Assembly (NCBI RefSeq): GCF_000196355.1
Contig: NC_007614.1
Coordinates: forward strand, 600,001 to 632,000
Origin: Nitrosospira multiformis ATCC 25196
Lineage (GTDB): Bacteria; Pseudomonadota; Gammaproteobacteria; Burkholderiales; Nitrosomonadaceae
DNA: 32,000 nucleotides
Reading direction: 5' to 3'
This document shows positions 1 to 32,000 of this stretch, one piece after another. Under the pieces are notes generated by a model, which saw only the letters and a program-made list of their open reading frames with translations, did not search any database and had not been told where the DNA came from. Position numbers and translations under genes: made by a program. Numbering within the stretch: the stretch's first letter is position 1; every line of letters begins with the position of its first letter.

Positions 1-2367
1 TTCGAGGTCCAGGTTGGACAGAAGGCTGACGGGTGTGCCCTCCGGTATGGGGCCCAGATTCAACACGCCGTCATGAATCGGCAACCTCACATACCAGGGC
101 AGATAACCCTCCGGTATCAGCAGCCAGCTTCTCGCCCAGGTTCGATCGATAATGCCTGGCACTTCCTTGCCCGAGCGGGTGACATATGTGCGGTTTTCGC
201 AGCTTGTTCGTTCCTGATCTCCATAATTCTTTTCCGCATAGTAACTCCCCCCGTACAGGTCTTCCTGGTCGCAGTAGCGTTTTTCCGGCCAGAGCAATTG
301 CTCTATCCCGCTATAAAAGGATTTCATCCTGTCCTCAACGGTGCCTGAGGGATAGAATTTGCCCAAGGTGTTATTCAACAGAAAGGGCGCCGAGGACCAG
401 AGGCTCGCAAGCGAAGGCGGCCGGATATACCCGCGACCGCCATCTGGCATGGGATAGGAGCGGGGCTCCCGTGTCACGGGATGGTGAACCAGCGCACTTC
501 CGACCGAGGGTAGTTCTTTGTACGAGGTGGAAGAGAAATTATCCCAGGTATCCCCCTTGAGCGCGTTGGTTGCAAGGGAAGCGCAAATATTCGTTTCAAG
601 GAGGGTGACAGGAACGCGCAACTCGGTAGAAAGATAATTGTCAGCAAGAAAATCCTCCTTCAGTACGATCTCTTTCATCTCCTGCCTGAACTCGTCGGTC
701 TTTGTCCAGTTCCAGTACTGGTTCCAGCAACTCAGGTAATCAGGCCCGACGCAACCGTTATTGGGGAAGAATTTTACCGCTTTCTCCGGCAGCTTGCTCG
801 AGTGGCAGCCGGCGCAGTTCTCCGCAAATACTTCCTTGCCGCGTTTCAGGGTGGCCGCATCAGCGGTCAAATGATGCCGGCCTCCCGGCGCTTCCGCCAG
901 ATAATCCGGCCGGCTGGCTGCGAGGAAAAACAGCGATGTATCCAGGGTCTGGTTTTCCGTTGCCCGCCAATAGCTGGAATTCTTGTTGGCAGTGGCGATC
1001 GGGAATGGCGTGAATGGCTTGCCCCCGATGAGTGGATTGATATGCTGAAGCCATTCTTCGCTGAAGAGTCCGATATTTACGAAAACGCGGTTAAAGGCGC
1101 CGAGCGCGCCCACGGAATCAGCCCCATCCTTGAGCACCCGTGGGGTGAACACCGTACCCGATTTTTCGAAGAACCTTCTCAGCGGACTTTCGGAAGATAT
1201 TTCCCGATAATCATTAAACTGCTTATTGTTCAGCTCATCACCCGTCAGCTGCTCCTTGCCCGAGCGCAATGCATTTTTCATTCGCGCACCCAGGTTATAT
1301 ACCCCATTCATGCTGCGCGGATTATTCATGTAGTCCGTTGAAATGAGGGAAGTATCCAGGGCACCGGGGCGATTGGTGCTGAGGAACTGATAGGCGAAGC
1401 TGTTCTTGTCGGCTTCGTAGGCGAATATCCGGTCGAACCAGAAATATTGCGCCCCGGGATTGGAATTAAGGTTGGCCCACTGCGGGTTCTCCGGATCCTT
1501 CGGCGGATTGGAAGGGTTCGGGCCCACATGACAGAATCCGCACGACATCCCCACCCGGTAGGGCTTCACCAGATTTGCATCGTTGTAGTAGGACGGATCG
1601 GTATAATACCTTTCCGGGTCCCAGCGCTTTTTTGCGGCCTCATCGAAATCGGGATTGGGGAACAACCGCAGTCCTACAATCCCGCTCGCATATCCGTAGT
1701 AGGACCCGATCGGCACTGTCTTCCCCCGCGACCCGATCTTTACGCCAGGGTATTTCTCTTCATTCTCGAACGGGTCGCTTGCGCAATTCGGATCGCGCAC
1801 GTCGAGATACAGGCCGAAGCGGTCGGGGCGTCCCAATGGATTGCCCTGTGCATCCACGTTTTTCCTGAAGCACGGTTCATTGACAAGACCGAACCAGTAC
1901 CATCGGTTATCCCGGCTATATCCGGGATTTTTCATGAGGTGCGGATGATTTGAAAGCACCTTCAGGAGATCGAAGCTGCCCTGGCTGTTGATATTGAGAT
2001 GATCCCAGAACTTGTCATCTCCGCCTGTCCAGACTATCCAGTTATTCCGGCCTCTGACGATGGCTTTTACAGCCTCTTGCGGAACGCGGGAGATTCCGGG
2101 AACAAACGGCTCCAGCGTGGCGACAACCTTCTGCGGGTCTTGGCTGATCCCATAGTCCATGTCCTTGAAGTAATCTTCGTCCGCACCCGGGAAGCTCTCT
2201 GCCGATCGATTCGCGCATTGCGCCTCGTCCTTCACCGCTCCTGCCTTCGCAAACGGGCCTTCGACACATTCGTTTGCAATCCAGGGCGGGCGCTTGTAGG
2301 CGCAGCCGATAAGCAATGTAGTCAATCCCATTGCAATGAAAGTGAGGGCAACTCTTTTGGACTTCAT
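1..2367 (-). CDS. Putative di-haem c-type cytochrome lipoprotein (N-terminus complete, C-terminus beyond window edge; 789 codons visible)
   Basis: Absent from the ORF track because no stop lies inside the window. My reverse-strand translation from ATG 2367..2365 (GGAGG 8 nt upstream) stays open to base 1. The N-terminus MKSKRVALTFIAMGLTTLLIGC is a signal peptide plus lipobox. There are two CXXCH haem-c motifs: CGFCH (1528..1542) and CAGCH (802..816). The + strand ORFs over it are antisense shadows. Confidence 0.75.
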   Translation of the reverse strand, partial: MKSKRVALTFIAMGLTTLLIGCAYKRPPWIANECVEGPFAKAGAVKDEAQCANRSAESFPGADEDYFKDMDYGISQDPQKVVATLEPFVPGISRVPQEAVKAIVRGRNNWIVWTGGDDKFWDHLNINSQGSFDLLKVLSNHPHLMKNPGYSRDNRWYWFGLVNEPCFRKNVDAQGNPLGRPDRFGLYLDVRDPNCASDPFENEEKYPGVKIGSRGKTVPIGSYYGYASGIVGLRLFPNPDFDEAAKKRWDPERYYTDPSYYNDANLVKPYRVGMSCGFCHVGPNPSNPPKDPENPQWANLNSNPGAQYFWFDRIFAYEADKNSFAYQFLSTNRPGALDTSLISTDYMNNPRSMNGVYNLGARMKNALRSGKEQLTGDELNNKQFNDYREISSESPLRRFFEKSGTVFTPRVLKDGADSVGALGAFNRVFVNIGLFSEEWLQHINPLIGGKPFTPFPIATANKNSSYWRATENQTLDTSLFFLAASRPDYLAEAPGGRHHLTADAATLKRGKEVFAENCAGCHSSKLPEKAVKFFPNNGCVGPDYLSCWNQYWNWTKTDEFRQEMKEIVLKEDFLADNYLSTELRVPVTLLETNICASLATNALKGDTWDNFSSTSYKELPSVGSALVHHPVTREPRSYPMPDGGRGYIRPPSLASLWSSAPFLLNNTLGKFYPSGTVEDRMKSFYSGIEQLLWPEKRYCDQEDLYGGSYYAEKNYGDQERTSCENRTYVTRSGKEVPGIIDRTWARSWLLIPEGYLPWYVRLPIHDGVLNLGPIPEGTPVSLLSNLDLE

Positions 2368-2453
2368 GTGGCGGCCTCCAGGGAGAAATCGAATATTATT
2401 GGTTTTTGCGGGTGCCGAAAAAAGCATCGCGGCAATGAAAATGCAACCTCTTT

Positions 2454-3395
2454 TTATAACGAAGTCGAGTCGTAGACGTAACCCAGGTCTTCCGTATCCA
2501 CCAGGTCATCGTATGATTCCCCCCATGGGTCCATGATGCGGTCAGACCCGCTCAGGTTAGGTTCCGCCGATGAGTTGGCCTGTTGCCAGATATGCCACAA
2601 ACGATCCACTTCGGCATGATGGAGCCAGAAAACCGGATCCGTGGGTGATGACATCGTATTGTTCATGATGCCACCCACCCAGGCATGACCGTGATTATGG
2701 CCGGGAAGGCTCGTTCCATCCGGTCTCCGGCCCCAGCCCTCGAGCCCGTAAGTGAATTTCGTATAGTCATTTTCATTGTTCAGACCGGTATTCTGGATGG
2801 AGAACTGGTTAACGATGATATCCACATCCGTCGCGTTGGCTTTTTGCGGTGGTGAAGCATTTTTGCGTGAGGGTGGGGGTGTTCCCGTATCCGGATCGTT
2901 TGCAGGCAGAAAACCGTTCAGCCAGGCGGGGAAGGGATCTTCCCAGCGCCAATAAGGGACCGCGAGTTTTTCAGTTGCACCGGGACGGAGAACAGCGTCA
3001 ACACGCTGCAATTCCCGCTCGAACTCGACGAGATAACGGCGATGCCAGCCCAGAAAACGATAAAGGCCTGTCTCGCCCATCATGCCATGCATGTCGTGCG
3101 ACATATCCCTATGAAACTGGACCAGTTCGAGGTATTTGCCTTCCTCCACCAGACGAACAACCGCATTGCGGAATGCTTCCCGTTTTTCGGGCGAAAGGTC
3201 CGCCTGATTCTGGCGGGTGACCGGTGCGCCCGGCGGTTTGGGCGCAAAGGCGGCTGCTCCGCCCAGCAGGGGTTTTACCAGTTTCTTATGGATATCCTTA
3301 AGCAACTCCAGCTTGTCCAGGGGAAAGCCGAGAGCGATAACTTCATCGAAGGTTTTAGGGTGGAGGTGCGCGCCGGTCTTATGCGAATGGTCCAT
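2454..3395 (-). CDS. Tyrosinase-family type-3 (binuclear) copper protein
   Basis: The ORF track gives 2454..3491. I prefer the internal ATG at 3395 (AGGAG 7 nt upstream, MDHSHKTG...). CuA-type histidines lie in FHRDMSHDMHG...GWHRRY and CuB-type histidines in HNHGHAWVGG...FWLHHAEVDRLW. No Sec or Tat signal peptide is evident. Confidence 0.85.
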   Translation of the reverse strand: MDHSHKTGAHLHPKTFDEVIALGFPLDKLELLKDIHKKLVKPLLGGAAAFAPKPPGAPVTRQNQADLSPEKREAFRNAVVRLVEEGKYLELVQFHRDMSHDMHGMMGETGLYRFLGWHRRYLVEFERELQRVDAVLRPGATEKLAVPYWRWEDPFPAWLNGFLPANDPDTGTPPPSRKNASPPQKANATDVDIIVNQFSIQNTGLNNENDYTKFTYGLEGWGRRPDGTSLPGHNHGHAWVGGIMNNTMSSPTDPVFWLHHAEVDRLWHIWQQANSSAEPNLSGSDRIMDPWGESYDDLVDTEDLGYVYDSTSL

Positions 3396-3798
3396 TTTTT
3401 TGCTCCTGACAAAGGGTTCAAGGAAAACAACCGGCGCAATATGACTCTCGCTCGATGCCAATACGCCTTGCACACAATAACTATAGTACATGGCGATTGA
3501 TCCGCTCGATTTTACACAGTCCGACTATATCTGTCTGCGCTTGAGCTTGAGCTCGATCGAGAGCTCTGTGCCCAAAGGCATTTCGCTTCAAAAAGACCGA
3601 CCTGGTAGCAGCGGCTGTTGATCATTAAATACGGCAAGCGTTTATCCTGGTCTTGCAGCCAATACAATGAACCCGGTACTCGACCCGAAAGGAGGCCCGG
3701 AGCAAGAACGAGCCCATCAAGGCCATGCCCGAAAACTGGTTTCGCCAAGGCCAATGCGAGGAATCAGCAAAAGAACATACACCTGATAAAAATTCACA

Positions 3799-3826
3799 TT
3801 GACTAATTGGGGATCGGATATATGAT
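3799..3826 (+). promoter_or_regulatory. Candidate sigma70 promoter TTGACT-N16-TATGAT for the 4068.. gene(s)
   Basis: -35 TTGACT at 3799..3804, a 16-nt spacer, and -10 TATGAT at 3821..3826. This implies a leader of about 235 nt before ATG 4068. Sequence-pattern call only. Confidence 0.35.
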
Positions 3827-4067
3827 GAAATAGGTGGATTAAGCGGAGGCGCCTGAGTCTGAGTGGGCGGACCCGATTTCTGATGGCAGGATTGGTCGCT
3901 GGTCTTGTCTTTTGAAGAGCGGGGCATGTGGCGAGCAACCGGAGAAAACCTTATTCGAGTTTGGAAGAACTGCTACACCGAGTCCGGGATGCGGCAGGAG
4001 CAGGCGAATCGTGCGGTGCCGGACCCGGGTTAATGAAGAATGCGTAACAGGAGATAGGGAGGTAATA

Positions 4068-4499
4068 ATGGCTTACGATATTCAGCAGGTGATCAATATG
4101 TCGCAAGACGAGCTCGATAAATTGTTTTCTTCCGGGGAAGTGGGCGAGATACCGGACGGTGAAGCAAAGGGCACCGCTATTATCGCGCCCGGTACGCCTT
4201 ACAACTATGCGATCGCGCAGGTCATCAATTTTTTTGCCTGGCAGGGAAAGATTTTTGACGCCAAGACAAGTACGTTGAAGAACGAAATTTCACCTTTTGG
4301 CTTTCGCGCGATCATCGCCAAGGTGTACAAGGACGATAGCTGGTTCGATCACAAGCCATGCATTGTTCTCGATTATTCGGAAACCTCCACAGTGGCCCAA
4401 CGGGTCCGTGACGAAATCCGCAAGGTGGCGGACAAGCAATATCTGGGGAAGGTTTACTGGGGCAACAAGCACCTTATAGATTTCTTCCTGCAGTTCTGA
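4068..4499 (+). CDS. Conserved hypothetical protein (143 aa), function unknown
   Basis: The ORF track gives 3912..4499. The internal ATG at 4068 has a strong SD (GGAGATAGGGAGG) just upstream. The product MAYDIQQVINMSQDELDKLF...VLDYSETSTVAQRVRDEIRKV...YLGKVYW resembles a widespread uncharacterised family (recollection only, no domain name assigned). Confidence 0.6.
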   Translation: MAYDIQQVINMSQDELDKLFSSGEVGEIPDGEAKGTAIIAPGTPYNYAIAQVINFFAWQGKIFDAKTSTLKNEISPFGFRAIIAKVYKDDSWFDHKPCIVLDYSETSTVAQRVRDEIRKVADKQYLGKVYWGNKHLIDFFLQF

Positions 4500-4504
4500 G
4501 TTAT

Positions 4505-4527
4505 CCGGGTGATTCCGCCACACCCGG
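4505..4527 (+). terminator. Stem-loop directly after the 4499 stop (CCGGGTG-N9-CACCCGG), weak U tract
   Basis: A 7-bp perfect inverted repeat at 4505..4511 / 4521..4527, followed by CTTTC. It could be a weak terminator or attenuator between the 4068 gene and the 4712 operon. Confidence 0.25.
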
Positions 4528-4661
4528 CTTTCAGGCATTCGAGCTGAATGTTTGAGACTTCAAAACAGGTTTGCGGTTATCAGAACTCCGCCGTTTCACG
4601 AAGGCGTCTGTTTCACTGACGGCTCAGCTTATACATCGCAATCGGGTGACAGGAAAGCCGG

Positions 4662-4690
4662 TTGAGCAGAAAAACAAGAAGTCGTATAAA
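4662..4690 (+). promoter_or_regulatory. Candidate sigma70 promoter TTGAGC-N17-TATAAA for the 4712-8744 operon
   Basis: -35 TTGAGC at 4662..4667, a 17-nt spacer, and -10 TATAAA at 4685..4690, about 20 nt upstream of ATG 4712. Confidence 0.3.
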
Positions 4691-4711
4691 TATCGAGTGA
4701 GATAAAAAGCC

Positions 4712-6016
4712 ATGACACCTCAATCCAGCTTCATGATTGTTGCGGCTGTACGTAACGGGCAGTTGAAAGACCTGCGCGCCTTGCTGGCTTCGATGAATAA
4801 CCTGCCCGGTCATGCTGACCCCAACAATGAACTGATGCCATTTGGGAAGTTTGATCGCCTGCACTTTGCACGTTTCGTGCTCATAGAAGCAAGAACCGCG
4901 CAGGAAATCAGAGCATTCGGCGTAACGCCGAGACCGTGGCAACCCACGCTCGCCTTTCTTGGCGATATTGACGGGGATATGCAGACTTTTTTTCTGGAAC
5001 TGATCGAGCGCGCGGAGCCGGGTCTGAAAAAAATCTTTTCTCATTGCGAAGGTTTTTCCGAGGAAAATCAGGATCTCCTGGGCTGGATGAAGGCAAACAA
5101 TATAAATGCCAGCGCCACCTATGTTAACTGGATCGGGCGAACGGTCAGGCAAATCCATGAAGAAGCAGCGCTCCATCGAAGTTTGTCTGCCTATCTGCCG
5201 AAAACTGTTGACGATGTGGGCCGGGAGAATGTGCGTGCCTTGCGGCAAAAGCTGTTGTCTTATGTGGAAATGGAAAAATATAAAGGCAGGCTTACGTTAA
5301 CCCCGCCAGAACCCACGCCCCCCGAATGGAAAATGCGCAATCTTCTGCATATGATCGGGGTTCCATTGATCCTGCTTCTTCTATCTCCGCTATTACTGGT
5401 TATCGCACTTATCTTTGCACTACGTTTGAGAATGCTCGAACGCTCTGACCCTGAGCTCTTTATCCGGCCCAGCCGTGAACATTTGGCGGAGCTTACCGTG
5501 CAGGAAGATCGGGATGTCAGTAACCAGTATAGTGTGTTCGGTGACGTGAAACCTGGGGGGGTCCGCTTACTGACTTTCAAATTCGTACTCCTGGTGACCG
5601 ACTATTTGGCCCGGCACATATACAACCGTGGATTTCTCGCCCGAATAAAAACGATTCATTTTGCCCGGTGGGTGTTCATGGACAATAACCACAGGGTTTT
5701 TTTCGCCAGCAATTACGATGGCAGCCATGAAAGCTATATGGATGATTTTATCAATAAGGTCGGCTGGGGCCTCAATCTTACCTTCACCAATGGTGTCGGC
5801 TACCCTACCACCCGGTGGATCATCAAGGAAGGTGCAAACCGGGAACATGCATTCAAATATACGCAAAGGCGGCATCAAATACCCACCGAGGTTTGGTATA
5901 AGGCGTACCCGGGATTAACGGCCGTTGATCTGGCGCGAAACAGTCGTATCCGGCAAGGTGTGGAAATTCGGCAATCCAATGATGCGGAAATCCGTGAATG
6001 GCTCAGCCTGATCTGA
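4712..6016 (+). CDS. Hypothetical membrane-anchored protein, partner of the downstream DyP peroxidase
   Basis: 434-aa ORF with a central hydrophobic segment LLHMIGVPLILLLLSPLLLVIALIFALRL (about aa 211-239). An internally repeated module flanks it: LHFARFVLIE...AFLGDIDGDMQTFFLELI and IHFARWVFMD...FFASNYDGSHESYMDDFI. Its stop (6014..6016) overlaps or abuts the DyP start region. Confidence 0.7.
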   Translation: MTPQSSFMIVAAVRNGQLKDLRALLASMNNLPGHADPNNELMPFGKFDRLHFARFVLIEARTAQEIRAFGVTPRPWQPTLAFLGDIDGDMQTFFLELIERAEPGLKKIFSHCEGFSEENQDLLGWMKANNINASATYVNWIGRTVRQIHEEAALHRSLSAYLPKTVDDVGRENVRALRQKLLSYVEMEKYKGRLTLTPPEPTPPEWKMRNLLHMIGVPLILLLLSPLLLVIALIFALRLRMLERSDPELFIRPSREHLAELTVQEDRDVSNQYSVFGDVKPGGVRLLTFKFVLLVTDYLARHIYNRGFLARIKTIHFARWVFMDNNHRVFFASNYDGSHESYMDDFINKVGWGLNLTFTNGVGYPTTRWIIKEGANREHAFKYTQRRHQIPTEVWYKAYPGLTAVDLARNSRIRQGVEIRQSNDAEIREWLSLI

Positions 6017-6027
6017 GGAGCATGGAA

Positions 6028-7542
6028 ATGAAAGAATCAAGCGACTTTGAATTCGATGATCTTCAGGGGCTGCTGCGCTTTGGATATGGGAAGCTGACGG
6101 ATACCTCTTTCCTGCTGCTGAATATCGTAAATGCCGATCTGGCCAAAAAATGGCTGGAGACAGCACCCATCAGCAGCGCCGTCACGCAGGATCCTCCGCC
6201 AGAAACGGCGCTGCAGATTGCCTTTTCCGTGGAGGGTCTGCGTGTCCTCGGACTGGAGGAATCCGTTGTCGAGGGCTTTTCCGATGAGTTCATCGTGGGT
6301 ATGGCAGGAGATGAAAGCCGTTCCCGACGCCTGGGTGATATCGGCAGCAATGCGCCCCAGCAGTGGAAATGGGGAGGCAATGCGGCGCAGGTACCCCATG
6401 TCCTGTTACTGCTTTACGCCACGGAAGGAGGGATCGGCGCCTGGCAAAAAACCATAGAAGGCGAACATTTCTCCAACGCATTTGAGTTGCTGCAGGAATT
6501 ACCTACGCTTTATATCGGTGACATCGAGCCTTTCGGATTTCCGGACAGCATCAGCCAGCCAACCGTGGACTGGATGCAGCGGCAAAGCACGGATACTCAC
6601 GAGCGCGATCGTTATTCCAACTTGCTGGCTCCTGGAGAAATCGTACTTGGCTATCGCAATGAATATGGGCAGTACACTGCGCGCCCGCTCATCGATCCCC
6701 GGAAAGACAAGCTTGCAACCATGTTGCCTGGTGCCGAGGATGATCCCCCCCTAAAGGATTTCGGCCGTAATGGCACTTATCTGGTGCTTCGGCAACTGGG
6801 CCAGGATGTTCCGGGTTTTTGGCAGTTTCTTGACCAGGTGGCGGATCACATACCGGAAAAACGCGAGCAACTTGCCGCAGCGATGGTGGGCCGGGAACTC
6901 GACGGCACGCCCTTGGTTCCGGCCCACATTCCCGGCATTTCGCGCAAAGAATATGAGAACGATTTTACTTATGAGCAGGACCCAAAGGGGAACTATTGCC
7001 CCCTCGGCGCCCATGTGCGCCGGTCCAATCCGCGTACAGGCGATTTGCCCACGAGTGCATGCGGTCCCGTAGACCGGTTGATCAAAATACTGGGTTTTGG
7101 TCAAAGACCGGATGAAGATCTGGTCGCCTCTTCCCGTTTTCATCGTTTGCTGCGGCGTGGTCGCACTTATGGACCCGCCCTTGCACCGAAAGACGCTGTC
7201 GAACGCCATGCGCCTGTCGCCGAACGGGGAATACAGTTTATCTGCCTCGTGGGCAACATATCGCGGCAATTCGAATTTGTTCAGAATGCATGGACCATGA
7301 ACAGTAAGTTCGATGGCGTGCAAGATGAAAAAGATCCCATGCTGGGGAATCGCGAACCCTTGATGAGCGGGGAGAGCACTGATCATTTCAATTCTCCTGA
7401 TCCGGCCGGGCCGATGCGGACAACCTGTCATTTGCCGCAATTTGTTACCACCCTTGGGGGGGGATATTTTTTTATGCCCGGGCTGCGCGCACTCAAATAC
7501 ATTTCCGCCTTACCTGCTAACAGGACTGGTAGCCCATCATGA
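6028..7542 (+). CDS. Dyp-type (dye-decolourising) haem peroxidase
   Basis: N-terminal DDLQGLLRFGYG; GRELDGTP (catalytic-Asp region); proximal-His context CPLGAHVRRSNPR; C-terminal RRGRTYGP...GIQFICLVGNISRQFEFVQNAW. The ORF track starts at 5998. ATG 6028 lies 7 nt after GAGGAG (6015..6020). ATG 6022 or 5998 remain possible. Confidence 0.85.
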   Translation: MKESSDFEFDDLQGLLRFGYGKLTDTSFLLLNIVNADLAKKWLETAPISSAVTQDPPPETALQIAFSVEGLRVLGLEESVVEGFSDEFIVGMAGDESRSRRLGDIGSNAPQQWKWGGNAAQVPHVLLLLYATEGGIGAWQKTIEGEHFSNAFELLQELPTLYIGDIEPFGFPDSISQPTVDWMQRQSTDTHERDRYSNLLAPGEIVLGYRNEYGQYTARPLIDPRKDKLATMLPGAEDDPPLKDFGRNGTYLVLRQLGQDVPGFWQFLDQVADHIPEKREQLAAAMVGRELDGTPLVPAHIPGISRKEYENDFTYEQDPKGNYCPLGAHVRRSNPRTGDLPTSACGPVDRLIKILGFGQRPDEDLVASSRFHRLLRRGRTYGPALAPKDAVERHAPVAERGIQFICLVGNISRQFEFVQNAWTMNSKFDGVQDEKDPMLGNREPLMSGESTDHFNSPDPAGPMRTTCHLPQFVTTLGGGYFFMPGLRALKYISALPANRTGSPS

Positions 7543-8744
7543 CGAAGATAAAGAACCGGATACTGAAGGCTATTCACAATTTTCTGATTCTGCTGCTGCG
7601 GATCGAACGCCGGCTGGAACCCTGGTTCCGCGCACAGTGGAACTACCTCTTTCGCGAACCCAGCGCGAAGTTTATCCAGTATTTGATCAATCGTCGACGC
7701 AAGAACGAAGGTTTGCAGCTGGCCGAAGAAAAATTCTATCCGGATGAAGAAGAAAGCCTGAACAAGATTATCGATCTCATGATGGATCAGATGCGCGGTC
7801 GCTTCAAACCGGGAGGGTATGAGCGGGGCGGCAATACAAAAACACACGGCATTGTGCGTGCCACGGTAACCATACGGGATGATTTGCCGGAGCATTTCCG
7901 CAAGGGGATTTTTGCGTACCCGCGTACTTATCCTGCCTATGTGCGTTATTCCGGACCGGGGCCGAATGTGCCTGCGGATATCAATGATGTCGGCTTCATG
8001 AGCATGGCGGTGAAACTCATGGGTGTTCCGGGCGAAAAACTCATGAGCGAGGAGAAATTCACCCAGGATTTCATAACGACCAGTGGCGGCGCGACGTTCG
8101 TCACACCCAACACGCGGGAAAATGCCAAGCTGCAATACTGGAGCTTGGTGGACATGACGCTTTATTATTTTCTCAATCCCAAGGATTCCCACCTGCTTGA
8201 CTTCTTCATGCAGAGCTTGTGGAACGAAACTCAGTATAACCCGCTGGGACGGCGTTACTGGAGCTGCACTCCCTATCTGCTGGGGGAGGGACAAGCCATG
8301 ATGTATTCATTCGTGCCGAAAACGACAGATGTTGAAACCCATATTCCCGGCCTGCCATTTGGCACCCCGCCGTTTAATTATCTGCGGGAGAACATGATCA
8401 AGACCTTGAATGAGAAGGATGTCGAGTTTGATCTTATGATTCAGCTCCAGACGGACCCTCATCTGATGCCCATTGAAGATAGTTCGGTACGCTGGCCGGA
8501 GGAGCTTTCACCGTTTATTCCCGCTGCCACGGTTCATATCCCGAAACAGAAATTTGATTCCGATGCGCAGTTTGAGTTTGCCAAGCGGCTGAAAATGAAC
8601 CCGTGGCATTGCCTGCCTGAACACCGGCCATTAGGCAACTTGAATCGGGCGCGCTTCAGAATGTACTACGAGCTATCCAAATTCCGGCAGGAGATGAATG
8701 AAACCACACATCTGGAACCCACCGGGGATGAGATATTCGATTAG
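7539..8744 (+). CDS. Catalase-related haem protein (mini-catalase / allene-oxide-synthase-like)
   Basis: 401 aa. The start overlaps the DyP stop as ATGA (7539..7542). The distal-site motif is GGNTKTHGIVRA (His103 at 7845..7847, preceded by Thr). The C-terminal region RPLGNLNRARFRMYYELSKFR looks like a proximal Tyr context. The size is far below a canonical catalase. Confidence 0.8.
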   Translation: MTKIKNRILKAIHNFLILLLRIERRLEPWFRAQWNYLFREPSAKFIQYLINRRRKNEGLQLAEEKFYPDEEESLNKIIDLMMDQMRGRFKPGGYERGGNTKTHGIVRATVTIRDDLPEHFRKGIFAYPRTYPAYVRYSGPGPNVPADINDVGFMSMAVKLMGVPGEKLMSEEKFTQDFITTSGGATFVTPNTRENAKLQYWSLVDMTLYYFLNPKDSHLLDFFMQSLWNETQYNPLGRRYWSCTPYLLGEGQAMMYSFVPKTTDVETHIPGLPFGTPPFNYLRENMIKTLNEKDVEFDLMIQLQTDPHLMPIEDSSVRWPEELSPFIPAATVHIPKQKFDSDAQFEFAKRLKMNPWHCLPEHRPLGNLNRARFRMYYELSKFRQEMNETTHLEPTGDEIFD

Positions 8745-8828
8745 CAACCGGGTTGATCAAATACCAGTGTTCATACCGGTTTCTACAATTCTCAGGCTGC
8801 TTGGTGAAATATCCGGGCTAACTCCCAT

Positions 8829-8872
8829 TAAATAGTTTACACCGTTAGTTACACCGTTTGGAATGAATCTGG
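8829..8872 (-). repeat. Degenerate extra copy of the 3' terminus (last codons plus stop context) of the lipoxygenase gene
   Basis: TTAAATAGTTTACACCGTT/AGTTACACCGTTTGGAATGAATCTGG at 8829..8872 matches CTAAATGGTTACACCGTTCGGAATGAATCTTGG at 10090..10122 (encoding RFIPNGVTI-stop). The copy carries an internal ~12-bp tandem duplication (GTTTACACCGTTA / GTTACACCGTTT). Confidence 0.6.
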
Positions 8873-9338
8873 CAACTGGGTAAAAACCAGATATATCGGC
8901 TTTATAGCGAAGAGCAGCCTCAGCTTCCCTCGAAACTGCCCAGGCAACGCAAGACGAGGGTCACATGCCAGGCAAAGCTCAAGCGGACCAACCCCATGAA
9001 GGGTGAGCATGCACTTTATGCCGGGCCAACTGGGCCAACGGGATGAAATTCAGGATGGAATTTCAGTACGCGGACGATGGTGGATGTCTTCAGCAAGGAA
9101 GCGCTGGTAATCGGGTAGGTCTGCGTCTGCAAAGAGAACAGGCAGTTTCCACGCTAAATCGACTGGCCGCACACCTTCAGGCCTCTCCAATATCTTTTTG
9201 TCGAAGCCCAATTCTCCGGATAGTTGCGGTAGGGCGAATCAACCCCCCTCAGGTGTTGCGCCAGTTGTGGAGCGGCTACGTGGGGTAATACGCACTTGTC
9301 ATCGCCATGGATAAATGGTTCACAAAAGGAGAGCGATT

Positions 9339-9974
9339 ATGTCTAGAGAACTTGATCGTCGGGATTTCAGTACGAACAAGGTAACGCCGGTGCAAGAGGC
9401 TGAGCTGAACTCACGCGCCTCGGACGTCTCAACTCGTCTTCCTGGAGGACATCCGGTCCGAATTTCGAGCTTCGATGCAACTACCGGCAACCCCAGGGTG
9501 ATCACCTCGGACGGTGCGTCGGCAGAGAAGGGTAACTACATTCCGCGAGCCTTGGACCACGTACGGAGTGTTAGTGGGGTTTTGGGCTTGGCTGTAACCC
9601 AACCGCCCGAGTTTACGGTTGATCCCCATATCCAGGGGACCAGCAGTGGCGCCGTAATCGTTCACCTGCAGCAGCAATATAAGGGAATCCCCATCTTCCA
9701 GGCGGCGCAAGCCGTGCGCTTTAGGCCTGGCTGCGCGGCGCCCTGTGCTTGGCCTGGGAGGTGATCCTGGCGATGCCCGGCTACCAGGGTCAGTACCGCA
9801 CGATTGTGGATGCCGACAACGGCGAGGATACTGTACTGCCACCAGATGGTGCAGACAGTGGCAGCACGCGGGAATGTTTACCGTGTCGATGGAGGACCGT
9901 GGCTGGACTTCAAGTTTCTCTTCGGCAGCAGGAATCTTGCCGGAGAGGACCGCATCTACGCTGCGGTTGCCTAA
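9339..9974 (+). pseudogene. Frameshifted, truncated remnant of a secreted thermolysin-like (M4-type) metalloprotease: propeptide (FTP/PepSY-like) region only
   Basis: ATG 9339 follows AAAGGAG. An FTP-like motif SSGAVIVHLQQQYKGIPIFQAAQAVRF is present. Continuity is then lost and a PepSY-like stretch resumes in another frame (ALCLAWEVILAMPGYQGQYRTIVDADNGE). A further +1 shift gives ILYCHQMVQTVAARGNVYRVDGG, ending at TAA 9972..9974. No HEXXH catalytic domain follows. Confidence 0.6.
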
Positions 9975-10089
9975 CCACGGCTTCGGCTTCCAGCCGACGC
10001 CAAAATCGGGCGTGGCTGAAGCGCAGCCCCCTTGTATACCCCTAAATCCTACCTATAAGAAAAGAACTTCAGACGTATTTCAGGAATGA

Positions 10090-11751
10090 CTAAATGGTTA
10101 CACCGTTCGGAATGAATCTTGGATTCATGCGATCATAGGCGAAAGAACGTCTGCTATTTCTTTGGTCGATTTCCTCTTCTATTTCCTCCAGCCTGTCCCC
10201 AAACCGCTCTATCACCTCGTGTGCTTCAGAATCGAATTGCTTTAAGTTGTACTGACCGATCGAGTTGACACAAAAATTTGTCAGAAAATAGGTCCAGGTT
10301 TGCGAATAGGCGGCTCGAAAGGTCGGCAGAAACTTCAATAAGCCAGCTCCATCAATTTCAGCGTTTTTTCCAGCCGGGGGCGGCGCATAAGCTGAATGCG
10401 GCATATTGGGAACGAATCCCGGATACTTGTATTGGTTGAAGTGAATGCAGGAATGAAAAGCAGTACATAGAAAAATGATATGACCGAGAGTCTCGCTCAG
10501 CTCTTGCCTGGATTCGAATCGGGCAGGAAACCCGGGAATCCTGCCCCGATCCTGCGCACTGATATCATGTGCCCATGCCTGAGTTTCATAGTCATCAGTA
10601 ACATCCGCTTCAGATTTGTAATATAAATCGACATATTCTTTACTGAAGCTTTGAATCGCATTCCATAACAAAATGCCATCATCGCGATAGGGATAAAAAA
10701 GATCAGGATTATCGACTTCCCGCCTCGCAATATCATCGGAGAAGGCGGATTCTTTAAAATTAAAGCTTGTCATGCCATTGGCCATGCATTGCGTCATCGA
10801 GTCATAGTCTCCGGCAAATAACTCACCGTACCGGCCGGGTCGTCCCTTCCGGTCTTTCAGGAAAGTGTGCTGGTGATTGACATTGAGCGTGTGCTGAAGA
10901 TGCGGATTCAATAGAACGTAAAGCGGGTGAGATTTATAAAGCTGTCTTCGTGAAGCCATGATAATGGCTTCCATCACGTAATGAATACGGGTTGCATGGG
11001 TATACAGGATGTGATGGTTGCCATCCGCGACCTGGGCAAACATTTTTGCTGTCAGCCAGAGATTACCGTCTTTTGACGTATAGATTGGATTATCGGACCT
11101 GTCATCCTGGTATAGCTGGATGGCAACCGGCCGCAGCATGCCGTCCGGTTGCAGAAACAACACGACGATCGGAGTCGTGACATATTGTTTTTGCCCGTCG
11201 ATATAACCCGGATTTGACTGCAATACATCCAGGACTGCATAGTCCAGGACGTATATGCGTTTTTGCGCGGTGGCAGCCATATAATCGATTTCATCAATCT
11301 GCTCTTCAAAAATTTTTCGCATTTCTGCTTCCGGCAGTTTTTCCGGTAGAGGATTCTGACGGGTTACAGCGCGCAACATCACAGGATTTACTCCAATGAC
11401 GCGTTGCAGGCCAAATATCAGGTCTTGCTGGAAGCTATCCACGAGATCGGGGTTTGGAGGACTCGCCGGAAAAAAAACATAATCCCGATAACTTTCCATC
11501 GGCTTGCCGAGCAAGTAGCGTAAAAAGGTAACCGATAGGCTGGGTAAACTTGGAATCAGCCGTAAAAGATTCATTCCCCCACGGAGCCAATATCCAATGC
11601 CCGGTATCTCCCGCCATGGCAGTTTGCGCGCGACTGCAATAGTCTCGGCATACTCATAGGCGTATTGATACTCAGCTTGCCTTTGAAGAAGATAATTCTT
11701 CCGCTCTTCTTTACCTGTATTTTCTTCATTCTGCGGTAGCTTGTTCGACAC
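10090..11751 (-). CDS. Lipoxygenase (553-aa mini-LOX, catalytic domain only)
   Basis: GTG start at 11751 with AAGGAG 6 nt upstream. Motifs are WLTAKMFAQVADGNHHILYTHATRIHYVMEAII (His247-x4-His252), AFHSCIHFNQYKY (His433, His437) and a C-terminal ...RFIPNGVTI with terminal Ile. These are the classical LOX iron-ligand motifs. Confidence 0.9.
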   Translation of the reverse strand: MSNKLPQNEENTGKEERKNYLLQRQAEYQYAYEYAETIAVARKLPWREIPGIGYWLRGGMNLLRLIPSLPSLSVTFLRYLLGKPMESYRDYVFFPASPPNPDLVDSFQQDLIFGLQRVIGVNPVMLRAVTRQNPLPEKLPEAEMRKIFEEQIDEIDYMAATAQKRIYVLDYAVLDVLQSNPGYIDGQKQYVTTPIVVLFLQPDGMLRPVAIQLYQDDRSDNPIYTSKDGNLWLTAKMFAQVADGNHHILYTHATRIHYVMEAIIMASRRQLYKSHPLYVLLNPHLQHTLNVNHQHTFLKDRKGRPGRYGELFAGDYDSMTQCMANGMTSFNFKESAFSDDIARREVDNPDLFYPYRDDGILLWNAIQSFSKEYVDLYYKSEADVTDDYETQAWAHDISAQDRGRIPGFPARFESRQELSETLGHIIFLCTAFHSCIHFNQYKYPGFVPNMPHSAYAPPPAGKNAEIDGAGLLKFLPTFRAAYSQTWTYFLTNFCVNSIGQYNLKQFDSEAHEVIERFGDRLEEIEEEIDQRNSRRSFAYDRMNPRFIPNGVTI

Positions 11752-11822
11752 GAGGCACTCCTTTAAAAATAAGGTTTTCGCCTGGTTTCCATAGCCTTTC
11801 TATGTGCCCTATCTTTCACTGA

Positions 11823-13418
11823 TCACTGGACAGAGGTATTGAAGCTTGCAAGGACCGTATCGCTATCCCTTACATTACGTTTGACGATATCCGCAAGTGA
11901 GCTTGTTTCTTCAATAACGGATTGCCCAACTTTTGAAAATGTTTTTTCATTGTGTACATAAATCGATACAAGCGGGTTTGTCAGCGCATGGGTAAACGCA
12001 TCGTACCCCACCATCCGTACCATAAGGCGTCCAAGACTGAAGCCTTCATCATGATCTTCAGCAAATATGCCCACCTGCCACTCCAGATCGTCGATTCGGT
12101 CGTTATAAAGATCCTTCAGTTCCCGCTGTAGTTCGTTGTCTTCCGTCAATTCTTCGAAACTCCGTAAACGGGGCATGCTGAACGCTTCGCGATAGTCATT
12201 GAAAGGGCGCAGTCTGGCCTGCCGTCCCATTGCGATGGACCGCTCCATGACACTTCGATTATCGTCAGCAATGGGCAGCGGATAGAAAAAATAATCGTGC
12301 GTATTGTGAAGACCAATACGGCCCGCTCTTTGCATCGATGCAGCCGTTATCAACCTTCCAATGCCGTGTTGAATTACCAGCGGGGTATTGTTGCGAAACG
12401 CATCCAGCGGATAGGACTGGTTACCGACTCTGTAGCTTTCCGGGACCATGGAATGCCACCGGTACAGGAGGTTGAATTCCAGAGAGATCCAGTTGGTGCG
12501 GTACCAGCGTTGCCTTTCCGCCAGATCAGGGGATGGGTCGAGGGTAAAACCAAACTGTGTAAAACGCGAAACGTAATCTGCCAGAACCACTTTGATCAGC
12601 AGCACGACCATGATGTTTCTTGCCGTCTGAAACAGGCGTTCATCATCCCATTTTGGGTAAGCTTCTTTTAGCAGGTCACAAATCCGGTTGTGTTCACGCA
12701 GCATCACGGTATTCATTATGGTATAGCCAACCGATGAGTTGCCGTGCTCCAGTCCGGCGGCAAACACGCGTTTCAACCGTTCCTCGGGGACATTGCTAAA
12801 AACAAAATCCAGAACCTCGCGGGGATGCAGCTTCTCGAATTCTTTATCTGCGAATACCCAATTGCCCGTGGTCGTTTCCTCCACGTTAAAAAGGTAGGGA
12901 GGAAAAATTTCTCCACCGATAATCTGGGACTTCAGCTTCCCATCTTTTTTCAGCCGTAAATAATGCGTGATTTCTTCCCGCAAACCATAGATCTGGCAAA
13001 GATCGATTTCATGGTTCGATGTATTTTTCCGGCGATCGCGAAAATCCGTCCTGAGGAAACTATCGGTAAACCACTGGGCAAAGAAAGCAAACAGTATGCT
13101 TGTATCGACCGAAGGTATTTCCTTGTTCTCTTTTCTTCGCCATAAATCCACGACTCTTTGCATGTCCGGAAGATTCTGATCGCCTTCCGCCTCCGCCAGG
13201 TGGCGTCCGGTAAATGACTTGTCAGTCAACGATTGCCATGTCGTATAAGATGAAGCCAGCGAGAACGGCCGGGGCCGAGGATTGGTGGAATAGGCTTGCC
13301 AATTGATAAAAGCGTCACTGATAAACCGCCGTAACCATGTTATCCGCGAAACAATTCTGACGAGCCAGGGAAATCTGTTTGCAATCCGAAACAGGATCGG
13401 AAAAAAGAATTCATACAT
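11823..13418 (-). CDS. Cyclooxygenase-like haem peroxidase (animal haem peroxidase / PGHS-like family)
   Basis: Long colinear similarity to vertebrate COX as I recall it: FAFFAQWFTDSF, LKKDGKLKSQIIGGEIFPP, MLREHNRICDLLKEAYPKWDDERLFQTARNIMVVLLIKVVLADYV, EFNLLYRWHSMVP, RLRPFNDYREAFSMPRLRSFEELT. The gene sits 71 nt upstream of, and co-directional with, the lipoxygenase. Confidence 0.9.
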   Translation of the reverse strand: MYEFFFPILFRIANRFPWLVRIVSRITWLRRFISDAFINWQAYSTNPRPRPFSLASSYTTWQSLTDKSFTGRHLAEAEGDQNLPDMQRVVDLWRRKENKEIPSVDTSILFAFFAQWFTDSFLRTDFRDRRKNTSNHEIDLCQIYGLREEITHYLRLKKDGKLKSQIIGGEIFPPYLFNVEETTTGNWVFADKEFEKLHPREVLDFVFSNVPEERLKRVFAAGLEHGNSSVGYTIMNTVMLREHNRICDLLKEAYPKWDDERLFQTARNIMVVLLIKVVLADYVSRFTQFGFTLDPSPDLAERQRWYRTNWISLEFNLLYRWHSMVPESYRVGNQSYPLDAFRNNTPLVIQHGIGRLITAASMQRAGRIGLHNTHDYFFYPLPIADDNRSVMERSIAMGRQARLRPFNDYREAFSMPRLRSFEELTEDNELQRELKDLYNDRIDDLEWQVGIFAEDHDEGFSLGRLMVRMVGYDAFTHALTNPLVSIYVHNEKTFSKVGQSVIEETSSLADIVKRNVRDSDTVLASFNTSVQ

Positions 13419-13688
13419 AATCTCCTACCCCTTCTTCGCGTAGTTGGCAAATCACCCCTGAATCCATATTCTTGTTTTTAGAACGTGGTATGCACGGGTA
13501 GAGAGATCGACAAGCCAGCGATGAATTGCTCATTTTCCGACTCTGTCAACCTGCATGCTCAAATGGCTGCTTTTCGCCGCCTAGGCTGGAATCGGAAGTC
13601 CCGCGACCCGCACAAAAACATGCTTTGTCGTAAATATCGTCAATTCACAATAGTTCATAAAAAAGGGGACGTCAAAACCGGTGATCTG

Positions 13689-13716
13689 TTGTAAAAGCTG
13701 AAAAATAGCCTAATAT
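13689..13716 (+). promoter_or_regulatory. Candidate sigma70 promoter TTGTAA-N16-TAATAT upstream of the S8 protease gene
   Basis: -35 at 13689..13694 and -10 at 13711..13716, about 47 nt upstream of ATG 13763. Pattern only. Confidence 0.25.
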
Positions 13717-13762
13717 CAGAATGCGAATGCAACGTTATCCCGGCTCATGACAAGAGGTTCCG

Positions 13763-15859
13763 ATGTCCCCTTCCCACCAGCCCCCGGAAAGTCAGCCCAC
13801 TGTCAAAGTTTTTGACCCGCTGGAGCTTGACCGTTCCGTGATTGCCATTCCTCTTCTGCGGCAGATGGAGGAGGAATTAAGAGGAATTGAAGCTTTTCGG
13901 GCTGCACATCCGTTCCCCGAAGATGGAGAATTCAATACGCTGATCGAATACAACAGGGAATTCGATGGAAAGCCGGAGGAGATGCGGGAGTTGGTCGTCA
14001 AGATGGCCGAAGAGGCGGCAGCGAAGGCATTGGAAGCATCGAAAAAACGAGTCGAAGAGAGCAAGGAGATAGCCCCAGCGGGAACACGGGGCACGCCGGT
14101 GCGCGGTGGCTCGACAAGGAGTCGGGCTGATATTTACGGAAATCCTTTTTTGATGGAGCAACGGCGCGACAAGGATCTCCAGGAAGCGGTCGGGAATCAG
14201 AAAATCGGACCGGTCTCGGAGGACGGCGCCTATAGCTTTGCCAGCTTGCACGCAACCATAATACGGCGAATATTAGCCGCAAACGAACGGCTGTCACAGG
14301 GTGAGGAAGCTTCAAAGAAACCACCTATCCTTCGGATCCACCCTACACGTTATGAGGTCATCATCGATATCAATCTCGAATATCCGGGTGGACGGGAAGA
14401 GGCCCGGCGCTGGATTTACCAGAATATCGAAGAGGCCAAGAACAAAGCGAAAGTGTACGACGCGGGTCAGGATATTCATCTCAAGAAGGAACAGCGCGAA
14501 AGCGGCTACATGTTCGCCTGCCTGGAAGCTCGTACCATCAAGGCGCTTATCGAACTCGATGTTGCCCAGGCAAAGGTGAAGGCGCGCGAAGCTCAGGCAA
14601 AAGTGGGGGATACGAGCCATGAAGCGAAGGCTCGTGCAGCAAAAATCAACCCGGCCAAGTTTCGCGCCATCTTCCGCATATGGCCGGATTTCGAGATTTC
14701 TGCCTCCATCACCCACTCCATCGCCACGATAAAAGCCGATGCAGCGCAGAATTCTTTTTCCGCGCGGGGCGCCGGAATCACCTGGGCGGTGATGGATTCA
14801 GGAATAAAGCAGGATCATGGGCACTTTCGCAAACACAACAATGTCGATAAAGACTCCACATGGCATAAAGACTTCACGGCGGACGGCAGCGATCCGTTCA
14901 ACGATGAGAACGGGCATGGAACGCATGTGGCAGGCATCATTGCCGGCGAATGGCGTCCGGCAGGTGCACCAGGAGGGACACAAGTGGCCGCGCCAGCGGA
15001 GGTTTCACCTCCGGCGGGCGATTCCGCCGCACCATCCCGAATTCCTGTAGCGGTTTCCCGTTATCTGAAAACGGGTTCCGAAGATGTCGAATACCAGCAG
15101 ATAAAACTCGTGGACGGCATCAGCGGGATGGCGCCGCGCTGCAAGCTGATAAGCCTGCGGGTGTTGGACGAAAACGGAAAAGGGAGTGTGAGCAATCTCA
15201 TTGCGGCCATCGCCCATGTGCAGGAGATCAACGGTTACGGCCGAAAGCTTCTGATCCACGGAGTCAACATGAGCCTGGGATATACCTTCGAGCCCGAATG
15301 GTTCGCCTGCGGCCAGAGTCCGCTCTGCGTGGAGGTTGACCGGCTGGTAAAAACCGGCGTCGTGGTCGTGGTCGCCGCAGGCAATACAGGTTACGGCACG
15401 TTGAAGGCCGCCACAGGCGCGCTCTCGGCAGGAATGGCGCTGACCATCAATGATCCCGGCAATGCGGAACTCGCCATTACAGTGGGTTCGACCCACCGCG
15501 ACATGCCGCACGTTTACGGGGTTTCCTATTTTTCCTCGAAAGGCCCGACAGGCGACGGCCGCCTCAAGCCGGACCTCGTCGCGCCCGGCGAAAAAATCAT
15601 CTCCTGCGCCACGGGTCAGTTAAAAAGCGAGGGCGCACAGGGGATCGAATGCGACTACGTCGAAACCAGCGGCACGAGTATGGCAGCTCCCCATGTCAGC
15701 GGCGCGATCGCAGCGTTTCTCTCGGTGCGCACCGAGTTCATCGGCAAGGCAGAACGTGTTAAAGAGATTTTCGTTGATACGACTACTGACCTGCGGCGCG
15801 ACCGCTACTTTCAGGGCAGTGGTCTCGTTGATCTGATGCGCGCTATTCAGTCGGTGTGA
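13763..15859 (+). CDS. Subtilisin-like serine protease (S8 family) with a ~330-aa N-terminal extension
   Basis: The Asp/His/Ser triad motifs are in canonical order: WAVMDSGI (D345), HGTHVAGIIAG (H385), GTSMAAPHVSGAIAAF (S639), plus oxyanion AAGN. SD AAGAGG lies 5 nt upstream. The N-terminus MSPSHQPPESQPT... has no signal peptide. The N-terminal third is charged and coiled-coil-like. Confidence 0.85.
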   Translation: MSPSHQPPESQPTVKVFDPLELDRSVIAIPLLRQMEEELRGIEAFRAAHPFPEDGEFNTLIEYNREFDGKPEEMRELVVKMAEEAAAKALEASKKRVEESKEIAPAGTRGTPVRGGSTRSRADIYGNPFLMEQRRDKDLQEAVGNQKIGPVSEDGAYSFASLHATIIRRILAANERLSQGEEASKKPPILRIHPTRYEVIIDINLEYPGGREEARRWIYQNIEEAKNKAKVYDAGQDIHLKKEQRESGYMFACLEARTIKALIELDVAQAKVKAREAQAKVGDTSHEAKARAAKINPAKFRAIFRIWPDFEISASITHSIATIKADAAQNSFSARGAGITWAVMDSGIKQDHGHFRKHNNVDKDSTWHKDFTADGSDPFNDENGHGTHVAGIIAGEWRPAGAPGGTQVAAPAEVSPPAGDSAAPSRIPVAVSRYLKTGSEDVEYQQIKLVDGISGMAPRCKLISLRVLDENGKGSVSNLIAAIAHVQEINGYGRKLLIHGVNMSLGYTFEPEWFACGQSPLCVEVDRLVKTGVVVVVAAGNTGYGTLKAATGALSAGMALTINDPGNAELAITVGSTHRDMPHVYGVSYFSSKGPTGDGRLKPDLVAPGEKIISCATGQLKSEGAQGIECDYVETSGTSMAAPHVSGAIAAFLSVRTEFIGKAERVKEIFVDTTTDLRRDRYFQGSGLVDLMRAIQSV

Positions 15860-15897
15860 TTTTGAAAGTATAAAAAAGAGAAAAAAGGAGCACGGCC

Positions 15898-17214
15898 ATG
15901 AATGAAATCGCGGGAATTCCTTATGTGGAAGCAAGCTTCGACAAGAACGGTCAGGGTCCTGAAGAGGAGGTCGCTCTGCCTGCCGGGGTGACCGACCTTA
16001 TCATCATGTCGCACGGCTGGAACAACAACAAGTCCAAGGCAGAAGATCTGTATAACGGTTTTTTTGCAAGCTTTGCCGCTGCCGCCCAGCCAAACGATTT
16101 ATCCGCCCGAAAGCTTGTCATTCTGGGGGTATTCTGGCCATCCAGGGAATACGATACGTCTGTTGCCGTTTCAGGTACTCCTGCCACTGGGGGAGGCGGC
16201 GCCGCCCTCGGGGGTGGAAACGGCGGTTCGATCAAGCGGCTGGAAGAGAAACTGGACGACATGAAAGAAATCTTCACGGAGGCGGAACAGAAGAAACTTC
16301 TTGATGAGGCGAAAGCATTGCTTCCGGATCTCGAGGAAAAAGCCTCGGTCCGGGATCTATTTGTGAACAAAATGCGCTCCCTGCTCGATCCGAGCGCTGC
16401 AGGAAAAGAGGATGCGTCCAATATCTTCTTCAAGGATGGCGGCAACGAACTGATGAAAAACCTGAAGGCCGAGGAAGAGGATCTGGGCGAGGATGTCGCG
16501 GGAGGCGGGGCAGCGTTGCCGCTCGGGGTGAGCACTCCTGCGCGGGCAGAAGGCGGAGCGGCGGGATTGGTAGAAATTCTTTCGGGATTCAAGGCAGCTG
16601 CCATAAACCTGCTCAACTATACCACCTACTACGAGATGAAGACGCGATCGGGAACCGTTGGAAAGAACGGGGTTGCCCCGCTGATCGATAAACTTGCCTC
16701 GCAGGTCGAACGCATCCATCTGATCGGGCACAGCTTCGGCTGCCGTGTCGTCACCTCGGCGGCACTCGGCTCGAAAACCGACAAGATAAAAAGCATGATA
16801 CTCCTCCAGGCGGCCTTCTCCCAGAACGGTTTTTCAAAAATTGAACAGGGATTTTACCGTGCGATCGTGGATAATCATCGAGTCAAGGGCCCGGTCCTTA
16901 TCACGCATACGCCCAATGATAGAGCAGTAGGTCTGGCGTATCCGCTCGCATCTCGCATCAGCGGCGACAAAACCATGGCGTTCGGCGATAAGGATGATCT
17001 GTTTGGAGCGATGGGCCGTAATGGAGCGCAGAAAATGGAGCAGGGCGAAGCCGTCGAAGGCAAGCTGCTTTCCGTAGGCGGCCCCTATGCTTTCAAGGCC
17101 AATACTTATTTCAATCTCGAAGCCAGCGATTTCATCAAGAACCACAACGACATAAAAGGGAAGGAAGTTGGCTACGTGGTCCGCAAGGTCGTCGCAACCG
17201 CAGGAATGGGCTAA
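15898..17214 (+). CDS. Alpha/beta-hydrolase-fold protein (DUF900-like), function unknown
   Basis: AAGGAG lies 7 nt upstream. Motifs are IIMSHGWNN (oxyanion-type HG), nucleophile elbow LIGHSFG (S279), then THTPNDRAVG (Asp) and KNHNDI (His) in S-D-H order. A Gly/Ala/Glu-rich ~160-aa insert is present. No signal peptide. The gene starts 38 nt after the S8 gene. Confidence 0.7.
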   Translation: MNEIAGIPYVEASFDKNGQGPEEEVALPAGVTDLIIMSHGWNNNKSKAEDLYNGFFASFAAAAQPNDLSARKLVILGVFWPSREYDTSVAVSGTPATGGGGAALGGGNGGSIKRLEEKLDDMKEIFTEAEQKKLLDEAKALLPDLEEKASVRDLFVNKMRSLLDPSAAGKEDASNIFFKDGGNELMKNLKAEEEDLGEDVAGGGAALPLGVSTPARAEGGAAGLVEILSGFKAAAINLLNYTTYYEMKTRSGTVGKNGVAPLIDKLASQVERIHLIGHSFGCRVVTSAALGSKTDKIKSMILLQAAFSQNGFSKIEQGFYRAIVDNHRVKGPVLITHTPNDRAVGLAYPLASRISGDKTMAFGDKDDLFGAMGRNGAQKMEQGEAVEGKLLSVGGPYAFKANTYFNLEASDFIKNHNDIKGKEVGYVVRKVVATAGMG

Positions 17215-17220
17215 TCGCCA

Positions 17221-17260
17221 GCAGAGCCGCCGAAGGATTCAGGGCGAACGGAGGCTCTGC
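17221..17260 (+). terminator. GC-rich stem-loop 7 nt after the hydrolase stop
   Basis: GCAGAGCC...GGCTCTGC inverted repeat (8 bp plus extra pairs) at 17221..17260. It lacks a U tract, so intrinsic-terminator status is uncertain. Confidence 0.3.
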
Positions 17261-17542
17261 GTGATTCTGTCGAAAAAAAACCGGCAGGATTGAAAACTTT
17301 TGCTCCCGGCGCGCATCTAAGAGTTGGGTTTTTCGAGACATCCTGCGGGGTCGTCTCGATGACAACAAAACCCTCGTCATCATTGATAGCCTCTTCTCTT
17401 TATCGTCAGCCGTTTTGCTCAGGTGGAACGCGCCTGCCAGCCTGCTGAAAATACGTTTCGGGCTATAATTTGATGACCGATATGCATTGAGATTGGCCTC
17501 GCCAAGTCTCATGTCTTTCCTGCTTGCCTCAAGAATCATTTC

Positions 17543-19396
17543 ATGAATGTTTTTTACGAAGAGGAAGGCACCTTCAAGGTAGGTGCGGTTCTTGCCGATA
17601 ACATGACTTCGCTGCAAGTGGAGGCGCCTCACGGCAAGCGCGCAAAAATAAAGGCGGCCTCCGTGCTGCTGCGGTTTGACGCGCCCTCATTGACTGAATT
17701 CATGGATGTCGCGCAAAAAAAGGCGGAAGATCTTGACCCGAATTTTCTCTGGGAATGTTGCGAGAGCGAGGTCGAATTCGCCAGCGATGCGCTTGCAGCA
17801 GATTATTTCGGCGATCGGGTGACACCGGAAGAAGCTGCCGCGGTATTGATCCGGCTGCACAGCGCGCCGATGTATTTTTACAAGAAAGGGCGCGGCCGCT
17901 ACAAGGCTGCCCCGCCGAAAGCGCTGGAAGCGGCGCTTGCCAGCCAGGAGAAAAAGCGCCGTCAGGCGGAACAGCAGGCCCGTTACATGCAATCGCTGAG
18001 CGAATTCGTTCTCCCGGAAGAATTCAAGCCGTCACTGTTCAATCTGCTCTATCGTCCGGAAAAAAATTCCGTCGAGTGGAAAGCGCTGGATGCCGTTTGT
18101 GCCGCGATGAAACTGAGCGTTTCCCAGTTACTGCAAAAGTGCGGGGCGATTCCTTCCACGCATGACTATCATCTCAACCGTTTCCTGCTGGAGCATTTTC
18201 CCGAGGGTACCGATTTCGATGACCTGGGCGCTGACCAATTGGCGGTTCTGCCCGATCTGCCGGTAGCGGATGTGACTGCTTTCAGCATCGATGATGTCAC
18301 CACCACTGAAATTGACGATGCCTTTTCCGTTACGCCGCTGACCCTGGGAAGTTTCCGCATCGGCATTCACATTGCCGTACCCACCTTGGGCATTGCGCCA
18401 GGTTCGCCTCTGGACAAGGTGGCGGAGCAGCGTGTCTCAACCGTATATATTCCGGGCAACAAGATCACCATGTTGCCCGAACCTGTGATACAGCAGTACA
18501 CGTTGAGCGAAAAACAATTGCGTCCCGCTGTTTCGATGTATCTGGACGTGGCCGATGATTTCACGGTGACTGCCACCACCACCCGCGTCGAGCAAGTAAA
18601 GGTTGCAGCCAACCTCCGCCACGACACGTTGGAGGAGCAATTCAATGAATCTACCCTGGCTGGAGGAAACATCAATCATCCCTTCGGCAGGGAACTGACC
18701 GCATTATGGAATTTTGCCCGGAAGATGGAAGCGCTCCGGGGCAAGACCAACGACAGCAATAACGAACGCATCGATTACAACTTCAATCTTCATGGCGACC
18801 ATATCGTGATTACCGAGCGCCGCCGGGGCTCGCCCATCGATAAGGTAGTGTCTGAGTTGATGATTTACGTGAATGCGGAATGGGGCCGGCTGCTTGCGGA
18901 TAGCGGAGTGGCCGGCATCTATCGCAGTCAGGGCAATGGCAAGGTCAGAATGAGCACGTCACCGGCGCCGCATCAGAGTCTCGGGGTTTCCCAGTATGCC
19001 TGGATCAGTTCGCCTATGCGCCGCTACGTGGATTTCATCAATCAGCGGCAACTGGTTGGGTTGCTGCGAGGAGAAGAACCTCCTTATACGAGGGAGAGCG
19101 AGAGCCTGCACATGTTCATGCGGAATTTCGAGTCCACTTATGAGGTGTACGGCGATTTTCAACGCTCGATGGAACGCTACTGGTGCTTGCGCTGGTTATT
19201 GCAGGAAAATGTTCAGGTAACAGGCGCGCAGGTACTGAAGGAAAACCTGGTGAAGCTCGATCGCCTGCCGCTTGTAGCGCGTGTCGCGTCGTTGCCGGAG
19301 CTGCCGTCGGAAACGGCTGTCGAGGTTGAAATCTCGAATATCGATCTGCTGGAACTTACTTTCAGTATAAAATTCCTGAGAAAACTGCAAGCTTGA
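17543..19396 (+). CDS. rnb: RNase II / RNase R-family 3'-5' exoribonuclease (RNB domain)
   Basis: RNB motifs are DDVTTTEIDDAFSV and SSPMRRYVDFINQRQL. Length is 617 aa. Confidence 0.8.
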   Translation: MNVFYEEEGTFKVGAVLADNMTSLQVEAPHGKRAKIKAASVLLRFDAPSLTEFMDVAQKKAEDLDPNFLWECCESEVEFASDALAADYFGDRVTPEEAAAVLIRLHSAPMYFYKKGRGRYKAAPPKALEAALASQEKKRRQAEQQARYMQSLSEFVLPEEFKPSLFNLLYRPEKNSVEWKALDAVCAAMKLSVSQLLQKCGAIPSTHDYHLNRFLLEHFPEGTDFDDLGADQLAVLPDLPVADVTAFSIDDVTTTEIDDAFSVTPLTLGSFRIGIHIAVPTLGIAPGSPLDKVAEQRVSTVYIPGNKITMLPEPVIQQYTLSEKQLRPAVSMYLDVADDFTVTATTTRVEQVKVAANLRHDTLEEQFNESTLAGGNINHPFGRELTALWNFARKMEALRGKTNDSNNERIDYNFNLHGDHIVITERRRGSPIDKVVSELMIYVNAEWGRLLADSGVAGIYRSQGNGKVRMSTSPAPHQSLGVSQYAWISSPMRRYVDFINQRQLVGLLRGEEPPYTRESESLHMFMRNFESTYEVYGDFQRSMERYWCLRWLLQENVQVTGAQVLKENLVKLDRLPLVARVASLPELPSETAVEVEISNIDLLELTFSIKFLRKLQA

Positions 19397-19418
19397 GATT
19401 TATCCTGTAACATAGCAG

Positions 19419-19440
19419 GCCGTTATGGTTTACGGCTTTT
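19419..19440 (+). terminator. Probable rho-independent terminator after rnb
   Basis: GCCGT-N8-ACGGC followed by TTTT, about 23 nt after the stop at 19396. Confidence 0.4.
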
Positions 19441-19464
19441 CAGTCTCATTATTCTTCGGCAGAT

Positions 19465-20466
19465 TTGAGCGCCAGTCCGACAATAACGACCCTGAACACA
19501 ACCTTACGCGAGTTTAAGCCGGACGCGAGCTACAGCTCGCCGCTGAATAGAGTATCGCGCCTGAAAACTGCGATACTGGTCTCGGTTATTCTCCATGTCG
19601 TGGTTTTGTCCGGCGTCACTTTCAAGTTCCCTCTTCCGCAAATCCGTGCAGTGAGCGCGCCGCTGGAGGTGATGCTGGTGAATAGGGAGCCCGCTCTCCC
19701 TCCGGCCGCGGAGGACAGGAAAGAAGCGTTGCCGCGCGTGGCGCGCGCGAGTCCTGCTGTAAAAGGCAACGCCAGCCGGCATCCAGCCCAACCCAGTCTT
19801 CCCCTGCCGAAACAGGAAGATACAGCAAATATTCCCGGGGAGACGATCGCCGATTCCGCTGCCGCTGTCCAGGAAGCAGGACCGCGCGAACTTCGGACAC
19901 CGCCATTGATGGCAGCCCCCGAGAATGACAGCCATCAAAGTGCTGATGAGCCTGATCCCCTGCTCGCTCCGGCTCAGCCTCAGATTAAAACCGGGCAGGA
20001 CCAGAACGCTATCTTTGATACTGCGGACCTGGTTCAGCGCGGATTGGCAATCGCACGCGTGGCGGCCCGCGGGGACGCGAGTCTTGAAACCTATCAAAAA
20101 CCGCTGAAACGAAAGTTTATCGGCAGCCGCACCCGGGACTATCGTTTTGCCCGCTACGCCGAAGACTGGCGCCTCAAGGTGGAGCGGATCGGGAACCTGA
20201 ATTATCCCGAAGCGGCAAAACGTGAACAGCTGTATGGCAGCTTACAGCTTACCGTTGGCATCCGCTCCGATGGCAGCCTGGAATCGGTTGAAATAAACCG
20301 CTCTTCCGGAAAGAAAATTCTGGATCAGGCAGCCGTCCGTATCGTGAAGCTGGCGGGGCAGAACGGCTTCGCCCCTTTTCCTCCCGAGCTCAGCCGGGAT
20401 ACCGATATTCTGCATATTACCCGCTCCTGGGTATTCACCAGCGCCAATGAGCTGACAAGTGAGTAA
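19465..20466 (+). CDS. TonB-family energy-transducer protein
   Basis: TTG start in the ORF track, so the start is uncertain. N-terminal TM helix AILVSVILHVVVLSGVTF, a Pro/Ala-rich linker, and a C-terminal TonB_C-like region YPEAAKREQLYGSLQLTVGIRSDGSLESVEINRSSGKKILDQAAVRIV. Confidence 0.75.
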   Translation: MSASPTITTLNTTLREFKPDASYSSPLNRVSRLKTAILVSVILHVVVLSGVTFKFPLPQIRAVSAPLEVMLVNREPALPPAAEDRKEALPRVARASPAVKGNASRHPAQPSLPLPKQEDTANIPGETIADSAAAVQEAGPRELRTPPLMAAPENDSHQSADEPDPLLAPAQPQIKTGQDQNAIFDTADLVQRGLAIARVAARGDASLETYQKPLKRKFIGSRTRDYRFARYAEDWRLKVERIGNLNYPEAAKREQLYGSLQLTVGIRSDGSLESVEINRSSGKKILDQAAVRIVKLAGQNGFAPFPPELSRDTDILHITRSWVFTSANELTSE

Positions 20467-20576
20467 CCATGCGGGCGTACCGGTTTGCGCGCAGGTATTG
20501 CTCGCAACGGCATGTCTCCCCGTTTCTTCCTCCCGGTCGCTCCAATCGGAGTCTGATTCCGTGATTTACATCATGA

Positions 20577-21410
20577 GTGGTCATGAGTGATCTTTATGCC
20601 GTCATCGGTAATCCTGTTGCTCATAGCAAGTCGCCCCTGATTCATGCCGGGTTTGCACGTCAAAGCGGACAGGATGTGCGTTATGAAGCGATACTTGCGC
20701 CATTGGATGGGTTCGTGGAAACGGTAGCTGCCTTCAGGCAGCGTGGCGGCAAAGGGGCGAACGTAACCGTGCCATTCAAGCTGGAAGCCCACACGCTATC
20801 AAGCTGCCTCACGGAGCGGGCAAAGGCCGCGGGCGCAGTGAACACGCTTGTATTCGGGGCAGATGACATCCTGGGAGATAACACGGATGGCGCGGGGCTG
20901 GTGCGGGACGTGGCCGTCAATCTCGGTTATGCGCTCGATGACCGGCGCGTTTTGCTCATGGGCGCGGGTGGAGCAGCCCGGGGGGTAATCAGGCCCTTGC
21001 TCGAGCATGAGCCTGCCGCGCTGGTGATTGCCAATCGCACCCCCCAAAAAGCGGATGATCTGCAGCGGTTGTTTGCATCCTCGGGGAACGTTCTTTCCGC
21101 AGCGTACGAGGATCTTCGCGGGCAGGAATTCGACCTTGTCATCAATGCCACTTCCGCCAGCCTGCAGGGCGACCTGCCGCCTCTGCCAAAAGGTATTTTC
21201 GCCGGCGCTTCGTTGGCCTACGATATGATGTACGGCAAGGGACTTACTTCTTTTCTGCAATTCGCGCAGCAGCAGGGGGCAGCGCGGCTGGCCGATGGAA
21301 TCGGCATGCTGGTGGAACAGGCGGCCGAATCCTTCTTTCTCTGGCGCGGGATACGGCCGGAAACGGAACCGGTCATCGGAATGTTAAGGTCAAGCCTCGG
21401 CAGTCCGTAG
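20577..21410 (+). CDS. aroE: Shikimate dehydrogenase
   Basis: Motifs are YAVIGNPVAHSKSPLIH, NVTVPFK, GDNTDG and GAGGAARG. GTG at 20577 (ORF track) or ATG at 20583 could be the true start. Confidence 0.9.
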   Translation: MVMSDLYAVIGNPVAHSKSPLIHAGFARQSGQDVRYEAILAPLDGFVETVAAFRQRGGKGANVTVPFKLEAHTLSSCLTERAKAAGAVNTLVFGADDILGDNTDGAGLVRDVAVNLGYALDDRRVLLMGAGGAARGVIRPLLEHEPAALVIANRTPQKADDLQRLFASSGNVLSAAYEDLRGQEFDLVINATSASLQGDLPPLPKGIFAGASLAYDMMYGKGLTSFLQFAQQQGAARLADGIGMLVEQAAESFFLWRGIRPETEPVIGMLRSSLGSP

Positions 21411-21496
21411 ATTGATAGGCGGAGCAGCGATAGCGTCATCCGCTGGTGAGGGTGGCGCAACTGCGCGACCTGGAAACAACAGTGGGAATAATAAGA

Positions 21497-22189
21497 ATGT
21501 TTTTCAAGCGCTGGTTCTGGCGGATATTCCTGTTTTTCATTGCCGTCATATTTGTCTATCAATTCTGGATTTTCAGTCAGATTGTCTACTGGAACTATTT
21601 CAATCCTTCTTCCAGCGCTTTCATGCAAACCCGGCTGGAAACACTGCGGGAAAAAAATACGAAGGCTGCACTGCGTACCCGCTGGATTCCTTACGAACAG
21701 ATTTCTCCGCATCTCAAGCGGGCAATCATTGCAGCCGAGGATGCGAAATTTCTGGAGCATGAAGGATTCGATTTCGACGCTATCCAGAAGGCGTACGAGA
21801 AAAACCTGAAAAAAGGCAGGCTGATCATGGGCGGCTCCACCATCAGCCAGCAACTGGCAAAAAACCTGTTTCTTTCCGGTGACAAGACCCCATGGCGTAA
21901 ACTCCAGGAAGCATTCATCACGCTGATGCTCGAGAAGGTGATGTCCAAACGCCGTATCCTGGAGATTTATCTGAATGTGATCGAATGGGGCAATGTGGTG
22001 TTTGGAGCCGAGGCCGCGGCTCGTCATTATTATGGTATTTCCGCTTCTTCTGTTTCAAGGGAGCAGGCGGCCCGGCTCGCTGCCATGGTTCCCAGTCCCC
22101 GGTTCTATGACGAAAATCGGAATACCCCCTGGCTGTCGAAGAAAACGCGCATGATTCTGGGCCGCATGGCGTCGGCTTCCATTCCCTGA
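21497..22189 (+). CDS. mtgA: Monofunctional biosynthetic peptidoglycan transglycosylase
   Basis: Motifs are IIAAEDAKFLEHEGFD, GGSTISQQLAKNLFL and ILEIYLNVIEWGN. The ORF track starts at GTG 21446. ATG 21497 (MFFKRWFWRIFLFFIAV, TM anchor) gives the usual ~230-aa size. Confidence 0.9.
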   Translation: MFFKRWFWRIFLFFIAVIFVYQFWIFSQIVYWNYFNPSSSAFMQTRLETLREKNTKAALRTRWIPYEQISPHLKRAIIAAEDAKFLEHEGFDFDAIQKAYEKNLKKGRLIMGGSTISQQLAKNLFLSGDKTPWRKLQEAFITLMLEKVMSKRRILEIYLNVIEWGNVVFGAEAAARHYYGISASSVSREQAARLAAMVPSPRFYDENRNTPWLSKKTRMILGRMASASIP

Positions 22190-22320
22190 GATAAAATAGC
22201 AGAGGTCGAGGTGGCCGCTGCGCTCTGTCCTGTCAGCCCGGAGCCGCGTTGTGGGAGAAGTCTCCTCCCCGTCGGCTGTCGGCTGCCGGTCGGTTTCCTC
22301 GTGCTTCTTTTATGCCCGGT

Positions 22321-22349
22321 TTGCGTCTTCACTCGCCTTGTCATAATAT
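22321..22349 (+). promoter_or_regulatory. Candidate sigma70 promoter TTGCGT-N17-TAATAT for mgtE
   Basis: -35 at 22321..22326 and -10 at 22344..22349, about 58 nt upstream of ATG 22407. Confidence 0.3.
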
Positions 22350-22406
22350 TCGACGTTTTTTTCCCTACAATCAGATCAGGCAAAACCTGTTCCAGGAACC
22401 TCCCTA

Positions 22407-23843
22407 ATGGCAAATAACCTCAGGGAAACAGAAAACCTGCAAGAACATTTGCAGCGTGTGATCCAGCTACTGTACGAGCATAAGCTCGCGGAAGGGCTTC
22501 TGCCCCCGCAGCCCCTGCCCGAGCAGGGGCTCATGGATGGGCTGCTGCACGGGCAAAGCCTGGCTGAATTGCAAAAGCTCCTTGACGAGCTTCATCCCGC
22601 TGACGTCGCCCACATTCTCGAGGTAATGCCGCTCGAAGACCGCCTGCTGATCTGGGACCTGGTCAAGGCGGAGCGTGACGGGGAAATCCTGCTGGAGGTG
22701 TCGGACGCCGTCCGTGAAACCCTGATCGCCTCGATGGAACGCGGTGAGATGCGCGCTGCGGCAGAGCAGCTCGATGCCGATGAAATCGCGGACATCGCGC
22801 CTGATCTTCCCCGGGATGTTCTCGAAGATGTATTCCAGTCGCTCCCCATGGAAGAGCGCGAGAAGCTGCGGGCGGCCATGTCCTATCCGGAAGACGCGGT
22901 GGGAGCGCTCATGGATTTCGATGTGGTCACCATTCGTGAGGATGTAACGCTGGAAGTGGTCCTTCGCTACCTGCGCCGCCTGAACGAGTTGCCGGACCAG
23001 ACCGACCTTTTGTTCGTGGTGGACCGGAACGAGTATTTCAAGGGCGTGCTCCCCTTGAACCGCCTGCTGGTAAGCGACCCGGCCGCGCTGGTAAGTTCGG
23101 TCATGAGCAAGGAAACCATCGTGTTCTATCCTGACGAAAGGGCGCAACAGGCAGCGCAGGCATTCGAGCGCTACGACCTCGTTACCGCCGCGGTGGTCAA
23201 TGCGGAAGGAAAACTGGTGGGACGCGTCACGATCGATGCCGTGATGGACTTCATCCGCGAGGAATCAGCCAGCGAAGCCCTGAGCGTAGGCGGCTTGAGT
23301 CAGGAAGAAGACCTGTTCGCGCCCATCTGGAAGAGCCTCAAGAACCGCTGGACCTGGCTGGCCATCAATCTCGTCACCGCGTTCGTCGCCTCGCGGGTGA
23401 TCGGTCTGTTTGAAGATTCGATCGAAAAACTCGTTGCCCTGGCCGCGCTCATGCCGATCATTGCCGGAATAGGGGGAAACTCCGGCAATCAGACCATCAC
23501 CATGATCGTGCGGGCGCTCGCTTTGGGACAACTGAATGGCGGGAACGCCCGCATGCTGATCAGCAAGGAAATCGGCGTGAGCGCCGTAAACGGCGTGGTG
23601 TGGGGCGCGGTAGTCGGCGGGTTTGCCTATATCATTTACCGCAATATTTCGCTCAGCCTGGTGATGATGCTGGCCATGATGCTCAACCTGTTGCTGGCCG
23701 CGCTCATGGGCGTGCTCATACCGCTGACCCTGCACAGCCTGGGGCGCGACCCTGCCGCGGGCTCCAGCGTGATGATAACCGCGGTGACCGACAGCGGAGG
23801 TTTTTTTATCTTCCTGGGACTCGCAACCCTTTTTCTGCTATAG
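22407..23843 (+). CDS. mgtE: Magnesium transporter MgtE
   Basis: N-domain (LHPADVAHILE), a CBS-pair region, and a TM domain with PIIAGIGGNSGNQT and ITAVTDSGGFFIFLGLA. Confidence 0.9.
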   Translation: MANNLRETENLQEHLQRVIQLLYEHKLAEGLLPPQPLPEQGLMDGLLHGQSLAELQKLLDELHPADVAHILEVMPLEDRLLIWDLVKAERDGEILLEVSDAVRETLIASMERGEMRAAAEQLDADEIADIAPDLPRDVLEDVFQSLPMEEREKLRAAMSYPEDAVGALMDFDVVTIREDVTLEVVLRYLRRLNELPDQTDLLFVVDRNEYFKGVLPLNRLLVSDPAALVSSVMSKETIVFYPDERAQQAAQAFERYDLVTAAVVNAEGKLVGRVTIDAVMDFIREESASEALSVGGLSQEEDLFAPIWKSLKNRWTWLAINLVTAFVASRVIGLFEDSIEKLVALAALMPIIAGIGGNSGNQTITMIVRALALGQLNGGNARMLISKEIGVSAVNGVVWGAVVGGFAYIIYRNISLSLVMMLAMMLNLLLAALMGVLIPLTLHSLGRDPAAGSSVMITAVTDSGGFFIFLGLATLFLL

Positions 23844-23867
23844 CCCCTGCTATAACCTCATACGAGG

Positions 23868-25124
23868 CTATGGGAGGATTTTCTCGCCTGCCATCAATTG
23901 CTCGACCGATTCCCGCTCGCGAATGAGATGAATGCGGTCGCCATCGATCATCACCTCGGCGGCGCGTGGACGCGCATTGTAATTAGAGCTCATGCTCATG
24001 CCATAAGCGCCGGCCGACATGACAGCGAGCAGATCACCCTGCGCCAGCGCCAGGTGGCGGTCATGCCCAAGAAAATCGCCGGTTTCGCATACCGGACCGA
24101 CAACCTGATAGGTTTTTGCATCCATTTCGTTGCGCGCAACCACCGGAAGGATTTCATGGTAAGCCTTATATAAGGCCGGGCGCATCAGGTCGTTCATGGC
24201 TGCATCGACAATGGCGAAATCGCGATGCGGCGTAGGCTTGAGATACTCGACGGTTGTAAGCAGTACACCCGCATTGCCCACCAGCGATCTTCCCGGTTCG
24301 ATCAGGATTTTCTGCCTGCGGTTGCCCACCACGCTGCGTAACGCCTCGACATATTCCCGTGCCGAGGGGGGATTTTCCCCGGCATAACGTATCCCCAGGC
24401 CGCCGCCCAGATCGAGGTGCTCGATCTCCAACCCTTGCGCCTCCAGCCGGTCGAGCAGCCCCAGCATCTTCTTGCAGGTTTCGATGAAAGGCGCCAGTTC
24501 GGTCAATTGCGAGCCGATATGGCAATCGAGACCGGCCACCCGTACATTGCCAAGCGCCTGCGCAGAAGCATAAAGCGCCTCCGCCTCATCGAAAGGAATG
24601 CCGAACTTGTTTTCCTTGAGTCCGGTGGAAATATATGGGTGCGTTTTCGCATCCACATCCGGGTTCACCCGCAGGCTCACCGGCGCAACCTTGCCCATTT
24701 CTCCGGCCACGCGGTTCAGCCCATGCAACTCCGCTTCCGATTCCACGTTGAAGCACAGTATGCCCGCTTCGAGCGCCGCTTTCATTTCCGCAGGCTGCTT
24801 GCCCACACCCGAAAAAACGATTTTCTGTGGATCGCCCCCCGCCTTCAATACCCGCTGAAGTTCTCCCCCGGAGACGATGTCGAAGCCGCTACCCAGGCGG
24901 GCGAGCAGATTGAGAATGCCAAGGTTGGAATTCGCCTTGACGGCGTAACAGACCAGATGATCGCGTCCTGCGAAGGCATCGTCGAATTCACAGTAGGCTG
25001 TAGTCAGCGCCGCGCGCGAATAGGCATAGCAGGGCGTGCCGAATTCAAGCGCGATGCGCTCCAGTTGCACCGACTCTGCCCACAAATGCCCATTGCGGTA
25101 ACTGAAGGAAGGAAAACCGCTCAC
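23868..25124 (-). CDS. lysA: Diaminopimelate decarboxylase
   Basis: Motifs are GTPCYAYS, PLP-Lys context CYAVKANSN, GGGLGIRY, EPGRSLVGNAG and CETGD. The ORF track extends to 25208, but that extension overlaps a convincing small lipoprotein gene. GTG 25124 (VSGFPSFSYRNGHLWAE) gives about 418 aa and a GTGA overlap with the upstream stop. Confidence 0.9.
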   Translation of the reverse strand: MSGFPSFSYRNGHLWAESVQLERIALEFGTPCYAYSRAALTTAYCEFDDAFAGRDHLVCYAVKANSNLGILNLLARLGSGFDIVSGGELQRVLKAGGDPQKIVFSGVGKQPAEMKAALEAGILCFNVESEAELHGLNRVAGEMGKVAPVSLRVNPDVDAKTHPYISTGLKENKFGIPFDEAEALYASAQALGNVRVAGLDCHIGSQLTELAPFIETCKKMLGLLDRLEAQGLEIEHLDLGGGLGIRYAGENPPSAREYVEALRSVVGNRRQKILIEPGRSLVGNAGVLLTTVEYLKPTPHRDFAIVDAAMNDLMRPALYKAYHEILPVVARNEMDAKTYQVVGPVCETGDFLGHDRHLALAQGDLLAVMSAGAYGMSMSSNYNARPRAAEVMIDGDRIHLIRERESVEQLMAGEKILP

Positions 25125-25255
25125 TTCTTTTTCTCTGTATCGGGAATTTTTTGTGGCTGCGCCGGAGCCGGCTCCTGCGGAAGGTAGAGGGGCCCCTTGA
25201 GGCCGCATGCGTTGAGCAGCAGGGCTATTAGGACGGCAGACGAGAGCGCGCGCAT
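25121..25255 (-). CDS. lptM: Small lipoprotein of the LptM/YifL (LppL) family, 44 aa
   Basis: Not in the ORF track (<60 aa). The product is MRALSSAVLIALLLNACGLKGPLYLPQEPAPAQPQKIPDTEKKK. It has a lipobox followed by the CGLKGPLY(F/L)P signature I recall from E. coli YifL/LptM and Pseudomonas LppL, which classically sit just upstream of lysA/dapF. Confidence 0.7.
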   Translation of the reverse strand: MRALSSAVLIALLLNACGLKGPLYLPQEPAPAQPQKIPDTEKKK

Positions 25256-25454
25256 GAGACGATATGGGAAAAATGGAGCTGGAATACTAACATGGGGGAT
25301 AAGAGGTCTCTCTGTTTTCTCAACAACCCTTCGCTGAACGCTTTATTCAGAAGTAAAAACGGCGCAACTTCATCAGTTCAGACCTTAAGTATAAGTAGCC
25401 ACACCTAATCAATAACGAGACAACAAAAAACTTGAAACAAATCCCGAAATCAAC

Positions 25455-26666
25455 TCATACACTAATATTAGAATTTCGGAATAATTGATCAGCAAAAGCA
25501 GCGCTCGTGTATGAAGCATACTTCTGCCAAGTATCATTTTTTTCAGCGTCTGCGAAGTCACAAACGGATTTAATGATCATAGCTGTCAGATTTGGAATTG
25601 AAGTATATTCAGCAGCTGCCATAACAGCGTATGCCTCCATCTCAATTGCTATCAACTCTCGGTGCTGTTGAATTGCAATTAATCTTGCGGATCTATCATC
25701 AGCAATCACACTTGCACCGGACGCCATGGGGCCAATATGAACCTTTAGCTTGCCTCCTGGCACTTCTTCCGACCATCCTTTTCGGATACCATTCATAACG
25801 GATTCGTCGTTTGCGAGATCAGAAGCCACCTGACTCAATGCACTGTTAAGTGGTACCTGACGAGGGGCTGCGTGAAATACAGGTGATCCATTCGAATCCA
25901 GTCCGTGCTTCCCACTACCCCAATCCCAAGTAGGGTCGGCAACGATAATATCCCCGAGACTGCATTTATCTCGAATCCCGGCACAAATTCCTACCATTAA
26001 CAAAATCTTAGGCTTAAACATCAAGGCCAACTTAGAGGCAACCGCAGCGGATGAAGGCATACCCTTCCTGTTGGGGCTGACAGCTACTACCGAAATGTTG
26101 CTATCTATTCTGGGTATTTTTCCATAATGGTAAGTAAGAGGGTCGTCTTTAATACGCTTCTGAATCCATTGATAAGGCAGATTGAGAACTGCGTCTAATT
26201 CTGGATTTCTTAGGGCGGTTACAATGACTACATCTACCTGTTCATCACGTGCTAATCGTTGCGAATCGTACTTTGCACGTCCGATCAGTATTTTCTTCCA
26301 TTCATCGGAATCAGAATGGTACTGACAAAGGATAGCACCTCTCTCAATTACTTTTGTATATGCTGATTCTATGAGTTCTTCTCTTCCAGTAATGAAAAGG
26401 ACACTTGCAGGCAGTTTGACCTTTTCGTCAAGCCTGATCATGTCCAAAAACGTTATACCCCCTTCATTATCAGGTTTCCCTCCTATTGCCGCCGGTAAAT
26501 GAAGATCTATTATCAGTAGGTCGTAATCTTGCCTTCTCAGAAGAATCCGCGCGGCCTGCGCTGTAGTTTCATGTTTGACTCCAGCACAACTTATCCCTGC
26601 ATCAGCTAGCACATTAAATATTTCTTCTACCTTTCTATATTCGTCGTCGACAATCAATATTTTCAT
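25455..26666 (-). CDS. dtcC: Response-regulator receiver fused to a purine-nucleoside-phosphorylase/nucleosidase-like (PNP_UDP_1) domain: DtcC-like effector
   Basis: REC domain: MKILIVDDE, phospho-acceptor context DLLIIDLHLP (D54 at 26505..26507). PNP-like C-terminal domain (about aa 145-403): VDVVIVTAL, KILLMVGICAGI, IGPMASGASV, LIAIEMEAYAV (E342/E344 at 25635..25643). No DNA-binding domain. The start overlaps the upstream stop as ATGA. Confidence 0.8.
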   Translation of the reverse strand: MKILIVDDEYRKVEEIFNVLADAGISCAGVKHETTAQAARILLRRQDYDLLIIDLHLPAAIGGKPDNEGGITFLDMIRLDEKVKLPASVLFITGREELIESAYTKVIERGAILCQYHSDSDEWKKILIGRAKYDSQRLARDEQVDVVIVTALRNPELDAVLNLPYQWIQKRIKDDPLTYHYGKIPRIDSNISVVAVSPNRKGMPSSAAVASKLALMFKPKILLMVGICAGIRDKCSLGDIIVADPTWDWGSGKHGLDSNGSPVFHAAPRQVPLNSALSQVASDLANDESVMNGIRKGWSEEVPGGKLKVHIGPMASGASVIADDRSARLIAIQQHRELIAIEMEAYAVMAAAEYTSIPNLTAMIIKSVCDFADAEKNDTWQKYASYTSAAFADQLFRNSNISV

Positions 26667-27136
26667 TTTCTAGCCAGCGCGTTGCTTTCAGCAATTAATT
26701 GCTTTAGGGCGCTCCTCCAGCCCTCTTGAGCTGAGTTGTAATAAACAAAACCCTTGAATGGAGGCGAATAGCGGCTTTTGAGATCGGCTATTAGTTGCTC
26801 AAGTGATACTCGCTTTGGGGTTTCTCCAAATGAGTCAAACATCGTTACGACAATCGTAGGTACGTTTATGGAGCGAAGGCGCATTTGCGCCAGCAATTCT
26901 CTACCAGCAAAACTTTCGGGAGCTCCTCCACTTGGTTCCTGTTGTGATATGTCATATGTAGGCATGCTCATATCAACCAACACAATATCCAGTACTTCAC
27001 TTCCGGCAATTAGAGCTTTAAGTCCACTATTTAAAGATTTAGCGAGTTGCACATTCGCGGCCGGAAATTCCAAAGAAATAAATTCTTCGATTTTCTTTGA
27101 CTTATCTTCATCATCTTCAATGACCAAGATATTCAT
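26663..27136 (-). CDS. dtcB: Stand-alone receiver-domain protein without output domain: DtcB-like
   Basis: MNILVIEDDEDK, phospho-acceptor context LDIVLVDMSMP (D55 at 26972..26974) and TIVVTMF. 157 aa from ATG 27136. The ORF track uses TTG 27151. Either start lies inside the 3' end of the upstream gene. Confidence 0.75.
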   Translation of the reverse strand: MNILVIEDDEDKSKKIEEFISLEFPAANVQLAKSLNSGLKALIAGSEVLDIVLVDMSMPTYDISQQEPSGGAPESFAGRELLAQMRLRSINVPTIVVTMFDSFGETPKRVSLEQLIADLKSRYSPPFKGFVYYNSAQEGWRSALKQLIAESNALARK

Positions 27137-30100
27137 GGTCTTTCTTCTCAAGTTTGAAATTCACCTCGACTACAAATGAGTCTTCCAAGTGATAGAAATC
27201 AAGCTTCGGCTCTTTGTATATCGGTGAATTAATCGTACGCCATATCTTATGTAAACCACTTCGGCCTTCACGCTGGGCACGGCGTGGAGACTCATCACTT
27301 CTAAGCGAATCACGGAGCTTGCTGAGTTTGTCGCGTTCCGCCTGAGTAACTTTCGCAGGAGCGAGATTATTAGATATTCTCGCATTGAAAACGCCATTAG
27401 AAAAAGAAAGCTCTGCTTTTACAGTCAATTCATCCATCTCCAATCCCGACCTCAGCACAGCGTTTTCAAGAAGAACATGAAATACATACACCATTCCGTC
27501 CAAAGTGCGACCTGGCATTAAAGGGGTGTCTCGTGAGAGAGAGACTGAGGCACCATTCCAACCAGTTGCGTTGAACATGGTGTTTTTTACCATATTGAGG
27601 GCAATGTGAAAGGGAAAATCGGCAGCACAGTCCTGTCGGTCATATACTTCGCTCCTTTTAAACCAAGAAATAACTAGACCTAGCTGATTTTGAACGTTCG
27701 TTTTTGCTCTTCCTACAGCGTTTAATAAGTCGTTAATACCTGGGGCAGGGACACGATTTAGATGATTTGTTAATTTAACGAAAGGCTCCATCAGGCGGGC
27801 TCGTATGTCCGTATCTAACACGTATTGAACATTACGCAAATTTAGATCAGTTTTTTCCCAGAGAATGTCTACGTAATAATTTACGAATTCATCCATATTT
27901 GTAAAAGCTTTATCCTGCTCTTGGACGAATTTTCTTTCCCATTGCGATGAGCGATAAACAAATAGCGCGTTCTTGTTCTCGCCCGAATCCTTGAGTTCGT
28001 GAACTATTCTGATCTGAATAAGTTCATCTTTAAGATACTCAATAACACTATCGAACTCGCTTGAGAAAGTATCTAGTGCATCTAAAATTAGCTGCCACTC
28101 AGCCTGATATTCACTATAGCCCTTCTCTCCGTGACCCCAATATTGGTTACGTATATAGGATTTGCTCCCTTCTTCCCGTGAGGTTATGAGTCGCTCATCT
28201 GCAACTGGTTTACGGAGAGTATTACTTAATGTTCCGTGTCTAATTGTAGTGCTGAGGTATGCGTTAAGCCCATGGTCCCCACGTAAAAATTCATTTGTGA
28301 CTTCCGAAAATAGGGCTTCGAATTGTACGTCGGACTCGGAGCCCATATCGAGATTGAGATTAAGTGTTTGTATCTTCGATAGGGCTAAAGGGACGGAGAT
28401 CGAGTTCTCCTTGGCGAAAACCGCACCTAAATTAGTGATGAAATTTTTAGCAAATGATTGTTCTGGTTTTAATACTGACGTTTGAGATGAGCTTTTATAA
28501 CGAATGTATGAATCTTCAAGTTTCGTCTTCAGTGATTTTTTTATTGCTTCGATTTCTACATAAACTTTGCTCTGCTCAATGAGCCTAGTCCCCTTCGCTA
28601 TTTCCTGCTGTTTTACACGCTCTTTGATTTCATCGAAGTAAACTACCTCACCTTCCGGATCTAATTCGGCAAGTATGCGGCAAACTTTAATTCGAGCCTC
28701 TTCAATCTCTCTTGTTCCAGAATAAAGAATAGTATGTCTCATAATTTCTGGTGTCCAAATGTTTCTGAGATAGGCTATAACAAAAGGCTTCCCGAACTCT
28801 TCGATTCTTTCCGCAAGGTCTGATGGTTCATTTATCCGATTATTTACTTGGAATAGTTCAAACGAATATCGTAACTGCGCAATCTTTTCCGGTCCGCAGT
28901 ACAACGTGTAGAGTTGGAACAATAATGATGTCGATATTGATCTTGGCCAATCTGCGGGTTCTTTGAGTGCATCAGCAACCTGTTTGATAGGCAATAAGGT
29001 CGGCACATTCTGATTCTCAATATATGCTGCAACCGTTGTATCGACTGCTTCTGAGATGCGATCTAATTTCAAGAGTGCAAGTGCCGCTCCCCCTCGGGCT
29101 CGAATATTTTCGACGCCGGTTGTGTTCACAATTAACCACTGGAAATGTTCTGCAGCTCGTATGGGGCTACCAAAAGCCAGATGATAAACCGCTAGGTATT
29201 TCTGCTTTCTTATCTCGCTTATCGGCAGGGGTTCGTCGATCTGCCCGCTACTTACCAGGTCATACACGGCGCGCGTATAGGGAAATAATATTTTTAACTG
29301 CTCATCGTTAAGAATTTTAATTTTGGCTTGACCATTTGCCGCCACAGCACTAAAAGGCGTTACGTGAGGTTCCCTTATAAAGATATCCCTAAGTGGATCG
29401 GGTGGGAATGCAGCTTGTTCCGGACGTAGTTCATATCGAGTTACAGCCTCAAGATAGTGAACCCAAGAGTGTCCATAGAAGCGTTCGGATAAAGTAATGA
29501 GTGCAAAGGCCGCGGAGTAGGTATTCGTAGATAGACTGAGCACCTCGTGTAAGCTTCTAAATGCTTCCTTAAGAACTCCTTGTTGGTCGGGGTAGGAAAT
29601 CCCAGCTTGCAAGCAGGCCTTCAATCTCATAACTTGTATGGACATATCCTCCGGGAAGTCACGTAGATATGTCTCCGAATTTTGCGCCATGAGTGGGTAT
29701 TCGCCTTTTGTATATAATTCTATTAACTCTGCCCTTTGCTTGTTATAGACAGTAACAGTACTAGGCACGATATCTAGCCCCCTAAGTACGCCTGCCAGAC
29801 GAATGTCCTGCGTCCTTCTAAAGATAGCGACTAGTGGCTTTTCAATTACCGGTATCATTCCGGTTGAAATTGCTCGAGTTCGAGCCGCTGATTGAAGGAT
29901 AAATACCAAGGTTTCGTAGTGATCGATAACACAGGACTGGGCTTCCACGTATAGAGTGGCAGGTACATCATCAGTATGTATATGAGATAGCTCAAATAGT
30001 TTCGCTCTCAAATAGCTTTGAAGTATTGGATTGCTGTAGTCCCCAAACATCCTTAACAGCTCGGTCTTTAGATAACCTTTAAGTCCCGTTGCTTCAATTC

Positions 30101-30680
30101 GTTTTCCAATAAAACGTATAATCCAAGGCATCAGCTGATGGTCCTTGCACTCGTCCTCATACAGCTGCCCTAGTTTCCTGGCTTCTTCAATACCCTCCCA
30201 GAATTGTGCCGCAGCAATCTTGTTTTGTATGAGCCAGATTGAACATCCAAATTTTCTCTCAATAACATTAAGAATTTCATTGCATTTGCTCTTTGAGTTT
30301 CGGAGAAGGGAGCGCTCATATTCTTCGCGGAGATGTGTGAAGTCTTTCAATTCCTCACTAAATTGAAGGCAGCGGCAAACGCCCCAAATAAGCTCGTTAA
30401 ACGGCCCAGCGGGTTGATATAGCGCTGGCTTAGAAAATAGCTCTGAGGGTTTAACTGGAAACGCGGGACCGTGAACGAAATCTAGAGCGTTTTTTTGGCG
30501 AAAAATTCTTGGAAAGAAGGTGAAGAGCTCATCTACAGATGTTTGTATTTTTAGCTTTGCGATTTCTAAATGCCCTCGCATACGGATAGCACTCGCGATC
30601 TCGCCAATAATTCTGTCTTGTCTAGCTGATTGCTTATTTCTTATCTTTTTTGGATTTCTAATCCGCTTTGAGCTAGCCAT
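27117..30680 (-). CDS. dtcA: 1187-aa cytoplasmic sensor protein with C-terminal GHKL / histidine-kinase-type ATPase: DtcA-like
   Basis: The last ~130 aa carry an N-box-like VFHVLLENAVLRSG (Asn1073 at 27462..27464), a G1-like ARISNNLAP and a G2-like EGRSGLHKI (27243..27269). The preceding ~1050 aa contain no TM segment and look helical and repeat-like (for example ARGGAALALLKLDRISEAVDTTVAAY). No SD is obvious at ATG 30680, so the start is moderately uncertain. Confidence 0.75.
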   Translation of the reverse strand: MASSKRIRNPKKIRNKQSARQDRIIGEIASAIRMRGHLEIAKLKIQTSVDELFTFFPRIFRQKNALDFVHGPAFPVKPSELFSKPALYQPAGPFNELIWGVCRCLQFSEELKDFTHLREEYERSLLRNSKSKCNEILNVIERKFGCSIWLIQNKIAAAQFWEGIEEARKLGQLYEDECKDHQLMPWIIRFIGKRIEATGLKGYLKTELLRMFGDYSNPILQSYLRAKLFELSHIHTDDVPATLYVEAQSCVIDHYETLVFILQSAARTRAISTGMIPVIEKPLVAIFRRTQDIRLAGVLRGLDIVPSTVTVYNKQRAELIELYTKGEYPLMAQNSETYLRDFPEDMSIQVMRLKACLQAGISYPDQQGVLKEAFRSLHEVLSLSTNTYSAAFALITLSERFYGHSWVHYLEAVTRYELRPEQAAFPPDPLRDIFIREPHVTPFSAVAANGQAKIKILNDEQLKILFPYTRAVYDLVSSGQIDEPLPISEIRKQKYLAVYHLAFGSPIRAAEHFQWLIVNTTGVENIRARGGAALALLKLDRISEAVDTTVAAYIENQNVPTLLPIKQVADALKEPADWPRSISTSLLFQLYTLYCGPEKIAQLRYSFELFQVNNRINEPSDLAERIEEFGKPFVIAYLRNIWTPEIMRHTILYSGTREIEEARIKVCRILAELDPEGEVVYFDEIKERVKQQEIAKGTRLIEQSKVYVEIEAIKKSLKTKLEDSYIRYKSSSQTSVLKPEQSFAKNFITNLGAVFAKENSISVPLALSKIQTLNLNLDMGSESDVQFEALFSEVTNEFLRGDHGLNAYLSTTIRHGTLSNTLRKPVADERLITSREEGSKSYIRNQYWGHGEKGYSEYQAEWQLILDALDTFSSEFDSVIEYLKDELIQIRIVHELKDSGENKNALFVYRSSQWERKFVQEQDKAFTNMDEFVNYYVDILWEKTDLNLRNVQYVLDTDIRARLMEPFVKLTNHLNRVPAPGINDLLNAVGRAKTNVQNQLGLVISWFKRSEVYDRQDCAADFPFHIALNMVKNTMFNATGWNGASVSLSRDTPLMPGRTLDGMVYVFHVLLENAVLRSGLEMDELTVKAELSFSNGVFNARISNNLAPAKVTQAERDKLSKLRDSLRSDESPRRAQREGRSGLHKIWRTINSPIYKEPKLDFYHLEDSFVVEVNFKLEKKDHEYLGH

Positions 30681-30829
30681 GTCTGAGATAAAAGTAGTTT
30701 AAATTCTTGATTCAATCTTCCAGATGGGGCATTAGGATACTTTAGAAGGCATTCAAGAAGCCTCAGACGTGTAAACCTTTAACCAGCTTATCGAGAAAAT
30801 ATCTAATGCAGAGACACCTCCATGGGGTT

Positions 30830-31699
30830 TTACCCCATTTCTCCGGACGGTTTGGTTAAGCCTAAATCCTGCTTCTGACGCATTTCCAGCTGTCGCCGTT
30901 TTCGCGGATTATGGAATCGCTCGATATAGTCGAAGATATCTGTGCGCGCCTCAGCCCGGGTTCGATACTGGCGACGATATACTCGCTCCCGCTTGAGCAA
31001 GCCAAAGAAGCTCTCTGCTGGCGCGTTGTCGGCACAACTACCGACAGCGCTCATGCTGCAAATCAGATTGTGTCCTTGCAGGAAGCGTTGATACTCGTCA
31101 CTGGTAAACTGACAGCCGCGATCTGAGTGCAGGATGACGGGAGTTTTTGCCTCACGCTGCCAAAGCGCCATGAGTACGGCCTGCAGCACCAGTTGCGGAT
31201 CCTGGCAGTGGCTCATTGACCAGCCGACCACGATGCCCGAGTACAGGTCCACGACCACGCACAGATAAAGCCAGCTTTCCTGAGTGCGCACATAGGTTAT
31301 GTCCGTCACCCACCGGCTGTTGGGCTCACTTGCTGTAAAGTCCCGCTGCAAGTGATTGTGCACATTCTCCGGTCGAAGGCCACAGACCTTCTTGTGCCAG
31401 CGTTTACGCTGCGGGATGCCATACAACCTCTGCTGGCGCATCAGCCGTGCTATGCGGTTCAACCCACACGCCTCGCCTTCATAACGCAACTCCTTCCAGA
31501 CTCGAGGACTGCCCATCACCCCATCGCTGCCATCATGAATCTTCCTGATGCGCTCCAGCAAACGCCGGTCATCATGCGCTCTCTGACTCAAGGGGCGATC
31601 TCGCCAATCATAGTAGCCGCTGGTTGATACATGCAGACAACGACACATCAGGCGAATGGGGAAGGCATCGCGGCAGCGTTCGATCATGCGATATCTCAT
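30830..31699 (-). CDS. IS3-family transposase OrfB (rve/DDE integrase core)
   Basis: DDE triad contexts are WVTDITYV, ILHSDRGCQFTS and CADNAPAESFFGLLKRE. Confidence 0.9.
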   Translation of the reverse strand: MRYRMIERCRDAFPIRLMCRCLHVSTSGYYDWRDRPLSQRAHDDRRLLERIRKIHDGSDGVMGSPRVWKELRYEGEACGLNRIARLMRQQRLYGIPQRKRWHKKVCGLRPENVHNHLQRDFTASEPNSRWVTDITYVRTQESWLYLCVVVDLYSGIVVGWSMSHCQDPQLVLQAVLMALWQREAKTPVILHSDRGCQFTSDEYQRFLQGHNLICSMSAVGSCADNAPAESFFGLLKRERVYRRQYRTRAEARTDIFDYIERFHNPRKRRQLEMRQKQDLGLTKPSGEMG

Positions 31700-31983
31700 T
31701 TCGACGCTTTCGCGAATAACGCCGCCGCTTCTTTTAAAAAATCACGCTCCTTCCTAACTTGGATCAGCTCACGTTTGAGCGCAGCCATCTCCTCATCACG
31801 GGGCCTGCCCTGACCCTGAAAGGCTTTATTACCGACCGAGCCCATTTCCCGGCACCACCGGCTCAGCATATTGGGATCAATCCCCAGATCACGCGCGATC
31901 CGGCTTGCCGGCACATTGCCAGACCGAACTAGTTGTACCGCTTCCTGCTTGAACTCCGCTGCATATTTCCTTCGCGTTGCCAT
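31696..31983 (-). CDS. IS3-family transposase OrfA (HTH DNA-binding)
   Basis: MATRRKYAAEFKQEAVQLV...IARDLGIDPNMLSRWCRE plus a leucine-zipper-like C-terminus. GGAGG lies upstream of ATG 31983. The stop overlaps the orfB ATG as ATGA. Confidence 0.9.
   Translation of the reverse strand: MATRRKYAAEFKQEAVQLVRSGNVPASRIARDLGIDPNMLSRWCREMGSVGNKAFQGQGRPRDEEMAALKRELIQVRKERDFLKEAAALFAKASK
31735..31741 (-). promoter_or_regulatory. Candidate -1 programmed ribosomal frameshift heptamer T TTT TTA (orfA to orfB fusion)
   Basis: In the orfA frame the minus strand reads GAT TTT TTA AAA GAA, an X XXY YYZ heptamer. A -1 slip reads FFKRSGGVIRESVE and enters the orfB frame upstream of its ATG. Confidence 0.55.
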
Positions 31984-32000
31984 GACACACCTCCTGACTC

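Follow-up and report, generated by a model that had tools for sequence, protein, structure and literature searches.

Within 13.4 kb, the genome of the soil ammonia oxidiser Nitrosospira multiformis ATCC 25196 carries genes for six redox metalloenzymes, among them a lipoxygenase (LOX) and a cyclooxygenase (COX)-like haem protein. Do these genes make up a fatty-acid oxygenation system, as an earlier note on this DNA proposed, or are they neighbours by chance? We examined the locus in a window of 32,000 nucleotides (NC_007614.1, positions 600,001 to 632,000) and compared its gene neighbourhoods with those of other genomes.

Gene content and layout of the locus

Sequence and family searches of the window recovered all six enzymes (6/6) where the earlier note had placed them, with intact catalytic residues. 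The features are listed below by window coordinates and strand.

1..2367, minus: di-haem c-type cytochrome lipoprotein, partial (lipobox LLIGC, two CXXCH)
2454..3491, minus: type-3 copper tyrosinase (PF00264)
4068..4499, plus: 143-aa protein, first gene of the cassette (conservation at the cassette head)
4712..6016, plus: 434-aa membrane protein (one long central hydrophobic helix)
5998..7542, plus: DyP haem peroxidase, class C/D-type (PDB 8re2)
7539..8744, plus: catalase-related haemoprotein, 401 aa (family profile against 3e4w)
8848..10119, no strand: 1.25-kb insert with a decayed protease-propeptide gene (23-nt direct repeat)
10090..11751, minus: mini-lipoxygenase (LOX), 553 aa (PF00305)
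11823..13418, minus: COX-like haem fatty-acid dioxygenase, probably of the Nostoc linoleate 10S-dioxygenase (10S-DOX) type, 531 aa (PF03098)
13763..17214, plus: subtilase (S8) and DUF900-like α/β-hydrolase (Pfam matches)

Two of these features had been overlooked. The DyP operon contains the genes listed for it before and also a seventh conserved gene, that of the 143-aa protein, and the insert with its pseudogene lies between the catalase-related gene and LOX. The 434-aa gene overlaps DyP by 19 nt and DyP overlaps the catalase-related gene by 4 nt (ATGA), while the gaps from COX-like to LOX and from tyrosinase to cytochrome c are 71 nt and 86 nt. These junctions are as described for the three transcription units proposed earlier; a promoter and terminator scan of the window gave signals no higher than chance, and the units are therefore inferred from strand and spacing only. 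The suspected AT-richness of the LOX/COX part was borne out, with GC contents of 0.470 (LOX) and 0.484 (COX-like) compared to 0.546 for the remainder of the window's normal-GC part, a difference of about 6–7 points. A lower GC content than that of the flanks also marks both genes in Nitrosospira and Nitrosovibrio.

A 23-nt stretch of the LOX 3' end is duplicated at the two ends of the insert (direct repeat 8848-8870 / 10097-10119), and an FTP propeptide fragment was detected in the decayed gene of the insert (9315..9764). In Nitrosovibrio Nv6, the gap between the catalase-related gene and LOX is only 168 bp. At the other end, the subtilase and hydrolase genes are divergent from the COX-like gene; their position beside it is conserved only within Nitrosospira and Nitrosovibrio. 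Weak similarity links the hydrolase to one that neighbours the cassette in Methylococcales, and it is uncertain whether the two genes belong to the island.

The COX-like and LOX gene pair

The COX-like protein matched PF03098 (E = 6e-43), and its best PDB match was PGHS-2 (E = 5e-69). In the alignment to PGHS-2, Tyr385 and His388 (LYRWH) and Gln203 are retained, while four positions are altered (His207 to Asp, Arg120 to Gln, Tyr355 to Phe, Ser530 to Ala). The sequence AQWFTDSF is invariant across 20 orthologues. A true cyclooxygenase is rejected and endoperoxide formation is not supported, given the loss of these four residues and the presence of motifs of bacterial 10S-dioxygenases. The nearest LOX structure is that of a cyanobacterial mini-LOX, and a eukaryotic origin is likewise not supported.

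In Nostoc punctiforme, a 542-aa linoleate 10S-dioxygenase that makes hydroperoxides works with a catalase-related 10S-hydroperoxide lyase encoded by a separate gene (Brash et al., J Biol Chem 2014, as summarised in PMC13049297). Compared by published motifs and length, the COX-like protein of the window (531 aa) resembles the Nostoc enzyme in its FTDSF distal motif ('FtdsF' in Nostoc), the FxxxY context of the catalytic Tyr, a central Y-V/I-xx-(I/F)-T motif and a terminal R-x-(I/V)-G-x-D-A-F-x-(Q/H)-A motif (ARxIGxDAFxQA in Nostoc). It is best classed as a COX-family haem dioxygenase of this 10S-DOX type. In both systems a separate nearby gene encodes a catalase-superfamily haemoprotein. Unlike in the published Nostoc system, the operon partner in the window is a mini-LOX instead of the catalase-related gene, which lies on the other strand, is coupled to DyP and encodes Asn at the distal-His position.

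The LOX matched PF00305 (E = 1e-57) and, over its full length, the Cyanothece mini-LOX structure 5med (E = 1.7e-74). It has no PLAT domain, and His251, His256, His432, His436 and the C-terminal Ile are conserved. It thus shares the PLAT-less architecture and conserved iron ligands of CspLOX2 from Cyanothece sp. PCC 8801 (5med), but differs in its fourth iron ligand (His rather than Asn) and in its genomic partner, here a COX-family dioxygenase.

Among genome loci whose LOX is at least 65% identical, 18 of 21 retain the COX-like to LOX order, as do 10 of 13 close loci from metagenomes; the pair is a fixed two-gene unit of ammonia oxidisers and some methanotrophs. The cassette was absent from eight of the 18 genome loci with the pair, and a catalase-family neighbour was found beside only one of 67 more distant 10S-DOX-like genes (40–55% identity).

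The DyP and catalase-related cassette

The 143-aa gene has a ribosome-binding site (GGAG/GGGAGG) upstream of its start and heads the cassette in eight of nine sampled contexts (44–99% identity); its product had no match in Pfam, PDB or PADLOC. The 434-aa protein consists of two soluble halves around one long hydrophobic helix and is 67–86% identical across classes. It had no Pfam match and no profile similarity to DyP, and all of its 5947 homologues are annotated as hypothetical. Its AlphaFold model, with a ferredoxin-like N-domain, was weak (pLDDT 58; best Foldseek E-value 0.058). Two AlphaFold models were made in all, and both were poor (pLDDT 58 and 45). The closest PDB match of DyP was 8re2 (1.8e-38), followed by DyP2 (4g2c, 6e-25), and Asp183 of GxxD, the proximal His339 and the RRGR Arg cluster (R383-R389) are invariant in six orthologues.

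As a single sequence, the catalase-related protein had no Pfam or PDB match. A profile of 56 family members gave its strongest match to the catalase-related haemoprotein 3e4w (1e-18), with true catalases following from about 2e-9 and the coral allene oxide synthase (cAOS) 1u5u at 8e-8, and 45 of the 56 members matched PF00199. The top structural relative is M. avium MAP-2744c (1e-18) and not cAOS (8e-8). The protein retains the proximal Arg372 and Tyr376, but position 99, which is His in 48 of the 56 members, is Asn. It belongs to a separate clade marked by Asn in place of the distal His, and is 79–100% identical to its counterparts from Nitrosomonadaceae, Methylococcales, Chromatiales and one Desulfococcus MAG.

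Like the Plexaura and Anabaena cAOS-LOX fusions (1u5u, 3dy5), the window holds a LOX and a catalase-fold, Tyr-liganded haemoprotein in one locus. In contrast to those fusions, its genes are unfused and share no operon, the LOX is a PLAT-less mini-LOX and the distal His, essential in cAOS and catalases, is Asn. The coral/Anabaena-type pairing of LOX with allene oxide synthase proposed earlier is not supported: it breaks down at this defining residue, and the gene in question is translationally coupled to DyP, sits on the strand opposite LOX and is mostly found without LOX. With Asn in the distal pocket, its chemistry would be unlike that of coral allene oxide synthase, and hydroperoxide turnover is not assured.

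The four cassette genes (143 aa, 434 aa, DyP, catalase-related) are 66–95% identical across Beta-, Gamma- and Deltaproteobacteria, and the cassette is a widespread, horizontally mobile gene set. Our literature search found no published description of it. In seven of nine sampled contexts, a gene of a fatty-acid-dioxygenase family lay within 10 kb, and in five of these seven the cassette directly follows an α-dioxygenase (α-DOX)-like gene, which matches rice α-DOX (E = 1e-56) and retains YRxH, and a second mini-catalase gene. The catalase-related family (cat) also occurs in natural fusions: four with DyP, one with An_peroxidase and four with RoxA-like cytochromes. Further fusions join 10S-DOX-like proteins to P450 and to RoxA-like cytochrome.

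Tyrosinase and di-haem cytochrome c

The tyrosinase matched PF00264 (E = 1.4e-35) and the NCBIfam MelC2-like family (3.6e-31); its true start is likely the Met at 3395, for a length of 313 aa. Adjacency to the cytochrome is limited to three loci of the N. multiformis lineage, and the Nitrosomonas lineage has a 30%-identical tyrosinase upstream of the COX-like gene. Where the tyrosinase sits is specific to the lineage.

The cytochrome runs past the window start, so that its C-terminus lies outside; relatives are about 880 aa long. Its CXXCH motifs are CGFCH and CAGCH. The match to the NCBIfam di-haem CCP family was 6.6e-6 (25.6 bits, below the family cut-off of 150), and that to the RoxA-like cytochrome domain was marginal (hhalign probability 72%, E = 3e-5), suggesting a distant relative of CCP/MauG/RoxA di-haem enzymes. 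The P. aeruginosa oleate-diol synthase PA2077/PA2078 consists of di-haem CCP-family fatty-acid dioxygenases (PMC4496055). They and the RoxA rubber oxygenase are c-type cytochromes with two haems that act as oxygenases on double bonds of lipids or isoprenoids; the window cytochrome, with a lipoprotein anchor, is only marginally similar to them. It adjoins the cassette in Nitrosomonadaceae loci, and in the locus L074 (61% identity) it runs in the same direction as the cassette.

Conserved linkage in Nitrosomonadaceae

In 11 loci, from 10 GTDB species genomes and one beta-proteobacterial MAG, no more than 10 kb separates the cassette from LOX. Two arrangements occur, and all 11 loci apparently belong to Nitrosomonadaceae. 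Together with the conservation of the pair, this argues for co-localisation beyond chance: the cluster is composite, yet not a chance adjacency.

As the earlier note stated, N. europaea carries LOX-, COX- and tyrosinase-like genes together. Its order is tyrosinase, COX-like, LOX and α-DOX-like, then GMC oxidase and cytochrome c on the opposite strand, then the cassette, which places ten redox genes within about 17 kb. The island is orthologous to that of the window (LOX 79%, COX-like 82%, cytochrome 74%, 434-aa 80%, DyP 69%, catalase-related 91% identical), but has its own gene order, an α-DOX-like gene after LOX and a GMC oxidase. The Nitrosospira version has the cassette directly adjoining LOX and the tyrosinase (30% identity) by the cytochrome, and the window contains no α-DOX-like gene. 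The N. europaea LOX, COX-like and tyrosinase genes were reportedly noted by Porta and Rocha-Sosa in 2001 and in the 2003 genome paper, and an N. europaea LOX is listed in PMC11941309. The cassette is the part for which we found no description.

A possible lipid-oxygenation island

We tentatively read the locus, in what we regard as close to an even call, as a composite lipid-oxygenation island of three modules that recur together in Nitrosomonadaceae; substrates, products and the flow from the first module to the second are inferred. Gene identities, intact catalytic residues, operon-like junctions, conserved linkage and domain fusions are observed. The COX-like to LOX pair (13418 to 10090, minus strand) would supply fatty-acid hydroperoxides, the COX-like enzyme as a tyrosyl-radical haem dioxygenase able to act on oleate and linoleate, the mini-LOX on fatty acids with a cis,cis-pentadiene. 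The cassette (4068 to 8744, plus strand) may act at the membrane, consuming or rearranging organic hydroperoxides: DyP would take them as oxidant, and the catalase-related haemoprotein might isomerise or cleave them, by analogy with the Nostoc 10S-hydroperoxide lyase and MAP-2744c. Tyrosinase and cytochrome could form an oxidative pair facing the periplasm, the divergent CCP/RoxA-type cytochrome perhaps replacing in some genomes the α-dioxygenase that normally heads the cassette.

The main alternative, which we consider unlikely but a serious contender, is that independent modules were gathered in a recombination-prone region, the pair making oxylipins, the cassette serving as a general peroxide or oxidative-stress device and tyrosinase and cytochrome having a separate role, so that linkage is ancestral and not functional. 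The modules occur apart from one another in many genomes, transposases or unrelated genes flank the cassette elsewhere, and in the window itself the modules lie on opposite strands, LOX/COX and the cassette differ in GC, and an insertion scar with a pseudogene separates LOX from the catalase-related gene. However, the modules stay within 10 kb although their order is reshuffled between Nitrosomonas and Nitrosospira, their families are tied by domain fusions, and outside Nitrosomonadaceae the cassette is again joined to a fatty-acid-dioxygenase homologue (5/7 contexts). Because the pair is often cassette-free and the cassette LOX-free in all contexts outside Nitrosomonadaceae, the link between these two modules comes from one family, with phylogenetically non-independent loci.

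Oxidation of phenolic or aromatic compounds (humic or lignin-derived phenols, plant nitrification inhibitors) by tyrosinase, DyP and haem peroxidases supplied with H2O2 from the GMC oxidase of relatives, closer to a fungal ligninolytic set than to an oxylipin pathway, is improbable. The tyrosinase is tied to the island in the Nitrosomonas and Nitrosospira lineages, the GMC oxidoreductase adjoins the cytochrome in N. europaea and Nitrosovibrio, and the nearest DyP structures belong to C/D enzymes of the dye and lignin type. Nevertheless, every characterised LOX, 10S-DOX-type and α-DOX-type enzyme is fatty-acid specific, and the cassette is most commonly partnered by α-DOX-like and mini-catalase genes rather than by tyrosinase or GMC oxidase. 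Moreover, DyP, catalase-related protein, LOX and COX-like protein have no signal peptide by sequence, and are therefore not placed for extracellular polymer attack. An antagonism or defence device, in which the cassette with or without dioxygenase makes reactive lipid electrophiles or radicals against competitors, grazers or phages, is very improbable: its mobile, patchy distribution, its neighbours elsewhere (Tle1-like phospholipase, DUF900 hydrolase, peptidoglycan-binding proteases, eCIS core protein, TIR protein) and the subtilase and hydrolase flanking the COX-like gene in the window would fit, but PADLOC matched no gene, neighbours vary between genomes and secretion or immunity genes show no consistent linkage.

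The context appears to give good support for an oxylipin or lipid-hydroperoxide function of the island. Of the multi-step fatty-acid oxygenation proposed earlier, the hydroperoxide theme is reinforced by the α-DOX-like/mini-catalase context and the fusions, while the allene-oxide and endoperoxide routes fall away. Ammonia oxidisers are not known to synthesise polyunsaturated fatty acids, which, as regards a LOX substrate, counts against the lipid-oxygenation island. Its substrates would likely be unsaturated fatty acids, either exogenous or from the membrane. Linoleic and linolenic acids of plants are known to inhibit nitrification, and a role in their detoxification is therefore plausible.

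Gene content and organization of the island

All redox genes listed in the earlier note were recovered by ORF listing and translation, and fall into three modules: the COX-like and LOX genes (module A), a four-gene cassette ending in the catalase-related gene (module B), and the tyrosinase and cytochrome genes (module C).

Genes of the island and of a low-GC region (position in the window, strand where recorded, description)
1–2367, minus: di-haem c-type cytochrome, running past the window start (lipobox LLIGC, motifs CGFCH and CAGCH)
2454–3491, minus: tyrosinase (PF00264, 1.4e-35)
4068–4499, plus: 143-aa ORF (ORF listing/translation), absent from the earlier note's list
4712–6016, plus: 434-aa protein (ORF listing/translation)
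5998–7542, plus: DyP (phmmer against solved structures, 8re2 at 1.8e-38; TIGR01413)
7539–8744, plus: catalase-related protein, 401 aa (family-profile matches)
10090–11751, minus: LOX (PF00305, 1.1e-57)
11823–13418, minus: COX-like protein (Pfam animal haem peroxidase domain, 6e-43)
25455–26666: response-regulator/phosphorylase-superfamily protein
26663–27151: second receiver-domain protein
27117–30680: 1187-aa protein with no Pfam match
30830–31699: IS3-type transposase

The last four features lie in a low-GC island (0.40–0.46) at 25400–31700. The 434-aa, DyP and catalase-related genes overlapped by 19 nt and 4 nt (ATGA), and the COX–LOX and tyrosinase–cytochrome gaps were 71 nt and 86 nt, in agreement with the spacings described earlier. 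These junctions fit the three transcription units that had been proposed, but a promoter and terminator scan of the window gave them no support, performing no better than on shuffled sequence, so the units are deduced from strand and spacing. The GC contents of LOX (0.470) and COX (0.484) were below that of the rest of the window's normal-GC part (0.546), which bears out the AT-richness noticed by eye. An Rfam search of the window returned no RNA families. The window proteins were 92–100% identical to those of Nitrosospira multiformis strains (loci L011–L013 and L023), 80–96% to those of Nitrosovibrio, and 69–91% to those of Nitrosomonas europaea.

The COX-like protein and its LOX partner

The COX-like protein aligned with PGHS-2 over nearly its full length (5e-69), beginning in the membrane-binding region; its matches to α-dioxygenases and myeloperoxidase were far weaker. 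Catalytic Tyr385 and proximal His388 were kept (FNLLYRWH vs FNTLYHWH in PGHS-2), as was Gln203 (PGHS-2 numbering), while the distal His207 of the peroxidase site was replaced by Asp (AQWFTDSF vs AQHFTHQF). The FNLLYRWH and AQWFTDSF motifs were invariant across 20 orthologues. In the HMMER alignment to 3krk, read by eye, the COX substrate-channel residues Arg120, Tyr355 and Ser530 became Gln, Phe and Ala.

The sole characterised prokaryotic relative is the Nostoc punctiforme linoleate 10S-dioxygenase (10S-DOX), for which a 2026 review (PMC13049297), also summarising Brash et al. 2014, gives the signature. The Nostoc-type signature given there comprises FtdsF, central and terminal substrate-recognition motifs, a remnant of the COX-like membrane-binding domain and a length of about 540 aa; the Nostoc enzyme itself is 542 residues long and has a distal 'F143tdsF' and ARxIGxDAFxQA as its terminal motif. 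The window protein carries FTDSF, VLADYVSRFTQF and VRMVGYDAFTHA within 531 residues, in line with the motifs and length printed for 10S-DOX in that review; FTDSF is common to both proteins, and VRMVGYDAFTHA corresponds to the terminal motif. Because FTDSF, the terminal motif and the length resemble the Nostoc signature, we file the COX-like protein with the 10S-DOX type, predicted to make hydroperoxides, rather than with true cyclooxygenases. The cyclooxygenase analogy of the earlier note does not hold for a protein in which His207, Arg120, Tyr355 and Ser530 are replaced.

Some relatives of the COX-like protein were fusion proteins, carrying either a cytochrome P450 or a RoxA-like cytochrome. 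Single-ORF P450 fusions occurred in compared loci at L089:4747-7704, L092:9392-12325, L093:596-3925, L139:9977-12886, L145:74-3037 and L146:8570-11497, and a fusion to a RoxA-like di-haem cytochrome c at L124:4952-8323. The metagenomic fusion ORFs were 43–67% identical to the 10S-DOX-like protein of the window, with the cytochrome P450 C-terminal, and the neighbours of the L139 fusion were typically bacterial (Ku, ATP-dependent ligase, cyclase-AAA). The 2026 review (PMC13049297) treats the DOX-CYP design as fungal; given these ORFs and their bacterial-type neighbours, it seems to exist in bacteria as well.

The LOX catalytic domain matched 55 PDB LOX chains, the best being the Cyanothece mini-LOX 5med (1.7e-74, full length). 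Only this PLAT-less mini-LOX was matched over the full length, and alignments to eukaryotic LOX began at about residue 85–105 of the 553-aa protein, which has no N-terminal PLAT/β-barrel. The iron ligands His251, His256, His432 and His436 were invariant in the close clade, and the C-terminus ends in Ile (...NGVTI). Judged by its sequence, LOX is a PLAT-less mini-LOX with all iron ligands present.

We searched for LOX loci from 9 LOX sequences in GTDB contigs, with one genome per species. COX lay immediately upstream of LOX in 18 of the 21 GTDB loci whose LOX was at least 65% identical, and in none of the 42 GTDB loci with a more distant LOX; among metagenome contigs, 10 of 13 close loci kept the pair. 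Its hosts included Nitrosospira, Nitrosovibrio, six Nitrosomonas lineages, a Kordiimonadaceae MAG, Methylomonas and other MAGs. COX–LOX is a genuine, conserved two-gene unit.

A catalase-related protein coupled to DyP

Single-sequence Pfam and PDB searches with the 401-aa catalase-related protein matched nothing. A family profile built from 56 diverse representatives matched MAP-2744c (3e4w, a 33-kDa catalase-related haemoprotein) at 1e-18, many true catalases, and the coral catalase-related allene oxide synthase (cAOS, 1u5u) at 7.8e-8. PF00199 was matched by 45 of the 56 members, and proximal Arg372 and Tyr376 were conserved in 54. We assign to the protein a putative catalase core fold with the proximal Tyr ligand and Arg; its predicted structure was unusable (pLDDT 45).

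The distal-His position of catalases and cAOS was occupied by His in 48 of the 56 members and by Asn in the window protein and the DyP-linked clade. The window motif was R96-G-G-N99 (ERGGNTKTHG), against R-x-x-H (His67) in cAOS, and the partner mini-catalase of cassette operons had Gln. The gene lies on the opposite strand to LOX, shares its ATGA overlap with DyP, and closes the cassette (143 aa, 434 aa, DyP, catalase-related), which is organised apart from LOX and was present without it in seven loci (L005, L007, L009 and L074–L077). The coral and Anabaena model invoked in the earlier note, in which LOX is fused to or shares an operon with an allene oxide synthase retaining the distal His, fails here because both features are missing: the window protein has Asn99 and is coupled to DyP instead. 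The 401-aa protein remains a predicted member of the catalase-related haemoprotein superfamily; among solved structures, MAP-2744c is its nearest relative.

DyP also matched 4g2c and 5c2i, with TIGR01413 at 1.3e-15, and its Asp183 (GxxD), proximal His339 and RRGR Arg cluster (R383–R389) were invariant in 6 orthologues. The 434-aa protein has a central hydrophobic helix and, in a weak predicted model, a ferredoxin-like N-domain; its candidacy as a diverged DyP was rejected (hhalign probability 0.2%). No family, structure or defence model matched the 434-aa or 143-aa protein.

Distribution and fusions of the cassette

Over N. europaea, Nitrosovibrio, Methylococcales, Chromatiales and a Desulfococcus MAG, identity to the window was 67–86% for the 434-aa protein, 66–80% for DyP and 79–96% for the catalase-related protein. 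The 143-aa protein was only 44–82% identical across cassette loci and was absent from the Chromatiales locus. Cassette identities of 79–84%, above expectation between proteobacterial classes, suggest recent exchange between ammonia oxidisers and methanotrophs. The catalase-related protein had 6227 database homologues and the 434-aa protein 5947, with metagenomic sequences in the thousands. Where a source was named for the closest cassette homologues, it was nearly always an ammonia oxidiser or a gammaproteobacterial methanotroph (Methylomonas, Methyloglobulus, Crenothrix, Methylococcaceae).

A six-gene co-directional array including the cassette was present in five independent contexts (L005/6, L007/8, L075, L076 and L077). 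Each array started with a 953–975-aa An_peroxidase protein, closest to the fatty-acid α-dioxygenases of plants (rice α-DOX, 1.2e-56; YRxH kept), followed by a 315–352-aa mini-catalase that shares 35% identity with its paralogue, the window catalase-related protein. At L074 the cassette was headed by a 61%-identical homologue of the window di-haem cytochrome, and L009/10 held the three-gene core alone (434 aa, DyP, catalase-related). Natural fusions joined the catalase-related domain to DyP (proteins P0121, which is 49% and 65% identical to the two window proteins, P0125, P0138 and P0188), to An_peroxidase (P0256), and to RoxA-like di-haem cytochromes (P0197, P0210, P0248 and P0253).

Origin and recombination

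The GC content of LOX and COX was 6–7 points under the flanks in Nitrosospira and Nitrosovibrio and equal to the surroundings in N. europaea and Methylomonas. Their nearest relatives were all bacterial (AOB, methanotrophs, Beggiatoa/Thiotrichaceae, cyanobacteria and myxobacteria), and a direct eukaryotic origin was rejected on that ground. The AT-richness from which the earlier note suggested a horizontal origin thus stands for Nitrosospira and Nitrosovibrio. The GC pattern and the bacterial relatives favour transfer among bacteria over a recent eukaryotic source; a lower-GC ammonia oxidiser donor or a nitrifier–methanotroph exchange is a possible route.

Between the catalase-related and LOX genes is a 1.25-kb insert that holds a decayed thermolysin/fungalysin-propeptide gene (9315–9764) and is bracketed by a 23-nt direct repeat (8848–8870 and 10097–10119), a duplicate of the LOX 3' end. 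The insert is missing in Nitrosovibrio Nv6, where the two genes are 168 bp apart, which shows the junction to be recombinationally active.

Linkage of the island and its possible function

In 11 genome loci, which all appear to be Nitrosomonadaceae and are hence non-independent as samples, cassette and cytochrome lay no more than 10 kb from LOX, in two arrangements. The cassette converges on LOX with the cytochrome farther out in Nitrosospira and Nitrosovibrio; the order is LOX, GMC oxidase, cytochrome and cassette in N. europaea, N. communis and N. marina, with an α-DOX-like gene between LOX and GMC oxidase in N. europaea. The neighbourhood proposed in the earlier note was thus conserved for COX–LOX and for the cassette near LOX, but not for tyrosinase–cytochrome, which adjoin only in N. 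multiformis.

Our preferred reading, held tentatively and at somewhat less than an even chance, is that the COX-like/LOX pair would make fatty-acid hydroperoxides, which the DyP/catalase cassette would then process. Of the multi-step fatty-acid oxygenation cluster envisaged at the outset, an oxylipin or lipid-hydroperoxide island stays plausible, while the LOX–AOS and cyclooxygenase analogies fail. The modules might instead be independent, and COX–LOX was indeed kept without a nearby cassette in eight loci (L015–L017, L019, L021, L024, L028 and L030). A common theme of lipid-hydroperoxide chemistry is favoured by the repeated re-association after rearrangement, by the α-DOX link outside Nitrosomonadaceae and by the fusions, and we consider independence unlikely. 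Under the hydroperoxide reading, we infer substrate flow from module A to module B.

Beside the island in Nitrosospira lies a DUF900-like α/β-hydrolase (window 15898–17214), and a weakly similar hydrolase (E 1e-3) follows the six-gene operon in a Methylococcales genome (L005:11355-14313), with a Tle1-like phospholipase next to it. These enzymes may be lipases that release fatty-acid substrates.

Direct reading of the tyrosinase sequence showed the His-rich motifs FHRDMSHDMH...WH and HNHGH...HH, which supply the CuA and CuB triads. In the Nitrosomonas lineage, the gene directly upstream of COX encodes another tyrosinase, 30% identical and carrying a PPC domain. This placement agrees with the earlier statement that N. 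europaea carries LOX, COX-like and tyrosinase genes together. A role of the island in phenolic oxidation is improbable in our estimate. Antagonism is a very remote prospect, and PADLOC defence models gave zero matches for the eight island proteins.

The CXXCH sites of the cytochrome (CGFCH and CAGCH) correspond to positions 276 and 517 of a full-length orthologue. It scored 25.6 bits against NCBIfam CytoC_perox (cut-off 150); its family profile found no CCP or RoxA in the PDB, matching in the haem-motif region alone, and similarity to a RoxA-like domain was marginal (hhalign probability 72%, E 3e-5). Immediately downstream of the cytochrome, N. europaea (L002:1568-3592) and Nitrosovibrio (L004:1050-3020) carry a GMC-family oxidoreductase. 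It is probably also present just past the start of this window, and is a possible H2O2 source for the peroxidases.

The LOX, COX-like and tyrosinase genes of N. europaea are already known. NE1243, a hypothetical protein, presumably lies one or two genes from them, going by locus-tag order. It was the sole gene differentially expressed in both culture formats of an N. europaea irradiation transcriptome (PMC11024918). Literature searches on N. multiformis lipoxygenase and on N. europaea locus tags NE1238–NE1246 found nothing usable.

Significance

The cassette has thousands of metagenomic homologues, is 66–95% identical across proteobacterial classes and is repeatedly tied to homologues of fatty-acid dioxygenases. 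For two of the four proteins no family could be recognised, and the Asn-for-His distal pocket of the catalase-related protein is a possible new haem chemistry. The cassette, the Asn-type protein and the modular oxygenase attachment appear undescribed in the searchable literature, which does not in itself prove novelty. Few enzymes of bacterial oxylipin biochemistry have so far been characterised.

A broader reading, which we regard as doubtful but worth stating, is that the cassette would be a horizontally mobile 'back end' for bacterial lipid-hydroperoxide chemistry on interchangeable oxygenase front ends (α-DOX-like plus mini-catalase, 10S-DOX-like plus mini-LOX, or a large di-haem cytochrome c). 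It would have spread preferentially in ammonia oxidisers and type I methanotrophs, with their extensive internal membranes and copper monooxygenases, and would serve repair, detoxification or signalling via oxidised membrane or exogenous fatty acids. If so, together with the metagenomic DOX–P450 and DOX–RoxA-like fusions, it would form a modular bacterial oxylipin system with a diversity comparable to that of fungi and plants.

How much nitrogen soils and wastewater lose is controlled by ammonia oxidisers, and the known biological nitrification inhibitors include linoleic and linolenic acids that roots supply in free form. If the island oxygenates and then disposes of unsaturated fatty acids, it would therefore give nitrifiers a concrete route for tolerating or sensing such lipids.

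Follow-up and report, generated by a model that had tools for sequence, protein, structure and literature searches.

The only characterised bacterial enzyme of the cyclooxygenase (COX) type found in our literature search is the linoleate 10S-dioxygenase of Nostoc punctiforme (NpDOX, UniProt B2J5P4). According to the sources through which it is cited here, NpDOX is active, oxygenates both oleate and linoleate and forms a 10S-hydroperoxide (Brash et al. 2014 JBC 289:13101, via PMC13049297, PMC9579011). It is described as a protein of 542 aa with ∼31% identity to COX, three helices (alphaB-alphaD) resembling those of the COX membrane-binding domain (MBD) and no EGF domain (PMC13049297), and its distal motif is quoted as F143tdsF (Oliw 2026, PMC13049297). 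The fungal DOX-P450 fusions (8R-, 9- and 10R-DOX-LDS/AOS/EAS) and the plant alpha-dioxygenases (alpha-DOX) belong to the same superfamily as the protein described below and share its presumed tyrosyl-radical dioxygenase logic. Unlike it, they keep the distal His (PMC9579011, PMC13049297) and have no COX-type MBD helices.

The 32,000-nt stretch of the Nitrosospira multiformis ATCC 25196 genome analysed here (the window) carries a gene for a COX-like haem protein of 531 aa (11823..13418, minus strand), which we provisionally assign to the bacterial 10S-DOX-type clade within the peroxidase-cyclooxygenase superfamily. This ORF opens with an ATG, with a GGAGA ribosome-binding site just upstream. 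Its product matches Pfam PF03098 (An_peroxidase) at 6e-43 and 147.6 bits (cut-off 25), and its best PDB match by phmmer is mouse COX-2 (E 4.9e-69, 236 bits, residues 12-519), while true peroxidases in the PDB score at most 76 bits. The similarity to COX is far above chance level. An AlphaFold (AF2) model was obtained with a pLDDT of 90.8, and Foldseek matched it to COX, alpha-DOX, peroxinectin, LPO and MPO, i.e., to the alpha-helical haem-peroxidase fold. Animal COX-1 and COX-2 thus provide the closest match in both sequence and structure (E 5e-69, TM 0.83), with alpha-DOX more distant on both counts (E 1e-18 to 1e-13, TM 0.70).

The protein is 97% identical to one of N. multiformis Nl18, and the family as a whole is large, with 3079 homologues at E ≤ 1e-10 and 522 confirmed stretches in a scan of 185,579 species genomes. 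A family of this size argues for a functional active site under selection. Relatives of the protein carry the database label ‘prostaglandin-endoperoxide synthase 2’. NCBIfam holds no model that matches either the COX-like protein or the lipoxygenase encoded next to it. The reading that we favour, with reasonable though not high confidence, is that the COX-like protein is a haem b fatty-acid dioxygenase from the bacterial branch of the COX family, of the same kind as the Nostoc enzyme. Most probably it oxygenates fatty acids by means of a tyrosyl radical, with hydroperoxides as the products.

The proximal side of the putative haem site closely follows that of COX. The segment EFNLLYRWHSMVP, which begins at residue 314, contains a stretch (efnllyrwh) that pairs with COX-2 EFNTLYHWH without gaps, so that in Y319-R320-W321-H322 (12453..12464, minus strand) the first residue corresponds to the catalytic Tyr385, R320 replaces His386, W321 matches Trp387 and H322 matches His388, which is the proximal ligand of the haem. 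The equivalence of Y319 (12462..12464, TAC) with Tyr385 and of H322 (12453..12455, CAT) with His388, as proposed in the earlier note, was borne out by the gap-free phmmer alignment and by inspection of the codons. Among diverse representatives of the family, Tyr319 is found in 150/150, Arg320 and Trp321 each in 148/150 and His322 in 149/150. Tyr282 (12573..12575, minus strand) matches COX Tyr348, with which the catalytic Tyr is paired, and is a Tyr in 150 of 152 representatives. Asn316 preserves COX Asn382. Together with equivalents of Gln203 and Glu290 and with membrane-binding helices, these residues make up what the COX-like protein has in common with the animal enzymes.

The putative fatty-acid channel, on the other hand, has departed from COX. 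No COX residue is kept at the Gly526, Ser530 and Gly533 positions of the channel helix, V470...A474...H477 (11988..12011, minus strand), where the diverse representatives have Val at position 470 (128/138), Ala at 474 (134/137) and Gln (93) or His (33) at 477. In COX mutagenesis, Gly526 has been linked to ring closure of the endoperoxide, and the Gly526/Gly533 pair to the room available for the omega end of C20 substrates. In addition, Arg120 is replaced by Gln41 and Tyr355 by Phe289, alongside Gly526 by Val470, Ser530 by Ala474 and Gly533 by His477; with these five COX residues gone, the protein should not make prostaglandin endoperoxides. Tyr504 of COX is not kept either, its position being taken by Gln448.

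On the distal side, the segment FAFFAQWFTDSF begins at residue 110, and its faffaqWftDsf portion pairs with COX-2 FAFFAQHFTHQF in a phmmer alignment that is free of gaps around the motif. The COX-1 numbering offset was taken from this COX-2 alignment, giving Q115 = Gln203, W116 = His204 and D119 = His207. The distal-helix motif Q115-W116-F117-T118-D119 (13062..13076, minus strand) therefore keeps Gln203 (Q115, 13074..13076), but has Trp for His204 (W116, 13071..13073) and Asp for the distal His207 (D119, 13062..13064, GAT). The alignment and a codon check confirmed these three assignments, which had been made from the sequence before. A one-residue shift of register, which would have turned Asp119 into the haem-ester Asp of animal peroxidases, was considered and rejected, since the register is set by the Gln(+4) spacing and by 16 residues that match COX without a gap. 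The haem-ester residues themselves are not aligned: with their positions placed by the MPO motifs, the site of the Asp is taken by T118 and that of the Glu by S228.

Comparison with its relatives shows that Asp119 is no peculiarity of this one protein. All close homologues (118/118) carry the Q-W-F-T-D motif unchanged, and across 140 diverse representatives position 119 is Asp in 132, Glu in seven and Asn in one (thus Asp or Glu in 139/140) and never His. The exchange of the distal His for Asp is real but mostly ordinary, being the norm of a large bacterial family; it is already documented for the Nostoc enzyme and is no discovery by itself. Since the active Nostoc 10S-DOX has the same FTDSF motif, a swap of the Asp119 type is compatible with dioxygenase activity.

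Asp119 is accompanied by a second putative distal residue. E224-H225 (12744..12749, minus strand) align without gaps (FAAGLEHGNSS in the COX-like protein, FAVGQEVFGLV in COX) with COX Glu290 and Val291, the latter being the position of the distal Arg in animal peroxidases. Val291 of COX lies near the distal His, and DOXs carry a conserved Arg there (Oliw 2026, PMC13049297). Position 225 is His in 115 of 119 close homologues, while 150 diverse representatives have Arg in 90 cases and His in 30, so that the Asp + Arg distal pair of the wider COX-like family contrasts with Asp + His in the subclade to which this protein belongs. The earlier note had expected no further His in the distal pocket; this holds only in part, as the alignment puts His225 at the Val291 position and makes it a candidate second distal acid-base residue. 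Placed by the alignment with respect to the haem iron, Asp119 and His225 fall at both of the classical catalytic sites of the distal side.

Other haem enzymes also work with a distal carboxylate. Chloroperoxidase combines a distal Glu with His, and unspecific peroxygenase a distal Glu with Arg. In DyP-type peroxidases, which have distal Asp + Arg, the distal Asp deprotonates H2O2 (PMC6153280). Their fold is unrelated to that of the COX-like protein and the likeness is one of mechanism only, namely a carboxylate rather than a His as distal acid-base catalyst; within those bounds, the DyP analogy appears reasonable for the family at large with its Asp + Arg pair.

The N-terminus of the protein is consistent with a membrane association of the COX kind. 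Residues 2-42 (13293..13415, minus strand) form three amphipathic helices in the AF2 model (2-15, 17-25 and 27-42), which are homologous to helices of the COX membrane-binding domain, and residues 12-43 align gap-free to COX-2 chain positions 64-95, i.e., about 91-122 in COX numbering. The hydrophobic moments of the three helices are 0.51, 0.72 and 0.38, whereas the protein as a whole averages 0.29. Twelve aromatic residues and six Arg are present within residues 1-45, which include FFFPILFRIANRFPWLVRIV (beginning at residue 4), and neither a transmembrane-like stretch nor a hydrophobic signal-like N-terminus was found in them. In comparison with animal COX, the protein has neither signal peptide nor EGF module and also lacks helix A, its start falling inside the MBD, so that three helices stand against the four-helix MBD. 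In the earlier note, an N-terminal membrane-association helix was suggested to replace the EGF and membrane-binding modules; the helices do not replace the MBD but align with helices of the MBD itself (residues about 91-122), and the EGF module is absent. The animal enzymes differ additionally in the His207 to Asp, His204 to Trp, Val291 to His and His386 to Arg exchanges, in the channel and Tyr504 residues listed above, and in that the COX-like protein is bacterial, predicted to be cytoplasmic and encoded in an operon.

The resemblance to NpDOX extends over most of these features, on the basis of motifs and descriptions quoted in the review rather than of a direct alignment. Both proteins belong to the same size class (∼530-545 aa), have no EGF domain, possess three MBD-homologous helices and share the F-T-D-S-F distal motif (F117-T-D119-S-F121 in N. 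multiformis) as well as the proximal His, the catalytic Tyr and a counterpart of Tyr348. Where COX has Gly526 and Ser530, both have hydrophobic/Ala residues, I483/A487 in the Nostoc protein and V470/A474 in ours. When the whole channel motif of 10S-DOX (I483/A487/Q490; PMC13049297 Table 2) is considered, V470/A474/H477 lie at a constant 13-residue offset and are similar in character, whereas the motif differs in its upstream parts. A catalase-related gene lies in the neighbourhood here too, though not next to the COX-like gene, and in most loci of the family it is not adjacent. The differences are that the Val291 position, in the wording of the review a conserved Arg in DOXs, is His225 here, that NpDOX has Phe where COX has Tyr504, against Gln448 in our protein, that Q490 of NpDOX becomes His477, and that the operon partner is a lipoxygenase, not a catalase-related lyase. 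A search of the 414 retrieved proteins with the motif spacing and patterns of NpDOX gave no match.

The lipoxygenase (LOX) gene lies directly downstream of the COX-like gene on the same strand (10090..11751, minus strand) and encodes a 553-aa mini-lipoxygenase that lacks a PLAT domain (Pfam Lipoxygenase, 1.1e-57). The iron-ligand motifs HILYTH (247-252) and HSCIH (433-437) and the C-terminal Ile553 are present. Its best PDB match is 5med (1.7e-74), a 569-aa chain deposited as arachidonate 15-lipoxygenase, which we take to be the Cyanothece mini-LOX. The intergenic spacer of 71 nt (11752..11822, minus strand) has an AAGGAG ribosome-binding site ahead of the LOX start, and no terminator-like site is listed within it; the two genes are therefore probably co-transcribed. 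A LOX gene directly downstream of the COX-like gene was found in 21/80 related loci, these being every locus that is at least 65% identical and has its downstream flank intact, together with L004, in which the contig end cuts the LOX. Most members of the COX-like family in the 80 loci have no LOX neighbour.

A second, convergent operon encodes further oxidative enzymes. It is headed by an ORF of 195 aa (3912..4499, plus strand) without a Pfam match, which has 44% identity to a 151-aa gene in the same place in Nitrosomonas europaea. This is followed by a conserved 434-aa protein with one hydrophobic segment (4712..6016, plus strand), 80% identical and syntenic in N. europaea, for which no Pfam match, PDB match or detectable relative of known structure was found. 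Its gene overlaps, stop with start, that of a DyP-type peroxidase of 514 aa (5998..7542, plus strand). As a single sequence the latter gave only weak matches to Pfam DyP_N and Dyp_perox_C, but a profile search of the PDB returned 8re3 at 9.8e-45, DyP2 4g2c at 1.4e-30 and fungal DyPs at ∼1e-27.

The last gene of this operon encodes a catalase-related haem protein of 401 aa (7539..8744, plus strand), named ‘catalase family protein’ by NCBI, and lies 1.3 kb past the LOX on the opposite strand. Single-sequence searches of Pfam and the PDB yielded no match for this ORF. Its profile matched coral catalase-related AOS, catalase and the M. avium catalase-related protein at the top of a PDB search, albeit weakly (E 0.02-0.5), and Foldseek with a low-confidence model (pLDDT 47) returned catalase folds only, the best being 1u5u at 8e-7, from coral AOS-LOX. 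The poor quality of the model reflects the closeness of the retrievable homologues, none of which is below 79% identity. Assignment of the protein as catalase-related draws on the NCBI naming, the weak profile matches and the uniformity of the catalase-fold Foldseek matches.

Conservation of this neighbourhood is uneven. A tyrosinase-domain protein is encoded at 2454..3491 (minus strand; Pfam Tyrosinase, 1.4e-35), and a tyrosinase with 30% identity to it adjoins the COX-like gene in N. europaea, where the catalase-related gene is in the same cluster at about 10 kb from the COX-like gene. In both Nitrosospira and N. europaea, genes for a tyrosinase, a catalase-related protein and a DyP-type peroxidase thus lie close to the COX-like gene. 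Relatives of the 401-aa protein with 28% identity also occur near COX-like genes in three Rhodococcus loci. However, the catalase-related gene family is highly conserved with more than 6000 homologues and adjoins no COX-like gene in most genomes, so a functional coupling between the two is only suggested. For the actinobacterial and alphaproteobacterial relatives (∼50% identity), ORF clustering over the 80 loci brought up no neighbour that is conserved; the leading clusters proved to be artefacts, made up of ORFs that overlap the COX-like gene or run antisense to it, and were set aside. Literature searches returned nothing relevant on NE1239/NE1240 or on lipoxygenase in Nitrosospira or Nitrosomonas.

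In the mechanism that we propose, the COX-like protein would associate monotopically with a membrane, from its cytoplasmic side. Trace hydroperoxide would oxidise the ferric haem, with Asp119 as the acid-base catalyst, supported by Gln115 and His225, the latter being Arg in most relatives. Once oxidised, the haem would generate the Tyr319 radical, which would take an allylic or bis-allylic hydrogen off an unsaturated free fatty acid, and addition of O2 to the substrate radical would give the fatty-acid hydroperoxide. Peroxidase turnover is probably weak when the distal His is missing, in which case the hydroperoxide would be released, not reduced, and become available to other enzymes, with the catalase-related protein and the DyP as plausible converting partners. 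A similar division of labour is seen in the fungal DOX-P450 fusions, where a second haem enzyme receives the hydroperoxide. Asp-type COX-like domains are likewise found fused to cytochrome P450 and to patatin phospholipase, and these fusions point to free fatty acid as the input and hydroperoxide as the output. To our knowledge, ammonia oxidisers contain mainly 16:0 and 16:1 and no polyunsaturated fatty acids, which counts against a straightforward assignment of natural substrates to the dioxygenase and especially to the LOX.

The tight, conserved operon with the LOX raises the question of whether the COX-like protein might instead act downstream of it, as a hydroperoxide-converting haem enzyme (of AOS, hydroperoxide-lyase, epoxyalcohol-synthase or peroxygenase type) whose Asp/His pocket is adapted to O-O bond cleavage in the LOX product. 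In its favour, the distal His of classical peroxidases has been lost and the pocket around it redesigned, and LOX with a haem partner is a known theme, coral AOS-LOX being the best structural match of the catalase-related neighbour. We nevertheless consider such a role unlikely. Family-wide conservation covers the catalytic Tyr, the Tyr paired with it and the Trp, whose roles are in hydrogen abstraction, not in hydroperoxide rearrangement; moreover, the characterised Nostoc relative is a primary dioxygenase, the P450 fusions provide hydroperoxide conversion separately, and LOX neighbours are lacking for most of the family. It is rather less probable again that the protein is a general peroxidase which uses its Asp/His distal pair on H2O2 or organic hydroperoxides, for stress defence or substrate oxidation, and oxygenates no fatty acid. 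Its place in the peroxidase-cyclooxygenase superfamily, the functional Asp-based distal pair of DyPs and surroundings rich in oxidative enzymes (tyrosinase, DyP, catalase-related protein) would suit such an enzyme, but the match to COX at 236 bits against 76 or fewer for true peroxidases, the retention of a COX-type channel helix and of membrane-binding helices, and the unaligned haem-ester Asp/Glu (T118, S228) speak against it.

A true cyclooxygenase, forming prostaglandin-type endoperoxides from C20 polyunsaturated fatty acids, might be expected from COX-1/2 being the best sequence and structure matches and from the ‘prostaglandin-endoperoxide synthase 2’ label given to relatives. This is very improbable in view of the substitutions of Arg120 by Gln, Tyr355 by Phe, Gly526 by Val, Ser530 by Ala, Gly533 by His and His207 by Asp; Gly526 is needed for ring closure, as mutagenesis of COX indicates, and the Nostoc relative yields a simple 10S-hydroperoxide. 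Taken in isolation, the loss of the distal His could even be read as the mark of a COX-like gene that has decayed into a non-catalytic relic, yet the ORF is intact and has a ribosome-binding site, thousands of homologues from several phyla keep the active-site residues unchanged, and the model is confident, so that we give this explanation hardly any credence. A fatty-acid dioxygenase of the Nostoc type thus remains the preferred reading.

Linoleic and linolenic acids are biological nitrification inhibitors that target AMO and HAO (PMC9808040; bioRxiv 10.64898/2026.04.12.685468). It is conceivable, if rather speculative, that the COX-like/LOX operon of ammonia oxidisers and some methanotrophs, bacteria not known to make polyunsaturated fatty acids of their own, serves a pathway that oxidises exogenous plant unsaturated fatty acids together with the DyP and the catalase-related protein, for the detoxification or sensing of plant nitrification inhibitors, with a dioxygenase primed through the non-canonical distal pair of Asp119 and His225. 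The Asp + His subclade is in any case a natural variant of its Asp + Arg relatives, and offers a useful comparison for the formation of a tyrosyl radical without a distal His in the COX fold. Furthermore, the pairing with LOX and the clustering with DyP and catalase-related genes in ammonia oxidisers suggest an unstudied bacterial oxylipin pathway, which may bear on the action of plant fatty acids as nitrification inhibitors.

The cyclooxygenase (COX)-like protein belongs to the peroxidase-cyclooxygenase superfamily. It is the 531-aa product of a reverse-strand ORF (11823..13418) whose ATG start is preceded by GGAGA, and it matched the Pfam An_peroxidase profile at 6e-43. When all PDB sequences were searched with phmmer, COX-2 and COX-1 ranked first (4.9e-69, ∼235 bits, residues 12-519), with non-COX families far weaker: peroxinectin at 2e-20, alpha-dioxygenase at 1e-18, and lactoperoxidase and myeloperoxidase weaker than alpha-dioxygenase. 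The AlphaFold model, for which 40 homologues were used, was confident (pLDDT 90.8, pTM 0.92) and most closely resembled COX-1/2 (TM 0.83, 31-33% identity), with a TM of 0.70 for alpha-dioxygenase. In the phmmer alignment, the distal-motif block FAFFAQWFTDSFLRTD paired without gaps with FAFFAQHFTHQFFKTD of COX, as did EFNLLYRWH with EFNTLYHWH around the catalytic Tyr. The alignment offset places Q115 (13074..13076) at COX Gln203, W116 (13071..13073) at His204, D119 (GAT, 13062..13064) at His207, Y282 at Tyr348, N316 at Asn382, Y319 (TAC, 12462..12464) at Tyr385, W321 at Trp387 and H322 (CAT, 12453..12455) at His388, all codons being on the reverse strand. The earlier note had described a COX-like protein that keeps the catalytic Tyr, proximal His and Gln203, with Asp for His207 and Trp for His204; the gap-free blocks bear this out, and its positions for D119, Y319 and H322 were all exact.

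Judged by sequence comparison, the distal Asp is a family trait and no quirk of this protein. A word-indexed search returned 3079 homologues at E ≤ 1e-10, with database names such as peroxidase-family protein, putative cyclooxygenase-2 and prostaglandin-endoperoxide synthase 2; the counterpart in Nitrosospira multiformis Nl18 has 97% aa identity. The N. europaea homologue had reportedly been pointed out as early as the 2003 paper on that genome. Scanning a single genome for each species gave 522 stretches that encode a relative, spanning Nitrosomonadaceae, Methylomonas, Rhodococcus, Nocardia, Mycobacterium, Frankia, Solirubrobacterales, alphaproteobacteria and cyanobacteria (Cyanobium). Q-W-F-T-D was unchanged in all 118 site-covering sequences among the best 120 homologues, down to 48% identity. 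When 1.84 billion representatives clustered at 50% identity were scanned with HMMER, 306 clusters passed E ≤ 1e-30, and residues were counted over the best 150 of these (down to ∼33% identity). The distal residue, counted in 140 of them, was Asp in 132, Glu in seven, Asn in one and His in none, with Tyr319 present in 150/150 and His322 in 149/150. The near-universality of a distal acid across such diverse relatives indicates that selection maintains this residue in a clade both large and old.

The central point of the earlier note, distal His replaced by Asp, is correct but not new, because a dioxygenase with the FTDSF motif has already been published. Oliw's 2026 JBC review (PMC13049297) set AlphaFold models of COX, fungal dioxygenases and the Nostoc punctiforme 10S-dioxygenase (NpDOX; UniProt B2J5P4; Brash et al., 2014, as cited in PMC13049297) side by side, giving the distal helix as 'F205thqF of COX and F143tdsF of 10S-DOX'. 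NpDOX has 542 aa, ∼31% identity to COX and three helices corresponding to COX membrane-binding helices B-D (PMC13049297), and from oleate and linoleate it makes 10S-hydroperoxides, which are then cut by a neighbouring catalase-related protein (PMC13049297; PMC9579011). A distal Asp, then, is no reason to think the enzyme inactive or dependent on a partner. Compared by published description, the COX-like protein is like NpDOX in size, helices and FTDSF motif. In the channel, V470/A474/H477 are similar in character to I483/A487/Q490 of NpDOX at a constant 13-residue offset, with mismatches in upstream parts of that motif. It has His where NpDOX is reported to have Arg (the Val291 position), and its operon partner is instead a lipoxygenase (LOX). 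Of the defining features of animal COX it keeps the radical and haem core; the distal His, EGF module, signal peptide, Arg120/Tyr355/Ser530 and Gly526/Gly533 are absent.

At the second distal position, FAAGLEHGNSS pairs gap-free with COX FAVGQEVFGLV, so that E224 (12747..12749, reverse strand) corresponds to Glu290 and His225 to Val291, which we take to be the place of the catalytic distal Arg from the R-x-x-E motif of animal peroxidases. The earlier note had named another His in the distal pocket as a finding that would count against it; the alignment goes part of the way by offering His225 as a candidate. His225 is kept in 115 of 119 close homologues, and the 150 diverse representatives have Arg (90), His (30) or another residue (30) at this position. 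Arg being commonest, the wider family would carry an Asp + Arg distal pair, and the subclade of the COX-like protein an Asp + His pair, which presumably resembles the Glu/His pair of chloroperoxidase. The wider family would share its arrangement with DyP, whose distal Asp takes the proton from H2O2 (PMC6153280). The Arg-to-His subclade appears to be unreported in the literature searched. Position 224 is acidic in 123/150 representatives, and Trp116 occurs in 124/140. Arg320 (12459..12461, reverse strand), adjoining the catalytic Tyr, stands in place of COX His386 in 148/150 and could anchor a substrate carboxylate or haem propionate.

Residues 12-43 match COX-2 ∼91-122, the membrane-binding-domain (MBD) helices, without gaps, and the model has three amphipathic N-terminal helices (2-15, 17-25 and 27-42) with many aromatic and Arg residues. 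Sequence analysis of the N-terminus found neither a signal peptide nor a transmembrane-like stretch. The N-terminal membrane association suggested earlier stands by inference, but not as a replacement of the EGF and MBD modules: alignment and model agree that the MBD helices are retained, and relative to COX the protein lacks only the signal peptide, EGF module and helix A. We infer a cytoplasmic, monotopic membrane protein. In the channel, by alignment offset, COX Arg120 becomes Gln41, Tyr355 Phe289, Tyr504 Gln448, Gly526 Val470, Ser530 Ala474 and Gly533 His477, with Val470 and Ala474 near-invariant among relatives. These replacements speak for an enzyme that forms simple hydroperoxides, as NpDOX does, and against one that makes prostaglandin endoperoxides.

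Downstream and co-oriented lies a mini-lipoxygenase gene (10090..11751, reverse strand; 553 aa, lacking a PLAT domain) that has an AAGGAG site of its own and is separated by a 71-nt spacer in which no terminator-like site was found. Its best solved relative, 5med (1.7e-74), deposited as arachidonate 15-lipoxygenase with a 569-aa chain, is presumably the Cyanothece mini-LOX, and the iron ligands are kept (HxxxxH and HxxxH motifs, C-terminal Ile). The gene order is kept in 21 of 80 related loci, namely all those of 65% identity or more whose downstream flank is intact, plus L004, a locus where a contig end cuts the LOX gene. The pair occurs in Nitrosospira, Nitrosovibrio, Nitrosomonas, Methylomonas, a Kordiimonadaceae MAG and a Pseudomonadota MAG; among the 80 loci, none of those of ∼50%-identity relatives had it. 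Other Asp-type COX-like domains are fused N- or C-terminally to cytochrome P450, a bacterial parallel to the DOX-P450 fusions of fungi, and one to a patatin-like phospholipase; some have long unannotated N-terminal extensions (homologues with fusions or extensions: P0121, P0122, P0131, P0135, P0055, P0139). The fusions would fit an enzyme that takes in free fatty acid and passes hydroperoxide to a second haem enzyme.

A four-gene forward-strand operon converges on the LOX gene. It is headed by orf195 (3912..4499) and orf434 (4712..6016), both conserved and syntenic in N. europaea; for orf434, which contains a single hydrophobic segment, no relative was detected in Pfam or PDB. The 514-aa DyP-type peroxidase (5998..7542) was identified by profile against PDB (8re3, 9.8e-45; DyP2 4g2c, 1.4e-30) and barely detected by single-sequence Pfam. 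The last gene (7539..8744; 401 aa) is named 'catalase family protein' by NCBI and had no Pfam or PDB match by sequence; its weak profile matches and all Foldseek matches (queried with a poor AlphaFold model) are catalase folds, coral catalase-related allene oxide synthase first. Its family, of more than 6000 homologues, is unusually conserved (at least 80% identity between beta- and gammaproteobacteria), and distant kin (28% identity) lie ∼3.7 kb from COX-like genes at three Rhodococcus loci. A tyrosinase-domain gene (2454..3491, reverse strand) lies beyond the operon at the cluster edge. The 1.3-kb gap between the catalase-family and LOX genes (8745..10089) has raised GC (0.57) and short ORFs only; one, 9315..9764, has a sub-threshold match to a fungalysin/thermolysin propeptide motif and so may be a decayed peptidase gene.

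At the N. europaea loci L084 and L085, the order is tyrosinase (L084 8328..9830, directly upstream of the COX-like gene; 30% identity to that of Nitrosospira, PPC domain), COX-like, LOX and a 921-953-aa An_peroxidase protein (L084 13487..16252; L085 13391..16252). Adjoining it on the other strand are a GMC oxidoreductase (L084 16340..18286), a possible H2O2 source, and an 889-aa gene, then the same operon as orf151-orf434-DyP-catalase-family. The large An_peroxidase and GMC oxidoreductase genes are both absent from the Nitrosospira window. The gene set has been held together through rearrangement in the two genera, and this neighbourhood of COX-like/LOX operon, DyP, catalase-related and tyrosinase genes in ammonia oxidisers appears unreported in the literature searched. 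Upstream of the COX-like gene and divergent from it, a subtilase (S8; 13763..15859) and a weakly alpha/beta-hydrolase-like 438-aa protein (15898..17214), both forward, are kept only in Nitrosospira and Nitrosovibrio loci. Region 25000..31700 was probably horizontally acquired: its GC is 0.40-0.48, compared with ∼0.55 in the rest, and it contains an IS-type integrase (rve; 30830..31699) besides two response-regulator genes and a 1187-aa ORF without a Pfam match.

We consider the COX-like protein probably to be a hydroperoxide-forming fatty-acid dioxygenase. Fold, residue identities, family-wide conservation and operon structure are the directly observed part of its mechanism. The three N-terminal helices would dock the enzyme on the cytoplasmic membrane face, where a hydroperoxide would oxidise the ferric haem, Asp119 serving as the acid-base catalyst with help from Gln115 and His225. 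The haem so oxidised would then form the Tyr319 radical, which would strip an unsaturated fatty acid of a hydrogen at an allylic or bis-allylic position for O2 to add, and the resulting hydroperoxide would be let go, not reduced. The LOX may work alongside this enzyme on different substrates or supply the priming hydroperoxide, with the DyP and catalase-related proteins as candidate downstream converters.

Paired as it is with a LOX, the COX-like protein might instead convert hydroperoxides downstream of that enzyme, which we regard as unlikely; a general peroxidase, with the sequence far closer to COX than to any true peroxidase, seems less likely still. COX-1/2 are its nearest structures and the channel argues against endoperoxide synthesis; that it is a true cyclooxygenase is very improbable. 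A decayed relic, set beside the conserved distal acid, is the least credible reading.

To our knowledge, ammonia oxidisers do not make polyunsaturated fatty acids, and we know of no such synthesis in Methylomonas, Kordiimonadaceae or other COX-like/LOX hosts. Plant-derived linoleic and linolenic acids inhibit nitrification by acting on AMO and HAO (PMC9808040; bioRxiv 10.64898/2026.04.12.685468). Since such hosts would lack polyunsaturated fatty acids of their own and plants supply inhibitory ones, it is a testable speculation, to which we attach a low probability, that the COX-like/LOX/DyP/catalase-related cluster may serve in detoxifying or sensing plant fatty-acid nitrification inhibitors.

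Follow-up and report, generated by a model that had tools for sequence, protein, structure and literature searches.

A previously catalogued Detocs cassette with a predicted receiver–PNP effector in the nitrifier Nitrosospira multiformis ATCC 25196

Phage resistance by abortive infection, with cleavage of ATP and dATP to adenine, has been demonstrated for the Vibrio Detocs system only (Rousset et al. 2023, bioRxiv 10.1101/2023.01.24.525353). In this system, defence was abolished by the H645A mutation of DtcA and by the mutation of D58 in DtcC (VaDtcC), while the mutant in the DtcB aspartate was toxic, which is the basis of the published hypothesis that DtcB acts as a phosphate buffer (bioRxiv 10.1101/2023.01.24.525353). 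As the preprint presents it, phosphotransfer from DtcA to DtcC and DtcB is deduced from the mutants only. A purine nucleoside phosphorylase-like (PNP) effector is found in 80% of the Detocs systems described there.

The same study lists N. multiformis ATCC 25196 among the Detocs genomes in its Table S5, with a PNP effector and the gene identifiers 2606883034 (dtcA), 2606883033 (dtcB) and 2606883032 (dtcC), and its Table S4 classes this dtcC, in a Detocs context, with the Cap17-clade PNPs (bioRxiv 10.1101/2023.01.24.525353). Since Table S5 of the discovery paper names the dtcA, dtcB and dtcC of this genome, the Nitrosospira operon is already known and is not new.

The window analysed here, a stretch of 32,000 nucleotides, belongs to the chromosome of N. 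multiformis ATCC 25196, and the DtcA and DtcC that it encodes are 100% identical to the proteins of the strain. Three overlapping genes encoding 1187, 157 and 403 amino acids occupy positions 25455-30680 of its minus strand:

dtcA, 27117..30680, minus strand: 1187 aa, soluble sensor histidine-kinase-like protein (ORF and PADLOC PDC-M60A)
dtcB, 26663..27136, minus strand: 157 aa, stand-alone receiver, presumed phosphate buffer (Response_reg and PDC-M60B)
dtcC, 25455..26666, minus strand: 403 aa, receiver–PNP effector (PNP_UDP_1, Response_reg and PDC-M60C)

An earlier note, drawn from the sequence alone, had described three co-directional, overlapping minus-strand genes, and the ORFs lie as it placed them, with the dtcA stop codon 20 nt inside dtcB and an ATGA common to dtcB and dtcC. 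The motifs it quoted are all present, namely VLLENAVLRSG and EGRSGLHKI in DtcA, IEDDED and LVDMSMP in DtcB, and LLIIDLHLP, ILLMVGICAGI and IAIEMEAYAV in DtcC. All three ORFs are intact; DtcB has 157 aa from its ATG, and the mechanical call, which starts at the TTG at 27151 further upstream, has 162 aa. The genes are contiguous, with zero intervening genes, in keeping with the Detocs adjacency rule, which asks for homologues of dtcA, dtcB and dtcC side by side and tolerates no more than one foreign gene among them (Rousset et al. 2023, Methods). The A-B-C order is preserved in all 15 complete related genomic loci (15/15), the neighbouring genes being different in each.

The PADLOC search that the note had proposed returned all three proteins, through the models PDC-M60A for DtcA (1.8e-81), PDC-M60B for DtcB (1.8e-40) and PDC-M60C for DtcC (2.3e-110). 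The same models are matched by the validated Detocs proteins of Vibrio alginolyticus and Enterobacter cloacae. No 19-residue window of transmembrane-grade hydrophobicity is found in DtcA, DtcB or DtcC except in the conserved PNP core strand, and these windows and the domain search agree with the claim of a system with neither membrane sensor nor DNA-binding output. The identification as dtcA-dtcB-dtcC with a REC-PNP effector is thus borne out by PADLOC, homology, aligned residues, the predicted kinase-type fold and Table S5. The locus is very probably a complete and intact Detocs cassette with a PNP effector, horizontally acquired and now located between an IS3 element and lptM-lysA.

The cassette is framed by two different kinds of neighbour:

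lptM (25121-25255) and lysA (23868-25124), 23868..25255, minus strand: core-genome flank (LptM_cons, Orn_DAP_Arg_deC)
IS3-family element, 30807..32000, minus strand: orfB 30830-31699 and orfA 31696-31983 (rve, HTH_21, HTH_Tnp_1)

The Detocs genes have a GC content of 43% and their flanks one of 58%, with sharp borders, and the GC3 of the Detocs genes is 37-40%, against 67% in lysA (overall GC 58%). The lptM-lysA pair lies directly downstream of dtcC, with the border of the low-GC cassette at ~25300. On the other side, the IS3 element lies directly upstream of dtcA, with a host-like GC of 55-56%, and continues past the window edge; its inner end at ~30807 is an inferred position. Regarding the proposal that the cassette is carried on a mobile island, the compositional break and the upstream IS3 speak for it, whereas no sign of an integrase, att repeats, an empty site or a second border turned up for the cassette in this genome, and the island is only partly shown. 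In the nearest relative, Detocs has a type I restriction-modification system on one side and, on the other, an integrase, resolvases and a toxin-antitoxin pair.

The position of the IS3 element, ~126 nt upstream of dtcA, raises the alternative that the operon is Detocs by descent, yet silent or misregulated after the element displaced its native promoter, with the genes surviving only on account of how recent the insertion is. The orfAB genes of the element stand directly upstream of dtcA, and the element is multicopy in the genome, as indicated by the three draft assemblies of the strain, which break at the IS3, 170-280 nt upstream of dtcA. Furthermore, no sigma-70-like promoter came out of a scan of the ~126 nt that separate dtcA from the IS3 end, overall counts being at chance level, so that the insertion may have changed or shut down dtcABC expression. 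However, a consensus scan is weak evidence, blind to other promoter types and to outward promoters borne by the IS. In addition, the three ORFs are intact with every invariant family residue retained, and the sequence is identical in three independent assemblies. A silent cassette is regarded as quite unlikely.

Three parts of DtcA can be delimited in the predicted structure and the family alignment:

DtcA residues 1 to ~650, 28731..30680, minus strand: all-helical, TPR-like repeat array, presumed sensor (AlphaFold secondary structure)
DtcA residues 782-828, 28197..28337, minus strand: two helices with the invariant block G804-L805...S810...R814-H815-G816
DtcA residues 1040-1177, 27150..27563, minus strand: Bergerat-type ATP-binding (CA-like) alpha/beta domain (model secondary structure)

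DtcA carries the Pfam family PF27260 'Y4jQ' according to precomputed annotation, a family also carried by a relative of the VaDtcA N-terminus. All five sub-models of PDC-M60A match it, the best being PDLC04723. The DtcA family comprises 2947 representative clusters, and the best 150 of these are nearly all 1140-1190 aa long (median 1161 aa) and align end to end. The earlier note had pointed to a very large sensor region that may recognise a different trigger; against this family its size is nothing special, and the short outlier is Vibrio DtcA, at ~975 aa. In the AlphaFold model (pLDDT 84.9), the stretch described in the note as about 1050 aa of helical, repeat-like sequence ahead of the ATPase-like boxes divides in two: the repeats extend to residue ~650, while residues ~650-1040 make up a second helical region, distinct from the repeats, which includes a small beta insert and contains the invariant H815. 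Foldseek matches residues 1 to ~650 to TPR scaffolds (IFT-A, Ctr9 and the SKI complex), and conservation across the family is lowest in these residues.

H815 (codon 28236-28238) is presumed to be the phospho-accepting histidine of DtcA. It is 100% conserved among 163 DtcA relatives, in which it is the sole column with His above 60%. This key residue was not named in the earlier note. hhalign aligns the H815 block with 'RIRHGTL' in P0295, a relative of the VaDtcA branch, and H815 would be the equivalent of Vibrio H645, an indirect assignment because the VaDtcA sequence compared ends at residue 399. In the CA-like domain, N1073 (codon 27462-27464) corresponds to the N-box and G1142/K1145 to a G2-like box; N1073 and G1142 are, like H815, invariant in the 163 sequences. 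The position of the G1-box Asp, the residue that contacts adenine, is occupied by N1104 and, throughout the family, by Asn or Ser.

The modelled segment 780-1187 (pLDDT 80) gives 141 Foldseek matches in the PDB at E<=1e-3, the best 50 of which are all histidine-kinase cores or PDKs. By fold only, the C-terminus of DtcA is thus predicted to be of the histidine-kinase type, and the kinase assignment rests on this predicted fold together with the motifs. From the Pfam families named beforehand as a check, PNP_UDP_1 and Response_reg were recovered in the operon (DtcB falling just under the gathering score), but neither HisKA nor HATPase_c was found in DtcA by Pfam and NCBIfam search. Likewise, the DtcA family profile matched none of the PDB chains at E<=10, and hhalign gave no significant alignment of DtcA with the EnvZ core.

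The kinase module is atypical in its spacing, in its G1-box and in its hairpin. H815, on a helix of its own, lies 258 residues ahead of N1073, more than twice as far as is canonical; in EnvZ, the distance from H243 to N347 is 104 residues. In the DHp-like hairpin beside the ATP-binding domain, no His is conserved across the 163 sequences of the family. One reading of these departures is that the DtcA family uses a non-canonical kinase architecture, in which H815 would serve as an HPt-like relay or the ATP-binding domain would be divergent. This is unlikely; if true, Detocs would represent a phosphorelay sensor of a new class, and this would hold for the family at large rather than for this locus in particular.

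Another reading, and a very unlikely one, is that DtcA is a pseudokinase or performs other chemistry (for example, phosphorylation of Ser/Thr as in PDKs, or nucleotide binding and nothing more) and governs DtcB and DtcC by a different route, with the histidine being structural or part of a relay. It could draw on the same spacing, on the family-wide replacement of the G1-box Asp by Asn or Ser, on the hairpin without its histidine, on the silence of every sequence method regarding HisKA and HATPase_c, and on the presence of PDKs among the best fold matches, over ~400 columns. On the other hand, neither the N-box Asn nor the G2-like glycine varies in the family, and the canonical acidic residues of receivers are retained in both DtcB and DtcC. 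Moreover, the Vibrio DtcA-His and DtcC-Asp mutants lose defence and the DtcB-Asp mutant is toxic, which is the pattern that genetics would show for a His-Asp phosphorelay. No biochemical characterisation of the DtcA kinase module was found in the literature searched, and its departures from canonical histidine kinases merit structural and biochemical study at the family level.

DtcB is a receiver without any second domain. Its match to Pfam Response_reg (1.8e-06) is just below the gathering score. The receiver Asp, D55 (codon 26972-26974), lies within LVDMSMP and is aligned to LLDMTMP in the E. cloacae protein (EclDtcB) and ILDMSLP in VaDtcB. DtcB aligns over its full length with the validated E. 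cloacae DtcB (29% identity, E 3e-25) and shares 27% identity with VaDtcB (E 1e-09).

DtcC joins two domains:

DtcC receiver, residues 1 to ~125, 26292..26666, minus strand: Asp D54, codon 26505-26507
DtcC PNP domain, residues ~140-397, 25476..26249, minus strand: GICAG core, M343-E344, catalytic Asp D370

Pfam recognises PNP_UDP_1 (2.4e-17) and Response_reg (4.1e-07, just above the gathering score) in DtcC, which aligns end to end with the validated VaDtcC (27% identity, E 5e-33). These domain assignments, like that of DtcB, stand well clear of chance. D54 is aligned to D58 of VaDtcC, and D370 (codon 25557-25559) to D353, the catalytic residue tested in Vibrio; both are 100% conserved in 119 sequences. 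The PNP mutant that had been suggested was E342A/E344A; E344 is invariant in these sequences and E342 is not, and the equivalent of Vibrio D353 is D370. The PNP domain shares 30% identity over 74 residues with a Cap17 PNP fragment (E 1e-10), and DtcC matches the PADLOC PN-superfamily effector model (1.2e-21).

Among solved structures and NCBIfam models, those nearest to the C-terminus of DtcC are MTA/SAH nucleosidases, which could suggest a housekeeping module, in which a two-component pair regulates such an enzyme in the salvage of nucleosides or quorum signals and not in defence; this is highly improbable, given that DtcC misses the MTAN equivalog cut-offs (57.2 versus 169 bits for NF004079 and 22.3 versus 73.8 for TIGR01704), its PNP belongs with the Cap17 immune clade and the PN-superfamily effectors, the cassette is compositionally foreign with neighbours that change between genomes, and the cassette of the nearest relative lies in an island of restriction-modification and integrase genes. 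A plain MtnN/Pfs identity for DtcC is rejected on the same cut-offs and on the fused receiver, the protein not being single-domain. A canonical transcriptional two-component system was discarded, as DtcA has no HisKA/HATPase_c match and a DNA-binding domain is absent from both receiver proteins, and so was CBASS, as the adjacent genes are lptM-lysA and IS3, with no cyclase, and the best PADLOC match of DtcC is PDC-M60C and not a CBASS effector.

Under the preferred reading, an intact Detocs cassette, phage infection would be sensed by DtcA through its N-terminal helical-repeat array of ~650 residues. The atypical kinase module would then autophosphorylate H815, for which the fold and the invariance are seen here and the chemistry is taken from Vibrio H645A. 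The phosphoryl group would pass from DtcA to D54 of DtcC, the homologue of Vibrio D58, and phosphorylated DtcC would switch on its C-terminal Cap17-clade PNP domain. [quoted passage not shown] The loss of nucleotides would starve the infected cell, and the infection would abort. According to the published hypothesis, the bare receiver DtcB, through D55, would drain stray phosphate from DtcA and so prevent autoimmunity.

The main value of the analysis is one of validation, with Detocs and the roles of its genes correctly recognised from raw sequence; the biological gain is small, since the genome table of the discovery paper already includes the operon. What the locus offers is an intact, predicted ATP-depleting abortive-infection system in an ammonia-oxidising nitrifier, on a compositionally foreign 5.5-kb cassette beside a multicopy IS.

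The closest described system is Detocs of V. alginolyticus UCD-32C, which has the three genes in identical order, a full-length DtcC composed of REC and PNP, and a bare receiver as DtcB. Its DtcA is likewise a soluble helical-repeat protein with a terminal kinase module, and a relative of the Vibrio branch has the R-H-G-T-L H-box. Nitrosospira DtcA is ~200 aa longer (1187 versus ~975 aa, the latter calculated from the operon coordinates), and its N-terminal 400 residues have no detectable similarity to the VaDtcA N-terminus. Unlike the Vibrio system, the Nitrosospira one, with its predicted defence function, resides in a betaproteobacterial ammonia oxidiser.

The Detocs-hydrolase system of E. 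cloacae JD6301 is also related. Its DtcB is closer to Nitrosospira DtcB than Vibrio DtcB is, and the N-terminus of EclDtcA, detectably similar to many members of the DtcA family, belongs to PDLC04723, as does Nitrosospira DtcA. However, its effector is a transmembrane alpha/beta hydrolase, whereas that of Nitrosospira is a PNP domain. Cap17, from the type III CBASS of E. coli KTE188, belongs to the same immune PNP clade, with a GI[CA]AG core, and homology predicts the same conversion of ATP to adenine and ribose-5'-triphosphate. Cap17 is activated via a cyclic-oligonucleotide sensor domain in a CBASS operon, whereas the Nitrosospira PNP is fused to a receiver, with predicted control by phosphotransfer. 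Finally, the canonical pairs EnvZ/OmpR and HK853/RR468 share with this system the histidine-kinase-type fold, as modelled, and CheY-like receivers with an acidic pocket; unlike them, Nitrosospira Detocs has no membrane sensor, DNA-binding output or G1-box Asp, and possesses an extra buffer receiver.

The operon that the earlier note had read as a Detocs anti-phage system consists, as it described, of three co-directional, overlapping minus-strand genes. The reading frame of dtcA ends 20 nt into dtcB, and dtcB and dtcC overlap in a common ATGA. In line with the proposed soluble DtcA and lack of a membrane sensor, no transmembrane-grade hydrophobic segment was detected in DtcA, DtcB or DtcC by a hydrophobicity scan. 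The genes are the following:

27117-30680 (-): dtcA, sensor kinase-like protein, 1187-aa ORF
26663-27136 (-): dtcB, stand-alone receiver, 157 aa counted from the ATG (the mechanical ORF, with an upstream TTG start, has 162 aa)
25455-26666 (-): dtcC, REC-PNP effector, 403-aa ORF

The identification of this operon as Detocs is correct. In the PADLOC comparison that the earlier note had suggested, the three proteins form one candidate system, PDC-M60A/B/C (E = 1.8e-81, 1.8e-40 and 2.3e-110, respectively). This label was decoded by scanning the validated Detocs proteins of Vibrio alginolyticus (Va) and Enterobacter cloacae (Ecl) (Table S1, Rousset et al. 2023, bioRxiv 10.1101/2023.01.24.525353) against the same PADLOC library. 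The PDC-M60C, B and A models were matched by VaDtcC, VaDtcB, EclDtcB, the EclDtcC receiver and the EclDtcA N-terminus; therefore, PDC-M60 is Detocs under another label.

Direct alignments with the validated proteins agree with this assignment. VaDtcC aligns end to end with the DtcC found here (27% identity, E 5e-33), and DtcB aligns over its full length with EclDtcB (29% identity, E 3e-25) and also with VaDtcB (27% identity, E 1e-09). Mutation of VaDtcC residues D58 or D353 abolished defence in Vibrio (Rousset et al. 2023), and these residues correspond in the alignment to D54 and D370 of DtcC. Across 119 DtcC family members, both positions are 100% conserved, and so are M343-E344 in the EME motif. 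The domains expected in Pfam were found only in part: Response_reg and PNP_UDP_1 (2.4e-17) in DtcC and Response_reg as the single domain of DtcB, with no relevant domain in DtcA, for which NCBIfam likewise gave no match.

Three other readings of the operon were considered and rejected. The PNP domain of DtcC is nearest to MTA/SAH nucleosidase in NCBIfam, but its score of 57 bits is far under the equivalog cut-off of 169, which rejects a housekeeping MTAN. DtcC is not regarded as a CBASS effector either, its neighbours being lptM-lysA and an IS3 element and its best PADLOC match PDC-M60C. An ordinary transcriptional two-component system is dismissed by a DtcA without HisKA or HATPase_c and receiver proteins without a DNA-binding domain.

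The sensor region, described in the earlier note as very large, turned out to be ordinary for the family. An exhaustive profile search collected 2947 representative DtcA clusters (1917 of them at E<=1e-30); nearly all of the best 150 are 1140-1190 aa long and align end to end. The median length in the family is 1161 aa (5-95% range, 1112-1187 aa). It is the tested Vibrio DtcA, of about 975 aa by operon arithmetic against 1187 aa here, that is the short one.

The AlphaFold model of full-length DtcA (pLDDT 84.9) comprises three regions. The first, about 650 residues long, is an N-terminal helical-repeat array; a helical part bearing H815 and then a C-terminal alpha/beta domain follow. In Foldseek searches with this model, the N-terminal array matched TPR scaffolds, whereas histidine kinases and PDKs were the matches for the C-terminus. 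When residues 780-1187 were modelled separately (pLDDT 80.2), 141 PDB matches were obtained at E<=1e-3, the best 50 of which are histidine-kinase cytoplasmic cores (GacS, HK853, RetS, ZraS, DivL, KinB, AgrC, BceS) or PDKs, each with probability 1.00. The sequence routes to a kinase were all negative. Besides the lack of a kinase domain in Pfam and NCBIfam, phmmer gave nothing meaningful for DtcA against all PDB chains, a 25-sequence family profile gave 0 matches at E<=10 against the same chains, and hhalign of the family with the verified EnvZ core was not significant (probability 0.3%). The putative histidine-kinase-type module at the DtcA C-terminus is therefore recognised from fold and motifs.

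This module is atypical across the whole DtcA family and is not detected by Pfam HisKA/HATPase_c or by PDB sequence profiles. In the alignment of 163 full-length members, H815, N1073, G804, G1142 and W1006 are 100% conserved, R814, G816 and K1145 reach at least 99%, and H815 is the only column with His above 60%. The invariant H815 is 258 residues from the N-box Asn (N1073), the G1-box Asp position (N1104) is Asn or Ser family-wide, and the hairpin adjoining the ATP-binding domain carries no conserved His. The module is located as follows:

27246-28238 (-): atypical kinase module, DtcA residues 815-1145, with traits common to the 163 family members

An indirect bridge suggests that H815 may be equivalent to H645, the residue tested in Vibrio. 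P0295, a relative of the VaDtcA N-terminus, shares the Pfam family PF27260 ('Y4jQ') with the DtcA found here, and hhalign places its YLGRRIRHGTL on the YLSTTIRHGTL around H815. The His of this motif lies near residue 624 of P0295; allowing for about 18 residues of N-terminal offset, this position comes close to Va H645.

Among possible mechanisms, the published Detocs model (Rousset et al. 2023) has the best support. The analysis shows the homology, the residue conservation, the fold and the organisation of the operon; we infer each biochemical step, and any expression of the operon in N. multiformis. DtcA would sense infection and autophosphorylate, here at H815, and the phosphoryl group would then pass to D54 of DtcC. 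[quoted passage not shown] The literature searched reports no trigger for any Detocs. Conservation within the DtcA family is lowest in the N-terminal region, and no similarity to VaDtcA was detected there, making a trigger different from that of the Vibrio system plausible.

The Detocs cassette is compositionally foreign, with a GC content of 43% and a GC3 of 37-40% (58% and 67% in the adjoining lysA) and sharp borders near 25,300 and 30,800. The core genes lptM and lysA lie 3' of dtcC, and an IS3-family element of host-like GC lies directly upstream of dtcA:

23868-25124 (-): lysA, 418 aa, 4-nt overlap with lptM
25121-25255 (-): lptM, 44-aa lipoprotein, lipobox LNAC
30807-32000 (-): IS3-family element, outer end past the window edge
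30830-31699 (-): IS3 orfB
31696-31983 (-): IS3 orfA

The mechanical 446-aa 'lysA' ORF is over-extended, the true genes in 23868-25255 (-) being lptM and lysA. Three independent draft assemblies stop 170-280 nt upstream of dtcA, at the IS3 element, which argues that this element is multicopy in the genome.

The status of 'mobile island' claimed for this locus is only partly shown in the N. multiformis genome. The sharp foreign-GC cassette and the upstream IS3 element speak for it; however, no tRNA gene was found at the borders, no direct or inverted (att-like) flanking repeats were convincing, and the second border lies beneath or past the IS3 element, which extends off the window. Promoter and terminator signals were at chance level, and Rfam gave no match in the window. 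PADLOC gave no match to defence genes for ten further unannotated ORFs, so no defence island is visible within the window.

Several genes elsewhere in the window deserve mention. A lipoxygenase gene (10090-11751 (-); Pfam 1.1e-57) is adjacent to one for an animal-type haem peroxidase (11823-13418 (-); 6e-43). In this ammonia-oxidising bacterium the two form a eukaryote-like pair of oxylipin genes, in a stretch whose GC of 46-50% is under that of its surroundings. Just downstream, on the opposite strand, are a subtilase (13763-15859 (+); Peptidase_S8, 5.8e-42) and a 438-aa protein (15898-17214 (+)) with weak alpha/beta-hydrolase matches only. The overlapping co-directional ORFs at 4712-6016, 5998-7542 and 7539-8744 (+) (434, 514 and 401 aa), without Pfam or PADLOC match, appear to form an operon, and a tyrosinase-domain protein (2454-3491 (-); Pfam 1.4e-35) is preceded by several small ORFs without family match.

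In related genomes, 15 of the 15 complete loci retain the A-B-C order with tightly packed genes, and each has different neighbours (Hachiman-type helicase, nSTAND3 NTPase, GlnRS, c-di-GMP enzymes, LysR regulator, toxin). The closest non-identical relative (68% DtcA identity) is on the metagenome contig L020 (1-19386; JGI Ga0486844_000479), where Detocs directly follows a complete type I R-M system enclosing two DUF1016/YhcG genes and precedes genes for a tyrosine integrase, two resolvases and a toxin-antitoxin pair of the PIN/RHH type. The L020 locus is a compact mobile defence island. Foreign composition, varying neighbours, the maintained gene order and the L020 context are together the behaviour of a self-contained, horizontally mobile defence cassette.

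The operon at 25455-30680 is a catalogued member of a known family, already identified by the discoverers of Detocs. N. multiformis ATCC 25196 gene 2606883032 is listed as a Cap17-clade PNP in a 'Detocs' context (Table S4, Rousset et al. 2023), and a Cap17 fragment shares 30% identity with the PNP core of DtcC. Table S5 gives dtcA, dtcB and dtcC of this strain as 2606883034, 2606883033 and 2606883032, with PNP as the effector. These three genes are consecutive, the DtcA and DtcC found here share 100% identity with N. multiformis ATCC 25196 proteins, and no second REC-PNP gene was found within the window; therefore, the catalogued operon and this one are the same. The sole mildly novel angle is the non-canonical kinase module of DtcA, which belongs to the whole DtcA family.
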